Of a stretch of 64,000 bases of DNA, positions 1-64,000 are shown piece after piece (the first letter of the stretch is position 1; each line of letters starts with the position of its first letter). The notes beneath the pieces were generated by a model. The model saw only the letters and a list, made by a program, of their open reading frames with translations, was not told the origin of the DNA and made no database searches. The stretch is taken from the sequence record PP993145.1. The stretch is one strand, 5' to 3'. The DNA is from Escherichia phage phiP4. The position numbers and the translations under genes were made by a program.

Positions 1-1522
1 TTAGGATGCACTGTAATATGCCACCAGACACCTGATTTGCATCGGAAGTTCTTACAAGATTAAGAGCGTAGAATTGTGGAGTACTTGTCCAATCATACGA
101 TTGAAAAATCTTCCACTCGGTCCAATCCCAGCCAGTTGTCGAGGATTGCTTGATGTATTGGCGCATATAGAATGAACCATTAATGGAGTTGTATGGAAAA
201 TACAACTGGGTAGCCCCCTGCGGACCATTAGCGTTATTCTGCATTACAAGTAGTGCACCAGCACTATTTACAGGAAAATGACTTGCTGATGTAGCGCCGG
301 TATTGGCACCTTGATGATAAAAACCTGCTCTAGTACCATCAAGCATGTTAAGGTCCATACCGCCAAGATCTGCTTTTTGGTCCCTCATTGCATTAAGATT
401 GGTTAACGCAGAATTATAGTCACGTGCGCCAGTACCGCCCTGCTCTATTGCTAATGGCTTCCAATTTTGATCAGCTGGACTGTAATATCCCCATCTTCCG
501 CTAGCATCAAGCTGTAAATAACACCCTGTGCTTTTATCGTCAGATGAAAATATAACTGTTCTTTCGCCGGAGCTATGACTGAATCTCGAAACCTCATCTT
601 TTCTTGCGTGTCGAGTCCATTGTGGGCCTGTGCCTGTGCTCCAACGGTAAGTATAAAGCGATCTTGAGGCCCATCCTTGAAATATACCTGTATACCCAGG
701 TGTTCCATCCATCCGACTAATAAAACCAGTAAGGTTACTTTCACCTGATGCAATAGAAGGAAAACCTGTAGCATTTGAGGGGATGGATATAAAGCCAGTA
801 TAATTGGATGGCTCGCCGGAAATATCAGTGCAATAACGTGGGGATGATCCCAGGCCGATAGAAGCTTTCATACCAGAAGCTACACTTTCGGCTTTAGTAG
901 CTGAGGCGGCCGCATTAGTTTCCGAAGTTTTAGCATTAGTTTCTGATACTTTAGCAGCACTAGCACTGTTAGCAGCAGCAGTTTTACTACTATTAGCGTT
1001 AGTTTCAGAGGTTTTAGCGGCAGAAGCAGATGCAGCAGCATTAGTTTCTGAGGTTTTTGCTGCGGAAGCAGATGCAGCAGCAGCAGTTTTGCTACTATTA
1101 GCATTGGTCTCAGAAGTTTTAGCCGCTGTTTCACTAGCTTTTGCGTTAGTTTCTGAAGTTTTTGCAGCCGTCTCACTAGCTTTTGCATTAGTCTCAGAAG
1201 TCTTAGCAGCTTTAGCGCTATTAGCAGAAGCAGTAGCAGAAGAAGCAGACTGAGTTGCAGATTGCTGGGAAGATGCTGCGGAAATTTCTGCTTCATTCTC
1301 GGAATCTTTAGCGTTTAGCTCTGACTGTTTAGCATTAATCTCTGATTGTTTAGCTGCTGCAGCAGAAGCTTTAGAGGATTCTATAGCAGTAGTTAGTTCT
1401 CCTGCCGTAATAGAGCTAATAGAATTAGAAAGCACAACTGTATACTTAGGATATTTGCTTGCAGTTATGCTATTCTGGTCCATGGTGACCATTTGCTGTA
1501 AAATTATTTTAGTTATAGCCAT
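1..1522 (-). CDS. ltf: L-shaped (side) tail fibre protein, pb1-like, partial (3' end runs off window start)
   Basis: Hand translation from ATG at 1522-1520 gives an open frame to position 2 (>=507 aa) starting [16 protein letters not shown], with AKTSETNAKASETAA-type repeats; lies downstream of collar gene as in T5. Not in ORF track because no stop in window. Confidence 0.65.
   Translation of the reverse strand, partial: MAITKIILQQMVTMDQNSITASKYPKYTVVLSNSISSITAGELTTAIESSKASAAAAKQSEINAKQSELNAKDSENEAEISAASSQQSATQSASSATASANSAKAAKTSETNAKASETAAKTSETNAKASETAAKTSETNANSSKTAAAASASAAKTSETNAAASASAAKTSETNANSSKTAAANSASAAKVSETNAKTSETNAAASATKAESVASGMKASIGLGSSPRYCTDISGEPSNYTGFISIPSNATGFPSIASGESNLTGFISRMDGTPGYTGIFQGWASRSLYTYRWSTGTGPQWTRHARKDEVSRFSHSSGERTVIFSSDDKSTGCYLQLDASGRWGYYSPADQNWKPLAIEQGGTGARDYNSALTNLNAMRDQKADLGGMDLNMLDGTRAGFYHQGANTGATSASHFPVNSAGALLVMQNNANGPQGATQLYFPYNSINGSFYMRQYIKQSSTTGWDWTEWKIFQSYDWTSTPQFYALNLVRTSDANQVSGGILQCIL
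880..1300 (-). repeat. In-frame tandem nucleotide repeats inside tail fibre gene (encode SETNAKA/SETAAK repeats)
   Basis: Repeated 'gcattagtttctgaagtttt...gcagc' units visible; ORF-track 138-aa poly-Leu ORF is the wrong frame of this repeat. Confidence 0.7.
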
Positions 1523-1944
1523 TATTGAGTTACCCCATCACTAATATAAACCTTGCCTTCCATAATGCGGAAAGAACTAGTAGCACTACCAACAGCTGTT
1601 CTAGTAATAATTACATCATAGTATCCAGCCAACCTTTGTCTAGGGTTATATCTATCTCTTTCTTTAGATGCTTTGGAAGCAATAGTAGTTACGGCATTAA
1701 CAGGTAGACTTATAGATGCTACTCCTTGATTCGCATCAATAATAGATGTAGTAAAGGATGCTAAAGTTTCAGCTCCATCTTCTAAGCTACTTTTAATACT
1801 TCCTCTAAGAGAGAAGCCAGTAAGATCTACTGGCTTAGATGTAGCAGGATAAACACTATCATCTACATCCATAAATTGCATAAGTAAACCATAAGGTACG
1901 TTCTCATCTACTACTAAATCAATAACTCTATTTTCTGTACTCAT
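1522..1944 (-). CDS. tail collar protein (T5 p132-like), 140 aa
   Basis: 140-aa ORF immediately upstream of tail fibre gene; size and position match T5 p132. Confidence 0.5.
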
Positions 1945-1948
1945 TATT

Positions 1949-4069
1949 TTACCTTATATGGATATACCCGTTTTGCAGGTCTATCTTCATTTTGTAAGAT
2001 CCCTCTGGATTAGAGGATAGTGCTGCTGCACGATCATATATAATATTTACACCAATTTGTGATAAGAAAGCATTATTAGCAACAATTTTACTAGCAGTTA
2101 CCGTACCATTAACTATCATATCACCATGTAAAACCATTGCAGGGCTAGCCCATGCTGAACCATTCCACTGCCTAGTAAACGCTGTTCCTGGTGCCCCACT
2201 TTTATACTCGGTTAATACATCATATTTAACAGGACCAGTACCAAAGTTAGATGTAAAAAACGAATTAGCCTGAGAATCATTCCATGCGGTTAAATTTGCA
2301 ATAGCAAGAGAATACATTCCGGGACCACGTTGTCCATCTGCTCCTGGCCGCCCATCAGCACCTGGTTTTCCATCAGCACCTGGTCTACCATCAGCACCTG
2401 GTCTACCATCAACACCTTCAGTACCACTCCATTGAACTACATCTGACCAACTGGTTCCAGATACTAATTGATTAGTAACAGGGTCCAGAGTACCAGTAGA
2501 GCAGTAAATATTCTGAGTATTAGATGTTCTATTCGGGGGAGTTTTAGACCAACCAGAAGGTGGATATGCAGGGCTTGTTGGTTTAGCAGGTAATGAAGTA
2601 TCTAGAATATAAATAAATACTGTTTGTTTACCTTGTATACCTGTCTCTATATCGATGTCACCGTTAGGTGTGCCAATTACAACCCCACTAGAGATTCTTA
2701 ATGTATCACCATCATAACGAATGTACTGTGTAGCGTTACCAATGTCCAATTTTGGCTTTGCAGTAGCATTATCCATGCCCATCCAAATACCAGATTTTGT
2801 ATCTCCCCAAGTTTTACCCTGAGTATATATTGCTGGATTATCTTGACCAGTCAAATTAGTCATGACAAAGTTCGCAGCATTAATGGTTTTAGTTATTACA
2901 CTTCCATCAACGTTAACTATCTTTTTAATAGGGTCAAAAGATATTGGTGCTTTTCCTTCGGCATCTAGAAGACCTATATTAATAGCACCGGTGGCAGCGT
3001 CTATTAAAAAGGTTTGTTTCCAGGTAGATCCATCTTTAATCTTACCCTTAATATACGCGTAATTTACCTCTATACCAGTTTCGTTAACAAAACTATTATC
3101 TAATGGTGTACTTTCGTTTAGTATAAAGGTCTGTACTGTAGAATCAGTAATACTTTGAGCATCTGGTCCCCAGGCAATAGATGACACTTTAAATTTATGC
3201 TCTACTTTCCATGGGAATGATATAATTGTTGCAGACTGAGCAGCCCCTACGTTGATTTTTTGTGCCTTAGTCCATCCAGTTCTAGCAAATTCTGCTGAAT
3301 CTATATAAGATAGAACGAACTCACGAACGTTAGCACCTGTACCCCTATTCCAATCCCATTGTACACGTAAATCATAACGTTCTTTACCATCAGCTATACG
3401 TGCAGCTTTAAATACAACATTAATAGGGGCTGTAGGAGGTACAAAGTTATATCTAACTTCAAAGACAGTAGGATACTCATAGTATCCAGATGAATCAATA
3501 GTTACTCCATCTGGTAGAGATATTTGTCCAGAAATTCTTACCTTATAGGATCCGATTGGCACACCACCAAACATAATAGTTGGCATCAACGCACCAACGT
3601 AATATTTAACCCACGGATTATTAGCATTAGAATTATTTTTTAATTCTATAGTACAATAATCAGCTTCTCCTGTAGTATCTATATAAACTATTGGCGCTCC
3701 AACACCTACGTCTACAGGCTCTGATTCACATCTAGCACCTGTAATTCTAGGTGCTGACTTCATTTTAAAAGTTTGTTTGTCAGATAGATTAATACCTATC
3801 TGAGCATTAAGTAGTTCAGAGTCTATTATAGAATCATAAAATGCACCCTGAACTTCATAAGTTGTTGTAGGTTTTAGGTTATTAATAGTTACAGAGAAGG
3901 TATCAACTCCAGTAAAATCTCTACGAGTAACGTTGCTACCTTCTTTAAGCCAAAAAGACCTGCCTATAACGTCATAATCAGAATAGATAGAATGCTGGAT
4001 ATACGCCAACGTATATCCAGTTAAGACGCTATTTAGGACCATTTTAGCTGGTGCATTATTTGAAATCAT
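1949..4069 (-). CDS. baseplate/central fibre protein (pb4-like) with collagen-like Gly-X-Y repeats
   Basis: 706-aa ORF downstream of pb3-like gene; [25 protein letters not shown] repeat. Confidence 0.55.
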
Positions 4070-6919
4070 TTAAATAGTAGCCCAACCAACAGATTGCTCA
4101 CCATTTTCCCCTTCTGCTCTAATCCTGAATCGTATTTTACGATTAATTCCTAAAGCACCAGAGTTTAATAGTGCAAAATCCGCCTTATTATATGTTAATA
4201 GATAGTCATAGGTATAGGCATCCTCTATCCTAATACTACGAAGCATTCTATCCTGAGAATCATGTATTTCTAGAGTATAATAAATTTCTGGAATTATTTC
4301 TTCTTCAGGTATTTTATCCCAAGCAAGTTTCACGTCCGGGCCCACAAATTCGGTTACATCTCCAGAAGCTGTATTAGTTACTCTGAAGTTACTAACTACA
4401 CTCAAGTTTCTAGCAGAGTTAAGATCCACGGAAAGAGTAACAGGAGAACTACGTCTACCGTTAATATCAACAGCACGTAATTCAAAAATAGCTAAACCAG
4501 CAGGCTCACCTATAATCTCCTGAACCATCCTTTCATTAGGATTATTCTCTAATTGCTGAATTATGTAAGGGTCTACATGACCTGAATGAGCTATAGAATA
4601 ATATACTACGTTATTAGTAAGACTAGGTAGCCAAGATAGTTCCCCATTTTTACCTATAGCACCTATCATACCGCCAGGAGTTGGTGTATACTTAAAGTCT
4701 CTAGGAGGAAGAACATTATTACTAATATCTGGAATATCATTACCACTATTATCTACTTGATCAGAGTTGATAAATACATCTTCACCATACTCTTGTAGTG
4801 TTAAATTAATCTTACCATCACGAGTATTTTCTACTTCATCTACTAAGAAGAACTTGTCTTTCCACCCATAACGCTCATAAGTAAAAGCAATCGGGTCATT
4901 TGGCTCTATACCAATAAATTTATATGGTACTGAGAAGCTAAGTGTACGTGAGTACCTGGACTTTTTAAGCTCTCTATCAGCGTAACTACGAGCGGTGTAG
5001 TAGTTAGTAATATTTGCAAAAGATAGCTGAAGTTTTTTATCCAAACCCTTATCTTGTTCTTTAAACTTAGAGTTATAGAATGTAATAGAGTTTGTTTTCC
5101 AACTTAGCGCAGGGTCTACTAGGGATGCTTGTACTGAGTTAAACTTATTTCTACCAGTAGTATCAGATAAGTCTAAGTCCCCATAAGTATCTAGAAAACT
5201 TATCTTCAAAGGAGTTGTAGAATGCTTCTCTACAGTTATTCTATACTCGCCAGATAAGTTATTTATAGCTCCGCCAAAAGAATCCAGTACTCCTTGAACA
5301 TTTTTAAATACTGATTCGGAGGTATCTAATATAGTATTTAACTGAACTACTTGGCGATGTTCAGAAATAGAATCACTCCAACCAACATATCTCCAATAGG
5401 GTTGCCAGCTAACCTGATAAGATTCATCAATTATATCTAGAATTTTTGCTTCTGATATAATCTTTTGTAGTGGGAACTGATCTAGAGTTATATTAGCTCC
5501 ATAACGTTCAGAGGTTAGATAGTCCATGAGCTGCCAGATACCATTAAGGCTGGTTTTATCTGCTTTAACAGACCCATCAGAGTTATATACTTTGACTTTC
5601 TTACCTTGTACTTCGGCACTAATTTCTGGAATTTCAGTTCTATTCTCGTTAATAGTAAATCTAACTACAGCATAGGCTGTGTCTAAGAGCTTATAACGAG
5701 AATCCCAGTATTCTGGACCGTTGCCATTTTGATTCTGTAAATAGAAACCTCTTCTTTTAGCAATATCTACTAGTACTTGAGCTGCTGTCTGGTCTGGTTT
5801 GCCATGAAAAGTCCATATTCTTATATCACCATTACCATCGTTATACTTGTACTCCTGGCCATGAACGGAGGGCTGAGAAGTACTTGTACCCGCAGCTAAT
5901 CTATGCATTGTATCGCCCACTAGTTTCTTACGGCCGAAGCAGGTTCTAGCATTGGAATCCGTTTCATCGAAACAGATCATTGGGCTATCACCAATATAGA
6001 AATCTAGAAATCCGTCAATTTCTCCTTCCGAAAACGCATAGACTACATACACTATATTAGGGTTATTTAGCTCAGTATCTGCAAAAATAGGGATACCAGG
6101 AATTTTCTGAACCCCATATACAACAGGTATGAATTTAGCAGCTAAGTTAAAGTCTAAATCAACTTCTTTAGTTACAGTCTCATAATACTTTTTAAGACTG
6201 TAACTTCTTGATAGCCCAAAAAGTTTCTTCTTGGACTGAAGTTTATAGCGTTCTTCTTTTACCTGATATTTAGCTAATATAGTAGTACTTTTATTAGAGT
6301 GGAAGAAACCATAGTCTTCTTGATATTCAGGACGTTTAGCACCATTTGAAGGCTGAAGAGTCCCATTAACAACTTCAAGACCTCGGTGAGAAGCATCATC
6401 AGTATAACGACCATTCACTCTATCAAAATCATAGAACTGGTTAGAACAGTTCCATGTTATAACAGAAGTTCCTATACCGGAAGTACTAACATTATCCTTT
6501 ATTCCTCCACCAGTAATTTTACCACGAAAGAATAGTAAAGGTCCATTAGTATCAGGATCTACAGGAAGAATATTACCTTCTTCATCAATTATAGCTTGAT
6601 GTATAGTGATAGTTCTATCTAAGAAAGATACTCCATTTTGAACTAGTTTTAATACTTCATCTTCTGCTGTACCAGTTATGGTAAAAGATAGGCTACCAAT
6701 AGATAGTTCACGGTTTTGTTTATGAGAGCCGATACTTTTTACTTTACCAGATCTATATAAGATTCCGTTATAAGTAACATCTCTAAAGTAGTCAGTTAAA
6801 TAAATATAAGTAGCAGCAGAGCCTGATGAACTAGGAAGCTCTAAAGCTATAAGACAAGCTGTTTTTAGCTTGTCATGAGTATTAAGATATGTTTTAGCAC
6901 TATCGAGTATCTGCTTCAT
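4070..6919 (-). CDS. baseplate hub protein (pb3-like), 949 aa
   Basis: 949 aa, same length as T5 pb3; follows distal tail protein gene. Confidence 0.7.
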   Translation of the reverse strand: MKQILDSAKTYLNTHDKLKTACLIALELPSSSGSAATYIYLTDYFRDVTYNGILYRSGKVKSIGSHKQNRELSIGSLSFTITGTAEDEVLKLVQNGVSFLDRTITIHQAIIDEEGNILPVDPDTNGPLLFFRGKITGGGIKDNVSTSGIGTSVITWNCSNQFYDFDRVNGRYTDDASHRGLEVVNGTLQPSNGAKRPEYQEDYGFFHSNKSTTILAKYQVKEERYKLQSKKKLFGLSRSYSLKKYYETVTKEVDLDFNLAAKFIPVVYGVQKIPGIPIFADTELNNPNIVYVVYAFSEGEIDGFLDFYIGDSPMICFDETDSNARTCFGRKKLVGDTMHRLAAGTSTSQPSVHGQEYKYNDGNGDIRIWTFHGKPDQTAAQVLVDIAKRRGFYLQNQNGNGPEYWDSRYKLLDTAYAVVRFTINENRTEIPEISAEVQGKKVKVYNSDGSVKADKTSLNGIWQLMDYLTSERYGANITLDQFPLQKIISEAKILDIIDESYQVSWQPYWRYVGWSDSISEHRQVVQLNTILDTSESVFKNVQGVLDSFGGAINNLSGEYRITVEKHSTTPLKISFLDTYGDLDLSDTTGRNKFNSVQASLVDPALSWKTNSITFYNSKFKEQDKGLDKKLQLSFANITNYYTARSYADRELKKSRYSRTLSFSVPYKFIGIEPNDPIAFTYERYGWKDKFFLVDEVENTRDGKINLTLQEYGEDVFINSDQVDNSGNDIPDISNNVLPPRDFKYTPTPGGMIGAIGKNGELSWLPSLTNNVVYYSIAHSGHVDPYIIQQLENNPNERMVQEIIGEPAGLAIFELRAVDINGRRSSPVTLSVDLNSARNLSVVSNFRVTNTASGDVTEFVGPDVKLAWDKIPEEEIIPEIYYTLEIHDSQDRMLRSIRIEDAYTYDYLLTYNKADFALLNSGALGINRKIRFRIRAEGENGEQSVGWATI

Positions 6920-7530
6920 AGACTTTCCCTCAAGGAAAGTGAAATACCAGAGTAAGTACCATTGTTATTTAATGTAGAACCAAAAGAATCAGCATTCATT
7001 AGCTTAGTTCTAAATAAGATACCATTAAAAACTGGTTTTTCACTACCCGTAGTAGTAATAAATAGGTCAGGGTATAAGGATAAGTTCCATACATTTCCTG
7101 AGCTAGTAAAATTTGTTATTTTATAGACTTTTGGGTGATTTGATAATTTAAATAGATCTCCAGCTTTTGGTAGTCCTGTCAAGGTTCCATTAGTATTTAG
7201 TATAATCTGAGAACCTTTCTGTCCTGCTGGTATAGTAACATTTTTAGTATCACCACGTACTCTAAATGCTTCATACTGAGGTAGAAGTACTTCTAGATAA
7301 TCTCCAGTTCTTTTATATTCTAAAATTTTAGAATCTAGGAACGCATATTCATCTGGGAAAAGTTCCGGGTATGATATATTAATTCCCCAGTATTGAGCAG
7401 ATATTTTAACCTCTTTGACTTTACCATTAGGTAATTCATCACGAATCATAGGGTCATTATCTACTACGTTGACGCTTTCAAAACCTAACCCTGGGTATTC
7501 TGGGTTCGTGTATGGATCTGGTAGTCTCAT
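6916..7530 (-). CDS. distal tail protein (pb9-like), 204 aa
   Basis: 204 aa, immediately downstream of tape measure gene; matches T5 pb9 size and position. Confidence 0.65.
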   Translation of the reverse strand: MRLPDPYTNPEYPGLGFESVNVVDNDPMIRDELPNGKVKEVKISAQYWGINISYPELFPDEYAFLDSKILEYKRTGDYLEVLLPQYEAFRVRGDTKNVTIPAGQKGSQIILNTNGTLTGLPKAGDLFKLSNHPKVYKITNFTSSGNVWNLSLYPDLFITTTGSEKPVFNGILFRTKLMNADSFGSTLNNNGTYSGISLSLRESL

Positions 7531-7639
7531 AGTTAATTTCTCCTCTTTAATAACAATATTATAATAGTATTGGAAAATTTTATCAAGAAATTTTTATTTT
7601 TCCATAAAGAAAAGGAGGACATAAAGTCCTCCTCCAATA

Positions 7640-10600
7640 TTACATATTACCAAGAGATTTAAGGGTGGATCCATTCTCGTTAAGAGCCAGTTCCACGGCA
7701 TCTCTTAAAGCAGTGCTGTTATTCGATGCAAAATCTCTAAAGCTAGCAGCATCCATTGTGCTAATATTCAGAATGATTGGTCTTCCAGAGGTAGTCTTTG
7801 ATCCATCGGAAAGCTGATCATTAGGTGTGGCTTTCATAGGAACCATAGGAGTTACTACTTCGGTACCGTGCTCACCCATTTGATAGCTAACTCCAGGGTA
7901 CATCATACCACCCTCAGCACGCGGAACAAATGAATTGGCATTACCAATACCCTTATCACCACGTAGGTAGGATAATTCTCCTGAACTAGCTTGCATAGAT
8001 ACATCAATGTTCTTCTGTCGCTCACCTAAAGTTAGGTACTGAGTAGTATCTGCTCCAGAATCTGCAATAGAAGACATACCAGATGCAGAAGATGCTTGAG
8101 CAAGAGCTAAGGCACCTGCCAAACCTGCCGCCACCATCAAAGGAATAGAGAACGGGTATGGTACAGCTGTTGCCGCTTGCATTACTGCTACTGCTGTCTG
8201 GATAATAATTTGTTTCTTAGCTGCATCTTGCTGAATTTTTAACTTTTCAGCTTCTAACTTTTTCAGTTTAGCTTTAGATGCTTCAGATTTACCATCTCGT
8301 TTCTGTTCTGCTGCAATAGCCTGGTCAATCGCACTAACCTGCTGACTAGCACTATACTGAATCACAGAAGATACAGCTTGCATACCTGCTGCGATCGTAG
8401 AAGTAGTATCTAAAGACCCCATGGAGAACTGAATCATAGCATTGGTTAAATTACCCATGCTTTGAGCCACAGCAGTTGCTTCGGAGTTTAGCTCAGATAA
8501 CTTAGAGATTGCCTGATCATAAGAAGCCATTCTATTTCCCATATCAGCAAAATCTTTGTCTTTTCCAGATAGTCCAGTTGTAGGAGTATACACAGCACCT
8601 AAAGAAGACCCAACAGAAGCTTGCATTTGAGCATTACGTTGTGCTGTTAAAGCCGATATCTGAGCCCTTGTCTTGGCTATTTCAGCATTCCAACGCATCT
8701 GCTCATTAGCATTACCCTTAGTAAGTTCCTTCATCTGAGTATAAAAGTCTAACTGCATTTCCATTTTTTGCATTTCCCCTGCCAGAGGGAACATGGAAGT
8801 TAGGGTATTTTCAAAGGCTTCTTGCCTTTTACTGGTCATTTCAGCTTGCTGGTCCTGACGGAATTTCCATATTTCACGTTCAATTTGGGCTTGAGAACGT
8901 CTAGACTGTTCAGCCTCTTTCTGTTTGTCCGCTTGTTTTGTATACCATTCGTACTTCTCTTTTTCAATGGTCAATTCAAGATTTAACTGCGCTAGACGAT
9001 ACTGAGTATCTGTCATAGTACGGTTATTTAAGAGAGCTATCTCACGATCTACACCAAGAATTTTATCTGTGTAATCCTTGACCTTCTTCTGAGCTTCCAT
9101 ACCCTGATTGGTAAGTTTAAGTTTCTCCAGCTGAATTTTTTCAATTTCTTTCTCAACAGCTTTATTTCCCTGGTTTGTTTGAAGAACACGGCGTAAAGCA
9201 GCTTCTTGCTCTTCTAACTGTTGGAGTTCTAAACGCCTACCGGCTTCCTGTGCCTTTTCTTTATCTTTAGTTTGGTTGTATACGTCAGCTATCTTCTGTT
9301 GAACTGCTAACTGGTTCTTAGTCTCATTACCAGTTAGTTTAACGTACTCAGATAAGGCCTGAGACGCAGTTTTCATTTCAGACAGAGTGTTAAACCCTAA
9401 GTTGAGACTTTTAACATACTCATCCGCACTCTTACCAGTTCCTGCGGAGAGAGATTCTACATTTCTAATTACCTCTTCAAAAGTTGCACTAGTTTTAGCA
9501 GCGGTATCTGTACTATTAGCTATATTTTGAAAGTCGTTAGCTAAATCACTAGACGTTTTCTTAGTTTGGTTATATGCTTTTTGTTGCTCTGTCAGACCCT
9601 TTAGAGCAGCAGAATTAAAATCATATACAGCATCTGGGTCATATACATCTTTCTGTAGATTAATCTGTTTCTGGAACTCCGGATTAGCCTTTGCAGCAGC
9701 AGCTCCTGCAGTTTGGAAGGCTGATTTCCAAGCAGTAAGATTCTCTGTAGAATCTTCTACTTCTTTATCTAATCTACTTACTTGTAGTCCCATAGCGGCA
9801 GTTTCTGCTACAAATTGTTTATTAGCTTCCGAAGCACCTGCTGCTGCAAGACCAACAGGAATACCTTCACCAACTTGACGTATAGCTAATTTTGTATAGA
9901 AATCTGCTTGTTCCATTCGTTTATCGAACTCAGATTTTAGCTTATTACGCTTATCAAGAGATTCCTTATACATATCTAGAGCTTTATTATAGCCTTCTTC
10001 AGAAGCAGCCAAACTTAAAGCAACAGCACCAACGTTGGTAGGGTCTATCTGTCTATTAGTTTTTTCTTGAGCTCTAGCTGCTTCAGCAGATACAGAAGCC
10101 TGAGAAGTATAAAATACTGTGTTGATAGCATCAATTACTGGTCCTAAGTACTTAGCAGCAGCTTGTTGTATTGTTCTTAGTGCAGCATCTGCGTTAGCAG
10201 CAAACTGCTCCCACGGAGTAGCACGTAAAACTTCATCTAAGTAACCAAAACGTTTAGTAGATTCTGCTATAACAGCATTAGCATACGCTTGCTGTTTCTG
10301 GAAGGTAGTAAGGCTATTAATATTATATGTTATACCTGTGTTTGCAGCATTTAACTGTTTAACGTAATCAGCATAAGCATCGTTAAGACGAATAGTAACA
10401 CCAAGTTCATCCAGAAGTTCGATTTCTTGTTTAGATACACCCTTAATTACACGGTTAAGTGCATCAGTCATATCAACACCAAGAACAGCAGCAGCACGAC
10501 GAGCTACTAAACCAAATTTATTAAGTTGTTCGGCATCAAATCCATAAGCGGACGCTGAAGATGCCTGTCTCATTGCTTCTTCAAAAGAAATAGCATATCC

Positions 10601-11323
10601 AGCAGCTTCTTGTAGTGATCTAGCAAGGGACTGAACAGGAGTACCTGTCTGAGTACCTACTATAACACCAAATTTTTCAAGACGATTTAACTGATCACCT
10701 AGTTTAAGTTGTTCGAATGCAGATTGCAAAACGAAGATGTTGGAAGCAATAGCAGCGTATAACAGTGGTAAACCGCCACCTACCTTAGCCATTGCCGCAA
10801 AATCACGAGTTGCACCACGTGCTGAACCAGAAGTATTACCAATGGCTCTAGAAGCTCTACCAGCGGCACCAGCAGTATCATTAAAACCTCTAGCTGTACC
10901 ACCTAAAACTCTATTGGTGTCATACAGCCTATCTTGAACTTTCTCTGTTGCAGCTGCAACATCATTACCCATTGCTTTAACAGATCTAGAAACTCCATCG
11001 AATCCAACTTCTAGTTTATCCGTTACTTCAATAAGCTGGATAGCCAGGTAATCTAGCTTATCACCAATACCATCAATGGATTTAGTGATACCAGCCATAC
11101 CCCTACTAGCTTGCATTTTAGTAAGACTTTTTGCTGCCCTATCCGCTGCCCTCTCAATGGAGTAAAGGGTTTTGGGCATTTTACCTAACTGCTCATTTGT
11201 CAGTTCGGAAGCAGCAGCAGCGTTTTCCAACGCATCAGATACGTTTTCAATAGACTTTGCAGTACGAGTTGCCCCCTTCTGCTTAACATCTATTAATAAT
11301 TCTCGTATTAGCTTATCAGTCAT
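7640..11323 (-). CDS. tail tape measure protein (pb2-like), 1227 aa
   Basis: Very long alpha-helical/coiled-coil ORF with Ala/Gln-rich repeats between chaperones and distal tail protein. Confidence 0.85.
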   Translation of the reverse strand: MTDKLIRELLIDVKQKGATRTAKSIENVSDALENAAAASELTNEQLGKMPKTLYSIERAADRAAKSLTKMQASRGMAGITKSIDGIGDKLDYLAIQLIEVTDKLEVGFDGVSRSVKAMGNDVAAATEKVQDRLYDTNRVLGGTARGFNDTAGAAGRASRAIGNTSGSARGATRDFAAMAKVGGGLPLLYAAIASNIFVLQSAFEQLKLGDQLNRLEKFGVIVGTQTGTPVQSLARSLQEAAGYAISFEEAMRQASSASAYGFDAEQLNKFGLVARRAAAVLGVDMTDALNRVIKGVSKQEIELLDELGVTIRLNDAYADYVKQLNAANTGITYNINSLTTFQKQQAYANAVIAESTKRFGYLDEVLRATPWEQFAANADAALRTIQQAAAKYLGPVIDAINTVFYTSQASVSAEAARAQEKTNRQIDPTNVGAVALSLAASEEGYNKALDMYKESLDKRNKLKSEFDKRMEQADFYTKLAIRQVGEGIPVGLAAAGASEANKQFVAETAAMGLQVSRLDKEVEDSTENLTAWKSAFQTAGAAAAKANPEFQKQINLQKDVYDPDAVYDFNSAALKGLTEQQKAYNQTKKTSSDLANDFQNIANSTDTAAKTSATFEEVIRNVESLSAGTGKSADEYVKSLNLGFNTLSEMKTASQALSEYVKLTGNETKNQLAVQQKIADVYNQTKDKEKAQEAGRRLELQQLEEQEAALRRVLQTNQGNKAVEKEIEKIQLEKLKLTNQGMEAQKKVKDYTDKILGVDREIALLNNRTMTDTQYRLAQLNLELTIEKEKYEWYTKQADKQKEAEQSRRSQAQIEREIWKFRQDQQAEMTSKRQEAFENTLTSMFPLAGEMQKMEMQLDFYTQMKELTKGNANEQMRWNAEIAKTRAQISALTAQRNAQMQASVGSSLGAVYTPTTGLSGKDKDFADMGNRMASYDQAISKLSELNSEATAVAQSMGNLTNAMIQFSMGSLDTTSTIAAGMQAVSSVIQYSASQQVSAIDQAIAAEQKRDGKSEASKAKLKKLEAEKLKIQQDAAKKQIIIQTAVAVMQAATAVPYPFSIPLMVAAGLAGALALAQASSASGMSSIADSGADTTQYLTLGERQKNIDVSMQASSGELSYLRGDKGIGNANSFVPRAEGGMMYPGVSYQMGEHGTEVVTPMVPMKATPNDQLSDGSKTTSGRPIILNISTMDAASFRDFASNNSTALRDAVELALNENGSTLKSLGNM

Positions 11324-11338
11324 GTTTTATTTTTCCCA

Positions 11339-11371
11339 ATAAAAAAGGCTCTGGGCAAATCACCCAGAGCC
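11339..11371 (-). terminator. intrinsic terminator/attenuator hairpin between tail chaperone and tape measure genes
   Basis: ggctctggg-N7-cccagagcc stem followed by U-run on minus strand. Confidence 0.5.
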
Positions 11372-11406
11372 AAGCCTCATCGTGGAACGCCCATTGGAGG
11401 AAACTT

Positions 11407-11775
11407 TTACCGTGCTCGAGATTTAGCATGTGGCTTAACGTTAGGAATCCTTCCGTTTTGCGGTTTATGCTTCTCAGCACGTTTACGTGCAGCATCTACA
11501 GCTTTAGCATCAAATATATTGATAATGTGTAGAACAAATTCTTTTTCTATAGGATCAGTAATCCCATAAATATCAAATAAAACACCTAGAGCAGCTTTAT
11601 CTTTGCCTATAAAGATAGGAAAGTCACCCGGTATGAAACAGTCAATTAGACTATTATAAATATTCATACTAATAGCTACAATAGGTGGAAAATCTTCAAG
11701 TTCAACAGGCATAGCTTTAGGATCAGGTTCTATACCCATTGACTCACAAAGTATTAAATATTGTTGTTTAGTCAT
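11407..11775 (-). CDS. tail assembly chaperone (putative), 122 aa
   Basis: Small ORF directly upstream of tape measure gene. Confidence 0.4.
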   Translation of the reverse strand: MTKQQYLILCESMGIEPDPKAMPVELEDFPPIVAISMNIYNSLIDCFIPGDFPIFIGKDKAALGVLFDIYGITDPIEKEFVLHIINIFDAKAVDAARKRAEKHKPQNGRIPNVKPHAKSRAR

Positions 11776-11836
11776 TTTAGATGCTGAGCTTTTAATACAC
11801 TTATCAGCAAAGTCAGCAACAGCATCTAATAGTTCT

Positions 11837-12241
11837 TTACGCTTTTGAGCTACGAAAAGTGTCTAAGTGGAACACTGTCTGGTTGATCCAAGAATCAAAC
11901 GCAGCAGAGTTCTGCATAAGCATTACAGCATTATCACGGCTAAAAGGAACCTCAGTAGCAGGATCAGCATCTGTTTCAATCAGCATCAGTTTTTCAACGT
12001 CACCTACGGTCAAGCCAGTCCAGCCCTTAATCGCAGCATCAACGAAGGCTTCAATAAACTTATCATCATCCTGTACCTGAATCAAAGTACCGTTAACCCA
12101 TTCGTCACGCTTAGCAGAAGTGATAACTCGCTTAGAAGTAGCACGAGACATATAATTAAGCTCTAGCTTAAAGTTCGGCATACCTGGGTATGAAAGAGTG
12201 ACAGTACGAGTTTCTAGAGTAATATCTTTTAAGTTAATCAT
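11837..12241 (-). CDS. tail assembly chaperone (putative), 134 aa
   Basis: Small ORF between tail tube region and tape measure gene. Confidence 0.4.
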   Translation of the reverse strand: MINLKDITLETRTVTLSYPGMPNFKLELNYMSRATSKRVITSAKRDEWVNGTLIQVQDDDKFIEAFVDAAIKGWTGLTVGDVEKLMLIETDADPATEVPFSRDNAVMLMQNSAAFDSWINQTVFHLDTFRSSKA

Positions 12242-13137
12242 TATTTTCTTTCTCCAAAGAAGTTTATTTCTACAGGATCTGAATCAGCAGTAGGTATTAC
12301 ATCATACTCTACCTGATACAAATCTGAGAAGTTTAGGCGTTTTGAAATACGTGCTAAAGGGAATGTTATAGAAACATATTTATTTTTAATAATTAGGGGA
12401 GTTCTTGTTTCAGGATCTAGATTCAAGAACTTATCTCCTACCAATCTCTTAACGTAATAGAAAGCTAGCGTTGCGGAAGCATTCATTTCATTGACATAAG
12501 CTCGTTTATTAGTATAAACTTTGTTTATATCAAATATACTTCTATCTTCTCTCCAAGAACATTGTTGTTGGAAGGACATAGATGCTGAAATTAATGCCGG
12601 CAGCGGCGCGCTATTAGTATACACAGCTGGGGGACTATACGGAAGTACTTCACCTTGTGTAATTGTATATCCATCACGGAAAGTAGATACTTCAGAGAAT
12701 TTTCCAGACTCAATACCAACATTTAGAATTGGTACACTCTTATCTAGAGAAAAATCAACTGTTGATACATAACAGTTTTCGAAATAAATACAGCTATTAT
12801 TATAATTAATAATATACATATTGAACATAATAGGTTCAATATTGGGAGTATTTCTTGGCAAAAATAAAGAATTCCCCTCACGCGTGAATCCCATCCAATC
12901 AAAGAAATTAGACTCAATAAGCGTAGTACTGAAATTTATTGCCAATGAAATAGATGAAGGATCTTGAGCATTAATAATAGAGTCTGCATAGTTAGTACGA
13001 TTATGGATAGTACGTCTAAGAGTCTTAAACTCTTGAAAAGACGTACTAGCATCATAGTTAGAGAGGGCATCGAAATGATACCCCCTACCATCGTACTCAA
13101 TAACTATTTTAGACTCTCGCATGAGAGAATAAAACAT
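12241..13137 (-). CDS. tail protein, 298 aa (possible collar p140-like)
   Basis: ORF between tail tube and chaperone genes; function by position only. Confidence 0.3.
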   Translation of the reverse strand: MFYSLMRESKIVIEYDGRGYHFDALSNYDASTSFQEFKTLRRTIHNRTNYADSIINAQDPSSISLAINFSTTLIESNFFDWMGFTREGNSLFLPRNTPNIEPIMFNMYIINYNNSCIYFENCYVSTVDFSLDKSVPILNVGIESGKFSEVSTFRDGYTITQGEVLPYSPPAVYTNSAPLPALISASMSFQQQCSWREDRSIFDINKVYTNKRAYVNEMNASATLAFYYVKRLVGDKFLNLDPETRTPLIIKNKYVSITFPLARISKRLNFSDLYQVEYDVIPTADSDPVEINFFGERK

Positions 13138-13141
13138 TTAA

Positions 13142-14533
13142 TTAACCACCTGTTACAGTAATCTGTTTAGTGCCTTTAACTCCGGAACCATCTTTAGCAG
13201 TAGCTTCCACAGTTACTGCACCAGTTTTACTAGCATTTGCTGTTAGTAACCCTGTTGCGCTGATAGTGGCTGCATCACCGGCAGTAATAGCCCAGGTAAC
13301 ATCCTTATTCCTTGCAGAAGAAGGAGTAACTTCAACACTCATCTGAAGAGTTTGTCCAGTCCGAACAGAAGTAGCCTCACCGGCAGATTTAACAGTAATT
13401 GCAGTTACAGCATCAGTAGCACCATCACCATTAACAATCAAGTTATTAATAGTTGTTTTAGTATATTTACTAGAGAAACCTAAGTAACCCTCATCACCAG
13501 CATCTAGGTCTGACGGAATAGCCTTAAACTCTACTGAAGTACCAAGTACATCATCAGTTTCAATAGTAGGAATATTAACGTGGGCTTGTTTAGCTACTAG
13601 AATAGCTGCAGGACGTTCATTATCGTACTCGCCACCAAGTACTAGAGCGATTTCGAAACGATTAACTACCTTCAGAGTTTTGATAAGATCTTTATACAGT
13701 TCCATGGAACCAAGAGATTTATCATTCAGATAAGCAGTTAATGAACCAGTTAATTCAAAAGCACCAGTAAAGGAACCAATTGGAATAGTAACACGGGACA
13801 TTACATTAGGTGTTAAATAAGTAATGTTGTTGTTAATAGTAAAAGTACCACCGGTAATCGGTATGTCATAAGACTTATTGGTATCCATGTCCTTGATCTT
13901 CAAGATCGTTAGTTTGTTCTTAATATAAGAACCCTGGATAGTCATATAAGTTTCATCATCAATACCTAGCTGATCTGGGTCAAATGGGGCGGAATCCAGA
14001 GGAATAAGCTGATTACCATTACCAGACCAAGTTACACGGCCAATATCTTCGATATCAACGTTAACTTCTGCCTGATTAATCTGACAGGAATCAATATAAC
14101 TCCATGCTTTATCAGTCAGAATATAAATATGTAACATTGCTAACTCATGATAGGAGTTATCTTTGAAGTTAACCATGAAGTTAGTTGTGTTATTGTGTGC
14201 CCCTGTATTACCTTCTAAGTTAATAGCTTTACCACTAGAAAGTGCATGCCATAACATATAGTCAGGAACAATTTGTTTGCTAGTAGTTTTATCTTTATAC
14301 GGTAGGATGTAAGTAGAAAAACTCCACTCAGCTGCGTTTAAAGAGTCGTTAAAACGTTTAGAACCACGAGTTGGACGCGGACCAGCTTCATTAACAGTAA
14401 TATCTGTTGAGTTACTGTCCTGACCCCAAGAAATATCATCCTGAACTAGAATCTCTTGCGTGTTGGTCTTATTATGACCAGTCTTAACCGTAGACACGAA
14501 GATTCGAGTATTACGTAATAGTTGTAAAGACAT
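13142..14533 (-). CDS. tail tube protein (pb6-like), 463 aa, C-terminal Ig-like domain
   Basis: 463 aa (T5 pb6 is 464); C-terminal VTWAITAGDAATISATG...VTVEATAKDGSG Ig-like (Big_2-type) segment. Confidence 0.75.
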   Translation of the reverse strand: MSLQLLRNTRIFVSTVKTGHNKTNTQEILVQDDISWGQDSNSTDITVNEAGPRPTRGSKRFNDSLNAAEWSFSTYILPYKDKTTSKQIVPDYMLWHALSSGKAINLEGNTGAHNNTTNFMVNFKDNSYHELAMLHIYILTDKAWSYIDSCQINQAEVNVDIEDIGRVTWSGNGNQLIPLDSAPFDPDQLGIDDETYMTIQGSYIKNKLTILKIKDMDTNKSYDIPITGGTFTINNNITYLTPNVMSRVTIPIGSFTGAFELTGSLTAYLNDKSLGSMELYKDLIKTLKVVNRFEIALVLGGEYDNERPAAILVAKQAHVNIPTIETDDVLGTSVEFKAIPSDLDAGDEGYLGFSSKYTKTTINNLIVNGDGATDAVTAITVKSAGEATSVRTGQTLQMSVEVTPSSARNKDVTWAITAGDAATISATGLLTANASKTGAVTVEATAKDGSGVKGTKQITVTGG

Positions 14534-14559
14534 TTAATTATTTTCTCCTAATCTGTAAC

Positions 14560-15045
14560 TTATCTGCGAAGTGACCTACGTGGAGGCTGATACCTCACTG
14601 TTACATTTATTTCTGCTAAACCATATGGGGCCAGTAGACCCTCATCTGTACTAACTGATGTAATGATCATATCAGTTGCCTCACATGGGAAGGTCGATCC
14701 ATTAGGTTTACTAACAGTATATTCTAAATTTCCACCTGTGTCAATAACGGTTTTTATATCCGCTACGAGTTTTTCAAGTTGCTCTTGAATGTCTGTTTTC
14801 TCTTTATCGTACACCAGGATTGGAAGTTCTAAAAACATCCACTGTTGGCCTGAAGGAAGATACTGCCCAGTTTCAGTTCCGATATGAACTGCCACATAAG
14901 GAAACTCTCGTATTTCCTCAAATTTATAAGTTTGACGAGAAACGTTTCCGTATAGGTTATTAAAATATTCGTCAGGTTGAGAACCATCCATTTGTTTAGA
15001 GATTCGATCAACCATAGCTTGTGCAATACTTGTTCTATGATCCAT
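14560..15045 (-). CDS. head-tail joining/tail completion protein (putative), 161 aa
   Basis: Position between capsid and tail tube genes. Confidence 0.35.
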   Translation of the reverse strand: MDHRTSIAQAMVDRISKQMDGSQPDEYFNNLYGNVSRQTYKFEEIREFPYVAVHIGTETGQYLPSGQQWMFLELPILVYDKEKTDIQEQLEKLVADIKTVIDTGGNLEYTVSKPNGSTFPCEATDMIITSVSTDEGLLAPYGLAEINVTVRYQPPRRSLRR

Positions 15046-15048
15046 TTA

Positions 15049-15816
15049 TTAGGTTCCTTGATTAACCTTAATTTTATATCTGGAGTGAATCAGGTCTCTT
15101 GCAGCCTTTGCTATAGCCTCACCAATAAGTTTTTGTGGGTTTCTAGCGCCAGGATAAGGTCGTAGAGATAATCTTCTGTAGGTAGATACTGCCGGATTGA
15201 ACACAGAATATGGACGAGTCATATAATTATATGTTACGTTCAATTCAGGAGAGCCTTTACTGGTTTCAGAATCACGAAGCATAACATCTTTAATTTTTAA
15301 AGAGTTTGCAAAGCGACCGGTCCTAAATTTTAGTGGTGCTCCCGCTTTTTTCATATCCTTTATTAAGTATTCTTTAGCAACTATCTCTAGTATAACTTTC
15401 ATATTGCTATTAGACACAAAACGTCCAGAAGCACCTGTTACTGCACCAGAGTATCCATCTTCAACATCACTAGGATCACCAAAGTTTACCTGCACTCTAC
15501 CAGTAGAACGTTTTTTACCTACTGAGGATTTTTTACCAGCAGTTGCTTGTATTAGGTTTTCTAGAGCACCTAAATCTCCAGAAAGATCTAAACTAGAGGA
15601 TACAGCTTTTAGTATAGAGGCTGTTCTAACATCAAGAAGATCTTGGGATACAGGTTTTGAAAACTTAAAAGATACTTGAGCAACAGTACCATCTCTGGTA
15701 GGATCTTTTAGCCCTGTTTCAACAGAGTATACAACAGTATTCTTATTATTTTCAGATCGTCCTGCAGTATCTAGCTGCTCTTTAATAATTTGTTTAGCTA
15801 GATCGGAAAGAGACAT
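15049..15816 (-). CDS. structural protein (putative tail terminator/completion), 255 aa
   Basis: Position in head-tail connector block. Confidence 0.35.
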   Translation of the reverse strand: MSLSDLAKQIIKEQLDTAGRSENNKNTVVYSVETGLKDPTRDGTVAQVSFKFSKPVSQDLLDVRTASILKAVSSSLDLSGDLGALENLIQATAGKKSSVGKKRSTGRVQVNFGDPSDVEDGYSGAVTGASGRFVSNSNMKVILEIVAKEYLIKDMKKAGAPLKFRTGRFANSLKIKDVMLRDSETSKGSPELNVTYNYMTRPYSVFNPAVSTYRRLSLRPYPGARNPQKLIGEAIAKAARDLIHSRYKIKVNQGT

Positions 15817-16328
15817 TATACTCTCCTATATACTTCAATAATAGTACGAATATGCTCTGGAATACCAGACTTAGTGCTATTGAAGGTTACTGTTTCCCCA
15901 CCAATTGTTTTAGCTTGGCGGTAATCTTGTTTGTGCCAATGATCTACTAGCATACATGCTGCAAGTTTGAGATCTTCAGGTATTGGATTGAATCCACCTT
16001 GTGTATACGCTACATCCATATAACCTTCTGGAGGATTAAATTTGAGAAGGATAATACCGTCAGAGTATAGCTTATACTGCTCTGGGTCAATCTCATTATC
16101 GTTAATCGTCACTTTAGTTACGGAGGTAGCAGATGGTGAGCTCAGAAAATATTTTCTACGTGTAGGTTTTGTATTGATTAACTGGTCTACCGCATCAGCA
16201 TCATCCATGCCTAGAAGGCTCGTGATCAGCGCATTGGCAGCAGTAATCATCATTTCTACACCAGATTCTAATTCAGGTCGTTTTAAACCACCATATAATC
16301 TATAATCTTCGGCTGTGATGATTTGCAT
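15816..16328 (-). CDS. head completion/adaptor protein (putative), 170 aa
   Basis: First ORF after capsid-gene terminator. Confidence 0.35.
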   Translation of the reverse strand: MQIITAEDYRLYGGLKRPELESGVEMMITAANALITSLLGMDDADAVDQLINTKPTRRKYFLSSPSATSVTKVTINDNEIDPEQYKLYSDGIILLKFNPPEGYMDVAYTQGGFNPIPEDLKLAACMLVDHWHKQDYRQAKTIGGETVTFNSTKSGIPEHIRTIIEVYRRV

Positions 16329-16339
16329 TTATTTTTCCC

Positions 16340-16366
16340 AATAAAAAAGGAGAGCCGAAGCTCTCC
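16340..16366 (-). terminator. intrinsic terminator downstream of major capsid gene
   Basis: ggagagc-cgaa-gctctcc hairpin plus U-run on minus strand. Confidence 0.6.
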
Positions 16367-16387
16367 TTATCGGCTGAAAAGCCTGTA

Positions 16388-17764
16388 TTAAGATGCAGCG
16401 TAAGCACCGGATACAACGCCATTTTCAAAGTAACGTTGCAGGTTAACACGCTGAGTAACGTAGTACGCGTCACGCTGTTTACCAGCTTGGCGCTCACGTT
16501 CAACAGTAACAGCACGCTGACGCGGCATTACGAAGTTATCTTTGTAAACAATAACTGCGAACTCTGCGGAGGTAGCTTTAGCCGGGAAGAACTCAGAAAC
16601 TACAACCGGCAGACCGTAAATACGACCGACCTGACCTTGCAGTTTAACAGCATCATTACCAACCTGGGCAACATCCTGCCATTCTTCATCTTCCAACAGA
16701 TCGTAATAAGCATCCATAGATACGATCAGTACCAGTTTGCTCAGTTTCAGACCATGACGGCCCAGTTTACGACGCAGTTTAGAGATAGTTTTAGCAGTTA
16801 CCAGAACAGAACCATCAGCTTTAGCTTCAGTAATAACTTTAGCACTATCGCCTTCAGCCAGTTTCAGCAGACCTTTCGGCTTACCAGTACCGTCACCAGT
16901 CATAAACGCTTCTTCGATAGAAACAGCGTGTGCTTCAATCAGACGCTTACGCAGCAGCGGTAGCAGGGAGAAGATTGCATCTTCTTCAGTTTCATCAGTA
17001 ATGAAGGACTTAGCAGCCAGTTTATAGGTTTTGAACTGAATTTCAGTCAGAGCACCTTTAACTTCGTTACCAGTAGTAGTGTCAGTACCATATGTATTAG
17101 CATCTACCCAAGTAGCTTTACCAGCATCTGGTTCAACCAGCATAGTAAGAATTTTGCTGGACATTGGTAGCTCTTCAAACAAAGCACCAACTACTAGTTC
17201 TTTCTGCAGGTCACGAATAATACGCTGGGAGAAAATAGTTTCATAGCTTTCACTAGAAACTTCTACTGAAGAGGACTGGTTTACAGTTTTCAGGTGTCTC
17301 TGGCCATGTTCGGTATCAAATACACCTTTTTCCATCACGTAAGACAGAAGAACCAGTTTTTCAACTTCATCTTCAAAGTTTTCCTGAGTACCGTACAGTG
17401 CTTTAGCTACGCTATCACCAACGAAGGAACGACCTTCACGAGCTGCTAGCAGAGATTTAATTTCATCCTGGAGACCAACAATAGTTTCCTGCTGTTTTTC
17501 TACAGTCTGTGCAAACAGTTCTGCGCTCTTTTTAGATTTTTCATCCAGGGATTTAACCAGTTCCAGAGCTTCTTCTAGCTTCTGACGATCTTCGCCAACT
17601 GCTTTAGAAACTAGATCATTCATACGAGCCAGTTCTTTTTCTTCCTGCTCTTTACGCATACGTTCAGCTTCAGCAGCTTTCTGAGCAGCGGTCAGACCTT
17701 CCAGAGATTTAGCCAGATCACCCAGACCAAGTTCTTCTTTCAGCTTATTAATATCAATAGTCAT
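16388..17764 (-). CDS. major capsid protein precursor (pb8-like), 458 aa
   Basis: 458 aa (same as T5 pb8), coiled-coil N-terminal delta domain then HK97-like body; follows prohead protease. Confidence 0.85.
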   Translation of the reverse strand: MTIDINKLKEELGLGDLAKSLEGLTAAQKAAEAERMRKEQEEKELARMNDLVSKAVGEDRQKLEEALELVKSLDEKSKKSAELFAQTVEKQQETIVGLQDEIKSLLAAREGRSFVGDSVAKALYGTQENFEDEVEKLVLLSYVMEKGVFDTEHGQRHLKTVNQSSSVEVSSESYETIFSQRIIRDLQKELVVGALFEELPMSSKILTMLVEPDAGKATWVDANTYGTDTTTGNEVKGALTEIQFKTYKLAAKSFITDETEEDAIFSLLPLLRKRLIEAHAVSIEEAFMTGDGTGKPKGLLKLAEGDSAKVITEAKADGSVLVTAKTISKLRRKLGRHGLKLSKLVLIVSMDAYYDLLEDEEWQDVAQVGNDAVKLQGQVGRIYGLPVVVSEFFPAKATSAEFAVIVYKDNFVMPRQRAVTVERERQAGKQRDAYYVTQRVNLQRYFENGVVSGAYAAS

Positions 17765-17781
17765 TTTTAAATAATTCTCCG

Positions 17782-18414
17782 TTATTCTTTAACGTAGCCT
17801 AAAGCTATCGCAAGTTTTTCTAGTTCAGAAAGATTACGTTCTTGAGCTGGGACAGCTTTAGAACTTATTGCAGTAAAAGATTTACGCCATTCAGTATAAT
17901 CATGACCATTCATGCTCTTAGCGAGATTGAATGTCGAGTCCTGATTACAAGGTACAGAAACTACCGAAACTTCGTATAGTTCTAAATCTTTAATAATAAA
18001 TATATCAGTAGCTTCATCCCACTCTGCATCTAGGCAGCGGAATCCGATACTAAAAGTTTTCAGTACACCGTTTTTAATTAGTGAAAAGATAGCCGGATCA
18101 GAACTTTCATAGATCTCGCATTCGATTTCGAGACCCATTTCAGTAGGGTTAAGATCAATACACTTGCCGATTGGACGACGATGGTCGTGTCCGAAAAGAA
18201 TAATCGGGTTTTTCATGTAGTTAGCAAGTGCATTAGATGTTTTCCATGCCGAAGCAGGGATTACATCACCAGCGCGATCTTTACTAATTGTATTAGCGAA
18301 TCCACGGATTTTTACAACACCCTCTTTGGATTCGCTATCAATAGATTTAATATAAGCATCTAAATGAACCGGTGCTGATTTTAACTTGTTATAGTCAATA
18401 GCAGCTTGTGTCAT
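17782..18414 (-). CDS. prohead protease (pb11-like), 210 aa
   Basis: 210 aa ORF between decoration/portal and capsid genes. Confidence 0.7.
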   Translation of the reverse strand: MTQAAIDYNKLKSAPVHLDAYIKSIDSESKEGVVKIRGFANTISKDRAGDVIPASAWKTSNALANYMKNPIILFGHDHRRPIGKCIDLNPTEMGLEIECEIYESSDPAIFSLIKNGVLKTFSIGFRCLDAEWDEATDIFIIKDLELYEVSVVSVPCNQDSTFNLAKSMNGHDYTEWRKSFTAISSKAVPAQERNLSELEKLAIALGYVKE

Positions 18415-18417
18415 TTA

Positions 18418-18909
18418 TTAGCCTCCAACACCGGGATTAACCGTTACTGTACATGCAGTAGAATCCTTACTAACTTTCTTACTATCTGTTACAGTTACTT
18501 TATAAGCTCCAGAATCCCCAGTAGCTGCTGCAGACTTAGTATAGGTAGCATCTGTAGCATCTGGAATAGGAGCACCATCTTTAGTCCAAGCATAAGTATA
18601 CGGACCAGTGCCACCGGTTGCAGTAACAGAAAGTGTTAACGCTGCTCCCTCTTCAACAGACATGCTAGCAGCTAAATCCTTGGAAAGAGTTAAGGGTGGA
18701 GCAGGCGGAGCAGGAGGAACTGCTGCACCATAAGCCTCTACAAATTTCTTCCATACTTTACGGTTAGTATGCGCAGATGAAAGTCCTAGTTCTCTACGCA
18801 GAAAAGCATAGCTAGGAACATATTTATGCGCAGCAACCGTAGCAAAGAAGATATGAGATTCTGGCAGTTTTTCACCAAAAATGGCCTTTAGACCACTATA
18901 ATCAATCAT
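18418..18909 (-). CDS. capsid decoration protein (pb10-like), 163 aa
   Basis: N-terminal domain, PPAPPAPP linker, C-terminal Ig-like domain. Confidence 0.6.
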   Translation of the reverse strand: MIDYSGLKAIFGEKLPESHIFFATVAAHKYVPSYAFLRRELGLSSAHTNRKVWKKFVEAYGAAVPPAPPAPPLTLSKDLAASMSVEEGAALTLSVTATGGTGPYTYAWTKDGAPIPDATDATYTKSAAATGDSGAYKVTVTDSKKVSKDSTACTVTVNPGVGG

Positions 18910-20123
18910 TCTTTATCTCCCTCGGTGGAACCTTGAGGTCTACCACCTTCTTGACCGGATACACCTGTTGCAGAACCAGCAACGTTAGCAGGAATACGAA
19001 TCTTATTCATCTGCTCATCATCTAAAGGTTCAAGGTTCAGCTCTAAACGAGCTTCATTACCAGTTATAATACCATTATTAACCAATGAGGTTAAATGTTT
19101 AGCCTCAGATTCTTTATCTGGTGTTAATGCAGCTACTTCCTTAGTATTAGGAGTAATCTTATAACCAAAAAAGAAAGTAAGAGAACTAGTCAGTTTGTTC
19201 AGCATAGGGATGATAGTCATGTAATAGAACAGCTCGATATTTGGTCGAATGTTCGCATTATTACCACCATCAAGTAGCACTTGCGGAACACCAAAGGCTA
19301 GACAGATGGATTTATTAAATCCTTCAATGTCTTCCTTAAAGTCTAGATCTTTAAAAGAGGATATTTGGGAGTACGGTTTAGCTTTCATACCACCATCTAG
19401 AATCAGGACAGAGGACTGACCAGTACTAGGATTATAATCTAGTTGTAATTCTTCTTGTTTACGCTCACGCAATTTCTTGTTCAGGATTTCATCCGTCTCA
19501 AGAATAAGACCAATCACGGTTCCGTTATCAAGGAATTTCTCTTTAAAGTTAAGCATCTTAGAACGCTTCTCAAGAGAATCAATAACAGTAGCAACACGAG
19601 ATTGTCCAGAAATTTGAGAATTTGTGCCACACACGTAACTGTTATCCTTTATAAAGATAATCTCATCTACGCGATAGTCTATCTGATTATTAAATATAAA
19701 TTTTTTGATAAACTTATTGGCATCTGCCTCTACTTGCACTAGTGCAGCAGGGACATGGTAAAGTGCTGTGCCATCCCAATAGATGTATGCACAACCTTCA
19801 AAAAGTAGGTCAGTGACTACAAGTCTACGGAATGTGCTTATATCCATGAATGGATTAGGTCGTACATTTAAGAGAGTGTCTAGAGTCTTTGTCTTGATGC
19901 CATTAGCATACGTGACAATATTATATTTATCTCCGACAGTATAAGAACACTCCGCCGCACTATCTATAACCATATTAGCAGTTCTATTGAGAATCTCAAT
20001 TTTACTGTAGGCTTGTCCAGTGGTAAAAGGCTTACGGTTAGTGCGATGACTAACTGGTTCCATGTCTCTTATAATACGTTGACCCGGATTTAGCTTTTCA
20101 GTAATCCAGCTTTTAAAACCCAT
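18906..20123 (-). CDS. portal protein (pb7-like), 405 aa
   Basis: Position between terminase and protease; size. Confidence 0.75.
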   Translation of the reverse strand: MGFKSWITEKLNPGQRIIRDMEPVSHRTNRKPFTTGQAYSKIEILNRTANMVIDSAAECSYTVGDKYNIVTYANGIKTKTLDTLLNVRPNPFMDISTFRRLVVTDLLFEGCAYIYWDGTALYHVPAALVQVEADANKFIKKFIFNNQIDYRVDEIIFIKDNSYVCGTNSQISGQSRVATVIDSLEKRSKMLNFKEKFLDNGTVIGLILETDEILNKKLRERKQEELQLDYNPSTGQSSVLILDGGMKAKPYSQISSFKDLDFKEDIEGFNKSICLAFGVPQVLLDGGNNANIRPNIELFYYMTIIPMLNKLTSSLTFFFGYKITPNTKEVAALTPDKESEAKHLTSLVNNGIITGNEARLELNLEPLDDEQMNKIRIPANVAGSATGVSGQEGGRPQGSTEGDKE

Positions 20124-20647
20124 TATAAGAACCTTGCGAATCCTGATTTTGTTTCAGTCTTGACTTGTGTCTTTTCTTGAGGATTCTGTAATTTGTCTTT
20201 CTGCTTTTGAACCCACACTTTTTGCTTATTAGCAGAAAATAAGGGAGGTTCTTTTGTGTAAACCTTATGTAATAATTGGTGATGGTGTACACAAAGGGTA
20301 ACAGTGTCTTCTACTAGCTCATGCCTATATCGATCATAGAATGCCGTCCTATTTGAGAGGACTGTTTCTTCGTCAGTGAAATCCAATTGGAGTTCTTTAG
20401 CAAATTTTTTAACTAGTAGAGACACCGTATGGTAATGATGAAGTTCTAATTCTTCAGCACAACCGCAGATAGCACATTGAGAGTCTTTTTTATATTGACT
20501 TTTTATTCCGTCTCTCATAAGGGATATAGCATCGCGTTTATATTTTACATTGCTTGCCATAGTGTTCTCCTCAACTGTATGAATATAGTATACATAATCG
20601 TATCGAATTTGTAAAGGGGATTTTAAAATGCAGGAATGGGATACCAA
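20123..20647 (-). CDS. HNH endonuclease-like protein, 174 aa
   Basis: Cys-x2-Cys and HH motifs (CAICGCAEELELHHYH); sits between terminase and portal. Confidence 0.5.
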   Translation of the reverse strand: MVSHSCILKSPLQIRYDYVYYIHTVEENTMASNVKYKRDAISLMRDGIKSQYKKDSQCAICGCAEELELHHYHTVSLLVKKFAKELQLDFTDEETVLSNRTAFYDRYRHELVEDTVTLCVHHHQLLHKVYTKEPPLFSANKQKVWVQKQKDKLQNPQEKTQVKTETKSGFARFL

Positions 20648-20674
20648 CTGAGTAGTATCCCATCCTATACTTAT

Positions 20675-21991
20675 TTATTTACCACGGGAAATAGAGTAAA
20701 TTCCATAGCGCAGCGCATCACAAAGGTGAGAGTTAGCATCATGACGTGGTTTTTCACGTGATAATTTTTCTTCACCTTCTTGGAAATCCCACTTATAGTT
20801 CTGCAATGCATGAATTAATGAGGAACATGAAGCGTCTACAATAATCTTACCCTGCTGGAATAGCGCTTGCAAGCATGCTAGGCCATCTAGGACAGATTTC
20901 TTAGCGGGAGCAGAGGCAATTTCATGTTCATAAGCTAAGTCCTGACGGAACTGAGCTGCTGCAGAGTCAACGAAGATACGATCTACATTATAACGATCTA
21001 TACAGTGCTGAATATACGCAGCATGCTGAGCTGTGGTTTTCTCAGCCTGCTGGTACTCTTCTAATACATAGTAAGTATCTGTATCATAGTGATACTTGAT
21101 AGTAAGAACTGCTGTAGGATCACGATAACCAACGTCAATGCCAAGCAACGTTTCGAATGCTTCATCATCTTTAAAGAAGTGACGCATACCTTTAAGGTCT
21201 TTAACATGATCAATAGCATTAAAGGTATCAAAGATCTGACCTTCGAATACAGAGAAGTCAGCCTCGTATTCTTGGCGGAAGTAGTTTTTACTAACAGTAC
21301 GACGTGCCTCCTCAATATCATTCAGGTCAGCACGTGGATTATCACGATATGTACCATGAATAGATACCCAGTTAGGCAACGTATCATCAAACCCATAGGC
21401 ATAAAATTCTTTAAACCAGTTACCACCACGAGGAGTAGAGATAAACAGAGCCTTAGAATTAGGTTTATCTAGGGTAGGACGCAACTGAACTCTAAAGGCA
21501 TCACCACCTACATCGGAAATTGCCGCCTCGTCAAAGATGATAAAGTCATATGAACGTCCAACCGCGGAGTCGGCCTGCGCCGCGGAAGCTAGTTTAAACA
21601 GCGAGCCGTTTGCCAGCTCAATCTCTTTATCTTTAGCATTCTCACGTTCGGTTTGCAATCCATACTTCTTAATAAGACCACGAATCTGAGACCATCCGAT
21701 GTTGGCTAGTGAATAGTTAGGAGCAACTACTAGTACTTTTACATTAGGTTCCAGCAATTTTAGGAACCCAAGCGTATATGCTATGAAGGATTTACCTACA
21801 CGGCGTGATACACACGCCGTTACAAAACGATGTCTAGGATCTTCTAGCGCATTGATAATTGCTATTTGAGGACCATTAGGTGTAATACCTTCTTGTGCTA
21901 GTATTCCCGAAACAGGTAGACGAAAGAAACGTTTATCTATTCCGAAATCTATAACATCTACTGTATTAACGTAGGGTCTTGATACTTCCAT
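20675..21991 (-). CDS. terminase large subunit, 438 aa
   Basis: Walker A-like RRVGKS, C-terminal nuclease-like region, position upstream of portal. Confidence 0.8.
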   Translation of the reverse strand: MEVSRPYVNTVDVIDFGIDKRFFRLPVSGILAQEGITPNGPQIAIINALEDPRHRFVTACVSRRVGKSFIAYTLGFLKLLEPNVKVLVVAPNYSLANIGWSQIRGLIKKYGLQTERENAKDKEIELANGSLFKLASAAQADSAVGRSYDFIIFDEAAISDVGGDAFRVQLRPTLDKPNSKALFISTPRGGNWFKEFYAYGFDDTLPNWVSIHGTYRDNPRADLNDIEEARRTVSKNYFRQEYEADFSVFEGQIFDTFNAIDHVKDLKGMRHFFKDDEAFETLLGIDVGYRDPTAVLTIKYHYDTDTYYVLEEYQQAEKTTAQHAAYIQHCIDRYNVDRIFVDSAAAQFRQDLAYEHEIASAPAKKSVLDGLACLQALFQQGKIIVDASCSSLIHALQNYKWDFQEGEEKLSREKPRHDANSHLCDALRYGIYSISRGK

Positions 21992-22473
21992 TACTTCTTA
22001 CCTCCAGTAGCTAGGGAAGTAATTAAGTCCATGTAGTTTTGATCCCCAGCTCCAGCAATAATATTATTCTGGATATTGGTCTGATTAGCAGGAGCACGGA
22101 CGGCAGCTTTAGCTTTTTCTAGTTCCACCATCATTTTCATCTCTTCCATCTTCATTTTATGTGCCTTCCAGAGAATATCCATAATATCCTGGTCAGAACC
22201 CATGCCAGTTTCTTCCAATTCCTCTAGCTTACGTTTAATAACTTCATCTAGAACACCGAACAAACGATCTCTATTACGGAAACCACTTTCCATAAAAATA
22301 TCGTTTAAGTAGTTCTTAACCTCACTACGATTCATAATATCTCGGAAAGCAATTTCGGACATTCCAAGACTACGTGCGGCAGAAGGCACATCACTGCCAC
22401 ACTGTAAATAAGCTTCAATTACATCCATCCCTTCAGGGGACATAAGATCTGGTACTAATACATCATTTGCCAT
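21991..22473 (-). CDS. terminase small subunit (putative), 160 aa
   Basis: HTH-like N-terminus, start overlaps stop of large terminase gene region. Confidence 0.45.
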
Positions 22474-22483
22474 ATTTCCTCCT

Positions 22484-24271
22484 TTAGGTAAGGCGTTGAA
22501 CTGTTACTCGTAGTCTCGGTAAGAAAACTGCAGCGGATTCATTTGCATGTATAACTACACCTAACTCAGCGTTACCGTTACCCAAATTTTTAATAGTATA
22601 AATAAATCCACTTCTAGTGAATGTTAAATCATCAGGTCGACTAGCCCACTGCTGTGTATAGCTATAAGAAGCTGTAGTATGGAAGGGCACCAACTGATTG
22701 GGTGGTAAAGTTAATATTTGATGGAATACCCCGTCACCACCTGTATAACTTTGTTGTCTTCTACCTTGCACCTGCCACGCAGTACCACCATATGTTCGTA
22801 TAGGACCTCCTGCTGTATTAAGATTTCCGGCAACTACTTCAGTAGTTAGGATTACTGTAGAGTTTGCATTAGGTAATCCAAGACCTACTGTAGATAGGGC
22901 TACATACTTATTCCCTGTACCTGGATAAGAGGGGTTTATGTCATCACCTATGTAAGTACTAGCTACGTTATTTGGTAGTAATCGTAAAGGTACTGAAGAA
23001 GGTCCCCAAACAACTCCATGCTCATTACCTATAGTATTATTATTGGAATTAACATACCATTGTTTACCAGCAGAGAATTTGTAAATACTTATCTGAGACT
23101 TAGAACCTCCATAATTTACAGGCGACCATAAAGAACCTTTGTTAGAGCCTACAATTTCACATCTTGCTGTAGTATCTCCAAAGACTCCGGTATAAGCAAC
23201 GTTATTACCAATATATTCCATATCAGGTCTAGATGATAAGTTACCAAAAGCATTCTGATTAATGAATTTGTAACTGGTGTTTGGAAGACTAACACCTTTT
23301 ATAGTAAAGTTAGAAGGACTTATACGAATATCAGACCCAGTAAAAGGATTACTAGCAACGCTCATACTACCATTAGAGTATCTAAGATTCAGCACATACC
23401 AAATAACTTTGGTCGGAGTAATATTATAGCTATCTTGAACATACTTCTTCTTTGCTGCCTGTGATGCTAAATTAGATGTCGAGCCCCTACATACATAAAC
23501 CTTATTCGGATAGGTCGAAGAATTATATAGTACACTCACATTACTTGGCGTAGTGCCTTTTTTACCCGCGTATCCACGTATATTGGAGTTACAAACATAA
23601 AACCAATTATGACCCCTTTTCCCAGCCCCTATAGGGGCTTGCCAATTAGGGTGCCAGAAGTCAACATTACCACTATTTATAGATACTTTAGACGCCCCAG
23701 CTGGAAATCCTGCTAAAGTCCATGCTCTACCGATAGCTTCACCGGCATATGCCCCTCCAGGTCTGTATAAGTTAAATCCAGAAGCCTGTGATATAGTACC
23801 GCCAGTACCCTGTCTAGCTATTGACTCTTCATGGCCCAGACTAGAGTTATAAGTATAAGTACCATGTGCTAAACTATTACCAGATGCAAAAGCTGACGTA
23901 AGACCTAATTCAGCACCAGCCCTACCAATAGGGGGGTCTTCAAAAAATGCAAGAAATTGTCCAACCTGGGATTGAGTACCATTAAGAAAAGCTCTATGTG
24001 TACCATTTATCTCAACAGCGGTTAGTATAACCCTACCAGGATCATTACTCTTTAGGTTAGCTATTACAGAAGGCATCTGACATACAAAAAACCCATTTCC
24101 AGCGCTACTTAATGCACTTTCATAAGTACTCTCAACTAGAACAAAGGGCATATCAGAGTGAAATATAGTATTGGCATTAGGAGTTTTGTGAGCATTAATA
24201 TCCCCACCATTCACTTTGTTTAGTGATAATACAGTTTTACCATCACTATATTTTCCAGCGAAAAAACCCAT
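22484..24271 (-). CDS. receptor-binding tail protein (pb5/Oad-like), 595 aa
   Basis: N-terminus MGFFAGK...LSL...GGD.N.H..P...TIFHSDM resembles T5 pb5; divergently paired with llp-like gene. Confidence 0.65.
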
Positions 24272-24356
24272 ATAATCTCCTATTATAAAAATGTATTTGC
24301 TTTCATCTCTCTATTTTGCTATAATATATTCATAAATTAGAAATGGAGAGATAAAT

Positions 24357-24623
24357 ATGAAAAAGTTTGTGATTGCACTAGTTGCCACAGTTATGTTATC
24401 TGGTTGTGCACCTGCTCCCAAACCATTTTGTACGGGATTTGTAAAATCTTTTGGTGGTGCGGGAGAAGAACATTACGGTCTCAAGGTTCAAAAAGTTCGT
24501 ATTAAGGGAGATCGCTTTCCAGTAGTACAGCTCCGTACTAAGTTTGGATGGTGGGATCTCAGTCAGTTTGACCTTAAATATGGTGATTGTAAATTTAAAC
24601 TAGAACAATCTAATTACTTGTAA
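24357..24623 (+). CDS. llp: Llp-like lipoprotein (lytic conversion / receptor-blocking), 88 aa
   Basis: Signal peptide with lipobox LSGC; divergent from RBP gene as in T5. Confidence 0.55.
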   Translation: MKKFVIALVATVMLSGCAPAPKPFCTGFVKSFGGAGEEHYGLKVQKVRIKGDRFPVVQLRTKFGWWDLSQFDLKYGDCKFKLEQSNYL

Positions 24624-25017
24624 TTAGTATAAAACAAAAAGACATCCAAGTAAACTAAATTTTTTATTTCTTGGATGGTGTACTGGCAGAAACCACTATG
24701 TAAGAAAATTAGAAGTCCTTCTAGAAAGTCACGAGTATGGTTGGTTATGCACAAATTATAAAATATTTATTGGAGCACGAAATATATGTCAAACAAAAGA
24801 AAGAACAGACGCGGAGAAGTGTACAATAGCTGGATAAATAGTTTTGGGTTCGGAACTATCTTATTCCTAGTCTTCGTAGGTTTTTGGTTAGCAGCTATGG
24901 TGGGGTGGATTTAATGGAATGGGTAATTATTGCACTGCTGGGGATTGTGATTATTGGGCAGTGTATTCTAGATAATCACTTAGCTAGAATTGAAACCTTA
25001 CTATCGGAGAAACGTAA

Positions 25018-25212
25018 ATGATGGAAGCGGCAGTTACACTAATAGTAATATTAGTCTGGGTAATCCTCATTGTCTCTCGTATCGTGTATCTCCGCCTAAA
25101 AACTCTAGAGGCTCAGGTAAAACAACAACAAGTTATTATAGAAAAGCTAGTACTACTGCAACGTTGTGATAGCACCCGTATTCTGCAAATTGAGAGGGAA
25201 TTAGATGTTTAG
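25018..25212 (+). CDS. small membrane protein, 64 aa
   Basis: Single hydrophobic helix; at left edge of repeat block. Confidence 0.3.
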   Translation: MMEAAVTLIVILVWVILIVSRIVYLRLKTLEAQVKQQQVIIEKLVLLQRCDSTRILQIERELDV

Positions 25213-25450
25213 TATTATAATTGCTTTTATTATCGGGATACTCGCGGGGGTTTTCGGGACGACTGCGGCAATCAATAAGCACCGGAAATATATTGCGGGA
25301 GTGTCGCGGGAGATTGCGGAAAGGGAGCGGAAGTTTGACGAGAAACGTGCGGAGTTTGAGAGGGAATGGTCGGATGGATCTCGGGCGTCGCGGAAGAGAT
25401 TCCGTGAGTTCAGACCAGAACACAGGTTTGATGACCCTTCTATGCGCTAA
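25205..25450 (+). CDS. small membrane protein, 81 aa
   Basis: N-terminal TM helix then charged tail. Confidence 0.3.
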   Translation: MFSIIIAFIIGILAGVFGTTAAINKHRKYIAGVSREIAERERKFDEKRAEFEREWSDGSRASRKRFREFRPEHRFDDPSMR

Positions 25451-25601
25451 TTTGACTTTTGCCAAATTTCATAAGATTACACATGGAGGTGTGTCCAGTG
25501 GCCTCCCGGATGAGAATGAGTCTCATTACCGCCTGGTACTTAGCAAGCTAATAGTCACGATATGCAATGATAACATACCGTGACTATTTCAATTTTAATT
25601 A

Positions 25602-26336
25602 TTACGCGACTTTTAATTTCTCAATATATTGTTGCGGGCTGCAACTATATTCTGCGCGTTCTTCCTCGGTCATACTTTCCCAACATAATTTCAATCGGTC
25701 CGCTAGGAACTGATAATCATTATCATCATCAAGCGATTCATCAATAAAGGTTCCGCCTATCAATGCCACGCCGATTGATAGAATATCATTAACGGCTTGC
25801 GCATCCAGCGTTTTAAATCCGTATGATGCCGCCGCCGCCAATACTCCTTTATGGTCATCAATCATTGTAAAATCAGCGTTCGGGTATAATTGTTTGAATA
25901 GCTCGAAATAATAACTTTTATATACTGCATCCTTGCTGTGGTATATTTCGCTAACCTTATCAGCCGTAAAATATTTGTGAAGTGTATCGCGGGAAAATAC
26001 ACGGATATTGGTATCCCCACGCCCGCGCAATCCTTGTTTGCGTAGGAAGTAATAATCTGACTTGCTCATCAGGCGAGCGGTGCAAATAATGTTTAAAGTA
26101 TTTGCGTCATTCATGCATTGGCGCATATATTCCACCAAAGGCAATAAAGTATCTTGCATTATTAAATGATGCTTGCAAGCCTCGTTTTTGTATTTATTTA
26201 AATCTAAATTCCCGTCGCTATCAAAGCAAGGCGCTACACGATGGAATGAATTAACGATAGTGCCATCAAGATCCCAAATCATGACGCGGGAAATATGCGG
26301 AAAATTACGGGTAATATTCGTTTTAACTTGATTCAT
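25602..26336 (-). CDS. dmp: 5'-deoxyribonucleotidase (HAD family), pre-early
   Basis: HAD motif I WDLDGTIVNS; start chosen at internal Met with GGAG RBS (244 aa); ORF-track start is 26378. Confidence 0.65.
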   Translation of the reverse strand: MNQVKTNITRNFPHISRVMIWDLDGTIVNSFHRVAPCFDSDGNLDLNKYKNEACKHHLIMQDTLLPLVEYMRQCMNDANTLNIICTARLMSKSDYYFLRKQGLRGRGDTNIRVFSRDTLHKYFTADKVSEIYHSKDAVYKSYYFELFKQLYPNADFTMIDDHKGVLAAAASYGFKTLDAQAVNDILSIGVALIGGTFIDESLDDDNDYQFLADRLKLCWESMTEEERAEYSCSPQQYIEKLKVA

Positions 26337-26416
26337 TTTGTTACGTTCTCCAATAAAGGGATCTAGTTTATCCAGCATTGCCCGCTATTTATAAGCGGGC
26401 AATAATAAATCAACTA

Positions 26417-26809
26417 TTAAAGGCCATAAGCCAACGCATCAGCGATAAAACTAATATCCTCGCCAGATACACCGGAACGAATACCAGCACAAGTATATAC
26501 TTTCGCGCTAGATAGCTGATCATCAAAGCAAGCTGGGCAAGGCGCGACAACTGCAAACGCAAGGCCAGCTTTCACGGCGTCGATGATAATCGTTTCCTGC
26601 TTCACCGTATCAACATAAACGCCCGCGGCCTTGATGTGACTACTTGCGCGGCCTTGCGTATAGGCGAAAGTCGTGATCTGTAGCGCCTCATTAAACTCAA
26701 TTAAGTCATCAACAACGTGACCGGCCTCAACGTGATACCGCTCACCATTTGAATAAACCAGAACGATTGAGGACTGAGCGCGATCGAATGGAATATTTTG
26801 CTTTTTCAT
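26417..26809 (-). CDS. cytidine/deoxycytidylate deaminase-like zinc-binding protein, 130 aa
   Basis: H-x-E (YHVEAG) and PCxxC (APCPAC) motifs typical of CDA-fold deaminases. Confidence 0.45.
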   Translation of the reverse strand: MKKQNIPFDRAQSSIVLVYSNGERYHVEAGHVVDDLIEFNEALQITTFAYTQGRASSHIKAAGVYVDTVKQETIIIDAVKAGLAFAVVAPCPACFDDQLSSAKVYTCAGIRSGVSGEDISFIADALAYGL

Positions 26810-26881
26810 ATTTATAAAACTCCAATTAATTTAATAAACTTTTATAGCGGCTATATTTCAAGCCGCTGGGGAATAATTTAA

Positions 26882-28546
26882 TTACGCGAAAAATTTGCCG
26901 TTTTTAAAGTCAATCAAAGTGCGCTGCCCGTTCGCATAGGTAATTAAATGCGTTTGCGTCCAACTTGACGCGCCAACGTTGTAACCCATATCCAGACTAC
27001 CAGCAACGCCAGCGGTATAAACGCCGCCGTAAATGCTGGCGGTGTGGGTGTGCCCCGTGTTTAATTTGCCCAATTTCTTAAACTGCTTCGGATTACCACG
27101 GCTGCCGTTAATGCCGTTGTGACCGTGTACGCCGCATTCAATGCCTGCAATTTTAAATGATTGGTCAGTGGTCAGGAAAATTGCGTTAAACTCGCAACCT
27201 GCGACGTCACGCAGCGCATAATCCAGCACGTTGAAAGTATCGTCATGATTACCGATTGCCGCGTAAATCGCAGCATTAAGGCGGTGATATAGTTCCGCAT
27301 TGGCTGGATCGTCTTTAATGTTAGCATTGCGATCATCAAGCCAACGGGATAACGCCAAATCGTGGTTTGATTCGACAATGATCGTTTGACTAAAATCGCG
27401 CTCCATTGACTCCAGCACGCGCCCGGTATCGATCAGATCATCCAGAACTTTATCACGTCCGGCTGCATACTGTTTCGCTAGGAATACACCAGAGGCGCGA
27501 TTATGATGATTGCGCGATGTAAAATCATGCACGTCATGCACAAACTGATATTTAGGCTTGAGAATATCAAGCAAGCTGTTTTCGCCAGCCCATGACGCTG
27601 CGGCGCACTCCTCATCTAATTTCTCGGCGTGTACGTCGCCATATTGCAAGCCTAAAACATGCCCCGACGTTTCAAAACATCCGGCGGGAGTGGCGCAAAT
27701 ATTCAAATCGTAAAACATGCCGCTTTCGTCCATCGTTTCAAGCTGGCGAACAAAAAATTCCCCGTCCTCGTCGAACTCAACAATCAGCGCACCGTAATTA
27801 TGCAGCGCCTCCGCTTTTTGCCCTGCTTTTTGCTGAATGTAGTTTTTGAGCGTTGCCGTTCCGGTTGAGTACATGCGGCGTACTACTTCACCTTTGAGAG
27901 CTGGCACGCTTTCAGCGGTGATTTTAGCGTGACCAATTGCCAGACCTTCCAGATTAAGCGCGGTTGCAGTTTCAGCAAATCCAGATAGCGGATAATCTGC
28001 CGTTGGCAAAACATTAATTTCAGCCATGAAAGCAAAACGGCGATTGTTTAAAAACACGTTTTTGCTGCAAATATATTTATCAAACGCGGAATCATATTTT
28101 ACACCGTCTGCGCCTTCTCCGTTCTGAAAACCGTTTTTATTATAAATATACTTAGAAACAAGCAAATCAGCGCCGATAAATTTAGCATATTGTTCAAGCG
28201 AGGCTAAAAAGTTTTTATGCGGGAAAGTATTGTTCTGAATTGATGTAATAATAAAGCGTTTGCCCTGTTTTACTTCCCACTGTTCCACCGTGCTGGAAAT
28301 AATTCCAGCCGCCTCGGGGCGCTCGTCGTTTTTAATGGCTTTTGCTACTTTCGCCGCTTTTGGTTTTGCTGGTTTATTTGCTTCCAGCCAATCACAAATC
28401 GCGGTCGAGTGTTTCGTTGTATCGTAGACCGCTTTTGATATATCGTCGCAGACTTCCAGCTTAGTAGCGCGCAGACGTTTACCGTAGAAATTAAAGTCAG
28501 CGGCCAGCTTCAGGATAACGGTTTGTTTTTCTGCGGAAATAATCAT
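26882..28546 (-). CDS. A1: A1 protein (calcineurin-like metallophosphoesterase), pre-early
   Basis: GDVHAE and GNHD metallophosphatase motifs; start set at internal Met with GGAG RBS (ORF track extends to 28636). Confidence 0.6.
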   Translation of the reverse strand: MIISAEKQTVILKLAADFNFYGKRLRATKLEVCDDISKAVYDTTKHSTAICDWLEANKPAKPKAAKVAKAIKNDERPEAAGIISSTVEQWEVKQGKRFIITSIQNNTFPHKNFLASLEQYAKFIGADLLVSKYIYNKNGFQNGEGADGVKYDSAFDKYICSKNVFLNNRRFAFMAEINVLPTADYPLSGFAETATALNLEGLAIGHAKITAESVPALKGEVVRRMYSTGTATLKNYIQQKAGQKAEALHNYGALIVEFDEDGEFFVRQLETMDESGMFYDLNICATPAGCFETSGHVLGLQYGDVHAEKLDEECAAASWAGENSLLDILKPKYQFVHDVHDFTSRNHHNRASGVFLAKQYAAGRDKVLDDLIDTGRVLESMERDFSQTIIVESNHDLALSRWLDDRNANIKDDPANAELYHRLNAAIYAAIGNHDDTFNVLDYALRDVAGCEFNAIFLTTDQSFKIAGIECGVHGHNGINGSRGNPKQFKKLGKLNTGHTHTASIYGGVYTAGVAGSLDMGYNVGASSWTQTHLITYANGQRTLIDFKNGKFFA

Positions 28547-28635
28547 AATAATAAACTCCATTAAAGGGATAAGGTTAATAACGGCAATATTGCCAAATAT
28601 AACGCCTCCAATAATAGGCGTTATAATTTGCAACA

Positions 28636-28881
28636 TTAATTTAAAGGCATCAGGCTAGAACTAACACCACAAACAACGGCGGCAATAAAACAAATCAGGC
28701 CCAAACGCTTCGCTAACTTAGATTTGCGTTTAAAATAATACGAATCTAAATCATTTTGAAAATATGCGAACAATAACGAGGCCGCCATAATAAATAAGCC
28801 TAGAATCAACGATTCAGTAGGGTAAAAGATCATTTTAATAACTCCAGTTAAAGGGAAATTATAGTGGGGAATAATCCCCAC
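28636..28881 (-). CDS. small membrane protein, 81 aa
   Basis: Two predicted TM helices. Confidence 0.4.
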   Translation of the reverse strand: MGIIPHYNFPLTGVIKMIFYPTESLILGLFIMAASLLFAYFQNDLDSYYFKRKSKLAKRLGLICFIAAVVCGVSSSLMPLN

Positions 28882-28890
28882 TATTTAAAT

Positions 28891-29298
28891 TTATTCACCT
28901 GCGGCCTGTTTTACTTCATCGGCAACGCCTAACAACTGCGCCACGGCGTCCAGCGTTTCCAGCTTCGCGCTTTCAAGGCTTGCCAGATCATCGGCGTCCT
29001 TGATAATGCCGGAATCAATAGCGTGTTTTGCAATCACTCGCACGTAATGAGCTTTGCGGATTGAACTACCGCCGCCAACTTTGCGCGGCTTATCGCTTTT
29101 TTGATATGCTTTCGCGCTGGTCAATTTTGAGCGAACTGACACGGGAGAAGCCGCGCCAACTGCTTTCGCAATCTCTTTCAGGCCGTCGCTATTTGCGAAA
29201 TCTAAACCGTTTTCATTGATTAACTGCTGATACATGGTAACAGCTTTTTGGGTGTTTTCTTCGTTCCAAGAAAATTTTGCGGTTTTTGCGTTAGTCAT
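28891..29298 (-). CDS. A2: A2-like pre-early DNA-binding protein, 135 aa
   Basis: Size and position upstream of A1 as in T5; basic C-terminal region. Confidence 0.45.
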   Translation of the reverse strand: MTNAKTAKFSWNEENTQKAVTMYQQLINENGLDFANSDGLKEIAKAVGAASPVSVRSKLTSAKAYQKSDKPRKVGGGSSIRKAHYVRVIAKHAIDSGIIKDADDLASLESAKLETLDAVAQLLGVADEVKQAAGE

Positions 29299-29398
29299 GG
29301 TAAAAACTCCAATTAATTTAATTTAAGGGATTAAATGATTAACTAATGTTAATCGTTATATGCCCCGAACTACTGGGGCATATAAAGTTAACACTATA

Positions 29399-29650
29399 TT
29401 ATAAAACGGCTTCCCATTTTTCGTTACGTTGAACAACCTTTACAACGTCGCCGGATTTAACGCGAACGCTAAAAACGGTTTTTCCGTTGTTACTGCGCTC
29501 ATTTTCAGCGTATACCGCGTCGATTGTATCAAACGGCATAAGCGCCGCGCCTTTAATACGTTCGGCTTTTCCGGTTAATTCATCCGTTTTAGTAACGAAA
29601 GGAATAAAAACAGATTGACCAATTTTCGGCGCGGTAATAACGTTTTGCAT
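29399..29650 (-). CDS. hypothetical protein, 83 aa
   Basis: ORF with upstream RBS. Confidence 0.4.
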   Translation of the reverse strand: MQNVITAPKIGQSVFIPFVTKTDELTGKAERIKGAALMPFDTIDAVYAENERSNNGKTVFSVRVKSGDVVKVVQRNEKWEAVL

Positions 29651-29883
29651 AATATAAACTCCAGTTTATTTGATGGATTGTTCCGCATTATCTGCTAGAA
29701 AATACTAGCAGATAATAAGAAGAAATCCGCTCGCCATTATAAAATCAATTTAAGGAACTCCACGCGGGCCGCTATATCCCAGTTAGGGGGCGGGATGCAT
29801 TATGGTAAGCACCGACCGTCAAATTGTATCAAGTTATCGCTCTTATCGAACTGGGTACATCTTAAAGCCTATCGGCTAGGTTG

Positions 29884-30087
29884 TCAAACTATTTTTTGCA
29901 GTTTTTTATGATTTTCCTTCAGGTCGATCATAATATTTCGCCAGATCATTTCTAGTCCTTGCTGGCGGCCTTTCTTGTACTGCTCAAATCGATATTTTAC
30001 CGATCTTTGCGCTACTGTCAATAAATTTTTTGTTTTGCTATCCAGTGCCTTGCTAGGTTTACCAGTGATCAATAAAGTTTGTTTCAT
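29884..30087 (-). CDS. hypothetical basic protein, 67 aa, bracketed by 17-bp inverted repeats
   Basis: ORF flanked by tcttaaagcctatcggc (29855-29871) and its reverse complement (30118-30134). Confidence 0.3.
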   Translation of the reverse strand: MKQTLLITGKPSKALDSKTKNLLTVAQRSVKYRFEQYKKGRQQGLEMIWRNIMIDLKENHKKLQKIV

Positions 30088-30780
30088 ATCGTCGATTCCT
30101 TATAATGAATAAGTTTACCGCCGATAGGCTTTAAGATATACCCAATTTTTAAAGAGCGCGGCGGTAAACTCCCCGCCGTGTAGTTCGTCATTGCCGCCCT
30201 ACGAGATAAATAATAACAAACAACGAAAAAGGCGCAACCTTATATTTGTAAAGAAATGTAAAGACAAACGCCACCGGACACCGTGCGGCGACCTGGGCGC
30301 GGCGCATTAAAATTAAAAGAAACGGGCGCGCGAATACCACAAAACACAGCAGATAGGCAAGTAATTTTTTCATTTATATTTGCTTTGCCCTACTTGACAA
30401 AATCTAAAAAGCTCGTGGCAGCGATAAACGGCTTATCCCCTTATGATGGGATGGCTAAAAACTTTATTGCGTTCTGGGGCGTTTTAGGCCGCCTATTTTC
30501 GACTTAACAAATCATTAACAAACGCAAAATTGAAAAATAGTTGGAAAAGGTCTTGACTTTTAAAAATCAAGATCAAATGACTTATTTTATAAAATAAATT
30601 AATTGACTTTTATTTGTTAGTATGCATCGGAAAGATAGCAGACTATTAATCACTAGAAGGATGATCATGCTGGTGGATTGTAACGGCCTGAATTATTAGC
30701 AGACTATTAATCACGGAAAAACTCATTAGCCAACTAACTATTTCATGATATATAATATACTTATAAATTAATGAGAAATA

Positions 30781-30863
30781 ATAACTATAAGAAATCATCA
30801 CCATTATAATAATAACTATAAGAAATCATCACCATTATAATAATAACTATAAGAAACTATCGG
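30781..30863. repeat. 31-bp tandem direct repeat, about 2.7 copies
   Basis: ataactataagaaatcatcaccattataata repeated head-to-tail. Confidence 0.8.
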
Positions 30864-30890
30864 CATAAGTGAGAACCACTATCATTTAAG

Positions 30891-30998
30891 TTATCCACAA
30901 TGTTATCCACAGCACAAAATAATTTGACACGATAGGCGGCGATATAAGGGCTTATCCACAGACTTATCCACAGGTTATCCTACTGTATAAATATACAG
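30891..30998. promoter_or_regulatory. DnaA-box cluster (4-5 TTATCCACA-like boxes) including left 40-bp inverted repeat arm (30959-30998)
   Basis: ttatccaca, gttatccacag, cttatccacag x2, ggttatcct read directly. Confidence 0.7.
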
Positions 30999-31263
30999 GG
31001 TAAAAAGGCAGTGTTAACGACTGCAATCAATTTTAAGCGGCCTAAAACGCTTTCTAACGAGCTAAACGCTGTGGGGTAATATTAAAGTAAAGACCCAACG
31101 CGGTGCCCTGGTGGCTTCGCCGTGTTTTGCTCTTTACCGTACCGCTGCGCGGTTATCATAAAAATAGGCGTTAGGCAAGGAAAATAAAAAAGTAAAATAA
31201 TCTTTGCCTATGCTAGAAAATTACCCTTATCATTTACTCACCGATTAACGAGAGGGCCAACAA

Positions 31264-32256
31264 ATGAGGCTATATAAACCAGATAACGCAACCGTCTTAA
31301 AAGGTGCGCTGCGTAACCTGCTGGATGGTAGCAGAACAACCAGCATCCGGCATTTTGTTTTCAATATTGAAACTATTCATCAAAACTTTTTTGATGAATA
31401 TGACGCTTATAATATGAATAGTTTTCTACCGTTATATAAACAAGGGGCAACGCTTGTTTTGTATAATCAGGATTATCAATTGCTCACTAGTCGGGGGCCG
31501 GATACTGATTTCATAATCGTAAAAGGCAACACAGTAAAAGCCTATGATACTGGGGCGGGCTTAGAAGTTTTTTCAATAGAAAACTATGAGGCTAATGATA
31601 ATGATCTTTATGACGTAGAAAATTTTCTTGATTCATTTTGGCGTTATTTATCAGTTGGCTGGAATCGGTCGGATTCTGATGGGTATCGTTTTGCGGCTAT
31701 AATGGCCTTCGATGATAACGGTAATTTTTTGCTACCGTCGGAACTATGCCCGTATGTTTATAATGATCTGATACAGGAGGCCGGTTTTACTTTCTGGAAA
31801 GATGAGGATCAGATTATTAACAGTATAGAAAAACATGCTGTAAATTCTAACACTCAAAGCGTTATCACTCAAACTACTGAAAATAAAGGAAAAAACACTA
31901 TGACCAAGATCGCTAACATCGTTGCCGCCAATAAGTCTGCCGTTGTAAACGCTGCAAAACTGGAAGCGGGTAAAATTGCACTAACTCAAATCACGAAAGT
32001 AGCGGCTAAAAAAGCACCGTTCATGATCAAAGGTTATATCGATACGCCGATTGGTCGCGTAGTAATCGCTAACCTGCTGAGTGTAGCGGTTGACCAGTAC
32101 GCCCCGAGTAACCAGAAAGCGAAAGCGGTAGCGGGGGCGGCTATGGAAGCGGCAATGTTGGAAATGGTGCAAAGTTTTAACATCGCTGAGATGATCGATG
32201 AAATGGTAAAAGGTATCGATATTTCTACTTTTACCAATAACACCGAAAACGAGTAA
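31264..32256 (+). CDS. hypothetical protein, 330 aa
   Basis: First gene of plus-strand cassette between the inverted repeats; no recognisable motif. Confidence 0.45.
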   Translation: MRLYKPDNATVLKGALRNLLDGSRTTSIRHFVFNIETIHQNFFDEYDAYNMNSFLPLYKQGATLVLYNQDYQLLTSRGPDTDFIIVKGNTVKAYDTGAGLEVFSIENYEANDNDLYDVENFLDSFWRYLSVGWNRSDSDGYRFAAIMAFDDNGNFLLPSELCPYVYNDLIQEAGFTFWKDEDQIINSIEKHAVNSNTQSVITQTTENKGKNTMTKIANIVAANKSAVVNAAKLEAGKIALTQITKVAAKKAPFMIKGYIDTPIGRVVIANLLSVAVDQYAPSNQKAKAVAGAAMEAAMLEMVQSFNIAEMIDEMVKGIDISTFTNNTENE

Positions 32257-32377
32257 TAACTAGCCCATTGTAAAGTTTTGTAAAGGCCGCCTTTTATGGT
32301 GGCCTTTTTTGTTATAATGCCTTTACACCGTTTGAGGACGGTTGAAAATTTTCCCAAAAAATTTTGGAGGCTTAAAA

Positions 32378-32607
32378 TGGTTGCTTTTTCTTCTTCTGAC
32401 GCTCTTTTCACTGGAAAAGGCTGGGTATCAAATCGCTGGATTATTCAGGAAATGGTGCAAGAGTACGGCATTGCTAAAACTTATACTACCATTCAGGCGC
32501 TTTATGATAATGATCAAATCGATCAGCAAACGGCGGGCTTTTTACTGGATACCCTGAAGGCGGAACACTGTACCAAAAAACAAGCCGCTAAAATTGTTTT
32601 AATGTAA
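32378..32607 (+). CDS. hypothetical protein, 76 aa
   Basis: Start set at Met preceded by GGAGG RBS (ORF-track start 32296). Confidence 0.4.
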
Positions 32608-32656
32608 TTAATAACGGGGCGAAAGTATCGCCCCACTAACTAGGGGAGTATCACAA

Positions 32657-32839
32657 ATGATTATTTTTCGAGCTTTTTTAGCGGGTATCTTGGGAGCTAT
32701 TTTGACCCTTTTCGCCACCGCTTACGGTATTCAGGATTCCTATTGCGGTTTGGTAAACACAAAACCTATGGTTACTATAGGCGCTGGTATCGCTGTATTT
32801 TCTTATCTGCTGGGCTGCATGAATAGTAAAGGAGAATAA
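32657..32839 (+). CDS. small membrane protein, 60 aa
   Basis: Two hydrophobic segments, RBS present. Confidence 0.4.
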   Translation: MIIFRAFLAGILGAILTLFATAYGIQDSYCGLVNTKPMVTIGAGIAVFSYLLGCMNSKGE

Positions 32840-32841
32840 AA

Positions 32842-33054
32842 ATGATCCGCAACGTTTCTCTTGCACGTTCGAAAGGTTTTAAGCTGGTGGACGCTAACAC
32901 GTTCGAGCGTCCAGATTGCAAGATCGAATATGTAGCACGTAATAAAAATGCCTTTCGTGTTACCGAGAAAAAATTTGATAAGCGCGGCAACGTGATCCTT
33001 GAAACGGTTAGGCACTTTGCCACCTTTTACGCTGCATTTCGTGGGGTACTATGA
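32842..33054 (+). CDS. hypothetical protein, 70 aa
   Basis: RBS AAGGAG upstream. Confidence 0.4.
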   Translation: MIRNVSLARSKGFKLVDANTFERPDCKIEYVARNKNAFRVTEKKFDKRGNVILETVRHFATFYAAFRGVL

Positions 33055-33290
33055 AAAGCGTTATTGTTGTTATCCTTGCAATGGCTGGCGGTTTTATCGC
33101 CACCTTATTTAAGAATGATCCCACTTCGTTGGGTATCTTTATGCTTTTATCGGGCTATCTGATCGGGAGGTTGTCAAATGATAGCGCAAATTAAAACGGC
33201 TTTTCGTTTTTGGGGCGTCCTGCCTTCAATTGGTTTTATTCTGATAATCATTAGTCAGCTAATGATTATCGTTGGCGTTATCTGGGAGCT

Positions 33291-33641
33291 ATGCAAATGA
33301 TCATTTACGAGGGCAATCGCTTTGTTGCTAATTGCCGCCCGGCATTGTTAGCAAACTATTTAAACCAGCTTTCACCAGCTTATAAGGGCGTTATTAATAT
33401 TTACGAGGGCAAGGCGCATTATAAAATCAATGCGGTCGTTGCCCGTGAACTAGCGTTTCAATTTTTAACCTTTGCATCTTGCGACGTTCAGGTTATGGGT
33501 GAGGCGTTAATTGCAGAAAATGAAGACGATTTTATTAATATTTTCCGTAAGGTATGCACCGAGCGCCTGATAATCAAAGGCGCATATATTCAATCCACGG
33601 CTGATAGTATTGAAACAGCGTTTCGAAAGGTGGCGCAATGA
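33291..33641 (+). CDS. hypothetical protein, 116 aa
   Basis: ORF; last sizeable gene of plus-strand cassette. Confidence 0.4.
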   Translation: MQMIIYEGNRFVANCRPALLANYLNQLSPAYKGVINIYEGKAHYKINAVVARELAFQFLTFASCDVQVMGEALIAENEDDFINIFRKVCTERLIIKGAYIQSTADSIETAFRKVAQ

Positions 33642-33793
33642 AACGATGGTTTAATCACTGGTACAAGCGGTTTTTAGTACGCCGTCGCAAGTCTAGGCAT
33701 CAAGATGAGTGGCGGGAGTGGGCAAAGCGTAACGGTTGCCCACTAATATAATAATCACGGGGCGCAACTATCAGGGAGTGCCCCCAATTTTCA

Positions 33794-34370
33794 AATGATA
33801 ATCATTCTCATTTGACCGCGCCCGCGATGGTTAGCCTGCTAATGGTTCGGGTGTTACGTGTCGCCTTGTGTGATCGTTAGCTCGCTAACTAATTTTCAAG
33901 CCTCCTCCAATTTTGCCCTTGTTTTAGTATCCCCACCAAAATTAAACGCGTTAGAATGCGTTTGAGAGCGTTTTAACGCTATATTAGAATTATTCGCTGC
34001 GTAGGAATACTGTATATTTATCCAGTAGGATAAGCTGTGGATAAGTCTGTTAATAACGCCTCAAAATGGCTAGGGTTTTGTCAAGTCAAATCGTGCTGTT
34101 AATAAGTCTGTGGATAACTTAAATAACAGTGTTTCTCACTTCCGTTCTTAAATGAGAATCATTATCATTTGTATTTCACTATCTAACTAATAATCATTCC
34201 ACTATCTAACTAATAATCATTCCACTTTCTAAATGAGAATCATTCCGCTTTTTAAATGAGAATCATTTCACTTTTTAAATGAGATTGATTCTCATTTCAC
34301 TTTCTAAATGCGAATTATTATCATTCTCATTCCGCTTTTTAAATGAGAATGATTCTTATTATCATTCGTA
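33794..34370. promoter_or_regulatory. array of at least 7 Fur-box-like AT-rich palindromes (AAATGAGAATCATT family)
   Basis: 33794-33814 aaatgataatcattctcattt matches 16/19 of GATAATGATAATCATTATC; 34148-34166 matches 15/19; further copies 34231-34366. Confidence 0.45.
34010..34049. repeat. right 40-bp inverted repeat arm with DnaA boxes (partner of 30959-30998)
   Basis: Reverse complement equals left arm with 3 mismatches; extra tgtggataac box at 34103-34112. Confidence 0.75.
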
Positions 34371-34374
34371 TTTA

Positions 34375-34396
34375 GCGCAGAGCAATTGCTCTGCGC
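34375..34396. repeat. perfect 22-bp palindrome gcgcagagcaattgctctgcgc
   Basis: Read directly. Confidence 0.85.
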
Positions 34397-34400
34397 TTTT

Positions 34401-35000
34401 GTGCAAATCCGACATTGCTCCACGGGTGTTACGTGCGGGCGTGTATGTGCGAATCCGACAATTTTTGGTAGTGTGCAAATCCGACCCGAAAAATTTTTAT
34501 AGTGTGCAAATCCGACAATGAATTTTCCTAAAAACTCCAGCAATCCGATGCTGCGCATCAATCCTGTGGAATTAGCTAGAGTATGTGCAAATCCGACATG
34601 GGTTTATTTGTGCGAATCCGACAAGATTTTTGTGACTTCGATTGGAGGGTGTGTGATTGTGTGGGTTTGGGGAGAAGTTGAGAGAGCGAGAGAAAATAAG
34701 AGGAGAAGCTAGAGGGGCAGCAGTGGTGGCGTGCAACGCCTGATTTGCTGCGTTTTTGGGGAGAGTTGAAAAGATTTGGGTTAATTTGAGATTAGTGGAG
34801 ATAAAGTAAAATTTTATTAGCAAAATGGGGCAAAATAGCTTGACAAGTGAAAATTTCTGTGGCTCTAAAAACTCAGGCAATCACGGGCCTTCGGCCCGAA
34901 ATAATGCTGCCATTTTCAGGAGATTATATGTTCCTAAAAACTTAGGCAATTGTGCAAATCCGACCATAAATTTCTAGAAACACAATGTGCAAATCCGACA
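34401..35000. repeat. eight dispersed copies of GTGC(A/G)AATCCGAC(A/C) motif plus AACCGCC and ttcctaaaaac repeats; injection-stop-signal-like noncoding region
   Basis: Copies at 34401, 34447, 34473, 34503, 34585, 34610, 34953, 34987. Confidence 0.75.
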
Positions 35001-35473
35001 GTAATTTCTGGAAATGTGTTTTCAAAAAATGTCTCCTAGAAATAACCGCCCTCCCCATAACCGCCCTGTATTAAACCGCCTAGTATATGTTCCTAGAAAC
35101 TTGGGAGAACCGCCCACTAGAAGCGTGAGATCTCGTGAGTATTTCGTGAGAACTCTGGAGTTTCTAGGAAAGTGTTGTGCCATCCTAGCAGATGAGCGGC
35201 AACCGGTGTATCATCTTGAATGTAAATTATGTGGTCAAAAGTTTTACCTTTAATTTAAGTATAAGATCCCCCAAGATTGGAAGAGATGCTCCACCCCTGG
35301 GATACGAATTGCGTGAGATGGTACAAAACTTCTTAAGATTTCCCTAGTCCTTCGACAAGCTACGGGGGAAATAGAAGTTTCCCATCCACCATCCGTATCC
35401 GGGTGGATCTCTTTATTCTATGTTATTTCATAGAGTTATTATAACATGCAGAAATCATAACGTCAAGTAGAGT

Positions 35474-36364
35474 TTATTCATCGAACATGAGATTTCCTTT
35501 CATCCCCATCTCCGCATACTCCATGAGTTCTTTGATGGATCTCACGGGGTAATCTACTTTACTAAAGTTATCATAGATCTTACATGAACTCTCATACAAC
35601 TCGTTAGGTATCTGCAATTTGTTATCTGTTAGCTTCTCATAACGTGCAGAAGAATTTGTACCGTCAAACAGAACTGCGATAACTGCGGCGATTTGTTTAG
35701 TAAGATCATCTGCTCCTAGAATTATTCTATTAATAGCAATCGTTACTTCATGCTTAGGTTTAGCAGGTGGAAGGATAGGTTTGAGATCCTTAGGTAAAGG
35801 TTCTGTTCCTAGGAATCCTTCTTTTGTGCGGAACCAATAATTATCTAGATCAGATATCGTCTTAGACTTATTCCAAATAGTGAAGCAGGGTTTATTTCCT
35901 TCACGATCTCTGTATTCACGAATTGGAAGGTAATGATCAGGGAATGAATTGAGTGCATCATGCATCGGTGAGCCTGTCTTTTTGAATGACAAACCATACA
36001 ACTCATTATAATTCATAACTTCATCTTCGTAAACATGGAAATCTTTATATGCTGGAAGATTAAACCATTCCTGAAGTGAATGAACTGCAAAACGTTGTGC
36101 CCAAGCATGCATCACTAGAACTCTGTATTCTTTTACTTCATCTTTTGGAGAAGTACCTTTAGCTGTTCTAGCTGAACGAATACAGAACATCTCAACAACA
36201 CGTTTCTCATTTAAAGAGAGTTCAGAATAACAACGTTCATGGCAACCTTCTAGCATTTCTAGAAGTTCACGTAGTTTCTCTACATCGACCGGTGGAAAAG
36301 GTCTTTCTTCAACTGCGAATTTACCAGTTACACCTTTTGGTTTTCTATTACTATAAAATCCCAT
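35474..36364 (-). CDS. hypothetical early protein, 296 aa
   Basis: First ORF after repeat block. Confidence 0.5.
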   Translation of the reverse strand: MGFYSNRKPKGVTGKFAVEERPFPPVDVEKLRELLEMLEGCHERCYSELSLNEKRVVEMFCIRSARTAKGTSPKDEVKEYRVLVMHAWAQRFAVHSLQEWFNLPAYKDFHVYEDEVMNYNELYGLSFKKTGSPMHDALNSFPDHYLPIREYRDREGNKPCFTIWNKSKTISDLDNYWFRTKEGFLGTEPLPKDLKPILPPAKPKHEVTIAINRIILGADDLTKQIAAVIAVLFDGTNSSARYEKLTDNKLQIPNELYESSCKIYDNFSKVDYPVRSIKELMEYAEMGMKGNLMFDE

Positions 36365-36966
36365 TAATTACCTCTCTTATCTTCATTAATAGCAGCTCCC
36401 AACGCTTCAAGGATAGCATCACTCATACTCCCAGGCTTAAGATTATTAAAGTGAGTAACATAAATGGGACTTCTAAAACCCTTAGCATCCGCAGGTGCTA
36501 CGCTTCGCATATCAGATTCAAAAGCTTCTTGAGTGTGTTTCAACTGTACAGAAGGGCCGTAATCTTCCCCAAACTTATATGACTGCGTACTACTTACCAC
36601 ACTCCCACAAGGAACATTGTGCAAATCCGGTGATTTATTTAGCATTGAGATTGTCCCTGACTGCCACGGATCTCTAATAGTCACTGGAGTACTAGGGCGG
36701 TTCACCTCAGTCTTCACAAGTTTATATCCTGCATCGATTAATACGTTAATTAGATTATCAGCTGGGATGCGAGCCTTACCAAAAATCTTACGAGCATCTT
36801 CGAGCTTATCCTCAAGATCTTTACACGCTCTAAGGTCAGTGTGTGCAAATGTTAGCTTCATGGATTTGAATTGTACAGTAGCAGTTAGATCTTTAAAGCT
36901 ATAATCCCATGTGTTCAGTTCATGGTCTGGTACTACTTGAATAGATTGTTGTACATTAAAAGTCAT
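36364..36966 (-). CDS. hypothetical early protein, 200 aa
   Basis: ORF, start overlaps previous stop. Confidence 0.5.
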   Translation of the reverse strand: MTFNVQQSIQVVPDHELNTWDYSFKDLTATVQFKSMKLTFAHTDLRACKDLEDKLEDARKIFGKARIPADNLINVLIDAGYKLVKTEVNRPSTPVTIRDPWQSGTISMLNKSPDLHNVPCGSVVSSTQSYKFGEDYGPSVQLKHTQEAFESDMRSVAPADAKGFRSPIYVTHFNNLKPGSMSDAILEALGAAINEDKRGN

Positions 36967-37151
36967 TATTTATTCTCCAGTTTGTCTAATAGCTTATGAG
37001 CTGCTAGATTATATTGTTTGAGTTCACGATTAAGGATTTGATTCTCACACTTTAGCTCTAGATTCTTATTATTAAGAATATTGCAGATTAGTAGAAGTGC
37101 TAATATTAGTAACAGAGAACCTACGAGCATTAAAAGAAAAAGAGTTTCCAT
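36966..37151 (-). CDS. small membrane protein, 61 aa
   Basis: Hydrophobic N-terminal helix. Confidence 0.35.
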   Translation of the reverse strand: METLFLLMLVGSLLLILALLLICNILNNKNLELKCENQILNRELKQYNLAAHKLLDKLENK

Positions 37152-37693
37152 TATTTTATCTCCATTCTTAACTTTGAAAACTTATTATACCAAACTATAT
37201 GATTATCGTCAATTACAAATTTATGATAACATGCTGGTACGGTATAAGTTCCATAATCTGTGACACGCTGCACAACCTTGTGTGCACACAGTCGACAACC
37301 ATGCCCTTCTAAATGAGATCTAGCAGTTTGCCAGTAATAACCATCATGATCTGGACAATAGATCTCGACTTGCTGTTGCATTGTTTTGTAATTTACACGC
37401 TCATATCCAAAGAAAGCTCCATGAACTGCAACAGCTTTCTTGATAAATATAAGGTTTAGTGCTTCTTGTTGAAAGTCGGGATGTAGCTGCTTAATCTTAG
37501 TTCTATTAATAGATCCATCCGATTTGATGAACCTATTTATTGGAAAGTTGTTAGCTTCCTCGATTAGTAATTCATTTACTTTTTCTCTCATATTATATAC
37601 TCTCACAGCTAAGGTAAAAACATTCGTAAGCATCACCAGTAAACTCTTTATCTTGTAGTATACATTTAGCCTGGTCTTCTGGTACTCCGGCAT
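37151..37693 (-). CDS. hypothetical protein with Cys/His cluster, 180 aa
   Basis: HLEGHGCRLCAH motif. Confidence 0.4.
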   Translation of the reverse strand: MPEYQKTRLNVYYKIKSLLVMLTNVFTLAVRVYNMREKVNELLIEEANNFPINRFIKSDGSINRTKIKQLHPDFQQEALNLIFIKKAVAVHGAFFGYERVNYKTMQQQVEIYCPDHDGYYWQTARSHLEGHGCRLCAHKVVQRVTDYGTYTVPACYHKFVIDDNHIVWYNKFSKLRMEIK

Positions 37694-37850
37694 CTAATAA
37701 TTGTTGTTTACTTGGCTTTTCAGCGAATACTTTTACAAAATATTCACCATCCTGATTATACTCATTTATATCTCTAGTAAGGACATATAATTGCATCTGA
37801 AGTTCCTTGAAACACAAAAGGCCAGAACAATTAAGTCCTGGCCTCTAGAA

Positions 37851-38222
37851 TTAATGAAGTTGTTTACCACTTCTTAAAATAGTGGCCGTTTCCATAAGAT
37901 TTAACGTTGTATCACGCTTTTTGATTTGTTTGTCGAGTTCATCGGTACGTTTGCCAATGTAAGCGTTAATAGCCATATTCATAGCGGAGGCGAGATCTTC
38001 TTTGGTTATCTCTTCGTCATCTAAGGCTAATTTAGCCAAAGAATCGAAAGTACTAGAAAGTCCTATAAGATCAGAAGCTTCCCCAGCCAAAATAGGGTTA
38101 ACATTATCTATTGTTACTTCTAGCATAGAGTTAACAATATCTTCTCCGTCTACTAGACCAGATTCAATATTACTCTCCCATTCCTTCATCTGCTCCAGCA
38201 ATGGATTTTTCTTTTCTGTCAT
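37851..38222 (-). CDS. hypothetical protein, 123 aa
   Basis: ORF. Confidence 0.4.
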   Translation of the reverse strand: MTEKKNPLLEQMKEWESNIESGLVDGEDIVNSMLEVTIDNVNPILAGEASDLIGLSSTFDSLAKLALDDEEITKEDLASAMNMAINAYIGKRTDELDKQIKKRDTTLNLMETATILRSGKQLH

Positions 38223-38631
38223 GGTAGAGGTTTCCTGTGTCAGTTGGTAAGAAGGACGATTGAGCTTTAGGCGGATGTTGTTTAGTAATCCAGTTAAGAA
38301 TCAGTACACGACTAGGAACAATATCAGTGTTGCACCAAAAATCATGAACCCATTGACGAGCATCCTCAAACTTACCAAATTTATATGCTTTCTTAAATAA
38401 TTCAAACCCAAAACAATCTGGTGTAAAGTCTACTTCACGATATTGAATTACTTTAGAACCAGTTAGGTCTTGGATCGCTGCATTAATTTCTGTATGCGAG
38501 AATTTTGTTTCGTGAAACTTATTAAAGAATCGGTAGTTGAAGCGTCCGTTCGTTTCGACAAACAACTGGATGAAGAGATCGTTAAATTGGTTATCAAACC
38601 AGTAATTCTGTAGTTGTTGTAGTGCTGTCAT
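38170..38631 (-). CDS. hypothetical protein, 153 aa
   Basis: ORF. Confidence 0.4.
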   Translation of the reverse strand: MTALQQLQNYWFDNQFNDLFIQLFVETNGRFNYRFFNKFHETKFSHTEINAAIQDLTGSKVIQYREVDFTPDCFGFELFKKAYKFGKFEDARQWVHDFWCNTDIVPSRVLILNWITKQHPPKAQSSFLPTDTGNLYHDRKEKSIAGADEGMGE

Positions 38632-38828
38632 TTACGAACTCCGTTAATTGCCACGATGATGCCTTCGTACATAAAAGGAAGTAGCCCAGAAGTATAGAAG
38701 ATATTTTCCGTTATTCCTAGATGTCGAAAAAGTATATTAAATAACGCTGTTAGAAATACAATCTGAGGCAGTAATACAAAATATTCAGTTACAATCTTTG
38801 GTGCCTGATAAACAAGACGTTTTATCAT
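38628..38828 (-). CDS. small membrane protein, 66 aa
   Basis: Hydrophobic. Confidence 0.35.
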   Translation of the reverse strand: MIKRLVYQAPKIVTEYFVLLPQIVFLTALFNILFRHLGITENIFYTSGLLPFMYEGIIVAINGVRK

Positions 38829-38927
38829 TGTTTTTAAGTCTCCTTATTACTTTGGCCTGCTCCACAATAATAAAAACTGCAAGCACTAATAGTGCTATTA
38901 GCCCAGCAGTAACTGGTACTAAATCAA

Positions 38928-39254
38928 TCATGGGAGACGCCACACGTAATTAGCTGTCTGTAGGATCTTAGTGGTATCATCATGGTACATTACTACAGAC
39001 TTTGGTGAATAGCTATCAGCTAGTTCTTTACGAATCATTTCACACTCTTCACCAGTATCAATATTTTTAACTATCACTTTCATATTAAGTGGTGTTAATA
39101 CAGAAAGTGGTTTCCAAGAGTCCTCAATTTCAATCCCTACCTTTTTCTCGATTAACATGAGGACTTCTAATGTATCGTCCGGAATACTAATATTATTATT
39201 CACAAACTGTAATATCTCATGTAAGGTATTTAATTCATTAAAATTAAGCTTCAT
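38928..39254 (-). CDS. hypothetical protein, 108 aa
   Basis: ORF. Confidence 0.4.
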   Translation of the reverse strand: MKLNFNELNTLHEILQFVNNNISIPDDTLEVLMLIEKKVGIEIEDSWKPLSVLTPLNMKVIVKNIDTGEECEMIRKELADSYSPKSVVMYHDDTTKILQTANYVWRLP

Positions 39255-39489
39255 CTTTAAGAATATCCTCTACCATATCACAAGACTGTTGCAATTCATC
39301 CGCAATTCGTTTAATATCGGTTTTTGTTACTTTACCAACTAACATCACCAGTAACATAGAAAAGATAATAAGTGGAACTGGAATAACAAATAAAGCTACC
39401 TTAACAACATTCTTTGGTGCCCATGTGTGGTACTTAGTAACCAGTACACCAACCACAATTAGATAAAACGCTAGAATAAACATCATCAT
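39244..39489 (-). CDS. small membrane protein, 81 aa
   Basis: Two TM helices. Confidence 0.4.
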   Translation of the reverse strand: MMMFILAFYLIVVGVLVTKYHTWAPKNVVKVALFVIPVPLIIFSMLLVMLVGKVTKTDIKRIADELQQSCDMVEDILKDEA

Positions 39490-39767
39490 TTTTTAATCTC
39501 CGTAATTATCTGTGCACGCATTACTTTATTAGGTAATTTTGTATTCCCAGCTATTGCTTCAATATTGTTTAGTTTTTCTTTTAGAATATCTGAGCGTCTT
39601 TGCGCTAGTTCAATATCTTGTTCTTGTTCTATTAAGCGACAGTGGAGTCCACTATTAGTAATAAGCATACTCTCCATGTTTTTTCGTATGCTTACAATAC
39701 CAATAACCCCACCAATCGCTGCTAGTGTCATAAGCACTAGCAATCCAATGAGAATTTCAATTAACAT
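39486..39767 (-). CDS. small membrane protein, 93 aa
   Basis: N-terminal TM helix. Confidence 0.4.
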   Translation of the reverse strand: MLIEILIGLLVLMTLAAIGGVIGIVSIRKNMESMLITNSGLHCRLIEQEQDIELAQRRSDILKEKLNNIEAIAGNTKLPNKVMRAQIITEIKK

Positions 39768-39930
39768 TAAATACCCCTACATTTTTCGTTATCCGGGACT
39801 AATTTACACATTTCTACATTTAACTCATGGAGAGATTTGTCTACCTCAGTTAAGTGTACGTTAAGAGCAACTATATTATATATTAGTGTTCCTATAAGGA
39901 ATGACAGTATTGAAATTGATACCCTTTCCA

Positions 39931-40200
39931 TTATTTCTTACCTTTCAGTTGCTTAACTTCACGCTCAAAAGATGCTGCACGACGTTCGGCAGTTGCCTGA
40001 TGTTCTTTCGCAAAACGTGCTTCCTGTTTTGCTAGGTTGAACGCCATAGCATTCTTATTCAGGGAATCATACATCTTTTTCATTGCCGGGATAGACATCT
40101 TCATGAGCTGGCCTTCAAAACCCTGCATGTCGAGGAGAATTGCCAGAACGTTAGCCATTTCATTTTTAGTCATGTTTTCCATTAGAATTTCCTCTCTCAT
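39931..40200 (-). CDS. hypothetical protein, 89 aa
   Basis: ORF behind promoter at 40215-40243. Confidence 0.45.
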   Translation of the reverse strand: MREEILMENMTKNEMANVLAILLDMQGFEGQLMKMSIPAMKKMYDSLNKNAMAFNLAKQEARFAKEHQATAERRAASFEREVKQLKGKK

Positions 40201-40214
40201 TAACTTATGAACTT

Positions 40215-40243
40215 ATTATACAGAATTTTAAGGCTTAAAGCAA
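40215..40243 (-). promoter_or_regulatory. sigma70 early promoter (TTGCTT-17-TATAAT)
   Basis: Minus-strand -35 at 40243-40238, -10 at 40220-40215. Confidence 0.6.
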
Positions 40244-40260
40244 CTGAATTTTTTAATTAC

Positions 40261-40689
40261 TTACCAATCGTTAACGAAACCTGAGAACTCAGAAGCCAAT
40301 ACTTGCTCAAATTTTTCTGCAATTTCAGGATGATTTTTGCAAATCAGTTCAATGCACGCTTCTGGCGTCATCCCATCATCTTCAGGATTACCATAGTATT
40401 TATCCCAAAGATCATCAGGAATGATGCGTTCAGCGAGGTCTTGGAAATAAACTGCCTGATACCGTGGAGCCTCTTCAGCAAAAAGTTCTTCGATCTCTTC
40501 GTCTGCCTCACCTCTGTAATCTGCCATTAATAGGGCATCAGTTGCGTAACATTCCCAGACCATCAAGCGTTCAGAGATAGGGTTAGACTTATCCTGAACG
40601 TAGGACTGGAACAAGGTTCGGAAAGTTGCCTTAACTTGTTCAAACTTATCTGCTGCTGCGAAAACTAGAGCTTTATCAACTTTGTTCAT
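40261..40689 (-). CDS. hypothetical acidic protein, 142 aa
   Basis: ORF behind promoter at 40720-40748. Confidence 0.45.
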   Translation of the reverse strand: MNKVDKALVFAAADKFEQVKATFRTLFQSYVQDKSNPISERLMVWECYATDALLMADYRGEADEEIEELFAEEAPRYQAVYFQDLAERIIPDDLWDKYYGNPEDDGMTPEACIELICKNHPEIAEKFEQVLASEFSGFVNDW

Positions 40690-40719
40690 TTTGATTCCTT
40701 CTAATCAATTTATAAAGTA

Positions 40720-40748
40720 ATTATACAGAAACTTAAGCATTTTAGCAA
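40720..40748 (-). promoter_or_regulatory. sigma70 early promoter (TTGCTA-17-TATAAT)
   Basis: Hexamers read on minus strand. Confidence 0.6.
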
Positions 40749-40856
40749 ATAAAACTTTTAATTAAAATGCCTAATCCCGTGCCAATAGCAATACAAATGA
40801 TTATAAGTATTGCTATCGCTTGTATGACTCGTTTAATAATAGCCTCAGCTATATAC

Positions 40857-41378
40857 TTAGACATTTAACATCCAGCTAGTTTTATCATGTGAGGTATACT
40901 TACCACTCATGATGTCTTCCAGACGTACTGGTGATTTTGCATATTCGACACAAACGTTAATATAACGAGGATCCCCCATTAGCTCAAAGTGAGTATGCCC
41001 ATGTAAATTCTTCTTACCTCTCAGCTCCCCATGGTGTATTGGAGCATGGGAAAGCCAGAAGTTTTTATACTTAACTAGTGATTGTACGTTATCTACAACC
41101 CCTATTAAGTCTTTGAAAGATAATCCTTCTCGTTCTAAGTCGTGGTTTCCCAAAACTAACGTAGTTCTAACATTGCCAAAGAGTTTTTCGAACTTTTCCA
41201 AACCATTTCTAGATACAAATGCGTCTCCTAAAATATAGAATACTGTACGCTTATCTTTCACGGATGTAATAGTATCCATAATAAATTCGTCATGCTCTTC
41301 CATAGTAGAGAAGATTGGTCTGAATTTAGTAATATTTGCATGCCCCAAGTGGAGATCACTCCAAAAACAAACTTTCAT
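40857..41378 (-). CDS. calcineurin-like metallophosphoesterase, 173 aa
   Basis: DLHLGH, GDAF, GNHD, HGHTH motifs. Confidence 0.6.
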   Translation of the reverse strand: MKVCFWSDLHLGHANITKFRPIFSTMEEHDEFIMDTITSVKDKRTVFYILGDAFVSRNGLEKFEKLFGNVRTTLVLGNHDLEREGLSFKDLIGVVDNVQSLVKYKNFWLSHAPIHHGELRGKKNLHGHTHFELMGDPRYINVCVEYAKSPVRLEDIMSGKYTSHDKTSWMLNV

Positions 41379-42253
41379 TAAAGAACCCTCTGTACACCAC
41401 AGCTATCTTCCCGGAGTGTAGTAAATGTGGTGATTTTGCCCGTTTCATCGTTAACTTGCGCAACCGTCAACTGCCCGTTGAAAACACCGCCAGTATCAAG
41501 ATAAACACGGTTTTTATAGAGAAGTGGATAAGGAACCCCAGTATGTCCGTGAAACACGAAATCTACCCCTTTAACTTCTGGTACTTCTACCGTGTATTTT
41601 TCTTTAAATCCTGCGTAACGCTGGAAATATGGGTGTTCTTCTCCATTTTTGGACAAGTGGAAGCCTATTTCTTGGATTACATCTCGATCCCATAAATATG
41701 GCTCAACATGGTATCCAGGATGGTCATGTGGGTCTTCCTTAGCTGCTTCTACTTGCGCAATAAGATTATCCCATACTGGGGTTTCTACCTCATTACCACA
41801 TTCTTTGTATGTAAAAGGTACACCACCGTGAACAACACCAAATTTCTTACCACGATGTCTAACAGTTAGGAATATTGGCATTTTTTCAGCCATATCTTCG
41901 GCAATATTTTTAATGGTGTCTGCATCCAGCTCATTCATAGCCCACATACCACCGTTATACATCCAATTAGCCCAATCTCCCACAATCATAAATTGATCAT
42001 GATTACCACGGACACTGATAAAACGTGGATTATACAGGAATTTGGCTAAAACTTGTAGGTTTTGTGTGCCTCGGTCTATTAAGTCTCCGACACATACTAC
42101 GCAATCTTTTTTGCTATTATACCCAGCTAATTTCAACGCATCTTCTAGCAAATCATTGCATCCATGAATATCACCAACGAAAAACAAGTTGGCCTCATCC
42201 GGCACTACTAGAGTTTTATGTACATTAAATTCTTTTTTCATAATTATTCCCAA
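41378..42253 (-). CDS. Ser/Thr protein phosphatase (PPP family), 291 aa
   Basis: GDIHG, GDLIDRG, RGNHD, HGG motifs. Confidence 0.7.
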   Translation of the reverse strand: MGIIMKKEFNVHKTLVVPDEANLFFVGDIHGCNDLLEDALKLAGYNSKKDCVVCVGDLIDRGTQNLQVLAKFLYNPRFISVRGNHDQFMIVGDWANWMYNGGMWAMNELDADTIKNIAEDMAEKMPIFLTVRHRGKKFGVVHGGVPFTYKECGNEVETPVWDNLIAQVEAAKEDPHDHPGYHVEPYLWDRDVIQEIGFHLSKNGEEHPYFQRYAGFKEKYTVEVPEVKGVDFVFHGHTGVPYPLLYKNRVYLDTGGVFNGQLTVAQVNDETGKITTFTTLREDSCGVQRVL

Positions 42254-42517
42254 ATAACAGTTAAAATAGTTGTGCCATAGTCATTAGATAGTTGGAGAGT
42301 ATAACCCTCTTTATAGAGGGCTTTTATAGCTTCATAACTAATTTCATCACGATTAAACTGCACAAAAGAACCCCCCAATCCCCACAGAAGAAACTATTCT
42401 CTTTTTAACATACTTATATGGTTTCTTTCTGCTATTAAGAAGTGCAGCTCTATTTATCCTGGCTAAACGTTTTGCTTGTTCCGCTAACATTTAATCCTCC
42501 AATCAATTTATATAACT

Positions 42518-42546
42518 ATTATACCAAAATTTTTAGCAAAAAGCAA
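42518..42546 (-). promoter_or_regulatory. sigma70 early promoter (TTGCTT-17-TATAAT)
   Basis: Hexamers read on minus strand. Confidence 0.55.
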
Positions 42547-42548
42547 GT

Positions 42549-42580
42549 AAAATAAAAGCCTGATCAGCTAAGATCAGGCT
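42549..42580 (-). terminator. intrinsic terminator (hairpin agcctgatc/gatcaggct)
   Basis: 9-bp stem with U-run, downstream of 42588 gene. Confidence 0.55.
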
Positions 42581-42587
42581 TTGTTTA

Positions 42588-42878
42588 TTAGTCCTCTGGA
42601 TTATCATCCAGGAAATTTTTAATAGCTTCGTGCATAGTTTCTTTACGAAGCTGACGTCCAATCAGAATATGATTAGCTTCTACTCGACCATTGGGTAAAC
42701 GATCCGCCAGAACTACTACAGGAACTTGGCGCACACCAAATTTCTGCATTAATTCTGTATTATCAGTCTCTTTATGGATTTCCAAATTATAGTCACTGAC
42801 TACTTTATCAAATACTGGCTCAAACATTTTGCAAGGGTTGCAAGTGGAACCTTTCAATAGATATACTAATTTACTCAT
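42588..42878 (-). CDS. thioredoxin-like protein (CxPC active site), 96 aa
   Basis: CNPCKMFEP resembles thioredoxin WCGPCKMIAP. Confidence 0.5.
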   Translation of the reverse strand: MSKLVYLLKGSTCNPCKMFEPVFDKVVSDYNLEIHKETDNTELMQKFGVRQVPVVVLADRLPNGRVEANHILIGRQLRKETMHEAIKNFLDDNPED

Positions 42879-43302
42879 AGTTATTAATGGCCTCTAAGAA
42901 GTTTTTCATAGTTTTTACGGTTGCGGTGCTTAGATCAAGATTTACACCCAAACACTCGGTTAATGCTTCCTGATAAGGAGCCTTCAATCTGCCTTCTGGG
43001 ACTTCTACCTTTTTATACTCTTTATTTTTGACCTTTTTAATCATAGTCTCTAGTACAAGAAGCGGTAATTTAGCACCTTCAATATCAGTACCCAAAAGTT
43101 CAGTTAAAATTTTATTAAGATCAAGACGAGTTAACTTTTTGCCCTTAGACATAGATGCACCTACCTTTGTATCAATAGATTTTTCCGCTTTCTTTTCGAG
43201 CTTTTTGTACTCAGGAGAGTCATGATCACGGAGTGCAATGTTTAGCTCGTAATGTGGTATACGAAAATGTTCCGCCATTTGAGTATAGAAACGATCAGAC
43301 AT
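42871..43302 (-). CDS. hypothetical protein, 143 aa
   Basis: ORF behind promoter 43336-43364. Confidence 0.45.
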   Translation of the reverse strand: MSDRFYTQMAEHFRIPHYELNIALRDHDSPEYKKLEKKAEKSIDTKVGASMSKGKKLTRLDLNKILTELLGTDIEGAKLPLLVLETMIKKVKNKEYKKVEVPEGRLKAPYQEALTECLGVNLDLSTATVKTMKNFLEAINNYE

Positions 43303-43335
43303 AATATATACCTCTCTTAACTAATTTATGTATAT

Positions 43336-43364
43336 ATTATATAATAACTAGGGCTAAAAGTCAA
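43336..43364 (-). promoter_or_regulatory. sigma70 early promoter (TTGACT-17-TATAAT)
   Basis: Hexamers read on minus strand. Confidence 0.55.
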
Positions 43365-43377
43365 CTACTTTTTTATC

Positions 43378-43794
43378 TTAATCTACTACATGTATAAATC
43401 TTTTCCTAACTAGATACATAGTTATTGGGTAAATTGAGTACATAAGTATCGGGGAGAAAAGGGTGAAATACGCTGTAACTCCCCCAGCTAACATCAAAGG
43501 TATTAATGCTAGAGTAAGGGCCATAAGAATCATGCCGAATGAAACAGCCAAAGCTATGGATATAGGATTCTCTAGTTCCATCCATAACCAACAATATTTC
43601 GTATCTCTATGGCAATTGCATTTACAAACGCCGAATGAACCCATAATTATATACTCTAGTCCGTGAATAACCTTTATTAATAAGCTATTTCGGGTAGTTA
43701 ATGCAAGGATAGTAAAGACTATCATTAAAACGAATACTACTAGACTTATTTTCCAGATACCTAGCAGCATCATAGTGAATAGTTCTGCAAACAT
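43378..43794 (-). CDS. multi-pass membrane protein, 138 aa
   Basis: Several hydrophobic helices. Confidence 0.45.
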   Translation of the reverse strand: MFAELFTMMLLGIWKISLVVFVLMIVFTILALTTRNSLLIKVIHGLEYIIMGSFGVCKCNCHRDTKYCWLWMELENPISIALAVSFGMILMALTLALIPLMLAGGVTAYFTLFSPILMYSIYPITMYLVRKRFIHVVD

Positions 43795-43871
43795 GGCTTT
43801 CTCCTATCTTTAAAAATTATTAAAGCCCCCTTTGCCTAAAAAGGCGGGAATATTCCCGCCTCAGTTATTAA

Positions 43872-44285
43872 TTAAACTAGTTCGACATGACCGCCATCAT
43901 AGGTACCACGTTTTATTTCATCGTGGTAATCTCCCGAAGCATTCCAATCAGCACCAAAACGAAGTTTAATGCCTAGTTCTTTACCAGCTTGTTCAAAAGC
44001 CTTTTTAACTGCCCAAAATGCTTCTAAATCATTCCAATCAATTTTGCCATTAATGTATGGAGCAAAATCAAGGGCATCCCCAGTAATATGCTTGCTTTTA
44101 CTAGGATCTTTTAAAAATGAAGTACCATTAGCAATATTCTGGGCACTTTGTGCTACTGTACGAATACCCTGTACGATTGTGAAATCATATGGAGATAATT
44201 CTAAAGCTCTACGAGCTACTTTTTGTAGCTCTGGCTTAACGGTAGCTAATTGTTTTTCGCTATTTTTACCAAATTTAAAACTCAT
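43872..44285 (-). CDS. endolysin, L-alanyl-D-glutamate peptidase (M15 family), 137 aa
   Basis: SKHITGDALDF zinc-peptidase motif; sequence matches my recollection of T5 EndoT5. Confidence 0.75.
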   Translation of the reverse strand: MSFKFGKNSEKQLATVKPELQKVARRALELSPYDFTIVQGIRTVAQSAQNIANGTSFLKDPSKSKHITGDALDFAPYINGKIDWNDLEAFWAVKKAFEQAGKELGIKLRFGADWNASGDYHDEIKRGTYDGGHVELV

Positions 44286-44938
44286 ATTGATCTACCTAAA
44301 GATCTCTGTTGTGGGGAACAGAGCTTTGTTAAATACTCGTTAAATTTCTCAGAATCGGCTGCATCTACAGGATTATCTTTCCAAGCAATACCAATATATC
44401 CAGCATAGATATTGTTTAGATTGAAATACGGACAAGTGTATATGTAATTAAAAGTAACGTTCTTAAACGCAGGTATATTTAACCCCATATATTTATTTAC
44501 TTTTACACTTAAATCCGATGCGTAGTTAAAGCCTTCCAAGTGACGTCTATATAGCTCAGACGTTTTATTTACCGCTTTATCGGCCAAGTCAGCCCTATCT
44601 AATTGCGCATTGCTTTCCCATGCAATAATGTTAGAATAATCATTAATGGCATCGGGTTTATACTTGACGACAAAAACAGCATCCGCACCCGTTTGAGAAA
44701 AGAGTACCATGCTCTTTTCTCTAGCTACATTAGGAAAGTTATCTATCCTTTGAGTTTGAACATCCTGTAGAACCGCAGACGTGGAGAAAGTCTTTAAGAA
44801 TGACATCACCTCGCTAGTATTACTAACAAATAAGAAAATAATGACAGCAACTAAGATAGTTAGCAGACGTTTAAGAAGCGATGCTGGATCTTTCGCTTCT
44901 TGGAGCAGTACCGTTAATAATTGTAAGAACTTTTCCAA
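44282..44938 (-). CDS. holin (putative), 218 aa
   Basis: Directly upstream of endolysin gene with overlap; N-terminal TM segment. Confidence 0.5.
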   Translation of the reverse strand: MEKFLQLLTVLLQEAKDPASLLKRLLTILVAVIIFLFVSNTSEVMSFLKTFSTSAVLQDVQTQRIDNFPNVAREKSMVLFSQTGADAVFVVKYKPDAINDYSNIIAWESNAQLDRADLADKAVNKTSELYRRHLEGFNYASDLSVKVNKYMGLNIPAFKNVTFNYIYTCPYFNLNNIYAGYIGIAWKDNPVDAADSEKFNEYLTKLCSPQQRSLGRSI

Positions 44939-45051
44939 TTGTAACCTCCTCTAACCAGTACCATTATACTAATTTTGGAGGAAAATTACAATGTGTTTTT
45001 AAAGATCACTTCTGGAGCATAAAATTTTGTCGTTGTCAAGAAGAATTTTAG

Positions 45052-45085
45052 ATAAAAGAAAAGCCAGGGTCGTTAAACCCTGGCT
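45052..45085 (-). terminator. intrinsic terminator (agccaggg/ccctggct hairpin)
   Basis: Hairpin plus U-run downstream of 45095 gene. Confidence 0.55.
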
Positions 45086-45094
45086 TAAAACTAC

Positions 45095-45694
45095 TTACTC
45101 TTCTTTATGCTCCTCTGATTGAGGTAACTGGGCTTTATTATATTGCTCAGATCGATATTTTGCCAAGATTTCAATACGCTTATGGATTTCTTTGCTATCT
45201 AGATAGATATTTTTGTTGTCTTTTACCATCTCGTCGATTTCGTCTATTGAGAAGAACGGATAGTAGACATCTAGCATCATATCTTCTACGAACTTGTTGT
45301 AAGATTCATAGGCTTTCTTGATTTCTTGACCCTTCTCACAGAATCCGCCAGAGAACGTGTGTCCCATTAGCGTAGCATGTGGATGTACTACCCACCCATG
45401 GCAGGATAAGAAAATTGTGCAGTAAGCAGAAGCACTAGGACCAACCAGATGTCCTATAACTGTTCCACGGCAATTAGCAATTAAGTTAGATAACTGTGCA
45501 GCAGTATCAACATAACCACCCGGGCCATTAATCATCAGATTAATTTCGTCGTCCTCATGTGCCTGCATAAGTACCATTGATAAATCACGGTATTCATCAG
45601 GTGGACCTAATTCTTCATCAAAGAAAAAGGTATACTCATTAGATTGGCGAATGGAGTGAAACAGGTTAGTCTTTTCTTCTTTTTTATTAGTCAT
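45095..45694 (-). CDS. ClpP-like serine peptidase, 199 aa
   Basis: INGPGG...GPSAS...VHPHATLMGH arrangement resembles ClpP. Confidence 0.5.
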   Translation of the reverse strand: MTNKKEEKTNLFHSIRQSNEYTFFFDEELGPPDEYRDLSMVLMQAHEDDEINLMINGPGGYVDTAAQLSNLIANCRGTVIGHLVGPSASAYCTIFLSCHGWVVHPHATLMGHTFSGGFCEKGQEIKKAYESYNKFVEDMMLDVYYPFFSIDEIDEMVKDNKNIYLDSKEIHKRIEILAKYRSEQYNKAQLPQSEEHKEE

Positions 45695-45706
45695 AGCGAT
45701 CCTTGA

Positions 45707-46459
45707 TTATCCAACTAGTGGTTCTAGCTCTAAGTCACAGAAGTTATAAACTTCTAGTTTAAGGTTATTGATACCATCGAATTTATTAACTAATTCGTGA
45801 GTAATATATTTTGCAGGAATACCACTTTCAGATGGATGATCTGATTTAATAGTGAACTTCTGCTCAGCGGGCACTACATTTACTATCAAAGAATCCATAT
45901 CTAAATGGTTTGTTTCTCTGAGTAACTCTCCTTCATTGGGGAATCTAACATCTGTTATTACGGCGACATCTGGGTCGTCTTTAGCGATGGATTGCTCCAG
46001 AATTATGAGCCAAATGCGTTCATGCACCAGCTGCCTTCCTAGCTCTGTCCCTACGAGCTGTAACATTTTTCTCGGAGAAATAAATAAACTATAAAGTCCG
46101 TCTTCTTTATTCTCTGAGATAAGTTGTTGAGGATTAAGGTATTTTTCCTCAAAAATAGGCCAAACGTACGAGAAGTCTTCAAACTTATCGATACCGTACT
46201 TAAACCATACATCTCTGGCTCGCTCCAATTGAGATTGTGTGACCGTAAACCATTGGTCAATCTCTTTTCCTCTGCGCTCTCCTAGAAACTCTGGAGTTAC
46301 ACCGAGGATTACGGATGCAAGTTCATAAACTGGCTTAGCAAAACTATAACGACGAGAAAAACACGTTGGATACGTGTCATTACACCAATCGATAATTAAT
46401 TTTGCAACGGTATCTTTTCCCGAACCAGCTTCACCATGTAAACCGACTAATACTGACAT
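45707..46459 (-). CDS. deoxynucleoside monophosphate kinase, 250 aa
   Basis: P-loop GEAGSGKDT; size matches T5 dNMP kinase. Confidence 0.65.
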   Translation of the reverse strand: MSVLVGLHGEAGSGKDTVAKLIIDWCNDTYPTCFSRRYSFAKPVYELASVILGVTPEFLGERRGKEIDQWFTVTQSQLERARDVWFKYGIDKFEDFSYVWPIFEEKYLNPQQLISENKEDGLYSLFISPRKMLQLVGTELGRQLVHERIWLIILEQSIAKDDPDVAVITDVRFPNEGELLRETNHLDMDSLIVNVVPAEQKFTIKSDHPSESGIPAKYITHELVNKFDGINNLKLEVYNFCDLELEPLVG

Positions 46460-46812
46460 TAATCTTTCCTATTGTTAATTGGTGGATAATATACTAAACA
46501 ACGTTTTTCTTGCAAATCTTGACGATAGAAGCAAACCATACTTGTCAGTCGTGAAATATATGAATATTCTGCCTCACGGCATTTTGCCAACATATTCCAA
46601 TCTTTATATGGTACAACAACTACTACGCCATCTTCTCCATTTGTAGCTAATTTCTTTTCAAACTTAAAGTCAAAGCTACAAGGTTGAAGTCCTTTAGGCC
46701 AATCTACATGAGCTGTTGGTAACTCATGTGAGGGTTCTGACTCTATTTCTTGTGCACAGCCTGTGATTGTGATTGCGGCTGCGAGCAGTATTCCAAGTTT
46801 CCAGTTAAACAT
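46459..46812 (-). CDS. lipoprotein, possible o-spanin-like, 117 aa
   Basis: Signal peptide with lipobox ITGC; overlaps upstream gene by 70 nt. Confidence 0.35.
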   Translation of the reverse strand: MFNWKLGILLAAAITITGCAQEIESEPSHELPTAHVDWPKGLQPCSFDFKFEKKLATNGEDGVVVVVPYKDWNMLAKCREAEYSYISRLTSMVCFYRQDLQEKRCLVYYPPINNRKD

Positions 46813-47192
46813 GCTAATCTTTCCTCGAACTCTTTACTCTGCTTTTTAGCAATTAATGTTACCAATCCAGGCTTTGCAGCTATAATGTCTTGACGACTAA
46901 GTGCTTTATCAAGCTGACTAATTTTCTTATCTAAGTCTGCTTGAGAAATATTATTCATCGTGAAATACTGATTCATTCTAGTCTCACGAAGTTCACTTTC
47001 AGCTTTCACCTTATTAAGGGAAGTCTCTAGAGAAGAAATCTTTTTAGTAGCTACTGCAAGATCTCCCGCTAAAGTCTCCACTTTATCTACTAAGTGATAA
47101 GCACCGAATCCGATGCCTATCGCTAGACCTGCTCCCAGGATATACCACTTACCGTGCCATATTCCTGAAAGAAGTTTTTGTATCAAATCCAT
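46743..47192 (-). CDS. membrane-anchored coiled-coil protein, possible i-spanin-like, 149 aa
   Basis: N-terminal TM then coiled coil; overlapping-gene architecture. Confidence 0.35.
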   Translation of the reverse strand: MDLIQKLLSGIWHGKWYILGAGLAIGIGFGAYHLVDKVETLAGDLAVATKKISSLETSLNKVKAESELRETRMNQYFTMNNISQADLDKKISQLDKALSRQDIIAAKPGLVTLIAKKQSKEFEERLACLTGNLEYCSQPQSQSQAVHKK

Positions 47193-47847
47193 GCGCTGCT
47201 AACCTGTCTTTATCTGATACTTTAATCATATCAGGCTCACCAGTTCCTAGTACACCGAAGATATACTGTTCGAGAACTTGGTGTAAACGGTATAAGTTAC
47301 TTTCAATTTCCTGCCACGGAATACCTGACTGATGGAAACGAATGTTAGTCTGAATTACGAAGTTACGAACATCATCGTTATCGTTCTTTTTAATACCTTT
47401 CACATATGCAATCGGTACGCGCAGTTCGGATAAGATACGTTCTGCTTTAGGTTTTGCTTCAGCTAGCAGATCACGCATTGTTTCACGAACATCTCCACGA
47501 CTCTTATCCATTAAGTAAGAGCGAGCATGCAATCCCATCTCTTCCATTTTATCGAACATAGTGTCGAGATTAAACGTTTTGAAGCTAAATGCTGGATGCC
47601 AGCAGTACAGCTCGTGTAACCAGTAAACTTCACCTGCAACAAACAGTGGATTTACGAAGTATTCGAAATCACCACGGAAAGATAGTGAACCATCACGAAA
47701 TACCTGGCGAGTATGCACAATGTTCTTTTCTGCATCATCGGTTACTTTAACCAGCAACTCCTCAGTTTTACGTTCCCACACACGATCTGGGTCGAACAAA
47801 CTGTTCTGCAAATCATACACATCGGCGAACTTAGAAATAATCCTCAT
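47149..47847 (-). CDS. hypothetical protein, 232 aa
   Basis: ORF behind promoter 47869-47897. Confidence 0.45.
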   Translation of the reverse strand: MRIISKFADVYDLQNSLFDPDRVWERKTEELLVKVTDDAEKNIVHTRQVFRDGSLSFRGDFEYFVNPLFVAGEVYWLHELYCWHPAFSFKTFNLDTMFDKMEEMGLHARSYLMDKSRGDVRETMRDLLAEAKPKAERILSELRVPIAYVKGIKKNDNDDVRNFVIQTNIRFHQSGIPWQEIESNLYRLHQVLEQYIFGVLGTGEPDMIKVSDKDRLAAHGFDTKTSFRNMAR

Positions 47848-47868
47848 ATTTAATCCTCTTGCCTCAAT

Positions 47869-47897
47869 CTATAAACATATTATACAAAAGTTTGGGC
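47869..47897 (-). promoter_or_regulatory. sigma70 early promoter (TTGCTT-17-TATAAT)
   Basis: Hexamers read on minus strand. Confidence 0.55.
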
Positions 47898-47920
47898 ATC
47901 TAAGCAACTAAAATTTTATT

Positions 47921-47957
47921 ATAAAAATAGCCCAGTCGCAAAAGTGCAGGCTGGGCT
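47921..47957 (-). terminator. intrinsic terminator (agcccag/ctgggct hairpin)
   Basis: Hairpin plus U-run. Confidence 0.5.
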
Positions 47958-48001
47958 TTGTCATTATTTGCTTTTGCTAGTAAGTTGATTTAGTATCAAT
48001 C

Positions 48002-48382
48002 TTATGTAATATTAGTTTCTCTAGCTTTGCGTAGTACCCCTGCGTTTCTCCACAATTTGATGTCAGCAACTGTTTCTTTATATGGAGCAATGGTAGAACC
48101 AATTGGGCCAGCAACTAATAACCCAAAGAACCCTACAATACGCATGTAGAACAAGCATTCTTTGGCTGTCATATTATTTACTGCTTTTTTCTGCTTTTCA
48201 TCTTTAAACTTCTGTTCTTGATCATCAATACGTAGATACTTAATAAACCATTCAGCAGAATATTCGTCCAAATGTCTAATAATAGCTATCGCATATACAG
48301 CACCGATTAAAAACCAAGTTGTAACAAGAATTAGTAATATAGTCATATTATCTCCAGTTATGGCTAGCAGCCACCTCACCAC
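48002..48382 (-). CDS. membrane protein, 126 aa
   Basis: Hydrophobic helices. Confidence 0.4.
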   Translation of the reverse strand: MVRWLLAITGDNMTILLILVTTWFLIGAVYAIAIIRHLDEYSAEWFIKYLRIDDQEQKFKDEKQKKAVNNMTAKECLFYMRIVGFFGLLVAGPIGSTIAPYKETVADIKLWRNAGVLRKARETNIT

Positions 48383-48456
48383 TTACCGCACTAAGGGGCA
48401 CGACTCCCTTATCCGTAACAGTTGCAGGTGACGCAACTCGGTCCTACGCGAGTTCT

Positions 48457-48741
48457 TTAAGTATTCTGCATTTCAGCTTTAAATTTTTTCATATTACGAG
48501 TTTTTCTATAAAAGAAAAACACAGATGTTGGGCCTAGAAGAATATCTACAATAAATATCATAGATCTAGCACATCTGAGTAATGTTTTATCATCAAGAGG
48601 TGGCAGATCTAACGGTCGAGTTTTATGTATAACGTATAATATTACATCTTTATTCTTAGAAATATACAGATCATCAACCAAGCTGTAAATAGCAACCACA
48701 GATCCAATGACGAACCAAAGAGCAAATGGAGAGATAATCAT
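48457..48741 (-). CDS. membrane protein, 94 aa
   Basis: Hydrophobic helices. Confidence 0.4.
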   Translation of the reverse strand: MIISPFALWFVIGSVVAIYSLVDDLYISKNKDVILYVIHKTRPLDLPPLDDKTLLRCARSMIFIVDILLGPTSVFFFYRKTRNMKKFKAEMQNT

Positions 48742-49034
48742 TTCAGATCCTTTTCATTAATTAGAATATTAGTAAACAGTGGAGTAAATCCTAGACTCAT
48801 AGTGGGTCCAAAGGTTTTCATAGCTACCCATAACTGCAGGGTAATCATCCCATCTTTAATCTCTGGATCTTTATATTCACCAATACGTTTTTTGGCAAAG
48901 GCAACTACATCTGGGTTATTTTTATTTTCCTGAATATAGTCATGCCAAAACTGAGTATTCTCACTACGTAGGAATGTTAAAACATCCTTAGTTGCTGGGA
49001 TCTGCACTGTGCTGTTGATGTTTAGTCTTTTCAC
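48738..49034 (-). CDS. hypothetical protein, 98 aa
   Basis: ORF. Confidence 0.35.
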   Translation of the reverse strand: MKRLNINSTVQIPATKDVLTFLRSENTQFWHDYIQENKNNPDVVAFAKKRIGEYKDPEIKDGMITLQLWVAMKTFGPTMSLGFTPLFTNILINEKDLK

Positions 49035-49431
49035 GTTCTTCTCTCCGACGTTTACTTTCTTTCATCATATGAGCTGCTACAACTTCATGGTAGTAGTCAT
49101 TAATGTTACCTTCTGGCAAGAAATGCTTAATAGTCTCTAACTGACAAATAACTCGATGAAGATGGTTATTTGGTAGACACAATTTTATACCTGCAACAAA
49201 TCCTGAGAAGCCTGGAATACTGAACATGGGTTTGGCTTCTACTCTACCTTCAGAGTTGATGTTAAGCTCAATTGAAATACCCATTTTCATGCTATAAAGC
49301 TGGCAATATTCTCCATTACCAGACCTTGACCAAACAGTGAAGTCCTCATCAATTTGATCTTGGATTTCTGTAATTGCAAATTTAATTCTAGGGTCTAAAT
49401 TATTCATCTTCACCTTCAAAGTCGCAATCAT
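48988..49431 (-). CDS. hypothetical protein, 147 aa
   Basis: ORF. Confidence 0.35.
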   Translation of the reverse strand: MIATLKVKMNNLDPRIKFAITEIQDQIDEDFTVWSRSGNGEYCQLYSMKMGISIELNINSEGRVEAKPMFSIPGFSGFVAGIKLCLPNNHLHRVICQLETIKHFLPEGNINDYYHEVVAAHMMKESKRRREEREKTKHQQHSADPSN

Positions 49432-49786
49432 AACGACAAGTAAAAGAATCAGAACTATTAGTACGTTGAGTGGTTATTTCACCGCGTTTGCTAATAGTAA
49501 CGGCTGGAGTAGAGAAGTTTTTATTAGTATATATTTCTACTTTACCATTACGTTCCTTAACATCACGAACTTTACCATACTCGGTAATAATGCCGTTCTG
49601 TTGGACTTTAACATTACCATTTTTCATAGAAACTTTGGTAGACGCCAGAGAACCGAAACTAACTGCGGAGATCATCAGTGCAATAATAAACTTATTCATC
49701 TTCATCCTCCCCACTACAATCACGACATACATCATAATCGTTGAAAGAACGTTCGTGGGCTTCACACCACCAAGAACAAGAATCAC
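49400..49786 (-). CDS. secreted protein with signal peptide, 128 aa
   Basis: Signal-peptide-like MKMNKFIIALMISAVSFGSLAS downstream of N-terminal extension. Confidence 0.35.
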   Translation of the reverse strand: MILVLGGVKPTNVLSTIMMYVVIVVGRMKMNKFIIALMISAVSFGSLASTKVSMKNGNVKVQQNGIITEYGKVRDVKERNGKVEIYTNKNFSTPAVTISKRGEITTQRTNSSDSFTCRYDCDFEGEDE

Positions 49787-49973
49787 AGAGAAACATTTCG
49801 GTTTTCTCCAGTGCTTGACCTAAAAGATCATCAGCTTCCTCAGCAGTAATCTTCAATCCGCACACATCTGCCACACGTTCTTTAATTAAACGACCTGCTT
49901 CGTGGTAAGACATACAGGTTCCCGCAACATCATGTTCAAGAACATGAACAGCACAGTCTAGACGAGTTTTCAT
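49692..49973 (-). CDS. Cys-rich acidic protein, 93 aa
   Basis: CDSCSWWC...CRDC cluster; behind promoter 50004-50032. Confidence 0.4.
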   Translation of the reverse strand: MKTRLDCAVHVLEHDVAGTCMSYHEAGRLIKERVADVCGLKITAEEADDLLGQALEKTEMFLCDSCSWWCEAHERSFNDYDVCRDCSGEDEDE

Positions 49974-50003
49974 TTCAAACCTCTCTCATCAATTTATAAA
50001 CAT

Positions 50004-50032
50004 ATTATAGCAAGAAAAGAGAGGTTTAGCAA
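50004..50032 (-). promoter_or_regulatory. sigma70 early promoter (TTGCTA-17-TATAAT)
   Basis: -35 at 50032-50027, -10 at 50009-50004 on minus strand. Confidence 0.6.
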
Positions 50033-50049
50033 ATGAATTATTTCAGAAT

Positions 50050-50397
50050 TTAGTCATAGCACCACCATAACCCACGTTTACGCATGTCATGATCGCGATT
50101 ATAATCATAATTTTCTGGATCTTTCATCACGCGGTGGAGTTCTTGACGATTCCCTTGACGAACCATTTTATTAGAATGCCACTTAACATTCTTACTAATA
50201 GAATTCCAGTTATAACCATCCTTTTTCTCATTACGAATGGTTGCTTCCTTCATTTCTTTTTTGATGTCGTCCCAGGATTTGGCATAAATAACACGAATCC
50301 AGTAGCCATTTTCTTTGAGGAAAGAATATTCTTGAGAGAATTGTTCTTTAGACTTCCACCACTGATCACCAGATTGTCTACGATAAGTACGGCTCAT
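50050..50397 (-). CDS. hypothetical basic protein, 115 aa
   Basis: ORF. Confidence 0.4.
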   Translation of the reverse strand: MSRTYRRQSGDQWWKSKEQFSQEYSFLKENGYWIRVIYAKSWDDIKKEMKEATIRNEKKDGYNWNSISKNVKWHSNKMVRQGNRQELHRVMKDPENYDYNRDHDMRKRGLWWCYD

Positions 50398-50462
50398 ATT
50401 ACCTCCATTAAGTCTTTTAAATTAACCTAATGTGGATGAATTTTATTATACATATATTATGT

Positions 50463-50499
50463 ACCTTTATACAGAAAAACCCCAGACTACTTATTCAAT
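50463..50499 (-). terminator. intrinsic terminator (aaccccag/ctggggtt hairpin)
   Basis: Hairpin plus U-run. Confidence 0.5.
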
Positions 50500-50518
50500 A
50501 GCTGGGGTTTGTTATTAA

Positions 50519-50824
50519 TTACAGATCGGGGCGTTCATCTTCGAACGCTACGAAGCCATCAAATTCATCATTTGAAATACCACCAGTATAGGTGATGTCC
50601 GCAATCATCGCTTCCATTTTCCTGATCTCCGAGGTTTTCATACCTGCTTTACTATTCTTATAATATTTGCGAGGGTTCCCACACATCCAACAAGAACAGA
50701 TGCAAGGAGTAGTAGTGATAATACCTAACCGCTTAGGGCTTTCTTCATGTGGAAAGACTGTCCAATACTTCTTACGGTTGTTCTTCACACGTTGCCGGTG
50801 ATGGCGTCTTAATGCTCGATCCAC
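50519..50824 (-). CDS. hypothetical protein with CxC cluster, 101 aa
   Basis: ORF. Confidence 0.4.
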   Translation of the reverse strand: MDRALRRHHRQRVKNNRKKYWTVFPHEESPKRLGIITTTPCICSCWMCGNPRKYYKNSKAGMKTSEIRKMEAMIADITYTGGISNDEFDGFVAFEDERPDL

Positions 50825-50905
50825 ACATTTCTCCTAAAACTTGGGAGATAAACGGAGTTTGCTCGACTACCTTGCGTAGCTGGGAGAAATCGTATCCAAA
50901 CCCCA

Positions 50906-51274
50906 TTACATCGCCTGAGTAAATGTACGACTAATAACGTCGTTCTGTTGTTCACGAGTCAGTGCATTAAATCGAACAGCGTAGCCAGAGACACGGATGG
51001 TCAACTGAGGATATTTTTCAGGATGTTTCTGCGCATCCAAAAGCTGATCACGGCTTAACACATTGACATTTAGGTGCTGACCACCTTCGATTTGAGGGAC
51101 GACTTCCACCTTAACTTCACGGAAGGATTCAGGATCGAATTGCGGTGTGATACCTTCTAGATCTTCAACTAGAACTTTCTGTTTAAGTTCACCGTTGTCG
51201 GAGTATAGCTGAATAATCTGATTTTCATGAACAAGGTTAATTACGCCAGATTTAAGATTTTGATATGCTTTCAT
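50906..51274 (-). CDS. grcA: autonomous glycyl radical cofactor (GrcA/YfiD-like), 122 aa
   Basis: C-terminal [11 protein letters not shown]...[20 protein letters not shown] closely matches GrcA glycyl-radical domain. Confidence 0.75.
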
Positions 51275-51316
51275 TAGATCTCCCCGATGTTAGAATTTGG
51301 CTCAGCTTTTTATTCT

Positions 51317-51511
51317 TTATACTTTTCCATAGTATACGGAAACTGTCTTACCAGTTTGGTTCATGACATATGCTACTTCATCTTCTTTTAAAAAGATGGC
51401 TTGGTCTACTCCAACTATAGCCAATCTTTTATTTCTAGGATTAAAGCTTACACTTTTGCCTGTATGAATCTGTTCCCCATTCTTGGCTGACATTATTTTA
51501 ATTGTTAACAT
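51317..51511 (-). CDS. hypothetical protein, 64 aa
   Basis: ORF. Confidence 0.35.
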   Translation of the reverse strand: MLTIKIMSAKNGEQIHTGKSVSFNPRNKRLAIVGVDQAIFLKEDEVAYVMNQTGKTVSVYYGKV

Positions 51512-51549
51512 AGCTGCTCCTAAATTTAGCTATCTCTAGCTATTTTAAT

Positions 51550-51625
51550 GGTAGTTAGTAGTGGATTTGAACCACTGTAATCGCTCCGTATGAAGGAGGT
51601 GCATAACCGCTCTGCCAACTAACTA
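51550..51625 (-). tRNA. tRNA-Met/Ile2 (anticodon CAT)
   Basis: Hand fold: acceptor AGTTAGT/ACTAACT, T-arm AGTGG-TTCAAAT-CCACT, loop TTCATAC, CCA encoded. Confidence 0.65.
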
Positions 51626-51720
51626 TTATGTTTTACTAGACTAAGTAAGTATTCTTTATACTCTTTAGTCCAATTAGCTTTTTTAAACTTTCCTGGACGC
51701 ATAGTCTTAATTCCTAAATT

Positions 51721-51797
51721 TGGTACTCCGGGAGGGATTTAAACCCCCGATCTCTCGGTTATCAGCCGAGTGCTTTAGATCGCTAAGCTACCGAAGT
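51721..51797 (-). tRNA. tRNA-Ile (anticodon GAT)
   Basis: Anticodon stem CTCGG/CCGAG loop CTGATAA; CCA encoded. Confidence 0.7.
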
Positions 51798-51798
51798 A

Positions 51799-52026
51799 TT
51801 AACATTTTACAGCAGAACGTTTGCCATTTCTAGGCGCACCTGGAAGTCGTGCACGTTCTGCCATTATTCGCTTAATCTTTGAGATATTTTCTAGTGTTTG
51901 TTTTTCAGGCTTAATACCTGAAACACTACACCACTGACTACCATCCCATGCGGTAATGATCATAACACCATTACTCATGATCTTTTCTGTGAAAGTAATC
52001 CTCATTATAGCAACTCGTCTAAGCAA
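51799..52026 (-). CDS. hypothetical protein, 75 aa
   Basis: ORF between tRNA genes. Confidence 0.3.
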   Translation of the reverse strand: MLRRVAIMRITFTEKIMSNGVMIITAWDGSQWCSVSGIKPEKQTLENISKIKRIMAERARLPGAPRNGKRSAVKC

Positions 52027-52298
52027 GAGGTATATTTAAGTTTACCATCTTTATCTACTTTGATTTCGACTTCCGCTCGTGGTACTTGACGAACTACACC
52101 ATGAATCATCTTATAGCGAATGCCTTTAGCTGGTTCATGCTCTTTTGGAAATACTTGCTTAACCGTTACTACCTTGAAACCCTCACGCGGTGTTAACACT
52201 ACTACTTGATCACCTTTTTTGATCTTCCAAGAGCTAGGAAATTCATAGGTATAGCGTTGACCACCAGTTTGGAACACAACAGAAAGATAACGTTTCAT
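52005..52298 (-). CDS. hypothetical protein, 97 aa
   Basis: ORF behind promoter 52329-52357. Confidence 0.4.
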   Translation of the reverse strand: MKRYLSVVFQTGGQRYTYEFPSSWKIKKGDQVVVLTPREGFKVVTVKQVFPKEHEPAKGIRYKMIHGVVRQVPRAEVEIKVDKDGKLKYTSCLDELL

Positions 52299-52328
52299 TT
52301 GGTTTCCCTCTCATTAATTTATATAAAT

Positions 52329-52357
52329 ATTATAACAAGAAATAAGAGAGAAAGCAA
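52329..52357 (-). promoter_or_regulatory. sigma70 early promoter (TTGCTT-17-TATAAT)
   Basis: Hexamers read on minus strand. Confidence 0.55.
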
Positions 52358-52365
52358 ATGAATTT

Positions 52366-52560
52366 TTAATAGAGTTTAGTCACTTCATAAACTATACTAC
52401 GAGATTCTTTATTACGTTCTATTAAATTAGCGTATGCTTTTTCAGCTTCGTTTTTAGTATTAAAGTCTATAACGTGGGAGGTATTAGCTCTGTTTGATTG
52501 ACTATACCAGATAACTACTAGGAGTTTAAACATACTAGTCCTTAAATTGGTGCTGGGCAC
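52366..52560 (-). CDS. hypothetical protein, 64 aa
   Basis: ORF; 3' end overlaps tRNA by a few nt. Confidence 0.3.
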   Translation of the reverse strand: MPSTNLRTSMFKLLVVIWYSQSNRANTSHVIDFNTKNEAEKAYANLIERNKESRSIVYEVTKLY

Positions 52561-52634
52561 AGGATTCGAACCTGCAGTGGGATTACTCCTCCTGATTACA
52601 AATCAGGTGCATTCAACCATTCTGCCAACCCAGC
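52548..52634 (-). tRNA. tRNA-Thr-like (anticodon TGT), 87 nt with 15-nt variable arm
   Basis: Acceptor GCTGGGT/GCCCAGC, A73, stem CCTGA/TCAGG loop TTTGTAA, GGA-GTAA-TCC hairpin in variable region. Confidence 0.5.
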
Positions 52635-52799
52635 AGAACCCGTTATTTCAACGGGATTTCTTTTTCAATAACAGGAGACTTATCAGTCATAACTGTCATT
52701 GCCATTTGTTGTAGAAATTCAAAGGTGAAGGCTACACGTTCTTCACCAATCTCTACTTCTACACGTTTCTTTTGTTTATCGATCTTGACTTTTAGGTTA

Positions 52800-53021
52800 T
52801 CAGCCATCTTCGGGTTCTCGTTGCTGTGCTACTTCTAGCCAGTCTGGTAGAAGAAACTTTGTACGAAATTCTTCGTAAGTTTCTTTGGGATAAAAGCTAA
52901 AACCTCCTTTCTCATCATTCAGGATAACAGAGCCGTCCGTTTGTTCGTATGCTCGGTATGTTTCTCCAATAACAATAACTCGTTTATCGGTACTTTTATT
53001 ACGAAACTCAAAAACGTGCAT
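52800..53021 (-). CDS. hypothetical protein, 73 aa
   Basis: ORF. Confidence 0.35.
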   Translation of the reverse strand: MHVFEFRNKSTDKRVIVIGETYRAYEQTDGSVILNDEKGGFSFYPKETYEEFRTKFLLPDWLEVAQQREPEDG

Positions 53022-53037
53022 AACGTTTCCTTAAAGT

Positions 53038-53113
53038 TGGAGCGGCTAGAGGGAATCGAACCCTACTCAGCGAGGCTTGGAAGGCCTGCGACACAACCCG
53101 TGTGCTTAACCGC
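53038..53113 (-). tRNA. tRNA-Gly (anticodon TCC)
   Basis: 76 nt, T-loop TTCGATT, anticodon loop CTTCCAA, CCA encoded. Confidence 0.6.
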
Positions 53114-53121
53114 TTATTATT

Positions 53122-53197
53122 TGGCTGGAGAAGGAGGAATCGAACCTACCATTAACGGAGTCAAAGGCCGTTGTGCTAACCGTTACACTACTCTCCA
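53122..53197 (-). tRNA. tRNA-Gln (anticodon TTG)
   Basis: 76 nt, loop CTTTGAC, acceptor TGGAGAG/TTCTCCA. Confidence 0.65.
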
Positions 53198-53203
53198 ATT
53201 GTT

Positions 53204-53279
53204 TGGCTGGGATGCCACGGATCGAACGTGGAACCTTCGGAGTCAGAGGCCGACGATCTGCCAATTGATCTACATCCCA
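53204..53279 (-). tRNA. tRNA-Gln (anticodon CTG)
   Basis: 76 nt, loop CTCTGAC, acceptor TGGGATG/CATCCCA. Confidence 0.65.
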
Positions 53280-53288
53280 AGAATGCTA

Positions 53289-53525
53289 TTAGCTAGATGC
53301 TGTTTCTACTGGCTGAGAAACAGCAGGCTGTTCTAACGTATCTGGTGCTGATACAGAGAAAAGAGCTTGTAATGCTGCAATATCACGCTCGTAAGTATCA
53401 ATACGAGTAGTAAGAGTATCTACCATCTGTTTATGGTAGGATAAGTTATTCTGAGATTCATCTCGAAGAGTTTGCAGTTCTGCAAGACGTGTTAACATAA
53501 TTTCACTAATTAAAGCATTACTCAT
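53289..53525 (-). CDS. hypothetical coiled-coil protein, 78 aa
   Basis: ORF. Confidence 0.35.
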   Translation of the reverse strand: MSNALISEIMLTRLAELQTLRDESQNNLSYHKQMVDTLTTRIDTYERDIAALQALFSVSAPDTLEQPAVSQPVETASS

Positions 53526-53715
53526 TTGTTTCTCCTAAGTTTTCCTGTTCTTCTAAACGTTTGCCTTCATGATCTACTCGAATAACTCCGCATCCTTCGC
53601 AAATCACAACTGCACCATAACCTTCTTTGACCTCAGCTTCTGTAATCAAACCAGAAAGATCACCAGTATCTCTGCCCCACATATCAATGGAGCATTGTTT
53701 GCAGAAATCAGCCAT
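53518..53715 (-). CDS. hypothetical zinc-ribbon-like protein, 65 aa
   Basis: CxxC...CxxC pairs. Confidence 0.35.
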   Translation of the reverse strand: MADFCKQCSIDMWGRDTGDLSGLITEAEVKEGYGAVVICEGCGVIRVDHEGKRLEEQENLGETNE

Positions 53716-53740
53716 ATTTTATTTCCTATTTAAGTTAATT

Positions 53741-53817
53741 TGGGGTGGCTAGTGGAATTCGAATCCACATAGGCCTGATTCACAATCAGGATCATTAACC
53801 AATTATGATATAGCCAC
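53741..53817 (-). tRNA. tRNA-His (anticodon GTG)
   Basis: Stem CCTGA/TCAGG loop TTGTGAA, acceptor GTGGCTA/TAGCCAC, discriminator C. Confidence 0.75.
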
Positions 53818-54380
53818 AATTGAAAACTCGCAGGGTTAGCGAAACCTTCCTCAATTAGCATGTTCTAGAATACTAATCAAGTTATCTCCTATTGCACGCA
53901 GCTCAAGACGAGTACGAATTTTCAATTGTGGCGGCTCTCAGAAACTCTTCTACTCTAGCTTTAGCAGCTTACTCCCGAACGCATGTCGGGGAAGTCTTAC
54001 CAAGAGCATCAAATAGCACCGTTACACTTTGAGCCATAGATGTATCAAGAAGCAGAAGGATTTGAACCTTCACGAGATAGACCAGTTATCTCAGCCGCTT
54101 TATGAGGTATGTTGCAGGGAGTGGATGTTCCCTATAAACCTTTTAGGCAGCCCCGTCTACCGATTCCGGCATACTTCAAGAATTTTTTATAAACCAGCAG
54201 AAGCCTCATTTAAAGCATCAACAATAGCTTCACGTTGGGTCATTCCATACCCGGTGGAATCTAGGTGTGGCAAATAAGCCATCCATCCCTTATCTGTTTC
54301 ATGAAGACATGCTTTAAATTTTTTACCATCCTTCATTGTTACAGTAACTGTTTTGCTCATAAGATTTCCTTATAGTTAAT

Positions 54381-54470
54381 TGGCAGAAGATAATGGAGTC
54401 GAACCATCACCGTATCGCTACAGCGGGCTGGTTTTCAAGACCAGTTACGTACCACTACGTCCTATCTTCT
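54381..54470 (-). tRNA. tRNA-Ser (anticodon TGA), class II
   Basis: 90 nt, stem CTGGT/ACCAG loop CTTGAAA, long variable arm. Confidence 0.7.
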
Positions 54471-54483
54471 AGTATTTATTATA

Positions 54484-54831
54484 CTAATAGTCACTCGTAC
54501 TAGTGAAGTTTTCTACTTTTCCACAGATTTTACAAGTCCTACGATGATAGTAGGTAATTTTTACTTTAGACCAGCCATCGTGATCATTACCTAGGTTTTC
54601 TGTTACTCCCCAAGTATGAGAACACTCATTTTCAATTTGCTTAGTAAGAGCGTTATAGCGAGTATAAAACTCCTCCTGAGCAATAGCAAATTCTTTCTGT
54701 AGTTTATCACGAGCAATAATAGCACGTTCCAGATATGTTAAATCAGGCATTCCAGCTTTTTCAGCAACATCTATAATCTTATCTTCATCTAAAGATGCTA
54801 AAAACTCTAGAGCTTTATCTTTTGTTAGCAT
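54484..54831 (-). CDS. hypothetical protein with C-terminal CxxC pair, 115 aa
   Basis: ORF. Confidence 0.4.
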   Translation of the reverse strand: MLTKDKALEFLASLDEDKIIDVAEKAGMPDLTYLERAIIARDKLQKEFAIAQEEFYTRYNALTKQIENECSHTWGVTENLGNDHDGWSKVKITYYHRRTCKICGKVENFTSTSDY

Positions 54832-54850
54832 TATTATTACCTCAAGTGTT

Positions 54851-54941
54851 TGGCGGAAGAGGAGAGATTTGAACTCTCAAGCCGTTTTACCAGTCAGCCA
54901 CTTTCCAAGCGGTTTTCGTCACCAATTCGATTTGCTCTTCC
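54851..54941 (-). tRNA. tRNA-Ser (anticodon GGA), class II
   Basis: 91 nt, T-arm GAGAG-TTCAAAT-CTCTC, loop TTGGAAA. Confidence 0.6.
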
Positions 54942-55043
54942 AATAATAAGATGATGCCTCTATCACACCAGGCAGTTACGCCTCGCTGGGATTCGAACCC
55001 ATTAAAACAGCTCAACCGAGATAGTAGGTTTAATTTACTCTGA

Positions 55044-55120
55044 CCATCAAATTTGGTGCGTGACAAGGGATTCGAACCCTCAAAACCCGACTTCTAAGGA
55101 CGGTATGTATGCCAATTCCA
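55044..55120 (-). tRNA. tRNA with anticodon TAG (Leu codon CUA) but class I short variable loop
   Basis: 77 nt, acceptor GCGTGAT/GTCACGC, A73, loop CTTAGAA, 5-nt variable GTTTT; covaries with tRNA at 59288. Confidence 0.55.
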
Positions 55121-55135
55121 TCAATCACGCATATT

Positions 55136-55214
55136 TGGTGGAGAATAACGGAATCGAACCGTTCTGATGTCCTCGGTGCAAGCGAGGTGTCCACTCCATG
55201 CAGACCCATTCCCC
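55136..55214 (-). tRNA. tRNA-Ala (anticodon TGC) with G3:U70
   Basis: Stem CCTCG/CGAGG loop CTTGCAC; G3-U70 wobble in acceptor. Confidence 0.75.
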
Positions 55215-55229
55215 AAATTCTTTAGTTTA

Positions 55230-55411
55230 CTAAGGCTATTAGCTCGGCGTAACTACAGCACCTTCGCTTCGAGCGGAAGGAACTGCGTCATCTCGCAAAC
55301 CCAATACACTATTCAGTTGCCGCTGAATCTAGTGGACCAATCTAGAACTTCTCCCGAATCAGGGGGATCGTGCTTTTTGGCAGCCAGTCCTAGGTCGAGC
55401 TAATACCTTAG
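55230..55411 (-). ncRNA. candidate structured small RNA closed by a 16-bp terminal helix
   Basis: 55230-55246 pairs with 55396-55411 (one bulge); internal hairpins; promoter at 55453-55481 on same strand; no credible ORF. Confidence 0.4.
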
Positions 55412-55452
55412 TGAACTATGATGAGGATTTCTCCTCATCAATTTATATAAAT

Positions 55453-55481
55453 ATTATAACAAGAAATTAAGCATCAAGCAA
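55453..55481 (-). promoter_or_regulatory. sigma70 early promoter (TTGCTT-17-TATAAT) upstream of ncRNA candidate
   Basis: Hexamers read on minus strand. Confidence 0.55.
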
Positions 55482-55500
55482 CTGCGTTTTTTCTTGAAAT

Positions 55501-55579
55501 TGGTAGATCGCCTGGGACTCGAACCCAGAACCTTCCGATTAAAAGTCGGATGCTACTAAACCTATTGAGCTAGCGATCT
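55501..55579 (-). tRNA. tRNA-Lys (anticodon TTT)
   Basis: Stem TCCGA/TCGGA loop CTTTTAA, acceptor AGATCGC/GCGATCT. Confidence 0.7.
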
Positions 55580-55768
55580 ATTAGTAACCATTATACACTT
55601 CTTTAATAGAGTGGACTTTTAAGTAAGGGTGATTAGTACTAAACTCTACCATTACTTCATCCCAATTTTTACCATAATGAGCAAGTAAGGATTTTGATGT
55701 ATTCTTACCTAATCGTTTATCACTTACTACTAATCGAAATACTTTCATTTCGAAATCCTCTATTAAAA

Positions 55769-55846
55769 TGGAAGCGGGTGCAGGAATCGAACCTACCTCT
55801 TTCTAGCTTATGAGACTAGCGATCTCTACCAGAGATCTAACCCGCG
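55769..55846 (-). tRNA. tRNA-Met (anticodon CAT), C1-U72 mismatch
   Basis: Loop CTCATAA, acceptor CGCGGGT/ACCCGCT with unpaired 1-72. Confidence 0.6.
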
Positions 55847-55852
55847 ATTATT

Positions 55853-55928
55853 TGGTCAGTGCGGCAGGACTCGAACCTGCGACCCGAAGCATCCAAGGCT
55901 CCCACGCTACCAACTGCGCTACGCACTG
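55853..55928 (-). tRNA. tRNA-Pro (anticodon TGG)
   Basis: 76 nt, loop CTTGGAT, acceptor CAGTGCG/CGCACTG. Confidence 0.7.
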
Positions 55929-55959
55929 TTAATTTTTGTTAACTCACTTTATAAGATAT

Positions 55960-55988
55960 ATTATACAGAGAATTAAGCAGAATAGCAA
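55960..55988 (-). promoter_or_regulatory. sigma70 promoter (TTGCTA-17-TATAAT) driving tRNA-Pro/Met unit
   Basis: Hexamers read on minus strand immediately upstream of tRNA-Pro. Confidence 0.55.
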
Positions 55989-56380
55989 ATGAATTTTTAA
56001 TAAATTTACTTATTGTGTAGGCCACCTAGAGGCTATGAACCCCACGGCTGACAAAGAAGTTTGCGAGACTTCTCTTAAATGCCAGAATAGACCCGCCGAT
56101 CTATCGGAACCTACATAATAAGTAAACTTTATAGTGTCATTCTAGACAGGACTCGAACCTGTTATCACTTGTGCGGACTTACGAGAACCATTCTTTCACT
56201 CGAATCGAACGAGCTTCTGCCCTCGCCAAGCTGGTTTCCCCATCAACCACGCTAGAATGTTTGATTGTTTTCAGTGCAAGAGTCCGAGTCTTGGACACGA
56301 CCGCTTCGCAAGTACATAGGCAGCTTATCATGAGTCAGCACTTCCGAATTGCTAGCTCCGTGTTCTGCACTGAAATTTTA

Positions 56381-56728
56381 TTAGTTTAACCGTAAAGTAT
56401 TATCTACTTCACCATTAATTGTTCGGCATTCTTCTGGGATTGCCGGGGTAGCCTTATATTCCCACCACTCAGCACCATCATATTCCCCACGTTCTAACCA
56501 AGTTCCATCGGCAAACCATACATTACCATAAAGTAATTGTCCACCGTATCCAGAATCATATTCAAAGTCTAGGTTATTAAGAAAATCCTCAATATCTTCT
56601 TCTGTATAACCTAAAGGTAATACCCAAACTTTTTTATCCCCATAATACCCGAATTCTATTTTAATACACTTAACTTCAGAATTAGTATTTTTTAAGGCAA
56701 GTAACAACTCTTCTTTAGCATTACGCAT
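56381..56728 (-). CDS. hypothetical protein, 115 aa
   Basis: ORF. Confidence 0.4.
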   Translation of the reverse strand: MRNAKEELLLALKNTNSEVKCIKIEFGYYGDKKVWVLPLGYTEEDIEDFLNNLDFEYDSGYGGQLLYGNVWFADGTWLERGEYDGAEWWEYKATPAIPEECRTINGEVDNTLRLN

Positions 56729-56753
56729 AATATATTCTCATACTGAATTAATT

Positions 56754-56830
56754 TGGCGCGACCGATGGGATTCGAACCCACATTCTCTCCCGTGACAGGG
56801 GAGTACCATTACCAAGCCAGCCCCGGTCGC
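56754..56830 (-). tRNA. tRNA-Asp (anticodon GTC)
   Basis: Stem CTCCC/GGGAG loop CTGTCAC, acceptor GCGACCG/CGGTCGC. Confidence 0.75.
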
Positions 56831-56839
56831 ATGATCTGT

Positions 56840-57025
56840 TTATTCAGCTTTGAGTTTTTCAATAGCTGCATTAAGTTCTTTAAGAAACTCTTTTCGTACA
56901 TTAAGACGATTGAGACTTACTAGTATATCATGTTTAAGTTCTTCGATGTATTTCTTCTCAACTTCAATATTGTTGATAGTGCTATCACGATGAACTTCTA
57001 ACTGTGCAATTACATTCTTGGACAT
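56840..57025 (-). CDS. hypothetical coiled-coil protein, 61 aa
   Basis: ORF. Confidence 0.3.
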   Translation of the reverse strand: MSKNVIAQLEVHRDSTINNIEVEKKYIEELKHDILVSLNRLNVRKEFLKELNAAIEKLKAE

Positions 57026-57126
57026 GCTTATTTCCTCAGTTATTAATGAAAATGGTATCTGTGGCTGAATTCGATGTCAGCAATGATAGCTGGTTGGCTA
57101 CCGGTTTACTTAACTCTACACAGAAT

Positions 57127-57209
57127 TTGGCGGGCCGTGTAGGATTCGAACCTACGTTGTCTTTCGACATGGATTAACAGTCCACCGCCAAACCGCTTGG
57201 CTAACGACC
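57127..57209 (-). tRNA. tRNA-Asn-like (anticodon GTT), 83 nt with 13-nt GNRA-capped variable arm
   Basis: Anticodon arm GGACTGTTAATCC as in E. coli tRNA-Asn, G73, Ser/Tyr-like D-arm AGCCAAGCGGTTTGGC, variable GTC-GAAA-GAC. Confidence 0.5.
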
Positions 57210-57362
57210 CTAAATTTATATTGCTGACTAGGATTTTCACCTAGACGGAGTTAGCACCGTAGCGTGTAGCGGCATACCTCTCCAAACCGTGCCTCATCTT
57301 TCAATTACGGAGACAGTGTTCCTACGCGTGCCTGAATTGATTTAACAATTCTTTCAGCAAAT

Positions 57363-57438
57363 TGGACGACCGCATGAGATTTGAACTCACATAAAAAGGA
57401 TTTGCAATCCTTCGCCTAAGCCATTCAGCCAACGGTCG
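57363..57438 (-). tRNA. tRNA-Cys (anticodon GCA)
   Basis: Stem AAGGA/TCCTT loop TTGCAAA. Confidence 0.7.
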
Positions 57439-57505
57439 ATTTATTATCTTTCATAACGTGCAGCTACATGGTCGGAACCACAACACTTAAATCTAACTAA
57501 TCGTT

Positions 57506-57748
57506 TCATTTAACACGCTCCGGTAGATCTTCTAGTTTATATTCAGTAGCCACATTAGCAGCATCTAAAAGTAATCCCATGTGTTTAAGGATTTTAGTGA
57601 TAGATTCGCCTTTGGCTTCTTCTACGAAAGAACGTAGATGAACAAAGTCAATTCCACCGTCCATACCAGAGAAAATATTTAGTAAGCGAAGCATTACCAG
57701 CTTACGTTCATTCAATTCTTGTTCTGTCATGTTGCTTCTCCAGTTCAA
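57506..57748 (-). CDS. hypothetical protein, 80 aa
   Basis: ORF behind promoter 57760-57788. Confidence 0.4.
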   Translation of the reverse strand: MNWRSNMTEQELNERKLVMLRLLNIFSGMDGGIDFVHLRSFVEEAKGESITKILKHMGLLLDAANVATEYKLEDLPERVK

Positions 57749-57759
57749 TTTATATAATT

Positions 57760-57788
57760 ATTATACAGAACTTTTGGAAACTAAGCAA
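57760..57788 (-). promoter_or_regulatory. sigma70 early promoter (TTGCTT-17-TATAAT)
   Basis: Hexamers read on minus strand. Confidence 0.55.
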
Positions 57789-58068
57789 CTACATTTTTTA
57801 AGAATTTGATGCCTTTCTTTTTCTTCTTATATTTCCACGTTAAGGGATTCTGTCGATTATGAACGCTTGAGATCTTCGTCTCGTCAAAGTTCTTCAATAT
57901 CATGTAATCACAAGATAATTGTTCTAGTGGAATGTGATCACCGTCAAAAGCGTATACATAAGGCTGTTGACTAGCACGATAATGATAGACTTTGTTAATT
58001 CTACGTTTCAGCGACTTATCCGCGCAGTAAATAAAGAAGTTTTCAGGATGCATCAGCAGCTCCTTCAA
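57781..58068 (-). CDS. hypothetical protein, 95 aa
   Basis: ORF. Confidence 0.35.
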   Translation of the reverse strand: MKELLMHPENFFIYCADKSLKRRINKVYHYRASQQPYVYAFDGDHIPLEQLSCDYMILKNFDETKISSVHNRQNPLTWKYKKKKKGIKFLKNVVA

Positions 58069-58135
58069 TTTGGTGCACCCTGTTCGTATCGAACGAACCT
58101 CTCAAGCTCTTCAGGCAAGCGCTAATCCATCTCAG
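58061..58135 (-). tRNA. tRNA-Phe (anticodon GAA), U-U mismatches in anticodon stem
   Basis: 75 nt, D-stem GCTG/TAGC, loop CTGAAGA. Confidence 0.5.
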
Positions 58136-58142
58136 CTAAAGG

Positions 58143-58219
58143 TGCAAATTTTTGGCAAACCTACTAGGACTCGAACCTAGACCGTACGGTTTTGGAGACC
58201 GACATGCTGTCCAGTAACA
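58143..58219 (-). tRNA. tRNA-Trp (anticodon CCA), two U-U mismatches in acceptor stem
   Basis: Loop CTCCAAA as in E. coli tRNA-Trp; T-arm CTAGG-TTCGAGT-CCTAG. Confidence 0.5.
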
Positions 58220-58227
58220 CTCTAGGA

Positions 58228-58304
58228 ATGCAGGAATTGGCGTCCTGTGAGGGGATCGAACCCGCAAATCCTACCTTGAAAGGGTAGTGACTTTACCAGT
58301 TTGT
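58228..58304 (-). tRNA. tRNA-Glu (anticodon TTC)
   Basis: Stem CTACC/GGTAG loop CTTTCAA, acceptor GTCCTGT/ACAGGAC. Confidence 0.7.
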
Positions 58305-58310
58305 CTAACA

Positions 58311-58398
58311 GGACTTAAATTGGTGGGGAAAGATGGAGTCGAACCACCCGAGTCGCAATGACAACTGATTTACAGTCAGCTCTGCTACCACTTACAGA
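58311..58398 (-). tRNA. tRNA-Tyr (anticodon GTA), class II
   Basis: 88 nt, loop CTGTAAA, long variable arm, acceptor GGGGAAA/TTTCCCC. Confidence 0.7.
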
Positions 58399-58539
58399 AT
58401 ATTTCCCCATATTTAGAAGTATTCAAAAAATTCTCATTTAAACACTTTTAAATATGTTTCCAAATTAGATAAATATTATATCAAGTTTTATAGCACTGAG
58501 CAAGTCAAATTTTAAAGAACTTGCTCAGTGCTGTATTAG

Positions 58540-58815
58540 TTAGTCGAACTTAGGAGTGACAGTTAAGGAGAATGGAAGTTCGAAAACTTCTTCACCCTCA
58601 TCACTAACAGTAATTACACGACCTTTAAGTTCAGACATTGAAATATCAATATCAGCTTTTGCATCTGGAGCCATGCCAGCTTCAACACATTTAGCTTTAA
58701 TTTCCGGTAGAAGTTCTACATCGTAGAAATAAAGCCATTCAATCTCACCTTCCCAGCCTTCCCAGGATTTACAGATTGCACTTTCAATACCAGCTGCTAT
58801 AACACGATTTTGCAT
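58540..58815 (-). CDS. hypothetical acidic protein, 91 aa
   Basis: ORF behind promoter 58845-58874. Confidence 0.4.
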   Translation of the reverse strand: MQNRVIAAGIESAICKSWEGWEGEIEWLYFYDVELLPEIKAKCVEAGMAPDAKADIDISMSELKGRVITVSDEGEEVFELPFSLTVTPKFD

Positions 58816-58844
58816 TCGTTAACTCCTCCATCAATTTATATAAC

Positions 58845-58874
58845 TATTATACCAGAAATTTAAAGCAAAAGGCA
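58845..58874 (-). promoter_or_regulatory. sigma70 early promoter (TTGCCT-18-TATAAT)
   Basis: Hexamers read on minus strand. Confidence 0.45.
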
Positions 58875-58905
58875 AGTACATTTTTAAAAATTCTGTTTGG
58901 AAGAG

Positions 58906-59112
58906 CTAAACTCCAGACTCTTCAGCCAAGTCTAGACTAATAAGAGATATAGCCATAATTGCTGCTCCATGTTCTTTTTCTCCAGTTTCTTTAGCTAGAG
59001 TTATAATATCAAGAAATTGCTTATGAAAATCTGCAACCTCTTGAGTTAAACCCGCCTCAGCAATCATACCTTTAAGCATGAAACGTTGTGCGGTAATTTC
59101 AGGATTAGCCAT
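58906..59112 (-). CDS. hypothetical protein, 68 aa
   Basis: ORF. Confidence 0.35.
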   Translation of the reverse strand: MANPEITAQRFMLKGMIAEAGLTQEVADFHKQFLDIITLAKETGEKEHGAAIMAISLISLDLAEESGV

Positions 59113-59287
59113 GTTGTTTCTCCAGTTTCATCTTTAATAGTCTACAAATAAAATCAATGTCTTCATCCGTGCCTAGATCTCTATCTTCAAGAGTTGCCTT
59201 GAAGTTTTTAGTCAATTCCATGAGAATAACTTCTCTAGAACGACGTGTTGGCGGAGGTGGATGTCTATACATCTTATTTCCTTAATT

Positions 59288-59364
59288 TGGTAGGGGTGGT
59301 GGGATTCGAACCCACAAAACCTGAATTTTAAGTCCAGTACCTATGCCAATTCGATTACACCCCC
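59288..59364 (-). tRNA. tRNA with anticodon TAA (Leu codon UUA/UUG) but class I short variable loop
   Basis: 77 nt, loop CTTAAAA, A73, variable GTTTT; compensatory changes vs tRNA at 55044 support the fold. Confidence 0.55.
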
Positions 59365-59465
59365 ATGTAATCAGTTTATTAGTTGATACATATTATAGCC
59401 TAGTGAAAATCCTACTACTAATCCCACAAACCAACCAATATAATAATCTTTTAGTTTCACAGGTA

Positions 59466-59651
59466 TTATCCTCGTTCAATATCTAGGGAAATACCGCAGT
59501 TAGGATTAATACCTGTACCATTGCAATTTGCGCAAACCCAGATATTGCAAAAAGTATCTCCTGCTTCTGCATCAGAACTTTCACCAATTCCCCTACACTC
59601 AGGGCAGGCACATTCCTCTAGCTCTTGCTTGAGTTCTTGAAACTTGGACAT
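59466..59651 (-). CDS. zinc-ribbon protein, 61 aa
   Basis: CPEC...CANC Cys pairs. Confidence 0.4.
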   Translation of the reverse strand: MSKFQELKQELEECACPECRGIGESSDAEAGDTFCNIWVCANCNGTGINPNCGISLDIERG

Positions 59652-59659
59652 ATAGTCTC

Positions 59660-59848
59660 CTAGTTAATTACTTTTGAGGCTTCTAAAGCATTGACGTAGT
59701 AAACATCTTCTACATTATACATATAGTCTACTACTTTGTCCATAGCATGGAGTTCAGATGTAGCCTTTACTAGTCTGTACCCTTGCTTAAACTCGTCCGA
59801 ATGTTCTCTATCTTGTGCAAATTTAACAGAAACTATGAATAATTCCAT
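59660..59848 (-). CDS. hypothetical protein, 62 aa
   Basis: ORF. Confidence 0.35.
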   Translation of the reverse strand: MELFIVSVKFAQDREHSDEFKQGYRLVKATSELHAMDKVVDYMYNVEDVYYVNALEASKVIN

Positions 59849-59867
59849 TAGTTGTCCTTATTTAATT

Positions 59868-59945
59868 TGGTGGCTCCCCGAGGATTCGAACCTACGTACC
59901 TTCCGGTTATGAGCCGGGTGCTCATACCATATGAGCTTGAGAACC
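59868..59945 (-). tRNA. tRNA-Met (anticodon CAT), initiator-like anticodon arm
   Basis: CCCGG-CTCATAA-CCGGAAGG resembles E. coli tRNA-fMet. Confidence 0.6.
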
Positions 59946-59951
59946 AAAATC

Positions 59952-60040
59952 TGGCGGAAGAAGTGGGAATCGAACCCACAAGGCTATATTTCAAGCCGAC
60001 AGATTAGCAATCTGCTGCAATACCGTTATGCTATTCTTCC
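59952..60040 (-). tRNA. tRNA-Ser (anticodon GCT), class II
   Basis: 89 nt, loop TTGCTAA, variable arm GGCT...AGCC. Confidence 0.65.
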
Positions 60041-60055
60041 GAATTTATAAGATAT

Positions 60056-60084
60056 ATTATATTAGAAATTTAGCTTCATAGCAA
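60056..60084 (-). promoter_or_regulatory. sigma70 promoter (TTGCTA-17-TATAAT) driving tRNA-Ser/Met unit
   Basis: Hexamers read on minus strand upstream of tRNA-Ser(GCT). Confidence 0.55.
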
Positions 60085-60580
60085 GAAAATTTTTCAAGTT
60101 TTCGGTAGACATCTCATCCACATCTACAGGAGAAACAAAGCCGTTTAATTTTCTAGCAAATTTTTCACCTGCAGGGTCATTATCCCCGACAGCTACCAAT
60201 TTAAAAGGTAATAATTTCAGTTGCTTTAATAACGCTTTTCCTGGAGAAGAACCCAACATTGCCAGGGCTGGATAACCAGCGTTATGTAACGCAACTGCCT
60301 TAAATACAGATTCAGCAATCAATACTACTTTTTCATCTCCATTGAGAGTTTCTAGTCCCCATACACACTGGATAGTAGAATAAGTAAAATATTTAGCTTC
60401 AAATGGGCACTTACCATGACCTTTTGGAGCAGAAGGATTATACGTCTGATAGCCTCTCAACATCCCAGAGAAGTCATACAACGGGACTGTTAGCCATCCT
60501 TCCGGACTTAACCAGCAATGATATTTATCTGTATCAAATCCTCTAGATAAGAGGTGCTGTGTTAGCTCATCAACATTCAT
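60062..60580 (-). CDS. Toprim-domain protein (putative), 172 aa
   Basis: IAESVF (Glu) and GDNDPAGEK (DxD) motifs; start moved to internal Met with GAGAGAGG RBS because promoter lies inside ORF-track N-terminus. Confidence 0.4.
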   Translation of the reverse strand: MNVDELTQHLLSRGFDTDKYHCWLSPEGWLTVPLYDFSGMLRGYQTYNPSAPKGHGKCPFEAKYFTYSTIQCVWGLETLNGDEKVVLIAESVFKAVALHNAGYPALAMLGSSPGKALLKQLKLLPFKLVAVGDNDPAGEKFARKLNGFVSPVDVDEMSTENLKNFLAMKLNF

Positions 60581-60610
60581 ATTTGGTTCCTCTCTCAAAT
60601 TTATAGATAT

Positions 60611-60639
60611 ATTATACAGAGAATTTAGCATTCAAGCAA
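60611..60639 (-). promoter_or_regulatory. sigma70 early promoter (TTGCTT-17-TATAAT)
   Basis: Hexamers read on minus strand. Confidence 0.55.
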
Positions 60640-60755
60640 TCAAATTTTTTAACTTTTTAGAGGAAAATCATATGGCACTTAAGGGTAGCAGATAAGTGGT
60701 GAGGACCAAAATTTGTGACCCCACTAAAAATCCGGGGGTAATTTTTAAAGACCCC

Positions 60756-60784
60756 TTGACATTTTCTCGGGGGTAGTGTAAAGT
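60756..60784 (+). promoter_or_regulatory. sigma70 promoter (TTGACA-17-TAAAGT) for plus-strand operon
   Basis: Hexamers read on plus strand upstream of 60847 start. Confidence 0.5.
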
Positions 60785-60846
60785 ATACGTTATGGATGAG
60801 TGATCAAAGAGACACACATTTTCTATATACTAGGAGGTGTCAAAAA

Positions 60847-61833
60847 ATGACAGAAGAAGTAGCTAAGAGTCCTGAGACCGTCGCTAGCGTTGCAGCAGAA
60901 CTGCACCGTCACGAGGAATCGGATAAGAAAAAGTGGGAGAAGGTCAGAGCCTACGAAGAGAAACATCGCGAACACGACGATGAAGAAGATGACGATGATG
61001 AACATTGTCATAAATATGGAAAACATAAAATGCAAGAACCAGTAAACGTATTCACTAGTGGCTTCCCTGGCCTACTGGGTGGTTACCCAGCAAACGCAGG
61101 TGCTTTCGGTGGTGAAGGTATGGGACTATTCGGAGCTATCCTAATCGGTGCTCTATTAACAGGCGGATTCGGTGGTTTCGGTGGATTCGGTGGACGTGGT
61201 GTAGTTGGTGATGGTACCGCAGTTGATGCAGTACTTCAGAACCAAGATACCGCTAGTATTCTAGCAGCTATTAACACTACTCGTACAGAAGCTAACCAGG
61301 GTACTGGAGCTGTTTTAAGCGCAGTTAACAATGGTTTTAGCCAGACATCCCAAAACCAGAGCCGTGATACTCAGTCTGTACTAACTACGATCTATGGTAC
61401 AGGTGCTAATCTGTCTAATCAGATCTGCCAGGAAACTCGCAACGTTATTCAGGGTCAGTTCGATCTTTCTCGCCAGATTGATCAATCTTTCGCAGCTAAC
61501 CAGATAGCTCGTGCACAAGATAAGTTTGATTCTGCACAGATCGCTTTCCAGCAGACTTTACAAACTAATAACCAGTTTGCCGCTGTTCAGGCTCAGATGT
61601 GTGCTAACCAGAACTCTCTGGAACGTCAGATCGCTGAATGTTGCTGTGAACTTCAGACTGCGATCGCTGGTGTAACTACTGCGCGTATCCAGGATGAGTT
61701 AGACGCATGTCGCCTACGTGAAGCAATCGCTGCTGGTAGCGGTGCTAACGGTCAGGTAATTAATCAAATCGCTTTAAGTCTTGGTGCTATCACTCAGACT
61801 CTGGCTGGTCTGCAGGCTAAACTGCCGGCTTAA
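60847..61833 (+). CDS. membrane protein with glycine-zipper TM segment and Gln/Asn-rich helical domain, 328 aa
   Basis: AGGAGG RBS before ATG 60847; GLFGAILIGALLTGGFGGFGGFGG; acidic N-terminus. Confidence 0.5.
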   Translation: MTEEVAKSPETVASVAAELHRHEESDKKKWEKVRAYEEKHREHDDEEDDDDEHCHKYGKHKMQEPVNVFTSGFPGLLGGYPANAGAFGGEGMGLFGAILIGALLTGGFGGFGGFGGRGVVGDGTAVDAVLQNQDTASILAAINTTRTEANQGTGAVLSAVNNGFSQTSQNQSRDTQSVLTTIYGTGANLSNQICQETRNVIQGQFDLSRQIDQSFAANQIARAQDKFDSAQIAFQQTLQTNNQFAAVQAQMCANQNSLERQIAECCCELQTAIAGVTTARIQDELDACRLREAIAAGSGANGQVINQIALSLGAITQTLAGLQAKLPA

Positions 61834-61854
61834 TATTAAGGGGAGGAGCCCATT

Positions 61855-62259
61855 ATGAGTAAATATGGTTTTGTAAATAACGGACTTAATCAAAGTATGG
61901 GCTCCCAGCAGCCCATGCCGGGTCTGGATAACCCCTACTTACAACAGTTGCAACAGCGTTTAGCAGAAGCGCAACAGATGCAGCAACAACTCCAGCAAAA
62001 CCCTGGAAGTGTGAGTCCTATGCAAATGATGCAGCAAATGAGCGGGCAGTCGCAAATGCCTCAACAAATGCAGCAACAGGTGCCGCAGCAGCAAACCCAA
62101 CAACCGCAGGTTTCTGCGGAAGGACAGGCAGTACTAGCCCTTTTCGAAGACTTCGCAAAGACAGAGGATGGGAAACAGCTTGTATCACTTATGGGTAAGT
62201 TTAATAGCTTCTGCCAAAGCCAAGTTGCAAAAGCTCAAAATGGTGGTAATAACTCCTAA
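61855..62259 (+). CDS. Gln-rich low-complexity protein, 134 aa
   Basis: GGAGG RBS; QQ-rich repeats. Confidence 0.45.
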   Translation: MSKYGFVNNGLNQSMGSQQPMPGLDNPYLQQLQQRLAEAQQMQQQLQQNPGSVSPMQMMQQMSGQSQMPQQMQQQVPQQQTQQPQVSAEGQAVLALFEDFAKTEDGKQLVSLMGKFNSFCQSQVAKAQNGGNNS

Positions 62260-62268
62260 GGAGGAATT

Positions 62269-62463
62269 ATGTGTTGCAGAAAATCTGTTTCGTGCTGCCC
62301 AATGCCTGTAACACGTTGTTGCTCTCCAGCAATGTTTACGCAAATACCGGCGTTCAATCCGTTTGCCTTTAAACCTATTCTTATCCTGCCCCCTAGAGTA
62401 GATTTTCAGTCAAGATTGGCCTCCCGTATGGGTGGTTGCTGTACACCGAGAGTGTGGTTCTAA
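62269..62463 (+). CDS. Cys-rich small protein, 64 aa
   Basis: Four CC doublets; RBS AAGGAGG upstream. Confidence 0.4.
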   Translation: MCCRKSVSCCPMPVTRCCSPAMFTQIPAFNPFAFKPILILPPRVDFQSRLASRMGGCCTPRVWF

Positions 62464-62475
62464 ACCAAAAAACAA

Positions 62476-62510
62476 AAGCCCCTGCCGAAAGGTAAGGGGC
62501 TTTTTCTTTT
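62476..62510 (+). terminator. intrinsic terminator of plus-strand operon
   Basis: agcccct...aggggct hairpin followed by T-run. Confidence 0.65.
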
Positions 62511-62520
62511 GCCTTAAATA

Positions 62521-62554
62521 CAGAAAAGCCCGCGCTCTCGGAGGAAACGCGGGC
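62521..62554 (-). terminator. intrinsic terminator after SPFH gene
   Basis: gcccgcg...cgcgggc hairpin plus U-run on minus strand. Confidence 0.6.
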
Positions 62555-62579
62555 TTGGTTCGAAGATTACGTGTAACTA

Positions 62580-63527
62580 TTACTTGTTACGCATATCCAT
62601 GATCATTTGACCATCGTAGCCAGTACCTACCACAGTCTGAGGCACACCACCTTGATACTTCTGAGCACGAATCATTTCAACTTCCAGTTGCTTCCAGCGA
62701 ATCATCTCAGGAGTAATGGTACGTTGCAATGCGGCGTTAGCTTCAGCTTCTTTTTTAGCTGCGTACAGTTTAGCATCTGCGTCACGTTCGTTAGCAATAG
62801 CCTGGTTATTACGGGCTTCACGGTCTGCTTCTGCCTGTTTAACTTTTTGCTGTGCTTCTTGTTCAACACGAGCCAACTCAGCTTTTGCAGCATTAACTTG
62901 CTCTTCACGAACTTTGGTATTCTGTACCTGTTCCATGATTACTGGTGGCAGAGTAATATCCTGAAGGAATACCTGCTTAACTGTGTAACCATATGGGCGT
63001 GCATACTCTTCAACTTCTTGTTGAATTGCAGTTTGCAATTGAGCCTGAATTTTAGCATCAAACAAATCTTGTGCTTTAGGTACAGACTTACCAAACTCAC
63101 GAATAGTAGACAGTAATTTTTCAGTTACATATTTGTCTAACGCTTGATCCTGAGTACCCGCATTAATACGGTTAATCGGTGCCTTAGAACCATCAAACTG
63201 CAACATAACAGTCAGGTCAACAGTGGATTTAAACTTATCCTGGCTAGGAACCTGAAGTTTATCTAATTTTACAGCAATATCTTTTGTACTAAAAGTATCG
63301 AAAGATGCAAATGGGTTTACAAGATGGAAACCCGGTAATACTGGGTTAGGATCTACTTTACCCAGAAATGTTTGGGTTTTAACCGTACCATCAGAAACAA
63401 TAGTATATGAATTAAAGGCTAGAATCAAGCCTGCTAAACCAACTACAGCACCAATACCCCAACGTTTAATAGTACGAATTACTTTCTGCTCAGAAGTCAG
63501 TTCTTTCATATTTTTAGTATTAAACAT
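62580..63527 (-). CDS. SPFH/band-7 (stomatin/HflK-like) membrane protein, 315 aa
   Basis: N-terminal TM helix, central domain, C-terminal Ala/Glu/Lys/Gln coiled coil typical of SPFH proteins. Confidence 0.55.
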   Translation of the reverse strand: MFNTKNMKELTSEQKVIRTIKRWGIGAVVGLAGLILAFNSYTIVSDGTVKTQTFLGKVDPNPVLPGFHLVNPFASFDTFSTKDIAVKLDKLQVPSQDKFKSTVDLTVMLQFDGSKAPINRINAGTQDQALDKYVTEKLLSTIREFGKSVPKAQDLFDAKIQAQLQTAIQQEVEEYARPYGYTVKQVFLQDITLPPVIMEQVQNTKVREEQVNAAKAELARVEQEAQQKVKQAEADREARNNQAIANERDADAKLYAAKKEAEANAALQRTITPEMIRWKQLEVEMIRAQKYQGGVPQTVVGTGYDGQMIMDMRNK

Positions 63528-63561
63528 ATATTTCCTTTGTTTTAGTTACAGTTAATAAAAT

Positions 63562-63636
63562 TGGCCGAGGTGACAGGATTCGAACCTGCATAAAGGAATT
63601 TAGAAGACTCCTGCCTCTCCCTTAGACTACACCCCG
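63562..63636 (-). tRNA. tRNA-Arg (anticodon TCT)
   Basis: 75 nt, stem GGAGT/ATTCC loop CTTCTAA, acceptor CGGGGTG/CACCTCG. Confidence 0.65.
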
Positions 63637-64000
63637 TTTAAGTATTTTTAAGAACTCTCGTAAAAACTCTTAAAAATACAGACGATACCGGGAGAGTCAT
63701 AAGTCTCACTCATTAAGTATTTCAAGACAAAATACAGTAACGTCTATTATTTTCCAGTTTAAGTCAAGGTGACTTAGTGGTTATGTCCTGCGGTATATTG
63801 AGGACTCGGTTAGGCTTGGGGTCATGACTTCCCGCCTTTTGCTGCTACTCAACAGGAGTTATCGCGAATTACCTGTGCTATTGTGCACCATTAGTGACAT
63901 CTCTCATGTCAGCATTTCCCACTTTGTGGATAGCTTGAAAAACTACTCCGATATGGAGAAAGAACTTCACTATCCTAGAATACCTTCTAAAGTTCTTCTT

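Follow-up and report, generated by a model that had tools for sequence, protein, structure and literature searches.

Which receptor is recognized through the pb5-like receptor-binding protein (RBP) and the divergently encoded lipoprotein found at positions 22484–24623 of the Escherichia phage phiP4 sequence (PP993145.1), and does this gene pair indicate that a receptor has been switched? The pair was analysed within a stretch of 64,000 nucleotides, referred to here as the window. The original prediction described a pb5-family RBP and an Llp-type lipoprotein that have both diverged from their T5 counterparts, which is borne out by identities of 30.5 % and 23 %, respectively. The accompanying statement that the RBP/Llp module tracks receptor choice in T5-like phages agrees with the literature (PMC8594841). 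However, the receptor switch that was considered possible is not seen in the window phage, as the pair corresponds to BF23 hrs/llp and the whole window is BF23-like; the term holds only for the long-known difference between BF23-type phages and T5. With a probability of approximately 0.95, judging from sequence comparisons, the locus represents a host-recognition module of the BtuB type in a BF23-like Tequintavirus, and no evidence contradicting this assignment was found. The gene pair is an already known one, namely the ordinary, well-studied hrs/llp module of BF23.

The gene pair and its neighbourhood

In agreement with the original prediction, the ORF map contains an ORF of 595 aa (22484–24271, minus strand) and one of 88 aa (24357–24623, plus strand). 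The RBP gene and llp are divergently transcribed, with an 85 bp promoter region between them. When the RBP/llp locus was compared by megablast with 50,697 phage records, 188 phage records matched at the DNA level, and 544 were matched at the protein level; with so many phage matches, neither ORF can be regarded as a chance ORF. The DNA of the locus is 97.9 % identical to that of the Salmonella phage Kenya-K16, approximately 96 % identical to those of SP3, ESCO30, Stp1 and SE11, and 91.6 % identical to that of BF23, both in the hrs/llp record (DQ097178) and in the complete genome (OR083247). Over its first 25 kb, the window shows 92.6 % nucleotide identity to BF23 and 95–96 % identity to the Salmonella phages Kenya-K16 and SE11, on which basis the window was assigned to a BF23-like Tequintavirus.

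The closest known system is Hrs (Oad)/Llp of BF23, in which the two proteins likewise measure 595 and 88 aa, the layout is also divergent and the intergenic region also comprises 85 bp. The flanks of the BF23 locus, consisting of terS, terL, small membrane ORFs and the terminal repeat, are as in the window. The differences from BF23 comprise 20 RBP substitutions, the Llp substitution A11T and a nucleotide divergence of 8.4 % at the locus, which is mostly synonymous. In Kenya-K16, SP3 and ESCO30 (vB_EcoS_ESCO30, a Tequintavirus), the RBPs are 99.5, 99.3 and 99.3 % identical to that of the window, respectively, and the locus DNA is 96–98 % identical.

The gene order at the locus (portal, HNH-like ORF, terL, terS, RBP, divergent llp, small membrane ORFs and terminal repeat) is that of BF23 and Kenya-K16, and the genes from portal to RBP, including the HNH-like ORF, terL and terS, are all located on the minus strand. 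The genes encoding the large (terL, 20675–21991, minus strand) and small (terS, 21991–22473, minus strand) terminase subunits occupy the positions annotated in BF23, Kenya-K16 and T5, with terS following the RBP gene at a distance of 10 nt. Comparison with the annotated loci of BF23, Kenya-K16, T5 and DT571/2 places the RBP gene on the late strand, immediately ahead of terS/terL, divergent from llp and near the right terminal repeat. Four small conserved ORFs of membrane or unknown type are located downstream of llp, at 24786–25450.

Part of this arrangement extends to phages with other receptors. The genomic position, the divergent layout and the promoter hexamers of T5 pb5 (Oad)/Llp are as in the window, although T5 uses the receptor FhuA, its pb5 is 45 aa longer and its Llp is 11 aa shorter. 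A pb5-family RBP of the FepA type is also encoded upstream of terS and terL in H8, where it was located in the unannotated draft as a 637-aa ORF. All features by which membership in the BF23-type module can be judged from sequence, i.e. homology, length, position, cluster, lipobox and promoter, were found at the locus.

The receptor-binding protein and its alleles

The tail-tip RBP (595 aa, 22484–24271, minus strand) was identified as a pb5-family member of the BF23 Hrs/Oad type, belonging to the BtuB cluster, from its ORF, global alignments, a phrog_4815 match and a match to T5 pb5 in the PDB. The profile phrog_4815 ('receptor binding tail protein') is matched over positions 1–650 of 650 with E=1e-267, and no model for the RBP was found in Pfam or NCBIfam. 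A phmmer search revealed homology to T5 pb5 over its full length (PDB 8b14_B/8a8c_B, E=8e-50, query residues 1–595 against 1–640). As had been predicted, the N-terminus is the part that most resembles T5 pb5, with 41 of 99 positions identical at residues 1–100 as compared to 43 of 170 at residues 101–280, and the protein is approximately 45 aa shorter (595 versus 640 aa).

The full-length homology to pb5 (E=8e-50), along with the N-terminal motif MxFFAGK...IFHSDM and the C-terminal QRLT that the two proteins have in common, could be read as the signature of a T5-like module (FhuA type) or an H8-like one (FepA type), with an iron-siderophore transporter as the receptor. Such an assignment is exceedingly improbable, and both types are effectively refuted by the identity comparisons. 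The global identity of the RBP to T5 pb5 is 30.5 %, with many gaps, its identity to the H8 RBP is about 29–32 % and that of Llp to T5 Llp is 23 %, as opposed to the 96.6 % identity between the window and BF23 RBPs. RBP cluster membership predicts the receptor (PMC8594841), and by sequence identity the window RBP groups with the proteins of the BtuB users BF23, DT57C and EPS7, apart from the FhuA and FepA clusters. Moreover, a search of 100 kb of the H8 draft yielded no homologue of either the window Llp or T5 Llp, and the Llp of DT57C, which is reported to be identical to the window-matching Llp of DT571/2, provides no protection against T5 (PMC4728585).

Within the BtuB cluster, global protein alignment yielded identities of 96.6 % (DQ097178; 20 substitutions, no gaps) and 96.8 % (OR083247) to BF23 Hrs, which is also 595 aa long. 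The RBP is 99.5 % identical to that of the Salmonella phage Kenya-K16 (592/595), 99.3 % identical to that of SP3 and 99.3 % identical (591/595) to that of ESCO30, whose propagation host was E. coli DH5a, so that three to four amino-acid differences separate it from each of these proteins. Its identity to the EPS7 homologue is 76.4 % (tblastn), and its global identity to the 586-aa RBP of DT571/2 is 71.0 %. The Hrs/Llp pairs of DT57C and DT571/2, phages shown by experiment to be BtuB-dependent, fall into the same BtuB cluster; the divergence of the DT571/2 RBP is concentrated in residues 101–280, where 100 of 176 positions are identical, and the DT571/2 Llp precursor is 100 % identical to that of the window. 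Near-identity to T5 pb5/Llp, the observation that the original prediction had set against itself, is indeed absent, but T5 proved to be the wrong reference, as the locus is near-identical to BF23. The alignments to pb5 homologues, ranging from T5 (30.5 %) and H8 (approximately 29–32 %) to the DT57C type (71 %) and BF23 (96.6–96.8 %), likewise confirm the divergence from T5 but do not support novelty.

The differences from BF23 are not evenly distributed along the RBP. Four of the 20 (G173R, G177A, E178K and I180M, given as window residue, position and residue in BF23 DQ097178) are located within residues 173–180. Among eleven 595-aa homologues, variation within this RBP subtype is densest at residues 161–200 and 241–260, the former segment being the most variable, and the two BF23 records (DQ097178 and OR083247) differ from each other at residues 170, 173 and 178. 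In a multiple alignment, F170 of T5 pb5 aligns with Y169 of the window RBP. F170 forms the tip of L2, a loop of pb5 that contacts FhuA (PMC9586334), and the substitutions at 173–180 fall beside the aligned position; on account of this correspondence the hot spot of variation is plausibly a receptor-contact loop, in a region where the alignment is only approximately 30 % identical. At the codon level, 145 synonymous and 20 non-synonymous differences separate the RBP gene from that of BF23, a ratio that is consistent with conserved RBP function.

These observations bear on the possibility that the window encodes a BF23-type RBP with shifted specificity, directed to a certain BtuB variant (e.g. 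that of Salmonella over that of E. coli) or to another TonB-dependent transporter. The 20 differences from BF23 Hrs with their cluster at 173–180, the high variability of residues 161–200, where the L2 tip of pb5 aligns to Y169, the predominance of Salmonella isolates among the nearest relatives and the absence of the exact RBP sequence from the public protein collection, as established by an exact-sequence search, would all fit such a shift. Nevertheless, it is considered very unlikely. Among the eleven homologues, the window RBP differs from all others only at S302, which is also lacking in ESCO30, and the alleles at the remaining variable sites are all present in other named phages, so that, S302 aside, the substituted positions all show a residue also found in another sequenced phage. 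RBPs with 99.3–99.5 % identity come from the Salmonella phages Kenya-K16 and SP3 as well as from ESCO30, for which E. coli DH5a served as the host, and the host range of BF23 itself includes E. coli as well as Salmonella (PMC10644984). Furthermore, DT57C, whose RBP is 71 % identical, still uses BtuB (PMC4728585), which indicates that the BtuB cluster tolerates far more divergence without a change of receptor, and the mature part of the cognate Llp is unchanged. A milder version, in which S302 and the G173/G177/E178/I180 stretch fine-tune the recognition of BtuB variants and thereby alter the Salmonella/E. coli host range relative to BF23, is similarly given little credence. If it were true, the RBP alleles would constitute a natural mutant series for mapping the Hrs–BtuB interface; no structure of BtuB in complex with an RBP or Llp of this type was found in PDB sequence searches.

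The lipoprotein and the llp promoter

The llp gene (24357–24623, plus strand) encodes the 88-aa precursor of a receptor-blocking (superinfection exclusion) lipoprotein of the BF23 type, as recognized from its ORF, its identity to the Llp proteins of BF23 and DT571/2 and its match to phrog_1119. The precursor is longer than T5 Llp (88 versus 77 aa), in accordance with the original prediction. Its lipoprotein signal peptide, MKKFVIALVATVMLSG (24357–24404, plus strand), carries the lipobox L-S-G-C at its end; Pfam LPAM_1 matches residues 1–18 (E=4.6e-5, 24.1 bits versus a cut-off of 20), and cleavage is predicted between MKKFVIALVATVMLSG and CA. The mature Llp (24405–24620, plus strand) consists of 72 aa, with an N-terminal acylated Cys, Ala at position +2 and further cysteines at positions 9 and 62, and is identical to mature BF23 Llp. 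According to the +2 rule, the Ala at this position, a residue other than Asp, suggests outer-membrane sorting of mature Llp.

In a global alignment, 87 of the 88 residues are identical to BF23 Llp, the sole difference being A11T, and since this position lies inside the signal peptide, the mature protein is 100 % identical to that of BF23. The precursor is identical to DT571/2 Llp at all 88 residues, and the exact Llp sequence is present in public databases on 50 contigs. A11T corresponds to a single G-to-A change at nucleotide 31 of llp. The occurrence of T11 together with DT57C-type RBPs could point to a recombination breakpoint between hrs and llp, as has been proposed for DT57C. However, llp is only 1 nt away from Kenya-K16 and SP3 but 5 nt away from DT571/2, so that the change to T11 arose on an llp background like that of Kenya-K16 and SP3. 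Such a breakpoint was therefore rejected, the module showing no sign of one, and the T11 allele is convergent and not inherited.

The identity to T5 Llp (77 aa) is much lower, at 23 %. Both are small lipoproteins of the same PHROG: the window Llp matches phrog_1119, 'Cor superinfection exclusion protein', over the full profile length (E=9.9e-26), as does T5 Llp (E=1.1e-19). The two proteins also have the KGDxFxV motif in common and display an equivalent cysteine pattern, at positions 1/9/62 of the mature window Llp versus 1/11/58 of T5 Llp, in which Cys11 and Cys58 form a disulfide (PMC9586334). The pairwise similarity of mature Llp to T5 Llp is marginal (z=2.4, with 149 of 5000 shuffles reaching the observed score). 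In Pfam and NCBIfam, the generic lipobox match is the sole one above cut-off, the NCBIfam Cor model scoring 15 bits, under its 31-bit cut-off. A search against PDB sequences returned chance-level matches only (E at least 0.19), among which T5 Llp did not appear, and a single-sequence AlphaFold2 model of Llp reached a mean pLDDT of 46.7, too low for use.

The signals required for expression of the two genes could be assigned within the intergenic region. The RBP gene is preceded by the Shine–Dalgarno sequence AGGAG (24277–24281, minus strand), located 5 nt upstream of the ATG and kept in all BtuB-type phages aligned; for llp, the corresponding sequence is GGAGAG (24345–24350, plus strand), which is also kept in the BtuB-type phages aligned. 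Alignment to BF23 places the llp promoter at 24297–24325 (plus strand), with a −35 element TTGCTT (24297–24302), a 17-nt spacer and the extended −10 element TGCTATAAT (24317–24325). These positions equal those of the −35 and −10 signals annotated in the BF23 record DQ097178, the −10 hexamer being TATAAT, and both hexamers are invariant across seven phages, namely the window phage, BF23, Kenya-K16, DT571/2, Bas33, NR01 and T5. Hence, llp is predicted to have its own sigma-70-type promoter, divergent from the RBP gene. A simple consensus promoter scan did not recover this promoter because its −35 element matches the consensus at only three of six bases, and the same simple scan returned 7 promoter-like sites, below the 9.9 obtained for shuffled sequence. 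No terminators were found by the simple promoter/terminator scan.

Predicted function and layout of the record

BtuB has been known as the receptor of BF23 since 1971, and BF23 hrs/llp was sequenced in 2006 (as cited in PMC10644984). In BF23, which infects E. coli and Salmonella alike, Hrs acts as the RBP and can functionally substitute for T5 pb5, and once infection has taken place, the receptor is blocked by Llp (PMC10644984). Mutations inactivating btuB gave resistance, and cloned DT57C llp, reported to be identical to that of DT571/2, lowered the plating of both BF23 and DT57C by a factor of more than 100 and left T5 unaffected (PMC4728585). The RBPs of Markadamsvirinae form three clusters (BtuB, FepA and FhuA) that predict the receptor, and the great majority of them target BtuB (PMC8594841). 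Literature and alignments together establish BtuB use for RBPs that are 71 % to 96.6 % identical to the window RBP. The BtuB specificity of the latter is inferred from its 96.6–99.5 % identity to characterized or closely related proteins, and a blocking function of Llp is suggested by DT57C llp, reported to be identical to that of DT571/2, whose product matches the window Llp at 88 of 88 residues. Taken together, the literature on BF23 and DT57C and the observed identities argue that the RBP binds BtuB and that Llp inactivates BtuB as a receptor.

The RBP gene is a late gene that is transcribed in the direction of terS and terL, and its product sits as a monomer on the tip of the central straight tail fibre. 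Homology with BF23 Hrs predicts that the RBP binds irreversibly to BtuB, the outer-membrane, TonB-dependent transporter of cobalamin (vitamin B12). In T5, four loops of pb5 enter the lumen of FhuA (PMC9586334), and surface loops of the window RBP may likewise enter the extracellular lumen of the BtuB barrel; binding would then trigger tail opening and DNA ejection. Llp would be exported and receive its acylation at Cys17, and sorting would take it to the inner leaflet of the outer membrane, where it is proposed to bind BtuB and render it unusable as a receptor. Such blocking would exclude superinfecting BtuB-dependent phages and could also prevent progeny from being wasted on cell debris.

The manner in which Llp may close the receptor is best illustrated by T5, for which both pb5–FhuA structures (8A8C and 8B14) and a crystal structure of FhuA–Llp (PMC9586334) are available. 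T5 Llp binds the periplasmic face and the plug of FhuA, upon which the extracellular loops EL7 and EL8 fold inward and occlude the pb5 site (PMC9586334). By analogy with the T5 Llp–FhuA pair, the only one for which this has been solved, the window Llp probably acts on the BtuB plug from the periplasmic side, so that binding to the periplasmic face and plug would close the extracellular loops allosterically. Transfer of the T5 mechanism is supported by the phrog_1119 assignment, the cysteine pattern and the KGDxFxV motif common to both Llp proteins; the marginal pairwise similarity of the mature proteins and the Cor score under its cut-off make this support weaker.

For annotation, the analysis allows BtuB to be predicted with confidence as the terminal receptor of the window phage; the locus raises no new biological question. 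Infected cells are predicted to be closed to other phages that depend on BtuB and probably also to E-group colicins. As loss of btuB would lead to cross-resistance to most T5-like phages, the assignment may also assist in the design of phage cocktails against Salmonella and E. coli.

The terminal-repeat boundary was placed at approximately 25492–25512 by alignment to the annotated boundaries of BF23 and Kenya-K16. Past this boundary, the window continues with the pre-early genes dmp and A1, followed by early genes, and 22 tRNA genes are located at 51549–63636. This succession of terminal repeat, pre-early and early genes indicates that the source record is a single-repeat (collapsed or permuted) assembly.

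Conservation of the receptor blocker and variation in the receptor-binding protein

Across phiP4 and many other phages, the receptor-blocking lipoprotein (Llp, 24357..24623, plus strand) is, judged by amino-acid identity, far better conserved than the receptor-binding protein (RBP, 22484..24271, minus strand) encoded divergently from it. Llp identity is 96.6–100 % in many phages whose RBPs are just 67–100 % identical to that of phiP4, including DT571/2, ESCO40 and IrisVonRoten. In a second group, Llp is approximately 67 % identical to the phiP4 protein and, among the phages common to both match tables, is paired with RBPs that are approximately 73–77 % identical (e.g. Stitch, GreteKellenberger and TrudiGerster).

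A comparison of eleven 595-aa BF23-type RBPs revealed amino-acid variation hot spots at residues 161–200 and 241–260, and the two deposited BF23 RBP sequences (DQ097178 and OR083247) differ from each other at residues 170, 173 and 178. The first hot spot (161–200) may correspond to a BtuB-contact loop, since Y169 of the phiP4 RBP aligns with F170 of the T5 FhuA-binding protein pb5, which forms the tip of contact loop L2.

The region between llp and the terminal repeat

Directly 3′ of the llp stop codon, the plus strand carries an 8-bp inverted repeat (CATCCAAG ... CTTGGATG, 24640–24680) with a T-rich loop of approximately 22 nt, which was not called in the terminator scan. The matching position in BF23 bears an annotated promoter described as ‘absent in T5 phage’. 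Further downstream, the interval separating llp from the terminal repeat contains four short overlapping ORFs (42, 45, 64 and 81 aa; 24786–25450, plus strand), which match the conserved PHROGs 8596, 6369, 5851 and 6447, of which phrog_6447 is labelled ‘membrane protein’ and the other three are of unknown function. The 42-aa form of the first ORF is shared with T5 and DT571/2, whereas BF23 has a 63-aa Orf1 in its place.

The terminal-repeat boundary was placed at 25492–25512 by alignment to the annotated repeat starts of BF23 and Kenya-K16, and the repeat includes dmp (25602..26378) and A1 (26882..28636), both on the minus strand. Because llp and the four small ORFs lead directly into the terminal repeat and then into the early genes, in a stretch reaching to approximately position 35 kb of the window, either the assembly PP993145.1 has the terminal repeat, about 10 kb long, collapsed into one copy, or the record is permuted.

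The portal–terL interval and the tRNA genes

Between the portal gene and the terminase large subunit gene terL lies an HNH-like ORF (20123–20560, minus strand; extendable to 20647 with a TTG start), which matches phrog_3497 (E=1.3e-69) and, weakly, an HNH endonuclease PHROG. Its BF23 homologue is annotated as ‘nicking endonuclease’. T5 possesses at the portal–terL position an extra endonuclease gene, T5.154, that is missing from both the window and BF23. The minus strand also carries a cluster of 22 tRNA genes (51549–63636), typical of T5-like phages, in which tRNA-Met, tRNA-Gln, tRNA-Leu and tRNA-Ser are each present twice.

What the first reader, a model, noticed from the sequence alone, without database searches (positions are those of the whole stretch)
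24650..35450. Collapsed terminal repeat: pre-early genes sit between the last late gene and the first early gene
llp/pb5 are the last late genes before the T5 right terminal repeat, and dmp/A1/A2 are the first genes in the left repeat. Here they are adjacent in one contig, separated by about 10.6 kb that is noticeably GC-richer than its flanks. This implies a circularly permuted or collapsed assembly. The physical genome ends, nick sites and second repeat copy cannot be seen from sequence alone.
Basis: partly seen in the sequence, partly recalled or inferred. Interest (0 to 1): 0.45.

Follow-up and report, generated by a model that had tools for sequence, protein, structure and literature searches.

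The report
Collapsed terminal repeat, T5-like phage
This is the ordinary ~9.4-kb terminal repeat of a T5-like phage, appearing once in mid-contig because the assembler merged the two identical end copies and opened the sequence at an arbitrary point; this is a well-known assembly convention, not new biology.

Summary
The window comes from a Tequintavirus (T5-like phage; nearest relatives are Salmonella phages at 91-97% nucleotide identity). The gene calls in the finding are correct. TerL, pb5 and llp lie on the left. dmp, A1 and A2 and the other pre-early genes lie in the middle. The first early gene lies on the right.

Alignment to relatives with mapped ends shows that the window reads straight from right-arm unique DNA, through one repeat copy, into left-arm unique DNA. 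That is the layout expected when two identical terminal repeats are collapsed.

The repeat itself is smaller than the flagged interval. By homology it runs about 25,492-34,865 (9,374 bp), not 24,650-35,450. Four small T5.159-162 homologues sit between llp and the left terminus. About 600 bp of non-coding repeats lie beyond the right boundary.

The GC excess is real but small (41.2% against 38.7%) and is shared by T5, BF23, MM-1 and K16.

In fact both ends, the injection-stop region with its paired DnaA boxes, and two major nick sites can all be placed by homology.

At least 30 GenBank records show the same collapsed layout, and the literature already describes it. Interest is low.

One side lead came up: Fur-box-like palindromes are strongly concentrated in the repeat.

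The parts
20675..21991 (-). Terminase large subunit (late gene, right arm)
   Evidence: 99.8% identical to T5.155; PHROG terminase large subunit
22484..24271 (-). Receptor-binding tail protein pb5 (divergent type)
   Evidence: phrog_4815, E=1e-267; 31% identical to T5 pb5 over its full length; PF26860 listed for the identical protein
24357..24623 (+). llp-type receptor-blocking lipoprotein
   Evidence: LPAM_1 lipobox signal; phrog_1119 Cor superinfection exclusion protein; no tblastn hit to T5 llp; this stretch is 88% identical at DNA level to BF23 (H87)
24786..25447 (+). Four small ORFs homologous to T5.159-T5.162; these, not llp, are the last right-arm genes before the repeat
   Evidence: tblastn, 75-94% identity to T5.159-162
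25492..34865 (.). Single collapsed copy of the long direct terminal repeat (first-step-transfer DNA), 9,374 bp, with both boundaries inferred by homology
   Evidence: Left end: T5 position 1 maps to 25492, MM-1 and SIA3lw to 25493, Kenya phages to 25503-25512. Right end: the annotated repeat ends of T5 (10219), BF23 (9743, by PhageTerm), MM-1 (10407) and SIA3lw all map to 34865|34866; K15, K37 and K38 end 18-29 nt inside that point
25605..26336 (-). dmp, 5'-deoxynucleotidase; first gene inside the left terminus
   Evidence: 94% identical to T5 dmp; phrog_415
26885..28546 (-). A1 (the ORF extends to 28636); needed for host DNA degradation and second-step transfer
   Evidence: 94% identical to T5 A1; phrog_1745 DNA transfer protein; function from bioRxiv 10.64898/2026.04.02.716235
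28894..29298 (-). A2, DNA-binding protein needed for second-step transfer
   Evidence: 98.5% identical to T5 A2; phrog_1725
29887..30087 (-). T5.008 (hdi) homologue; a strong sigma-70-like promoter lies inside it, at the position of T5 promoter P-H22
   Evidence: 88% identical; TTGACA-16-TAAAAT at 30021->29994; T5 annotation; hdi name
30867..30998 (.). Left arm of the 130-nt inverted repeat (IRC-spacer-IRD) carrying two pairs of consensus DnaA boxes
   Evidence: Inverted repeat found; TTWTNCACA at 30891, 30903, 30952 and 30964; described for T5-like phages in 10.1101/866236
31264..33641 (+). Rightward pre-early operon: homologues of T5.011 (DUF7566) and T5.012-T5.015
   Evidence: 78-97% identity; PF24450 E=2e-112; terminator at 32282-32307
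34010..34141 (.). Right arm of the inverted repeat (IRD'-spacer-IRC'), the core of the candidate injection stop signal, with paired DnaA/DnaA* boxes
   Evidence: D9; I1; TGTGGATAA at 34036 and 34109
34142..34366 (.). Array of AAATGAGAATCATT palindromes and 23-nt direct repeats (Fur-box-like)
   Evidence: D1-D3, I1-I19
34396..34397 (-). Position homologous to the T5 major nick at 9748^9749 (7.9% site); CTGCGC|T is conserved
   Evidence: T5 annotation; alignment; sequence
34401..34999 (+). Eight GTGCRAATCCGAC direct repeats (DRD): six inside the repeat, two beyond its right end
   Evidence: DRD described
35474..36364 (-). First gene of the left-arm unique (early) region, T5.018-like
   Evidence: 43% identical to T5.018; phrog_8583

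Best explanation
The window is part of a sequence assembly of a T5-like phage (Tequintavirus). The virion DNA of such phages is linear with two identical direct terminal repeats of about 9-10 kb. The assembler merged the two copies, so the sequence closes on itself and was opened at an arbitrary point. The single repeat copy (about 25,492-34,865) therefore sits between the right-arm late genes (TerL, pb5, llp, T5.159-162 homologues) and the left-arm early genes.

How the repeat works, inferred from T5 and BF23 and not tested here:
- The left copy is the first-step-transfer DNA. It enters the cell first, and host RNA polymerase transcribes two diverging pre-early operons: dmp-A1-A2-hdi leftward and the 011-015 homologues rightward.
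- Entry pauses at the non-coding injection-stop region (about 33.7-34.9 kb), which holds inverted repeats, paired DnaA boxes and direct repeats.
- A1 and A2 then allow the rest of the genome to enter.
- Terminase cuts concatemers at fixed sites corresponding to 25,492 and 34,865, and the repeat is duplicated during packaging.
For: - Identity: 567 phage records match, the best being Tequintavirus at 91-97% identity. TerL is 99.8%, A1 94% and A2 98.5% identical to T5.
- Layout: both ends of K16 and of T5 align colinearly across both repeat junctions. No second copy is present in the window.
- Boundaries: four independently annotated genomes (T5, BF23 by PhageTerm, MM-1, SIA3lw) agree on one homologous right boundary, and the window is identical to T5 there (TTTCTGTGGCTC|TAAAAACTCAGG). 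Left termini agree within 1 nt. K15, K37 and K38 fall within 11-29 nt of these points.
- Architecture: the inverted repeats, the DnaA-box pairs spaced 3 bp apart, the DRD repeats and the nick-site sequence are all present, as described for 25 T5-like phages.
- Precedent: all 30 listed GenBank records carry the whole 16-kb query, spanning both junctions, in one place. Most are 102-112 kb long with the match in mid-record. Davison states that many GenBank T5-like records have dmp/A1/A2 next to late genes because assemblers mishandle the large terminal repeats. The PhageTerm paper says assemblers place the first base of such phages at random and that the repeat shows twice the coverage.
Against: - No reads are available, so double coverage and read-start peaks at the inferred ends cannot be shown.
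- The window is only part of a contig, so another repeat copy could exist outside it.
- The source contig could not be found.
- Two relatives annotate other right boundaries: K16 at a point equivalent to 34,124 and chee24 at about 34,660. The right end therefore carries some uncertainty.
Confidence: 0.9

Rival explanations
1. The layout reflects a real molecule rather than an assembler collapse: a concatemer junction or circular replicative form sequenced from infected cells or a metagenome. In such a molecule one repeat copy naturally lies between right-arm and left-arm DNA.
For: The junction structure is identical to what recombination between the terminal repeats would produce. Circle and concatemer formation through the repeats is discussed for T5. 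The only other place found for the exact pb5 protein is a 2.1-kb contig from a public sequencing run, so the sample type is unknown.
Against: This cannot be told apart from a collapse by sequence alone. Dozens of records from purified phage show the same layout, so an assembler collapse is the simpler cause. The biological conclusion is the same either way: the phage has a T5-type repeat.
Confidence: 0.06
2. The repeat in this phage is shorter, 25,512-34,124 (8.6 kb), as annotated in its closest relative Kenya-K16. This would leave most of the palindrome, nick and DRD region outside the repeat.
For: K16 is the nearest relative across the junction (95-97% identity). Its annotated repeat ends map exactly to 25,512 and 34,124.
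Against: K16 itself carries the T5-type boundary sequence 693 nt further right. Its sister phages K15, K37 and K38 end within 18-29 nt of the T5-type boundary. T5, BF23 (PhageTerm), MM-1 and SIA3lw all agree on 34,865. The K16 end falls inside an internal inverted repeat, which is a plausible place for a mapping artefact.
Confidence: 0.07
3. The phage has lost its fixed terminal repeats and packages by the headful mechanism, so the genome really is circularly permuted.
For: Nothing beyond the fact that the contig is permuted.
Against: TerL is 99.8% identical to T5's. Both cut-site contexts are conserved, the right one being identical to T5. The whole first-step-transfer architecture is intact.
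Confidence: 0.01
4. A chimeric misassembly joined unrelated contigs at repeats.
For: The region is rich in short repeats.
Against: Both junctions are colinear, base for base, with real junctions in genomes that carry both repeat copies. No extra or missing sequence is seen at either boundary.
Confidence: 0.01

Closest known systems
Bacteriophage T5 terminal repeats (AY543070: left 1-10219, right 111532-121750), i.e. the first-step-transfer region
   Same: Same gene order (dmp, 002, A1, 005, A2, 007, hdi, 009 leftward; 011-015 rightward). Same terminus sequences, the same inverted repeats with DnaA boxes, the same DRD repeats and the same nick-site sequence.
   Different: The repeat is 9,374 bp here against 10,219 bp in T5. 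The window lacks T5.003, the homing endonuclease hegG, T5.016 and T5.017. Only one copy is present, and it is internal to the contig. The adjacent pb5/llp module is of a different type (31% identity for pb5; no hit for llp).
Phage BF23 (OR083247), with 9,743-bp repeats determined by PhageTerm
   Same: Its repeat boundaries map to the same homologous points. The llp and pb5 5' region is 88% identical at DNA level (H87).
   Different: BF23 is deposited with both copies at its true ends. It carries an extra ORF (BF23_00011) that the window lacks.
Collapsed and permuted GenBank records of T5-like phages (e.g. vB_SalS_ABTNLsp9 MW149275, SE11, SP33, GSP044)
   Same: Identical layout: one repeat copy in mid-record between llp and the early genes, in records of about 105-112 kb.
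   Different: Nothing of substance; sequence identity is 88-94%.
Direct-terminal-repeat phages in general (T7 and T3 short repeats; SPO1 long repeats)
   Same: Fixed-site terminase cutting with repeat duplication. Assemblers collapse the repeat and choose an arbitrary first base.
   Different: The T5-type repeat is far longer than the T7/T3 repeats. In T5 it is also a functional unit, being injected first and encoding the pre-early genes.

Membership tests
T5-like (Tequintavirus) long direct terminal repeat / first-step-transfer region | dmp, A1 and A2 in this order just inside the left terminus | tested here: met
   dmp 25605-26336, A1 26885-28546 and A2 28894-29298, all on the - strand and 94-98.5% identical to T5. 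Criterion taken.
T5-like (Tequintavirus) long direct terminal repeat / first-step-transfer region | Large untranslated region at the right end of the repeat holding IRD'-spacer-IRC', its inverted partner upstream, paired DnaA boxes 3 bp apart, and DRD repeats | tested here: met
   Inverted-repeat arms at 30867-30998 and 34010-34141. DnaA-box pairs at 30891/30903, 30952/30964, 34036(+34048) and (34097+)34109. Eight DRD copies. Description.
T5-like (Tequintavirus) long direct terminal repeat / first-step-transfer region | Conserved sequences at both terminase cut sites | tested here: met
   Left: GGTG|TGTCCAGTGG against T5 GGTG|TGTCCACTGC. Right: identical to T5 over TTGACAAGTGAAAATTTCTGTGGCTC|TAAAAACTCAGG.
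T5-like (Tequintavirus) long direct terminal repeat / first-step-transfer region | Two identical copies at the physical ends of the virion DNA (2x read depth, read-start peaks) | not testable with these tools
   No reads available. Only one copy in the 64-kb window. Source contig not found.
T5-like (Tequintavirus) long direct terminal repeat / first-step-transfer region | Site-specific nicks in the minus strand at the consensus 5'-N-Pu-pGCGC-N | tested here: inconclusive
   The sequences at the two T5 major-nick positions are conserved (34396^34397 and 46277^46278, both CTCTGCGC|T on the + strand). Actual nicking cannot be seen in a sequence.
T5-like (Tequintavirus) long direct terminal repeat / first-step-transfer region | T5-type terminase and late/early genome arms colinear with T5 | tested here: met
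   TerL 99.8% identical. Tail, head and portal genes at 1.9-20 kb. T5 21000-24500 maps to 44940-47910. tRNA cluster at 51.5-63.6 kb.

The most novel reading that the evidence does not exclude
The palindromes of the repeat (AAATGAGAATCATTnTCATTT and relatives) may be real binding sites for the host iron regulator Fur. Sites lie in the injection-stop region, 20 nt from the left terminus, and inside the 3' end of dmp. Host iron status or Fur occupancy would then affect the pause or resumption of DNA entry, or pre-early transcription.

What the evidence shows is only a specific, conserved sequence resemblance. Of 17 sites within 5 mismatches of the Fur consensus in 64 kb, 14 lie in the repeat. None of 1,000 shuffled consensus sequences and none of 1,000 palindromic controls reaches that number. 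The sites recur at the same places in T5, BF23, MM-1, chee24 and K16. They could equally be operators of a phage protein such as A2.
Probability: 0.1. Interest if true: 0.55.

Novelty: already known. Interest (0 to 1): 0.07.

Why it matters
The value is practical only.
- A record laid out like this understates the virion genome by about 9.4 kb.
- It starts at a meaningless coordinate.
- It places pre-early genes next to late genes, which misleads synteny and taxonomy comparisons.

The fix is to re-open the sequence at about 25,492 and append a second copy of 25,492-34,865 at the right end, once reads confirm those ends. No open biological question is advanced by the finding itself.

Tried and rejected
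- **Source contig.** I searched for an exact 54-mer from the left-terminus region in the viral, genome and metagenome collections. There were no matches.
- **Exact pb5 protein.** The look-up gave only a 2.1-kb contig from a public sequencing run, which says nothing about layout.
- **Promoter scan of 24.3-35.6 kb.** Counts were not above shuffles (37 against 31±5). Only individual sites that coincide with annotated T5 promoters are mentioned.
- **Rfam scan of the window.** It found only tRNAs, with none in the repeat region.
- **K16's annotated boundaries.** I used them first, giving an 8.6-kb repeat. I then rejected the right one as an outlier after comparing eight other annotated relatives.
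- **GC excess as a sign of foreign origin.** Rejected. It is small, gene-specific (A1, A2, 002) and shared across the lineage.
- **Tool note.** Loci fetched in one turn are stored together in one FASTA file, which at first looked like missing data.
Full report
**What the window is.** The 16 kb around the finding matches 567 phage records. The best are Tequintavirus (T5-like) phages of Salmonella and E. coli at 88-94% identity. The llp-dmp junction is 97% identical to Salmonella phage Kenya-K16. The window's + strand has the orientation of the T5 map.
- The left 24 kb is the late structural module. It holds the straight-fibre protein, a central tail fibre J-like protein, the distal tail protein, the tape measure, the major tail protein, the major head protein, the head protease, the portal and TerL (99.8% identical to T5).
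- T5 21000-24500 maps to window 44940-47910.
- 22 tRNA genes lie at 51.5-63.6 kb.
- The window therefore covers the T5 right arm, one repeat, and roughly the first 35-40 kb of the left arm.

**Checking the observation.**
- pb5 is 22484-24271(-).
- dmp is 25605-26336(-), 94% identical.
- A1 is 26885-28546(-), 94%.
- A2 is 28894-29298(-), 98.5%.
- The first early gene is 35474-36364(-), T5.018-like.
- llp, 24357-24623(+), is identified by its lipoprotein signal and by PHROG 1119.

pb5 and llp are of a non-T5 type. pb5 is 31% identical to T5 pb5, and llp gives no hit to T5 llp. At DNA level the stretch holding llp and the start of pb5 resembles BF23 (88%).

The flagged interval has 41.2% GC against 38.7-38.8% on either side, close to the highest value for any interval of that size in the window. 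The excess is small. It sits mainly in A1, A2 and the T5.002 homologue (46-48% GC), and T5, BF23, MM-1 and K16 show the same pattern. It is a lineage trait, not a sign of foreign DNA.

**Where the repeat really is.** The flagged 24,650-35,450 is the space between llp and the first early gene, not the repeat.
- *Left boundary.* T5's first base aligns to window 25,492. The first bases of MM-1 and SIA3lw align to 25,493. The four Kenya phages annotate starts 11-20 nt further in.
- *Right boundary.* The annotated repeat ends of T5 (10,219), BF23 (9,743, determined with PhageTerm), MM-1 (10,407) and SIA3lw all fall at one homologous point...TTTCTGTGGCTC|TAAAAACTCAGG. The window carries this sequence, identical to T5, at 34,865|34,866.
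- *Other relatives.* K15, K37 and K38 end 18-29 nt short of that point. K16 (693 nt short, equivalent to 34,124) and chee24 (about 200 nt short) are outliers, yet both carry the same boundary sequence further right.
- *Best estimate.* The repeat runs 25,492-34,865, or 9,374 bp.
- *What lies between the repeat and the flagged limits.* Homologues of T5.159-162 lie between llp and the left terminus (24,786-25,447). About 600 bp of non-coding DNA lies between the right boundary and the first early gene.

**Is it a collapsed repeat?** Yes.
- K16's right end (unique DNA plus right repeat) aligns as one block to window 18,839-32,259, and its last aligned block ends at the record's final base, window 34,124.
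- K16's left end begins aligning at 25,512 and continues out of the repeat into the early region.
- T5's right-arm junction and the end of its left repeat are likewise both colinear with the window.
- The one copy in the window is therefore flanked on the left by what adjoins the right repeat in the virion, and on the right by what adjoins the left repeat.
- There is no second copy in the 64 kb.

This layout is common. All 30 listed records carry the whole 16-kb query in one place, and most are 102-112 kb long with the match in mid-record. Davison notes that many GenBank T5-like records have dmp/A1/A2 beside late genes because assemblers mishandle the large repeats. The PhageTerm paper says assemblers choose the first base of such phages at random and that the repeat shows double coverage.

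**Anatomy and how it works.** The mechanism below is inferred from T5 and BF23 and was not tested here.
- The repeat holds two diverging pre-early operons. The leftward one carries dmp, the 002 homologue, A1, 005, A2, 007, hdi (T5.008) and 009. The rightward one carries homologues of 011 to 015.
- T5.003, hegG, T5.016 and T5.017 are absent.
- Between the operons lies about 1 kb of non-coding DNA holding the left arm of a 130-nt inverted repeat (30,867-30,998) with two pairs of consensus DnaA boxes.
- The partner arm lies at 34,010-34,141, with paired DnaA/DnaA* boxes 3 bp apart.
- To the right come 23-nt periodic palindromes (34,142-34,366), then the sequence of the T5 7.9% nick (34,396^34397, CTGCGC|T).
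- Eight GTGCRAATCCGAC repeats follow (34,401-34,999), and two of them lie beyond the repeat end.
- This matches, element for element, the 'repeat regions 2 and 3' and the candidate injection stop signal described for 25 T5-like phages.
- In T5 the left copy enters first and is transcribed by the host polymerase. [quoted passage not shown]

**The claim that ends and nicks cannot be seen.** This is partly wrong. Homology places both ends to within a few nucleotides, or at worst 30. It also places two of T5's major nick sites, the second at 46,277^46,278. Proof that the molecule ends or is nicked there needs reads or wet-lab work.

**Rivals.**
- A real concatemer or circular intermediate would look identical and cannot be excluded without reads. 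It changes nothing about the biology.
- The K16-type shorter repeat is unlikely, because K16's sister phages and four other genomes disagree with it.
- Loss of fixed ends is very unlikely, given a TerL nearly identical to T5's and conserved cut sites.
- A chimera is excluded by base-level colinearity at both junctions.

**Side observation.** The palindromes of the injection-stop region resemble the E. coli Fur box.
- At 3 or fewer mismatches to GATAATGATAATCATTATC there are 4 hits against 0.04 expected.
- At 5 or fewer mismatches, 14 of 17 distinct sites in the window lie in the repeat.
- None of 1,000 shuffled consensus sequences and none of 1,000 palindromic controls reaches 14.
- The sites recur at equivalent places in T5, BF23, MM-1, chee24 and K16, and none occurs in 7.5 kb of T5 right-arm unique DNA.
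- The Davison preprint discusses DnaA boxes but never mentions Fur. A full-text search found nothing relevant.
- This is a resemblance only. The sites may be operators for a phage protein.

**Verdict.** The phenomenon is a documented assembly convention for a textbook genome architecture. Novelty: already known. Interest: low.

Noticed in passing
window 25512-25530, 25706-25730, 33237-33276, 33791-33815, 34148-34172, 34310-34363: Fur-box-like palindromes are concentrated in the terminal repeat. Of 17 sites within 5 mismatches of the Fur consensus, 14 lie in the repeat, and none of 2,000 control motifs reaches that number. The sites are conserved at the same places in T5, BF23, MM-1, chee24 and K16. 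I found no mention of this in the literature searched.
   Followed up: partly
window 22484-24623: The receptor-binding module is not of the T5 type. pb5 is 31% identical to T5 pb5, and llp gives no hit to T5 llp. The DNA across llp and the start of pb5 is 88% identical to BF23, which uses BtuB, so this phage may use a receptor other than FhuA.
   Followed up: partly
window ~30200-31260 and ~47145-47158: The homing endonuclease genes hegG (T5.010) and hegF (T5.046) are absent at the positions where T5 carries them. T5.003, T5.016 and T5.017 are also missing.
   Followed up: partly
window 46277-46278 (- strand): The sequence at T5's second major nick (22336^22337) is conserved. Both nick sites in the window read CTCTGCGC|T on the + strand.
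   Followed up: partly
window 35438-35466 (- strand): A near-consensus sigma-70-type promoter (TTGACG, 17 nt, TG-TATAAT; 11 of 12 matches) lies just 3' of the first early gene. It points leftward into the non-coding repeat region, where no conserved ORF follows.
   Followed up: no
window 40187-40266, 49976-50055, 52301-52380, 55425-55504, 55932-56011, 58818-58897: A family of six ~80-nt AT-rich direct repeats in the early region. Read on the - strand, they look like the strong T5 early promoters followed by a ribosome-binding site (D1).
   Followed up: no
window 51549-63636 (- strand): A cluster of 22 tRNA genes predicted by ARAGORN. Rfam adds one more tRNA hit at 59871-59945. This is typical of T5-like phages.
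   Followed up: no
window 932-1141: Three overlapping copies of a 105-nt direct repeat (spacings of 42 and 63 nt) inside ORF 880-1296(-), which has no PHROG match.
   Followed up: no
L009 (Kenya-K16) 9371 vs 10064; L011 (chee24) 9968 vs 10175: The annotated repeat boundaries in these two GenBank records disagree with the conserved T5-type cut site that both records contain. K16's repeat is probably annotated about 690 nt too short at its right side.
   Followed up: partly
window 61001-63000: A local GC rise to 46-47% within the tRNA/early region. Not examined.
   Followed up: no

What the first reader, a model, noticed from the sequence alone, without database searches (positions are those of the whole stretch)
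30891..34120. 3-kb plus-strand gene cassette bracketed by 40-bp inverted repeats that carry DnaA boxes
The 40-bp arms at 30959-30998 and 34010-34049 are reverse complements with 3 mismatches, each containing TTATCCACA-type boxes, and more boxes lie just outside. They flank the only plus-strand coding block of this region: a 330-aa protein plus five or six small, mostly membrane, proteins. This could be an invertible or mobile module, a DnaA-titrating element, or part of the injection-stop machinery. None of the enclosed proteins has a recognisable function.
Basis: partly seen in the sequence, partly recalled or inferred. Interest (0 to 1): 0.65.

Follow-up and report, generated by a model that had tools for sequence, protein, structure and literature searches.

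The report
T5 pre-early operon, DnaA-box repeats
This is the already published pair of ~131-bp inverted repeats with paired DnaA boxes that flank the dispensable pre-early gene block of T5-like phages, next to where DNA injection pauses; it is not a switch or a mobile element, though each repeat also ends in a LexA-type operator that I could not find reported.

Summary
The window is a T5-like phage (Tequintavirus). The cassette is the rightward pre-early operon (T5.011–T5.015 homologues) in the terminal repeat.

The arms are the published IRC-spacer-IRD and IRD'-spacer-IRC' repeats (Wang 2005; Davison 2015, 2020). Their full extent is 30867-30998 and 34010-34141. All six exact TTATCCACA boxes in the 64 kb lie in the arms, arranged as four double DnaA boxes with 3-bp spacing (0.08 expected).

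Tests run here:
- **No homogenisation.** The two arms are as similar within a genome (0.767) as between genomes (0.764).
- **No orientation variant among close relatives.** A synthetic inverted junction was contiguous in 0 of 544 phage records; the native junction was contiguous in 121 of 538.
- **An old inversion.** Klebsiella Sugarland-type phages and Pectobacterium phage My1 carry the operon inverted between the same arms.
- **No mobility signs.** No recombinase or transposase domain, and no target-site duplication.

Observations I did not find reported: every arm ends in a near-consensus LexA-type palindrome next to the DnaA boxes, conserved as far as Vibrio T5-like phages. Its central dinucleotide is AA or TT.

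Best reading: the arms are arrays of host-protein binding sites belonging to the injection-stop region. Verdict: already known; moderate-to-low interest.

The parts
30867..30998 (.). Left (A2-proximal, 'P') arm = IRC-spacer-IRD of T5
   Evidence: Inverted repeat with 34010-34141. Maps to T5 AY543070 6098-6228. Named in Davison 2020.
30891..30911 (+). Outer double DnaA box (TTATCCACA atg TTATCCACA)
   Evidence: At a fixed offset in 60 arms.
30952..30972 (+). Inner double DnaA box (TTATCCACA gac TTATCCACA), followed 2 bp later by a weak third box TTATCCTAC (30975-30983)
30981..31000 (.). LexA-type palindrome TACTGTATAAATATACAGGG at the cassette-facing end of the left arm
   Evidence: One of only two sites in 64 kb within 3 mismatches of the 20-nt SOS-box consensus (0.01 expected). 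Core positions are invariant in 60 arms.
30999..31100 (.). Degenerate inward extension of the inverted repeat (P-type inner flank), with a hairpin at 31008-31024
31204..31233 (+). Sigma-70-type promoter of the operon (TTGCCT-18-TATCAT)
   Evidence: Corresponds to the promoter annotated at 6411-6489 in T5, just upstream of T5.011.
31264..32256 (+). 330-aa protein, T5.011 homologue, DUF7566
   Evidence: PF24450 E=2e-112 and phrog_4263. 78% identical to T5.011. Toxic and nucleoid-disorganising in E. coli.
32282..32307 (+). Intrinsic-terminator-like hairpin after the T5.011 homologue
   Evidence: T5 has an annotated terminator at the same place.
32377..32607 (+). 76-aa T5.012 homologue
   Evidence: phrog_5145. 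97% identical to T5.012.
32657..32839 (+). 60-aa T5.013 homologue; the T5 counterpart is annotated with two transmembrane domains
   Evidence: phrog_5607. 93% identical to T5.013. T5 annotation. Reported toxic.
32842..33054 (+). 70-aa T5.014 homologue, in the family labelled 'endonuclease nicking abasic sites generated by host Ung'
   Evidence: phrog_4227 E=2e-49. RefSeq label on T5.014. The naming conflicts with the paper's 'T5.015'.
33051..33300 (+). Two overlapping small hydrophobic ORFs (47 aa at 33051-33194; 40 aa at 33178-33300)
   Evidence: phrog_19184 for the 47-aa ORF.
33291..33641 (+). 116-aa homologue of locus tag T5.015 (unknown function by family)
   Evidence: phrog_4379. 91% identical to T5 8297-8641.
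33638..33751 (+). 37-aa basic ORF, uncertain
   Evidence: No family hit.
33910..34009 (.). Degenerate inward extension of the inverted repeat (D-type inner flank), with an inward-reading hairpin plus T-run at 33963-33944
34008..34027 (.). LexA-type palindrome TACTGTATATTTATCCAGTA at the cassette-facing end of the right arm. Read inward, it has CTGG in place of CTGT.
34010..34141 (.). Right (iss-proximal, 'D') arm = IRD'-spacer-IRC' of T5, the start of the injection-stop region
   Evidence: Maps to T5 9411-9542, inside the annotated iss at 9140-10149.
34036..34056 (-). Inner double DnaA box of the right arm (TTATTAACA gac TTATCCACA)
34097..34117 (-). Outer double DnaA box of the right arm (TTATCCACA gac TTATTAACA)
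34142..35007 (.). Adjacent injection-stop repeat arrays: a 23-nt-period AAATGAGAATCATT array at 34150-34366, and TGTGCAAATCCGAC x8 at 34400-35007
   Evidence: Homologous to the T5 iss region.

Best explanation
The region is the rightward pre-early (host-takeover) operon in the terminal repeat of a T5-like phage. It is bracketed by the two copies of the conserved IRC-spacer-IRD repeat.

Each copy is a fixed array of binding motifs for host DNA-binding proteins:
- two double DnaA boxes with 3-bp spacing, each made of one strong and one weaker member;
- a weak third box;
- a near-consensus LexA-type operator at the end that faces the cassette.

The right copy opens the injection-stop region. By homology with T5, first-step DNA transfer pauses shortly to its right.

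Most likely, host DnaA loads on these arrays as the first ~8% of the genome enters, possibly together with LexA or another dimeric protein on the palindrome. The right-arm complex would then be part of what arrests or holds the DNA until the A1 and A2 proteins are made. The left copy would be an auxiliary second site.

The enclosed genes are dispensable accessory toxins expressed from their own promoter.

The two arms resemble each other because they share the same motif array. They do not pair, and they do not recombine as a switch. Recombination in their shared ~47-nt inner block has inverted the operon at least once in family history.

**Shown:** the anatomy, conservation, motif statistics, lack of homogenisation, and clade-fixed orientation.
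**Inferred:** protein binding, and the role in injection stop.
For: **Identity with the published T5 repeats:**

**Motif statistics:** six exact boxes, all in the arms. Four double boxes against 0.08 expected. Two LexA-consensus matches against 0.01 expected.

**Double-box architecture:** it matches the in vivo DnaA preference for boxes 2-3 bp apart (PMC11317965).

**Conservation of the array:** 53 of 60 arms keep all four boxes at fixed offsets. 58 of 60 have at least one near-consensus member in each pair. Palindrome positions 2-5 and 16-17 are invariant in 60 arms.

**Family-wide composite:** present in My1 and Sugarland and in Vibrio T5-like phages, although A2 identity falls to about 40%.

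**The iss-proximal arm is more constrained:** D-D identity 0.93 against P-P 0.87; in the spacer, 0.93 against 0.78.

**No concerted evolution:** 0.767 within genomes against 0.764 between genomes.

**Arms are independent of operon orientation and content:**. Arm-to-arm distance ranges from about 1.6 to 4.1 kb.

**Host precedent:** overlapping DnaA and LexA sites at uvrB p3/DARS1 (PMC6015884).
Against: - No experiment shows DnaA or LexA binding to these sites. PMC10644984 states that functional studies are lacking.
- The membrane-DnaA stop model is a proposal in a preprint.
- A T5 mutant deleted from hegG to 017 is viable, with small plaques. Because the left arm lies between hegG and 011, the deletion should remove it. 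The exact endpoints are in figures I could not read.
- 'Type 4' relatives lack the left arm. So at least the left arm is not essential.
- T5 plates on recA hosts (my own knowledge), so LexA cleavage cannot be a required step.
- The left-arm palindrome of Markadamsvirinae ends in GG instead of TA. In this window the right-arm palindrome carries CTGG. Both weaken the LexA match.
Confidence: 0.5

Rival explanations
1. Transcriptional control elements. The arms sit at the two ends of the rightward operon. The left arm lies between the divergent pre-early promoters. DnaA and LexA bound there would repress or insulate pre-early transcription, for example by blocking read-through into the not-yet-injected DNA or antisense entry into the operon. 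They would not be stopping DNA transfer.
For: - The left arm lies between the leftward and rightward promoters annotated in T5.
- Weak outward-reading promoter-like hexamers lie just inside both arms, one overlapping the palindrome: 31017-30990 on -, and 33962-33990 on +.
- Inward-reading hairpins sit just inside each arm.
- DnaA and LexA jointly repress uvrB p3, recN and dinJ in E. coli (PMC6015884).
Against: - The experimentally characterised promoter of gene 011 is about 200 bp from the left arm, so the arm does not overlap it.
- The promoter-like hexamers are ordinary consensus hits (20 found against 13.4 expected in the region).
- The arms stay the same when the operon is inverted.
- The iss-proximal arm, which has no gene to its right for about 1.3 kb, is the more conserved one.
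Confidence: 0.2
2. The palindrome is the operator of a phage-encoded dimer, most plausibly A2, not of host LexA. The arms would then be where A1/A2 act to restart transfer or to shut off pre-early genes.
For: - A2 is a dimeric dsDNA-binding protein required for second-step transfer.
- The palindrome is a symmetric site with invariant half-sites.
- It occurs next to the injection-stop region in every clade examined.
Against: - The half-sites CTGTAT/ATACAG are identical from Escherichia to Vibrio phages, while A2 drops to about 40% identity.
- The half-sites coincide exactly with the gammaproteobacterial SOS-box consensus.
- A2 has no recognisable DNA-binding domain or solved relative to support the idea.
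Confidence: 0.2
3. Recombination anchors. The conserved arms mainly serve as homology blocks that let co-infecting T5-like phages exchange, and occasionally invert, a variable accessory-gene cassette. The binding motifs would be secondary.
For: - Cassette content and length vary widely between conserved arms: 1.6-4.1 kb, with the T5.011 gene absent or its N-terminal half replaced in several relatives.
- The operon is inverted in Sugarland/IME260 and My1.
- The Sugarland A2-proximal arm joins a P-like spacer to a D-type inner flank.
Against: - Homology anchors do not need invariant DnaA-box register or an invariant palindrome.
- The arms are not homogenised.
- The spacer is only about 55% identical between the two arms, while each is conserved orthologously.
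- Only one of the two expected inversion junctions is clean.
Confidence: 0.1
4. A programmed invertible segment or a transposon-like mobile cassette bounded by terminal inverted repeats.
For: A gene block flanked by long inverted repeats. Opposite orientation in two other clades.
Against: - No recombinase or transposase domain in any of the eight ORFs.
- A synthetic inverted junction is contiguous in 0 of 544 records, against 121 of 538 for the native junction.
- 76 Klebsiella-phage records are colinear with the opposite arrangement, so orientation is fixed by clade.
- No target-site duplication: outside flanks are ...CTATCGGCAT and CCGTTCTTAA....
- The arms stay at one locus, and stay when the content changes.
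- No copy in 5,426 E. coli genomes.
Confidence: 0.02

Closest known systems
IRC-spacer-IRD / IRD'-spacer-IRC' repeats of the T5 first-step-transfer region (Heusterspreute 1987; Wang 2005; Davison 2015 and bioRxiv 10.1101/866236)
   Same: Same element. Arms of about 131-132 bp; eight DnaA or DnaA-like boxes in pairs 3 bp apart; the left copy lies between the divergent pre-early operons; the right copy opens the injection-stop region; the gene content between the arms varies.
   Different: Nothing essential. This phage has six consensus boxes and two TTATTAACA variants; T5 has seven sites in all.

Added here:
- the LexA-type palindrome;
- the roughly 100-nt degenerate inward extension;
- the test showing no concerted evolution;
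- the clade-level inversion of the operon.
Double DnaA boxes of the E. coli DnaA regulon, and uvrB p3/DARS1 (Stringer et al. 2024, PMC11317965; PMC6015884)
   Same: Two same-orientation 9-mers 3 bp apart, typically one strong and one weaker member. In the inner cluster a LexA-type box overlaps a DnaA box, as at uvrB p3/DARS1.
   Different: The phage arrays are not copies of a host locus (no BLAST match). There are four double boxes per terminal repeat, in two oppositely oriented arms about 3 kb apart. All boxes of an arm point the same way. Binding is untested.
Phage invertible segments (Mu G, P1 C, Salmonella Hin)
   Same: A gene block in a phage or enterobacterial genome flanked by inverted repeats. 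Opposite orientations exist among relatives.
   Different: No recombinase gene and no enhancer. Orientation is fixed within clades. The arms are about 77% identical and are not homogenised. The block carries its own promoter, so inversion would not switch expression.
oriC / datA-type DnaA box clusters
   Same: Clusters of DnaA boxes in two opposed arrays, with mixed strong and weak sites.
   Different: Davison reports that the T5 replication origins map near the genome centre. Neither an unwinding element nor IHF dependence was examined here. The phage destroys the host chromosome, so a titration role has no obvious purpose.

Membership tests
T5 IRC-spacer-IRD / IRD'-spacer-IRC' repeat pair | Two ~131-bp copies in inverted orientation inside the terminal repeat, homologous to the T5 copies | tested here: met
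   Arms of 132 nt. BLAST to T5 6098-6228 (81%) and 9411-9542 (92%). Terminal-repeat context.
T5 IRC-spacer-IRD / IRD'-spacer-IRC' repeat pair | Eight DnaA or DnaA-like boxes in four pairs, members 3 bp apart, at fixed positions | tested here: met
T5 IRC-spacer-IRD / IRD'-spacer-IRC' repeat pair | Right copy immediately precedes the DRE/DRD repeat arrays of the injection-stop region | tested here: met
   Arrays at 34150-34366 and 34400-35007, colinear with the T5 iss.
Functional DnaA binding site (double DnaA box) | Two 9-mers in the same orientation 2-3 bp apart, at least one near consensus | tested here: met
Functional DnaA binding site (double DnaA box) | DnaA occupancy in vitro or in vivo | not testable with these tools
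   Needs EMSA, footprinting or ChIP. PMC10644984 says no functional studies exist.
LexA (SOS) box | CTGT-N8-ACAG palindrome with an AT-rich centre, close to TACTGTATATATATACAGTA | tested here: met
   2 and 3 mismatches in the window. 1 mismatch in the commonest D-arm form, with invariant ACTG...CA. Vibrio-phage versions keep the half-sites. The consensus itself is recalled from my own knowledge.
LexA (SOS) box | Overlaps or closely follows a promoter that it represses | tested here: inconclusive
   Only weak consensus promoter-like hexamers lie nearby. The characterised promoters lie elsewhere.
LexA (SOS) box | LexA binding; de-repression on SOS induction | not testable with these tools
   No report found in the searchable library.
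Site-specific invertible element | Recombinase gene in or beside the segment | tested here: not met
   No recombinase domain in the eight ORFs, nor in the five A2-side proteins scanned (A1 and four between it and the left arm).
Site-specific invertible element | Both orientations among close relatives or within a population | tested here: not met
   Inverted junction 0 of 544 records; native junction 121 of 538. Within-population reads were not available.
Transposon / IS with terminal inverted repeats | Transposase, target-site duplication, multiple insertion sites | tested here: not met
   No transposase. No direct repeat at the outside flanks. Single conserved locus. Absent from E. coli genomes.
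Intrinsic terminators | GC-rich hairpin followed by a T-run within each arm | tested here: not met
   The terminator scan finds none inside 30867-30998 or 34010-34141. The nearest are at 31008-31024 and 33963-33944.
Replication origin (oriC-like) | DnaA box array next to an AT-rich unwinding element; origin activity | not tested
   Davison reports that the T5 origins map near the genome centre. No search for an unwinding element was done.

The most novel reading that the evidence does not exclude
Each arm is a composite DnaA-LexA nucleoprotein site, and host LexA is an unrecognised partner of DnaA in the T5 first-step-transfer and injection-stop complex. The composite is conserved across Demerecviridae from Escherichia to Vibrio phages. 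The two opposed arrays may bridge, looping out the accessory operon and holding the incoming DNA. The recurrent AA/TT flip at the palindrome centre would then be a trace of hairpin or cruciform extrusion at this site.
Probability: 0.2. Interest if true: 0.7.

Novelty: already known. Interest (0 to 1): 0.3.

Why it matters
How T5 stops DNA transfer at 8% of its genome has been unresolved for more than fifty years. The DnaA-box repeats are the only concrete sequence candidate, and they remain untested.

The finding itself adds nothing to what is published. The follow-up work sharpens the experiments in four ways:
- The boxes have exactly the double-box geometry that DnaA needs in vivo.
- The iss-proximal arm is the constrained one.
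- The arms do not need to pair with each other or keep a particular operon orientation.
- A second host factor (LexA, or a dimer with the same specificity) should be tested alongside DnaA.

It also settles that the cassette is not a switch or a mobile element.

Tried and rejected
- **Structure of the 330-aa DUF7566 protein.** The 120 best homologues listed were all at least 86% identical. AlphaFold2 on a 15-sequence alignment gave mean pLDDT 37.6. I ran no fold search, because the model is meaningless.
- **Fur boxes.** The AAATGAGAATCATT repeats resemble the Fur 7-1-7 motif. Only one iss site is within 3 mismatches of the 19-nt consensus. Kept as a weak side note.
- **A2 as a LexA-like protein.** No Pfam domain and no solved relative.
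- **Arms copied from a host locus such as uvrB/DARS1.** No match in 5,426 E. coli genomes.
- **Concerted evolution or DNA-DNA pairing of the arms.** Rejected: identity is 0.767 within genomes and 0.764 between genomes.
- **Arms as terminators.** Rejected.
- **Transposon or invertase.** Rejected.
- **Clean reciprocal inversion junctions in Sugarland, IME260 and My1.** Only the A2-proximal junction is clearly swapped. The other is ambiguous, and in My1 both flanks look alike.
- **Davison 2015 review.** Not held in the library, so I relied on the 2020 preprint.
- **Which ORF is the Ung-dependent nickase.** The conflict between T5.014 and T5.015 could not be resolved from the text.


Full report
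**What the window is**

The segment 30600-34500 matches 532 phage records. The best hits are Salmonella phages SE11 and SE8 (95%) and Spc35 (93%). All top hits are T5-like phages, and in Spc35 the match falls inside the left terminal repeat, annotated as first-step-transfer (FST) DNA.

Against T5 itself (AY543070), the plus-strand block corresponds to T5.011-T5.015, within the block annotated T5.011-T5.017 at 6495-9157. The annotated injection stop signal (iss) spans 9140-10149. Upstream, on the minus strand, lie the A1 homologue (26882-28636), the A2 homologue (28891-29298) and the other leftward pre-early genes.

The finding is therefore the rightward pre-early operon of a Tequintavirus-like phage together with its two flanking repeat regions.

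**Checking the observation**

They are the inner part of 132-nt arms at 30867-30998 and 34010-34141. A further ~100 nt of degenerate inverted similarity runs into the cassette.

All six exact TTATCCACA sites in the 64 kb are in the arms. One-mismatch boxes are not enriched overall (21 found, 18.7 expected), so the signal lies in the exact boxes and their arrangement. The pattern TTATNNACA-N3-TTATNNACA occurs four times, two per arm, against 0.08 expected.

The block is the only plus-strand set of ORFs of at least 100 aa between 15 and 50 kb.

**It is already described**

Davison's preprint (10.1101/866236) uses the nomenclature of Wang et al. 2005 and builds on the 1987 sequence of the region. 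It describes:
- a 131-bp IRC-spacer-IRD and a 131-bp IRD'-spacer-IRC' that are inverted copies of each other;
- eight DnaA or DnaA-like boxes 'always in pairs separated by 3 bp';
- conservation across 25 T5-like phages;
- highly variable gene content and distance between the copies.

It proposes that membrane-bound DnaA binding to these boxes stops injection. The BF23 genome paper notes the same features and says that experimental studies of their role are lacking. The window's arms map onto the T5 copies at 6098-6228 and 9411-9542.

**The enclosed genes**

- The 330-aa protein is DUF7566 (PF24450, E=2e-112) and phrog_4263. It is 78% identical to T5.011.
[quoted passage not shown] Its function is unknown.
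- The 76-, 60- and 70-aa ORFs are 97%, 93% and 94% identical to T5.012, T5.013 and T5.014. The 116-aa ORF is 91% identical to locus tag T5.015.
- The 70-aa family (phrog_4227, and RefSeq T5.014) carries the label 'endonuclease nicking abasic sites generated by host Ung'. Mahata et al. call that protein T5.015. I could not resolve which ORF is meant.
- Annor et al. 2026 report that a T5 mutant deleted from hegG to 017 is viable with small plaques. The whole cassette is therefore dispensable. So, presumably, is the left arm, which lies between hegG and 011; the exact endpoints are in figures I could not read.
- A structure prediction of the 330-aa protein failed, with mean pLDDT 37.6.

**Is it an invertible or mobile module?**

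I fetched 40 loci around A2 from viral contigs and mapped the arms, cassette and flanks in each. All the loci with at least 86% A2 identity that reach the repeats have the window's order and orientation; one locus (L036) ends before them. Arm-to-arm distances range from about 1.6 to 4.1 kb.

A direct database test gave a clear answer. A synthetic junction joined the left flank and left arm to the reverse complement of the cassette's right end. It was contiguous in 0 of 544 matching records. The native junction was contiguous in 121 of 538.

None of the ORFs has a recombinase or transposase domain. The sequences just outside the arms are not direct repeats. The arm has no match in 5,426 E. coli genomes. 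So it is neither a switch nor a mobile element.

On a deeper timescale, however, the operon has been inverted.
- **Sugarland and IME260 (Klebsiella).** The DUF7566 homologue is 36% identical (E=5e-43). A homologue of the 116-aa protein lies downstream of it. Both are on the same strand as A2 and point toward the A2-proximal arm.
- **My1 (Pectobacterium).** My1_019 has the same orientation.
- **In both clades** the arms are in place, and a small divergent operon faces the iss-proximal arm.
- **Stability.** 76 Klebsiella-phage records are colinear with the IME260 arrangement. Orientation is fixed by clade.

The A2-proximal arm of Sugarland and IME260 combines a P-like spacer with a D-type inner flank. 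That is what a crossover in the shared ~47-nt inner block would produce. The other junction is ambiguous, so the breakpoints are only half supported. The preprint does not mention an inversion.

**How the arms evolve**

I aligned both arms of 30 genomes.
- Identity between the two arms of one genome is 0.767. Between arms of different genomes it is 0.764.
- Orthologous arms are far more alike: P-P 0.867 and D-D 0.932. In the spacer the values are 0.78 and 0.93, against 0.55 between P and D arms.

There is therefore no gene conversion and no selection for the arms to stay complementary. That argues against cruciform or stem-loop pairing, and against frequent recombination. The resemblance is concentrated in motif blocks, and the iss-proximal arm is the more constrained.

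53 of 60 arms keep all four boxes (2 or fewer mismatches) at fixed offsets. Each double box has a strong member (b1 or b4) and a weaker member facing the spacer. E. coli DnaA binds in vivo almost only to such double boxes, 2 or 3 bp apart (Stringer et al. 2024). This strengthens the inference that these are real DnaA sites.

**A LexA-type palindrome**

Every arm ends, on the cassette side, in TACTGTATA-(AA or TT)-TATACAG. D arms continue with TA. P arms of T5-type phages continue with GG.

The commonest D form differs at one position from the 20-nt E. coli SOS-box consensus, which I recall from my own knowledge. In the window these are the only two sites within 3 mismatches of that consensus (0.01 expected). 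Positions 2-5 and 16-17 are invariant in all 60 arms.

The same composite, a DnaA-box cluster plus a CTGTAT-N4-ATACAG palindrome, is present in:
- My1 and Sugarland;
- the Vibrio T5-like phages D51, 70E35-1 and KIT04, where only the central 4 nt differ.

A2 identity is only about 40% in the Vibrio phages.

Davison's preprint does not mention LexA or SOS. Two library searches found no paper linking T5 with LexA. Overlapping DnaA and LexA sites do have a host precedent at uvrB p3/DARS1.

Whether LexA or a phage dimer such as A2 binds the palindrome is open. A2 has no recognisable domain. T5 plates on recA hosts (my own knowledge), so LexA cleavage cannot be a required step.

**An unexplained detail**

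The central dinucleotide of the palindrome is AA in 47 arms and TT in 13. It is never AT or TA. Parsimony on neighbourhood trees needs at least nine state changes.

Possible causes are recurrent minute inversion at a hairpin, reshuffling of two old alleles by mosaic recombination, or selection for an A-tract. Inversion of the whole cassette would swap the palindromes between arms. It would not flip their centres.

**Conclusion**

The arms are best read as conserved arrays of host-factor binding sites that belong to the injection-stop region. In that reading the left arm is an auxiliary, dispensable copy, and the cassette is a variable set of accessory host-takeover genes.

The switch, transposon and terminator readings are rejected.

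New here:
- the family-wide LexA-type operator;
- the match to the double-DnaA-box rule;
- the absence of concerted evolution;
- the ancient inversion of the operon between the arms.

All functional statements remain inferences until binding and phage-mutant experiments are done.

Noticed in passing
window 30981-31000 and 34008-34027; also L045 7854 and 11805, L046 2234 and 6167, L044 5609 and 9121, L048 5730 and 8827, L049 6995: A near-consensus LexA-type palindrome (TACTGTAT..ATACAGTA) closes both arms beside the DnaA boxes. It is conserved in T5-like phages of Escherichia, Salmonella, Klebsiella, Pectobacterium and Vibrio. I found no report of it in the searchable library.
   Followed up: yes
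window 30989-30990 and 34017-34018 (palindrome centres); 60 arms in L003-L041: The central dinucleotide of the palindrome is AA (47 arms) or TT (13), never AT or TA. Parsimony needs at least nine state changes. This may be minute inversion at a hairpin, or reshuffling of two old alleles.
   Followed up: partly
L040, L041/L042, L046 (Sugarland, IME260) and L045 (My1): The DUF7566 operon is inverted between the same arms relative to T5-type phages, and a small divergent operon of tiny membrane proteins faces the iss-proximal arm. The 2020 preprint does not describe this as an inversion.
   Followed up: yes
window 33792-33813 and 34150-34366; outer 24 nt of both arms (30867-30890, 34118-34141): The palindromic repeat family AAATGAGAATCATT(A/C)TCATTT has a core that resembles the Fur 7-1-7 box with a symmetric T-to-G change. 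Only one copy is within 3 mismatches of the 19-nt Fur consensus. It is intriguing because the T5 receptor FhuA is Fur-regulated (my own knowledge), but the lead is weak.
   Followed up: partly
window 30777-30869: Three tandem copies of a 31-nt unit (AATAATAACTATAAGAAATCATCACCATTAT) abut the outside of the left arm.
   Followed up: no
window 34400-35007: Eight copies of TGTGCAAATCCGAC at irregular spacing, matching the DRD repeats of the T5 injection-stop region. What binds them is unknown.
   Followed up: no
window 29838-29876 and 30120-30158: A second inverted repeat (39 nt, 85%) brackets the 67-aa DUF7416 ORF at 29884-30087, which occupies the position of T5.008/hdi.
   Followed up: no
window 32842-33054 versus 33291-33641; T5 NC_005859 8086-8298 versus 8300-8644: Annotation conflict. 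RefSeq and PHROG 4227 attach the 'Ung-dependent abasic-site nickase' label to the 70-aa T5.014. The paper that characterised the protein calls it T5.015, and that locus tag is the 114-aa neighbour.
   Followed up: partly
L003, L032/L033, L039 (gene absent); L004, L037, L038 (C-terminal part only): The T5.011/DUF7566 gene is missing in some close relatives. In others only its conserved C-terminal ~145 codons match, which suggests a swapped N-terminal domain (compare the phrog_16673 hit to residues 183-329).
   Followed up: no
window 31008-31024 and 33944-33963: Hairpin-plus-T-run motifs lie just inside each arm. They read inward, so they could stop transcription entering the cassette from outside.
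   Followed up: no
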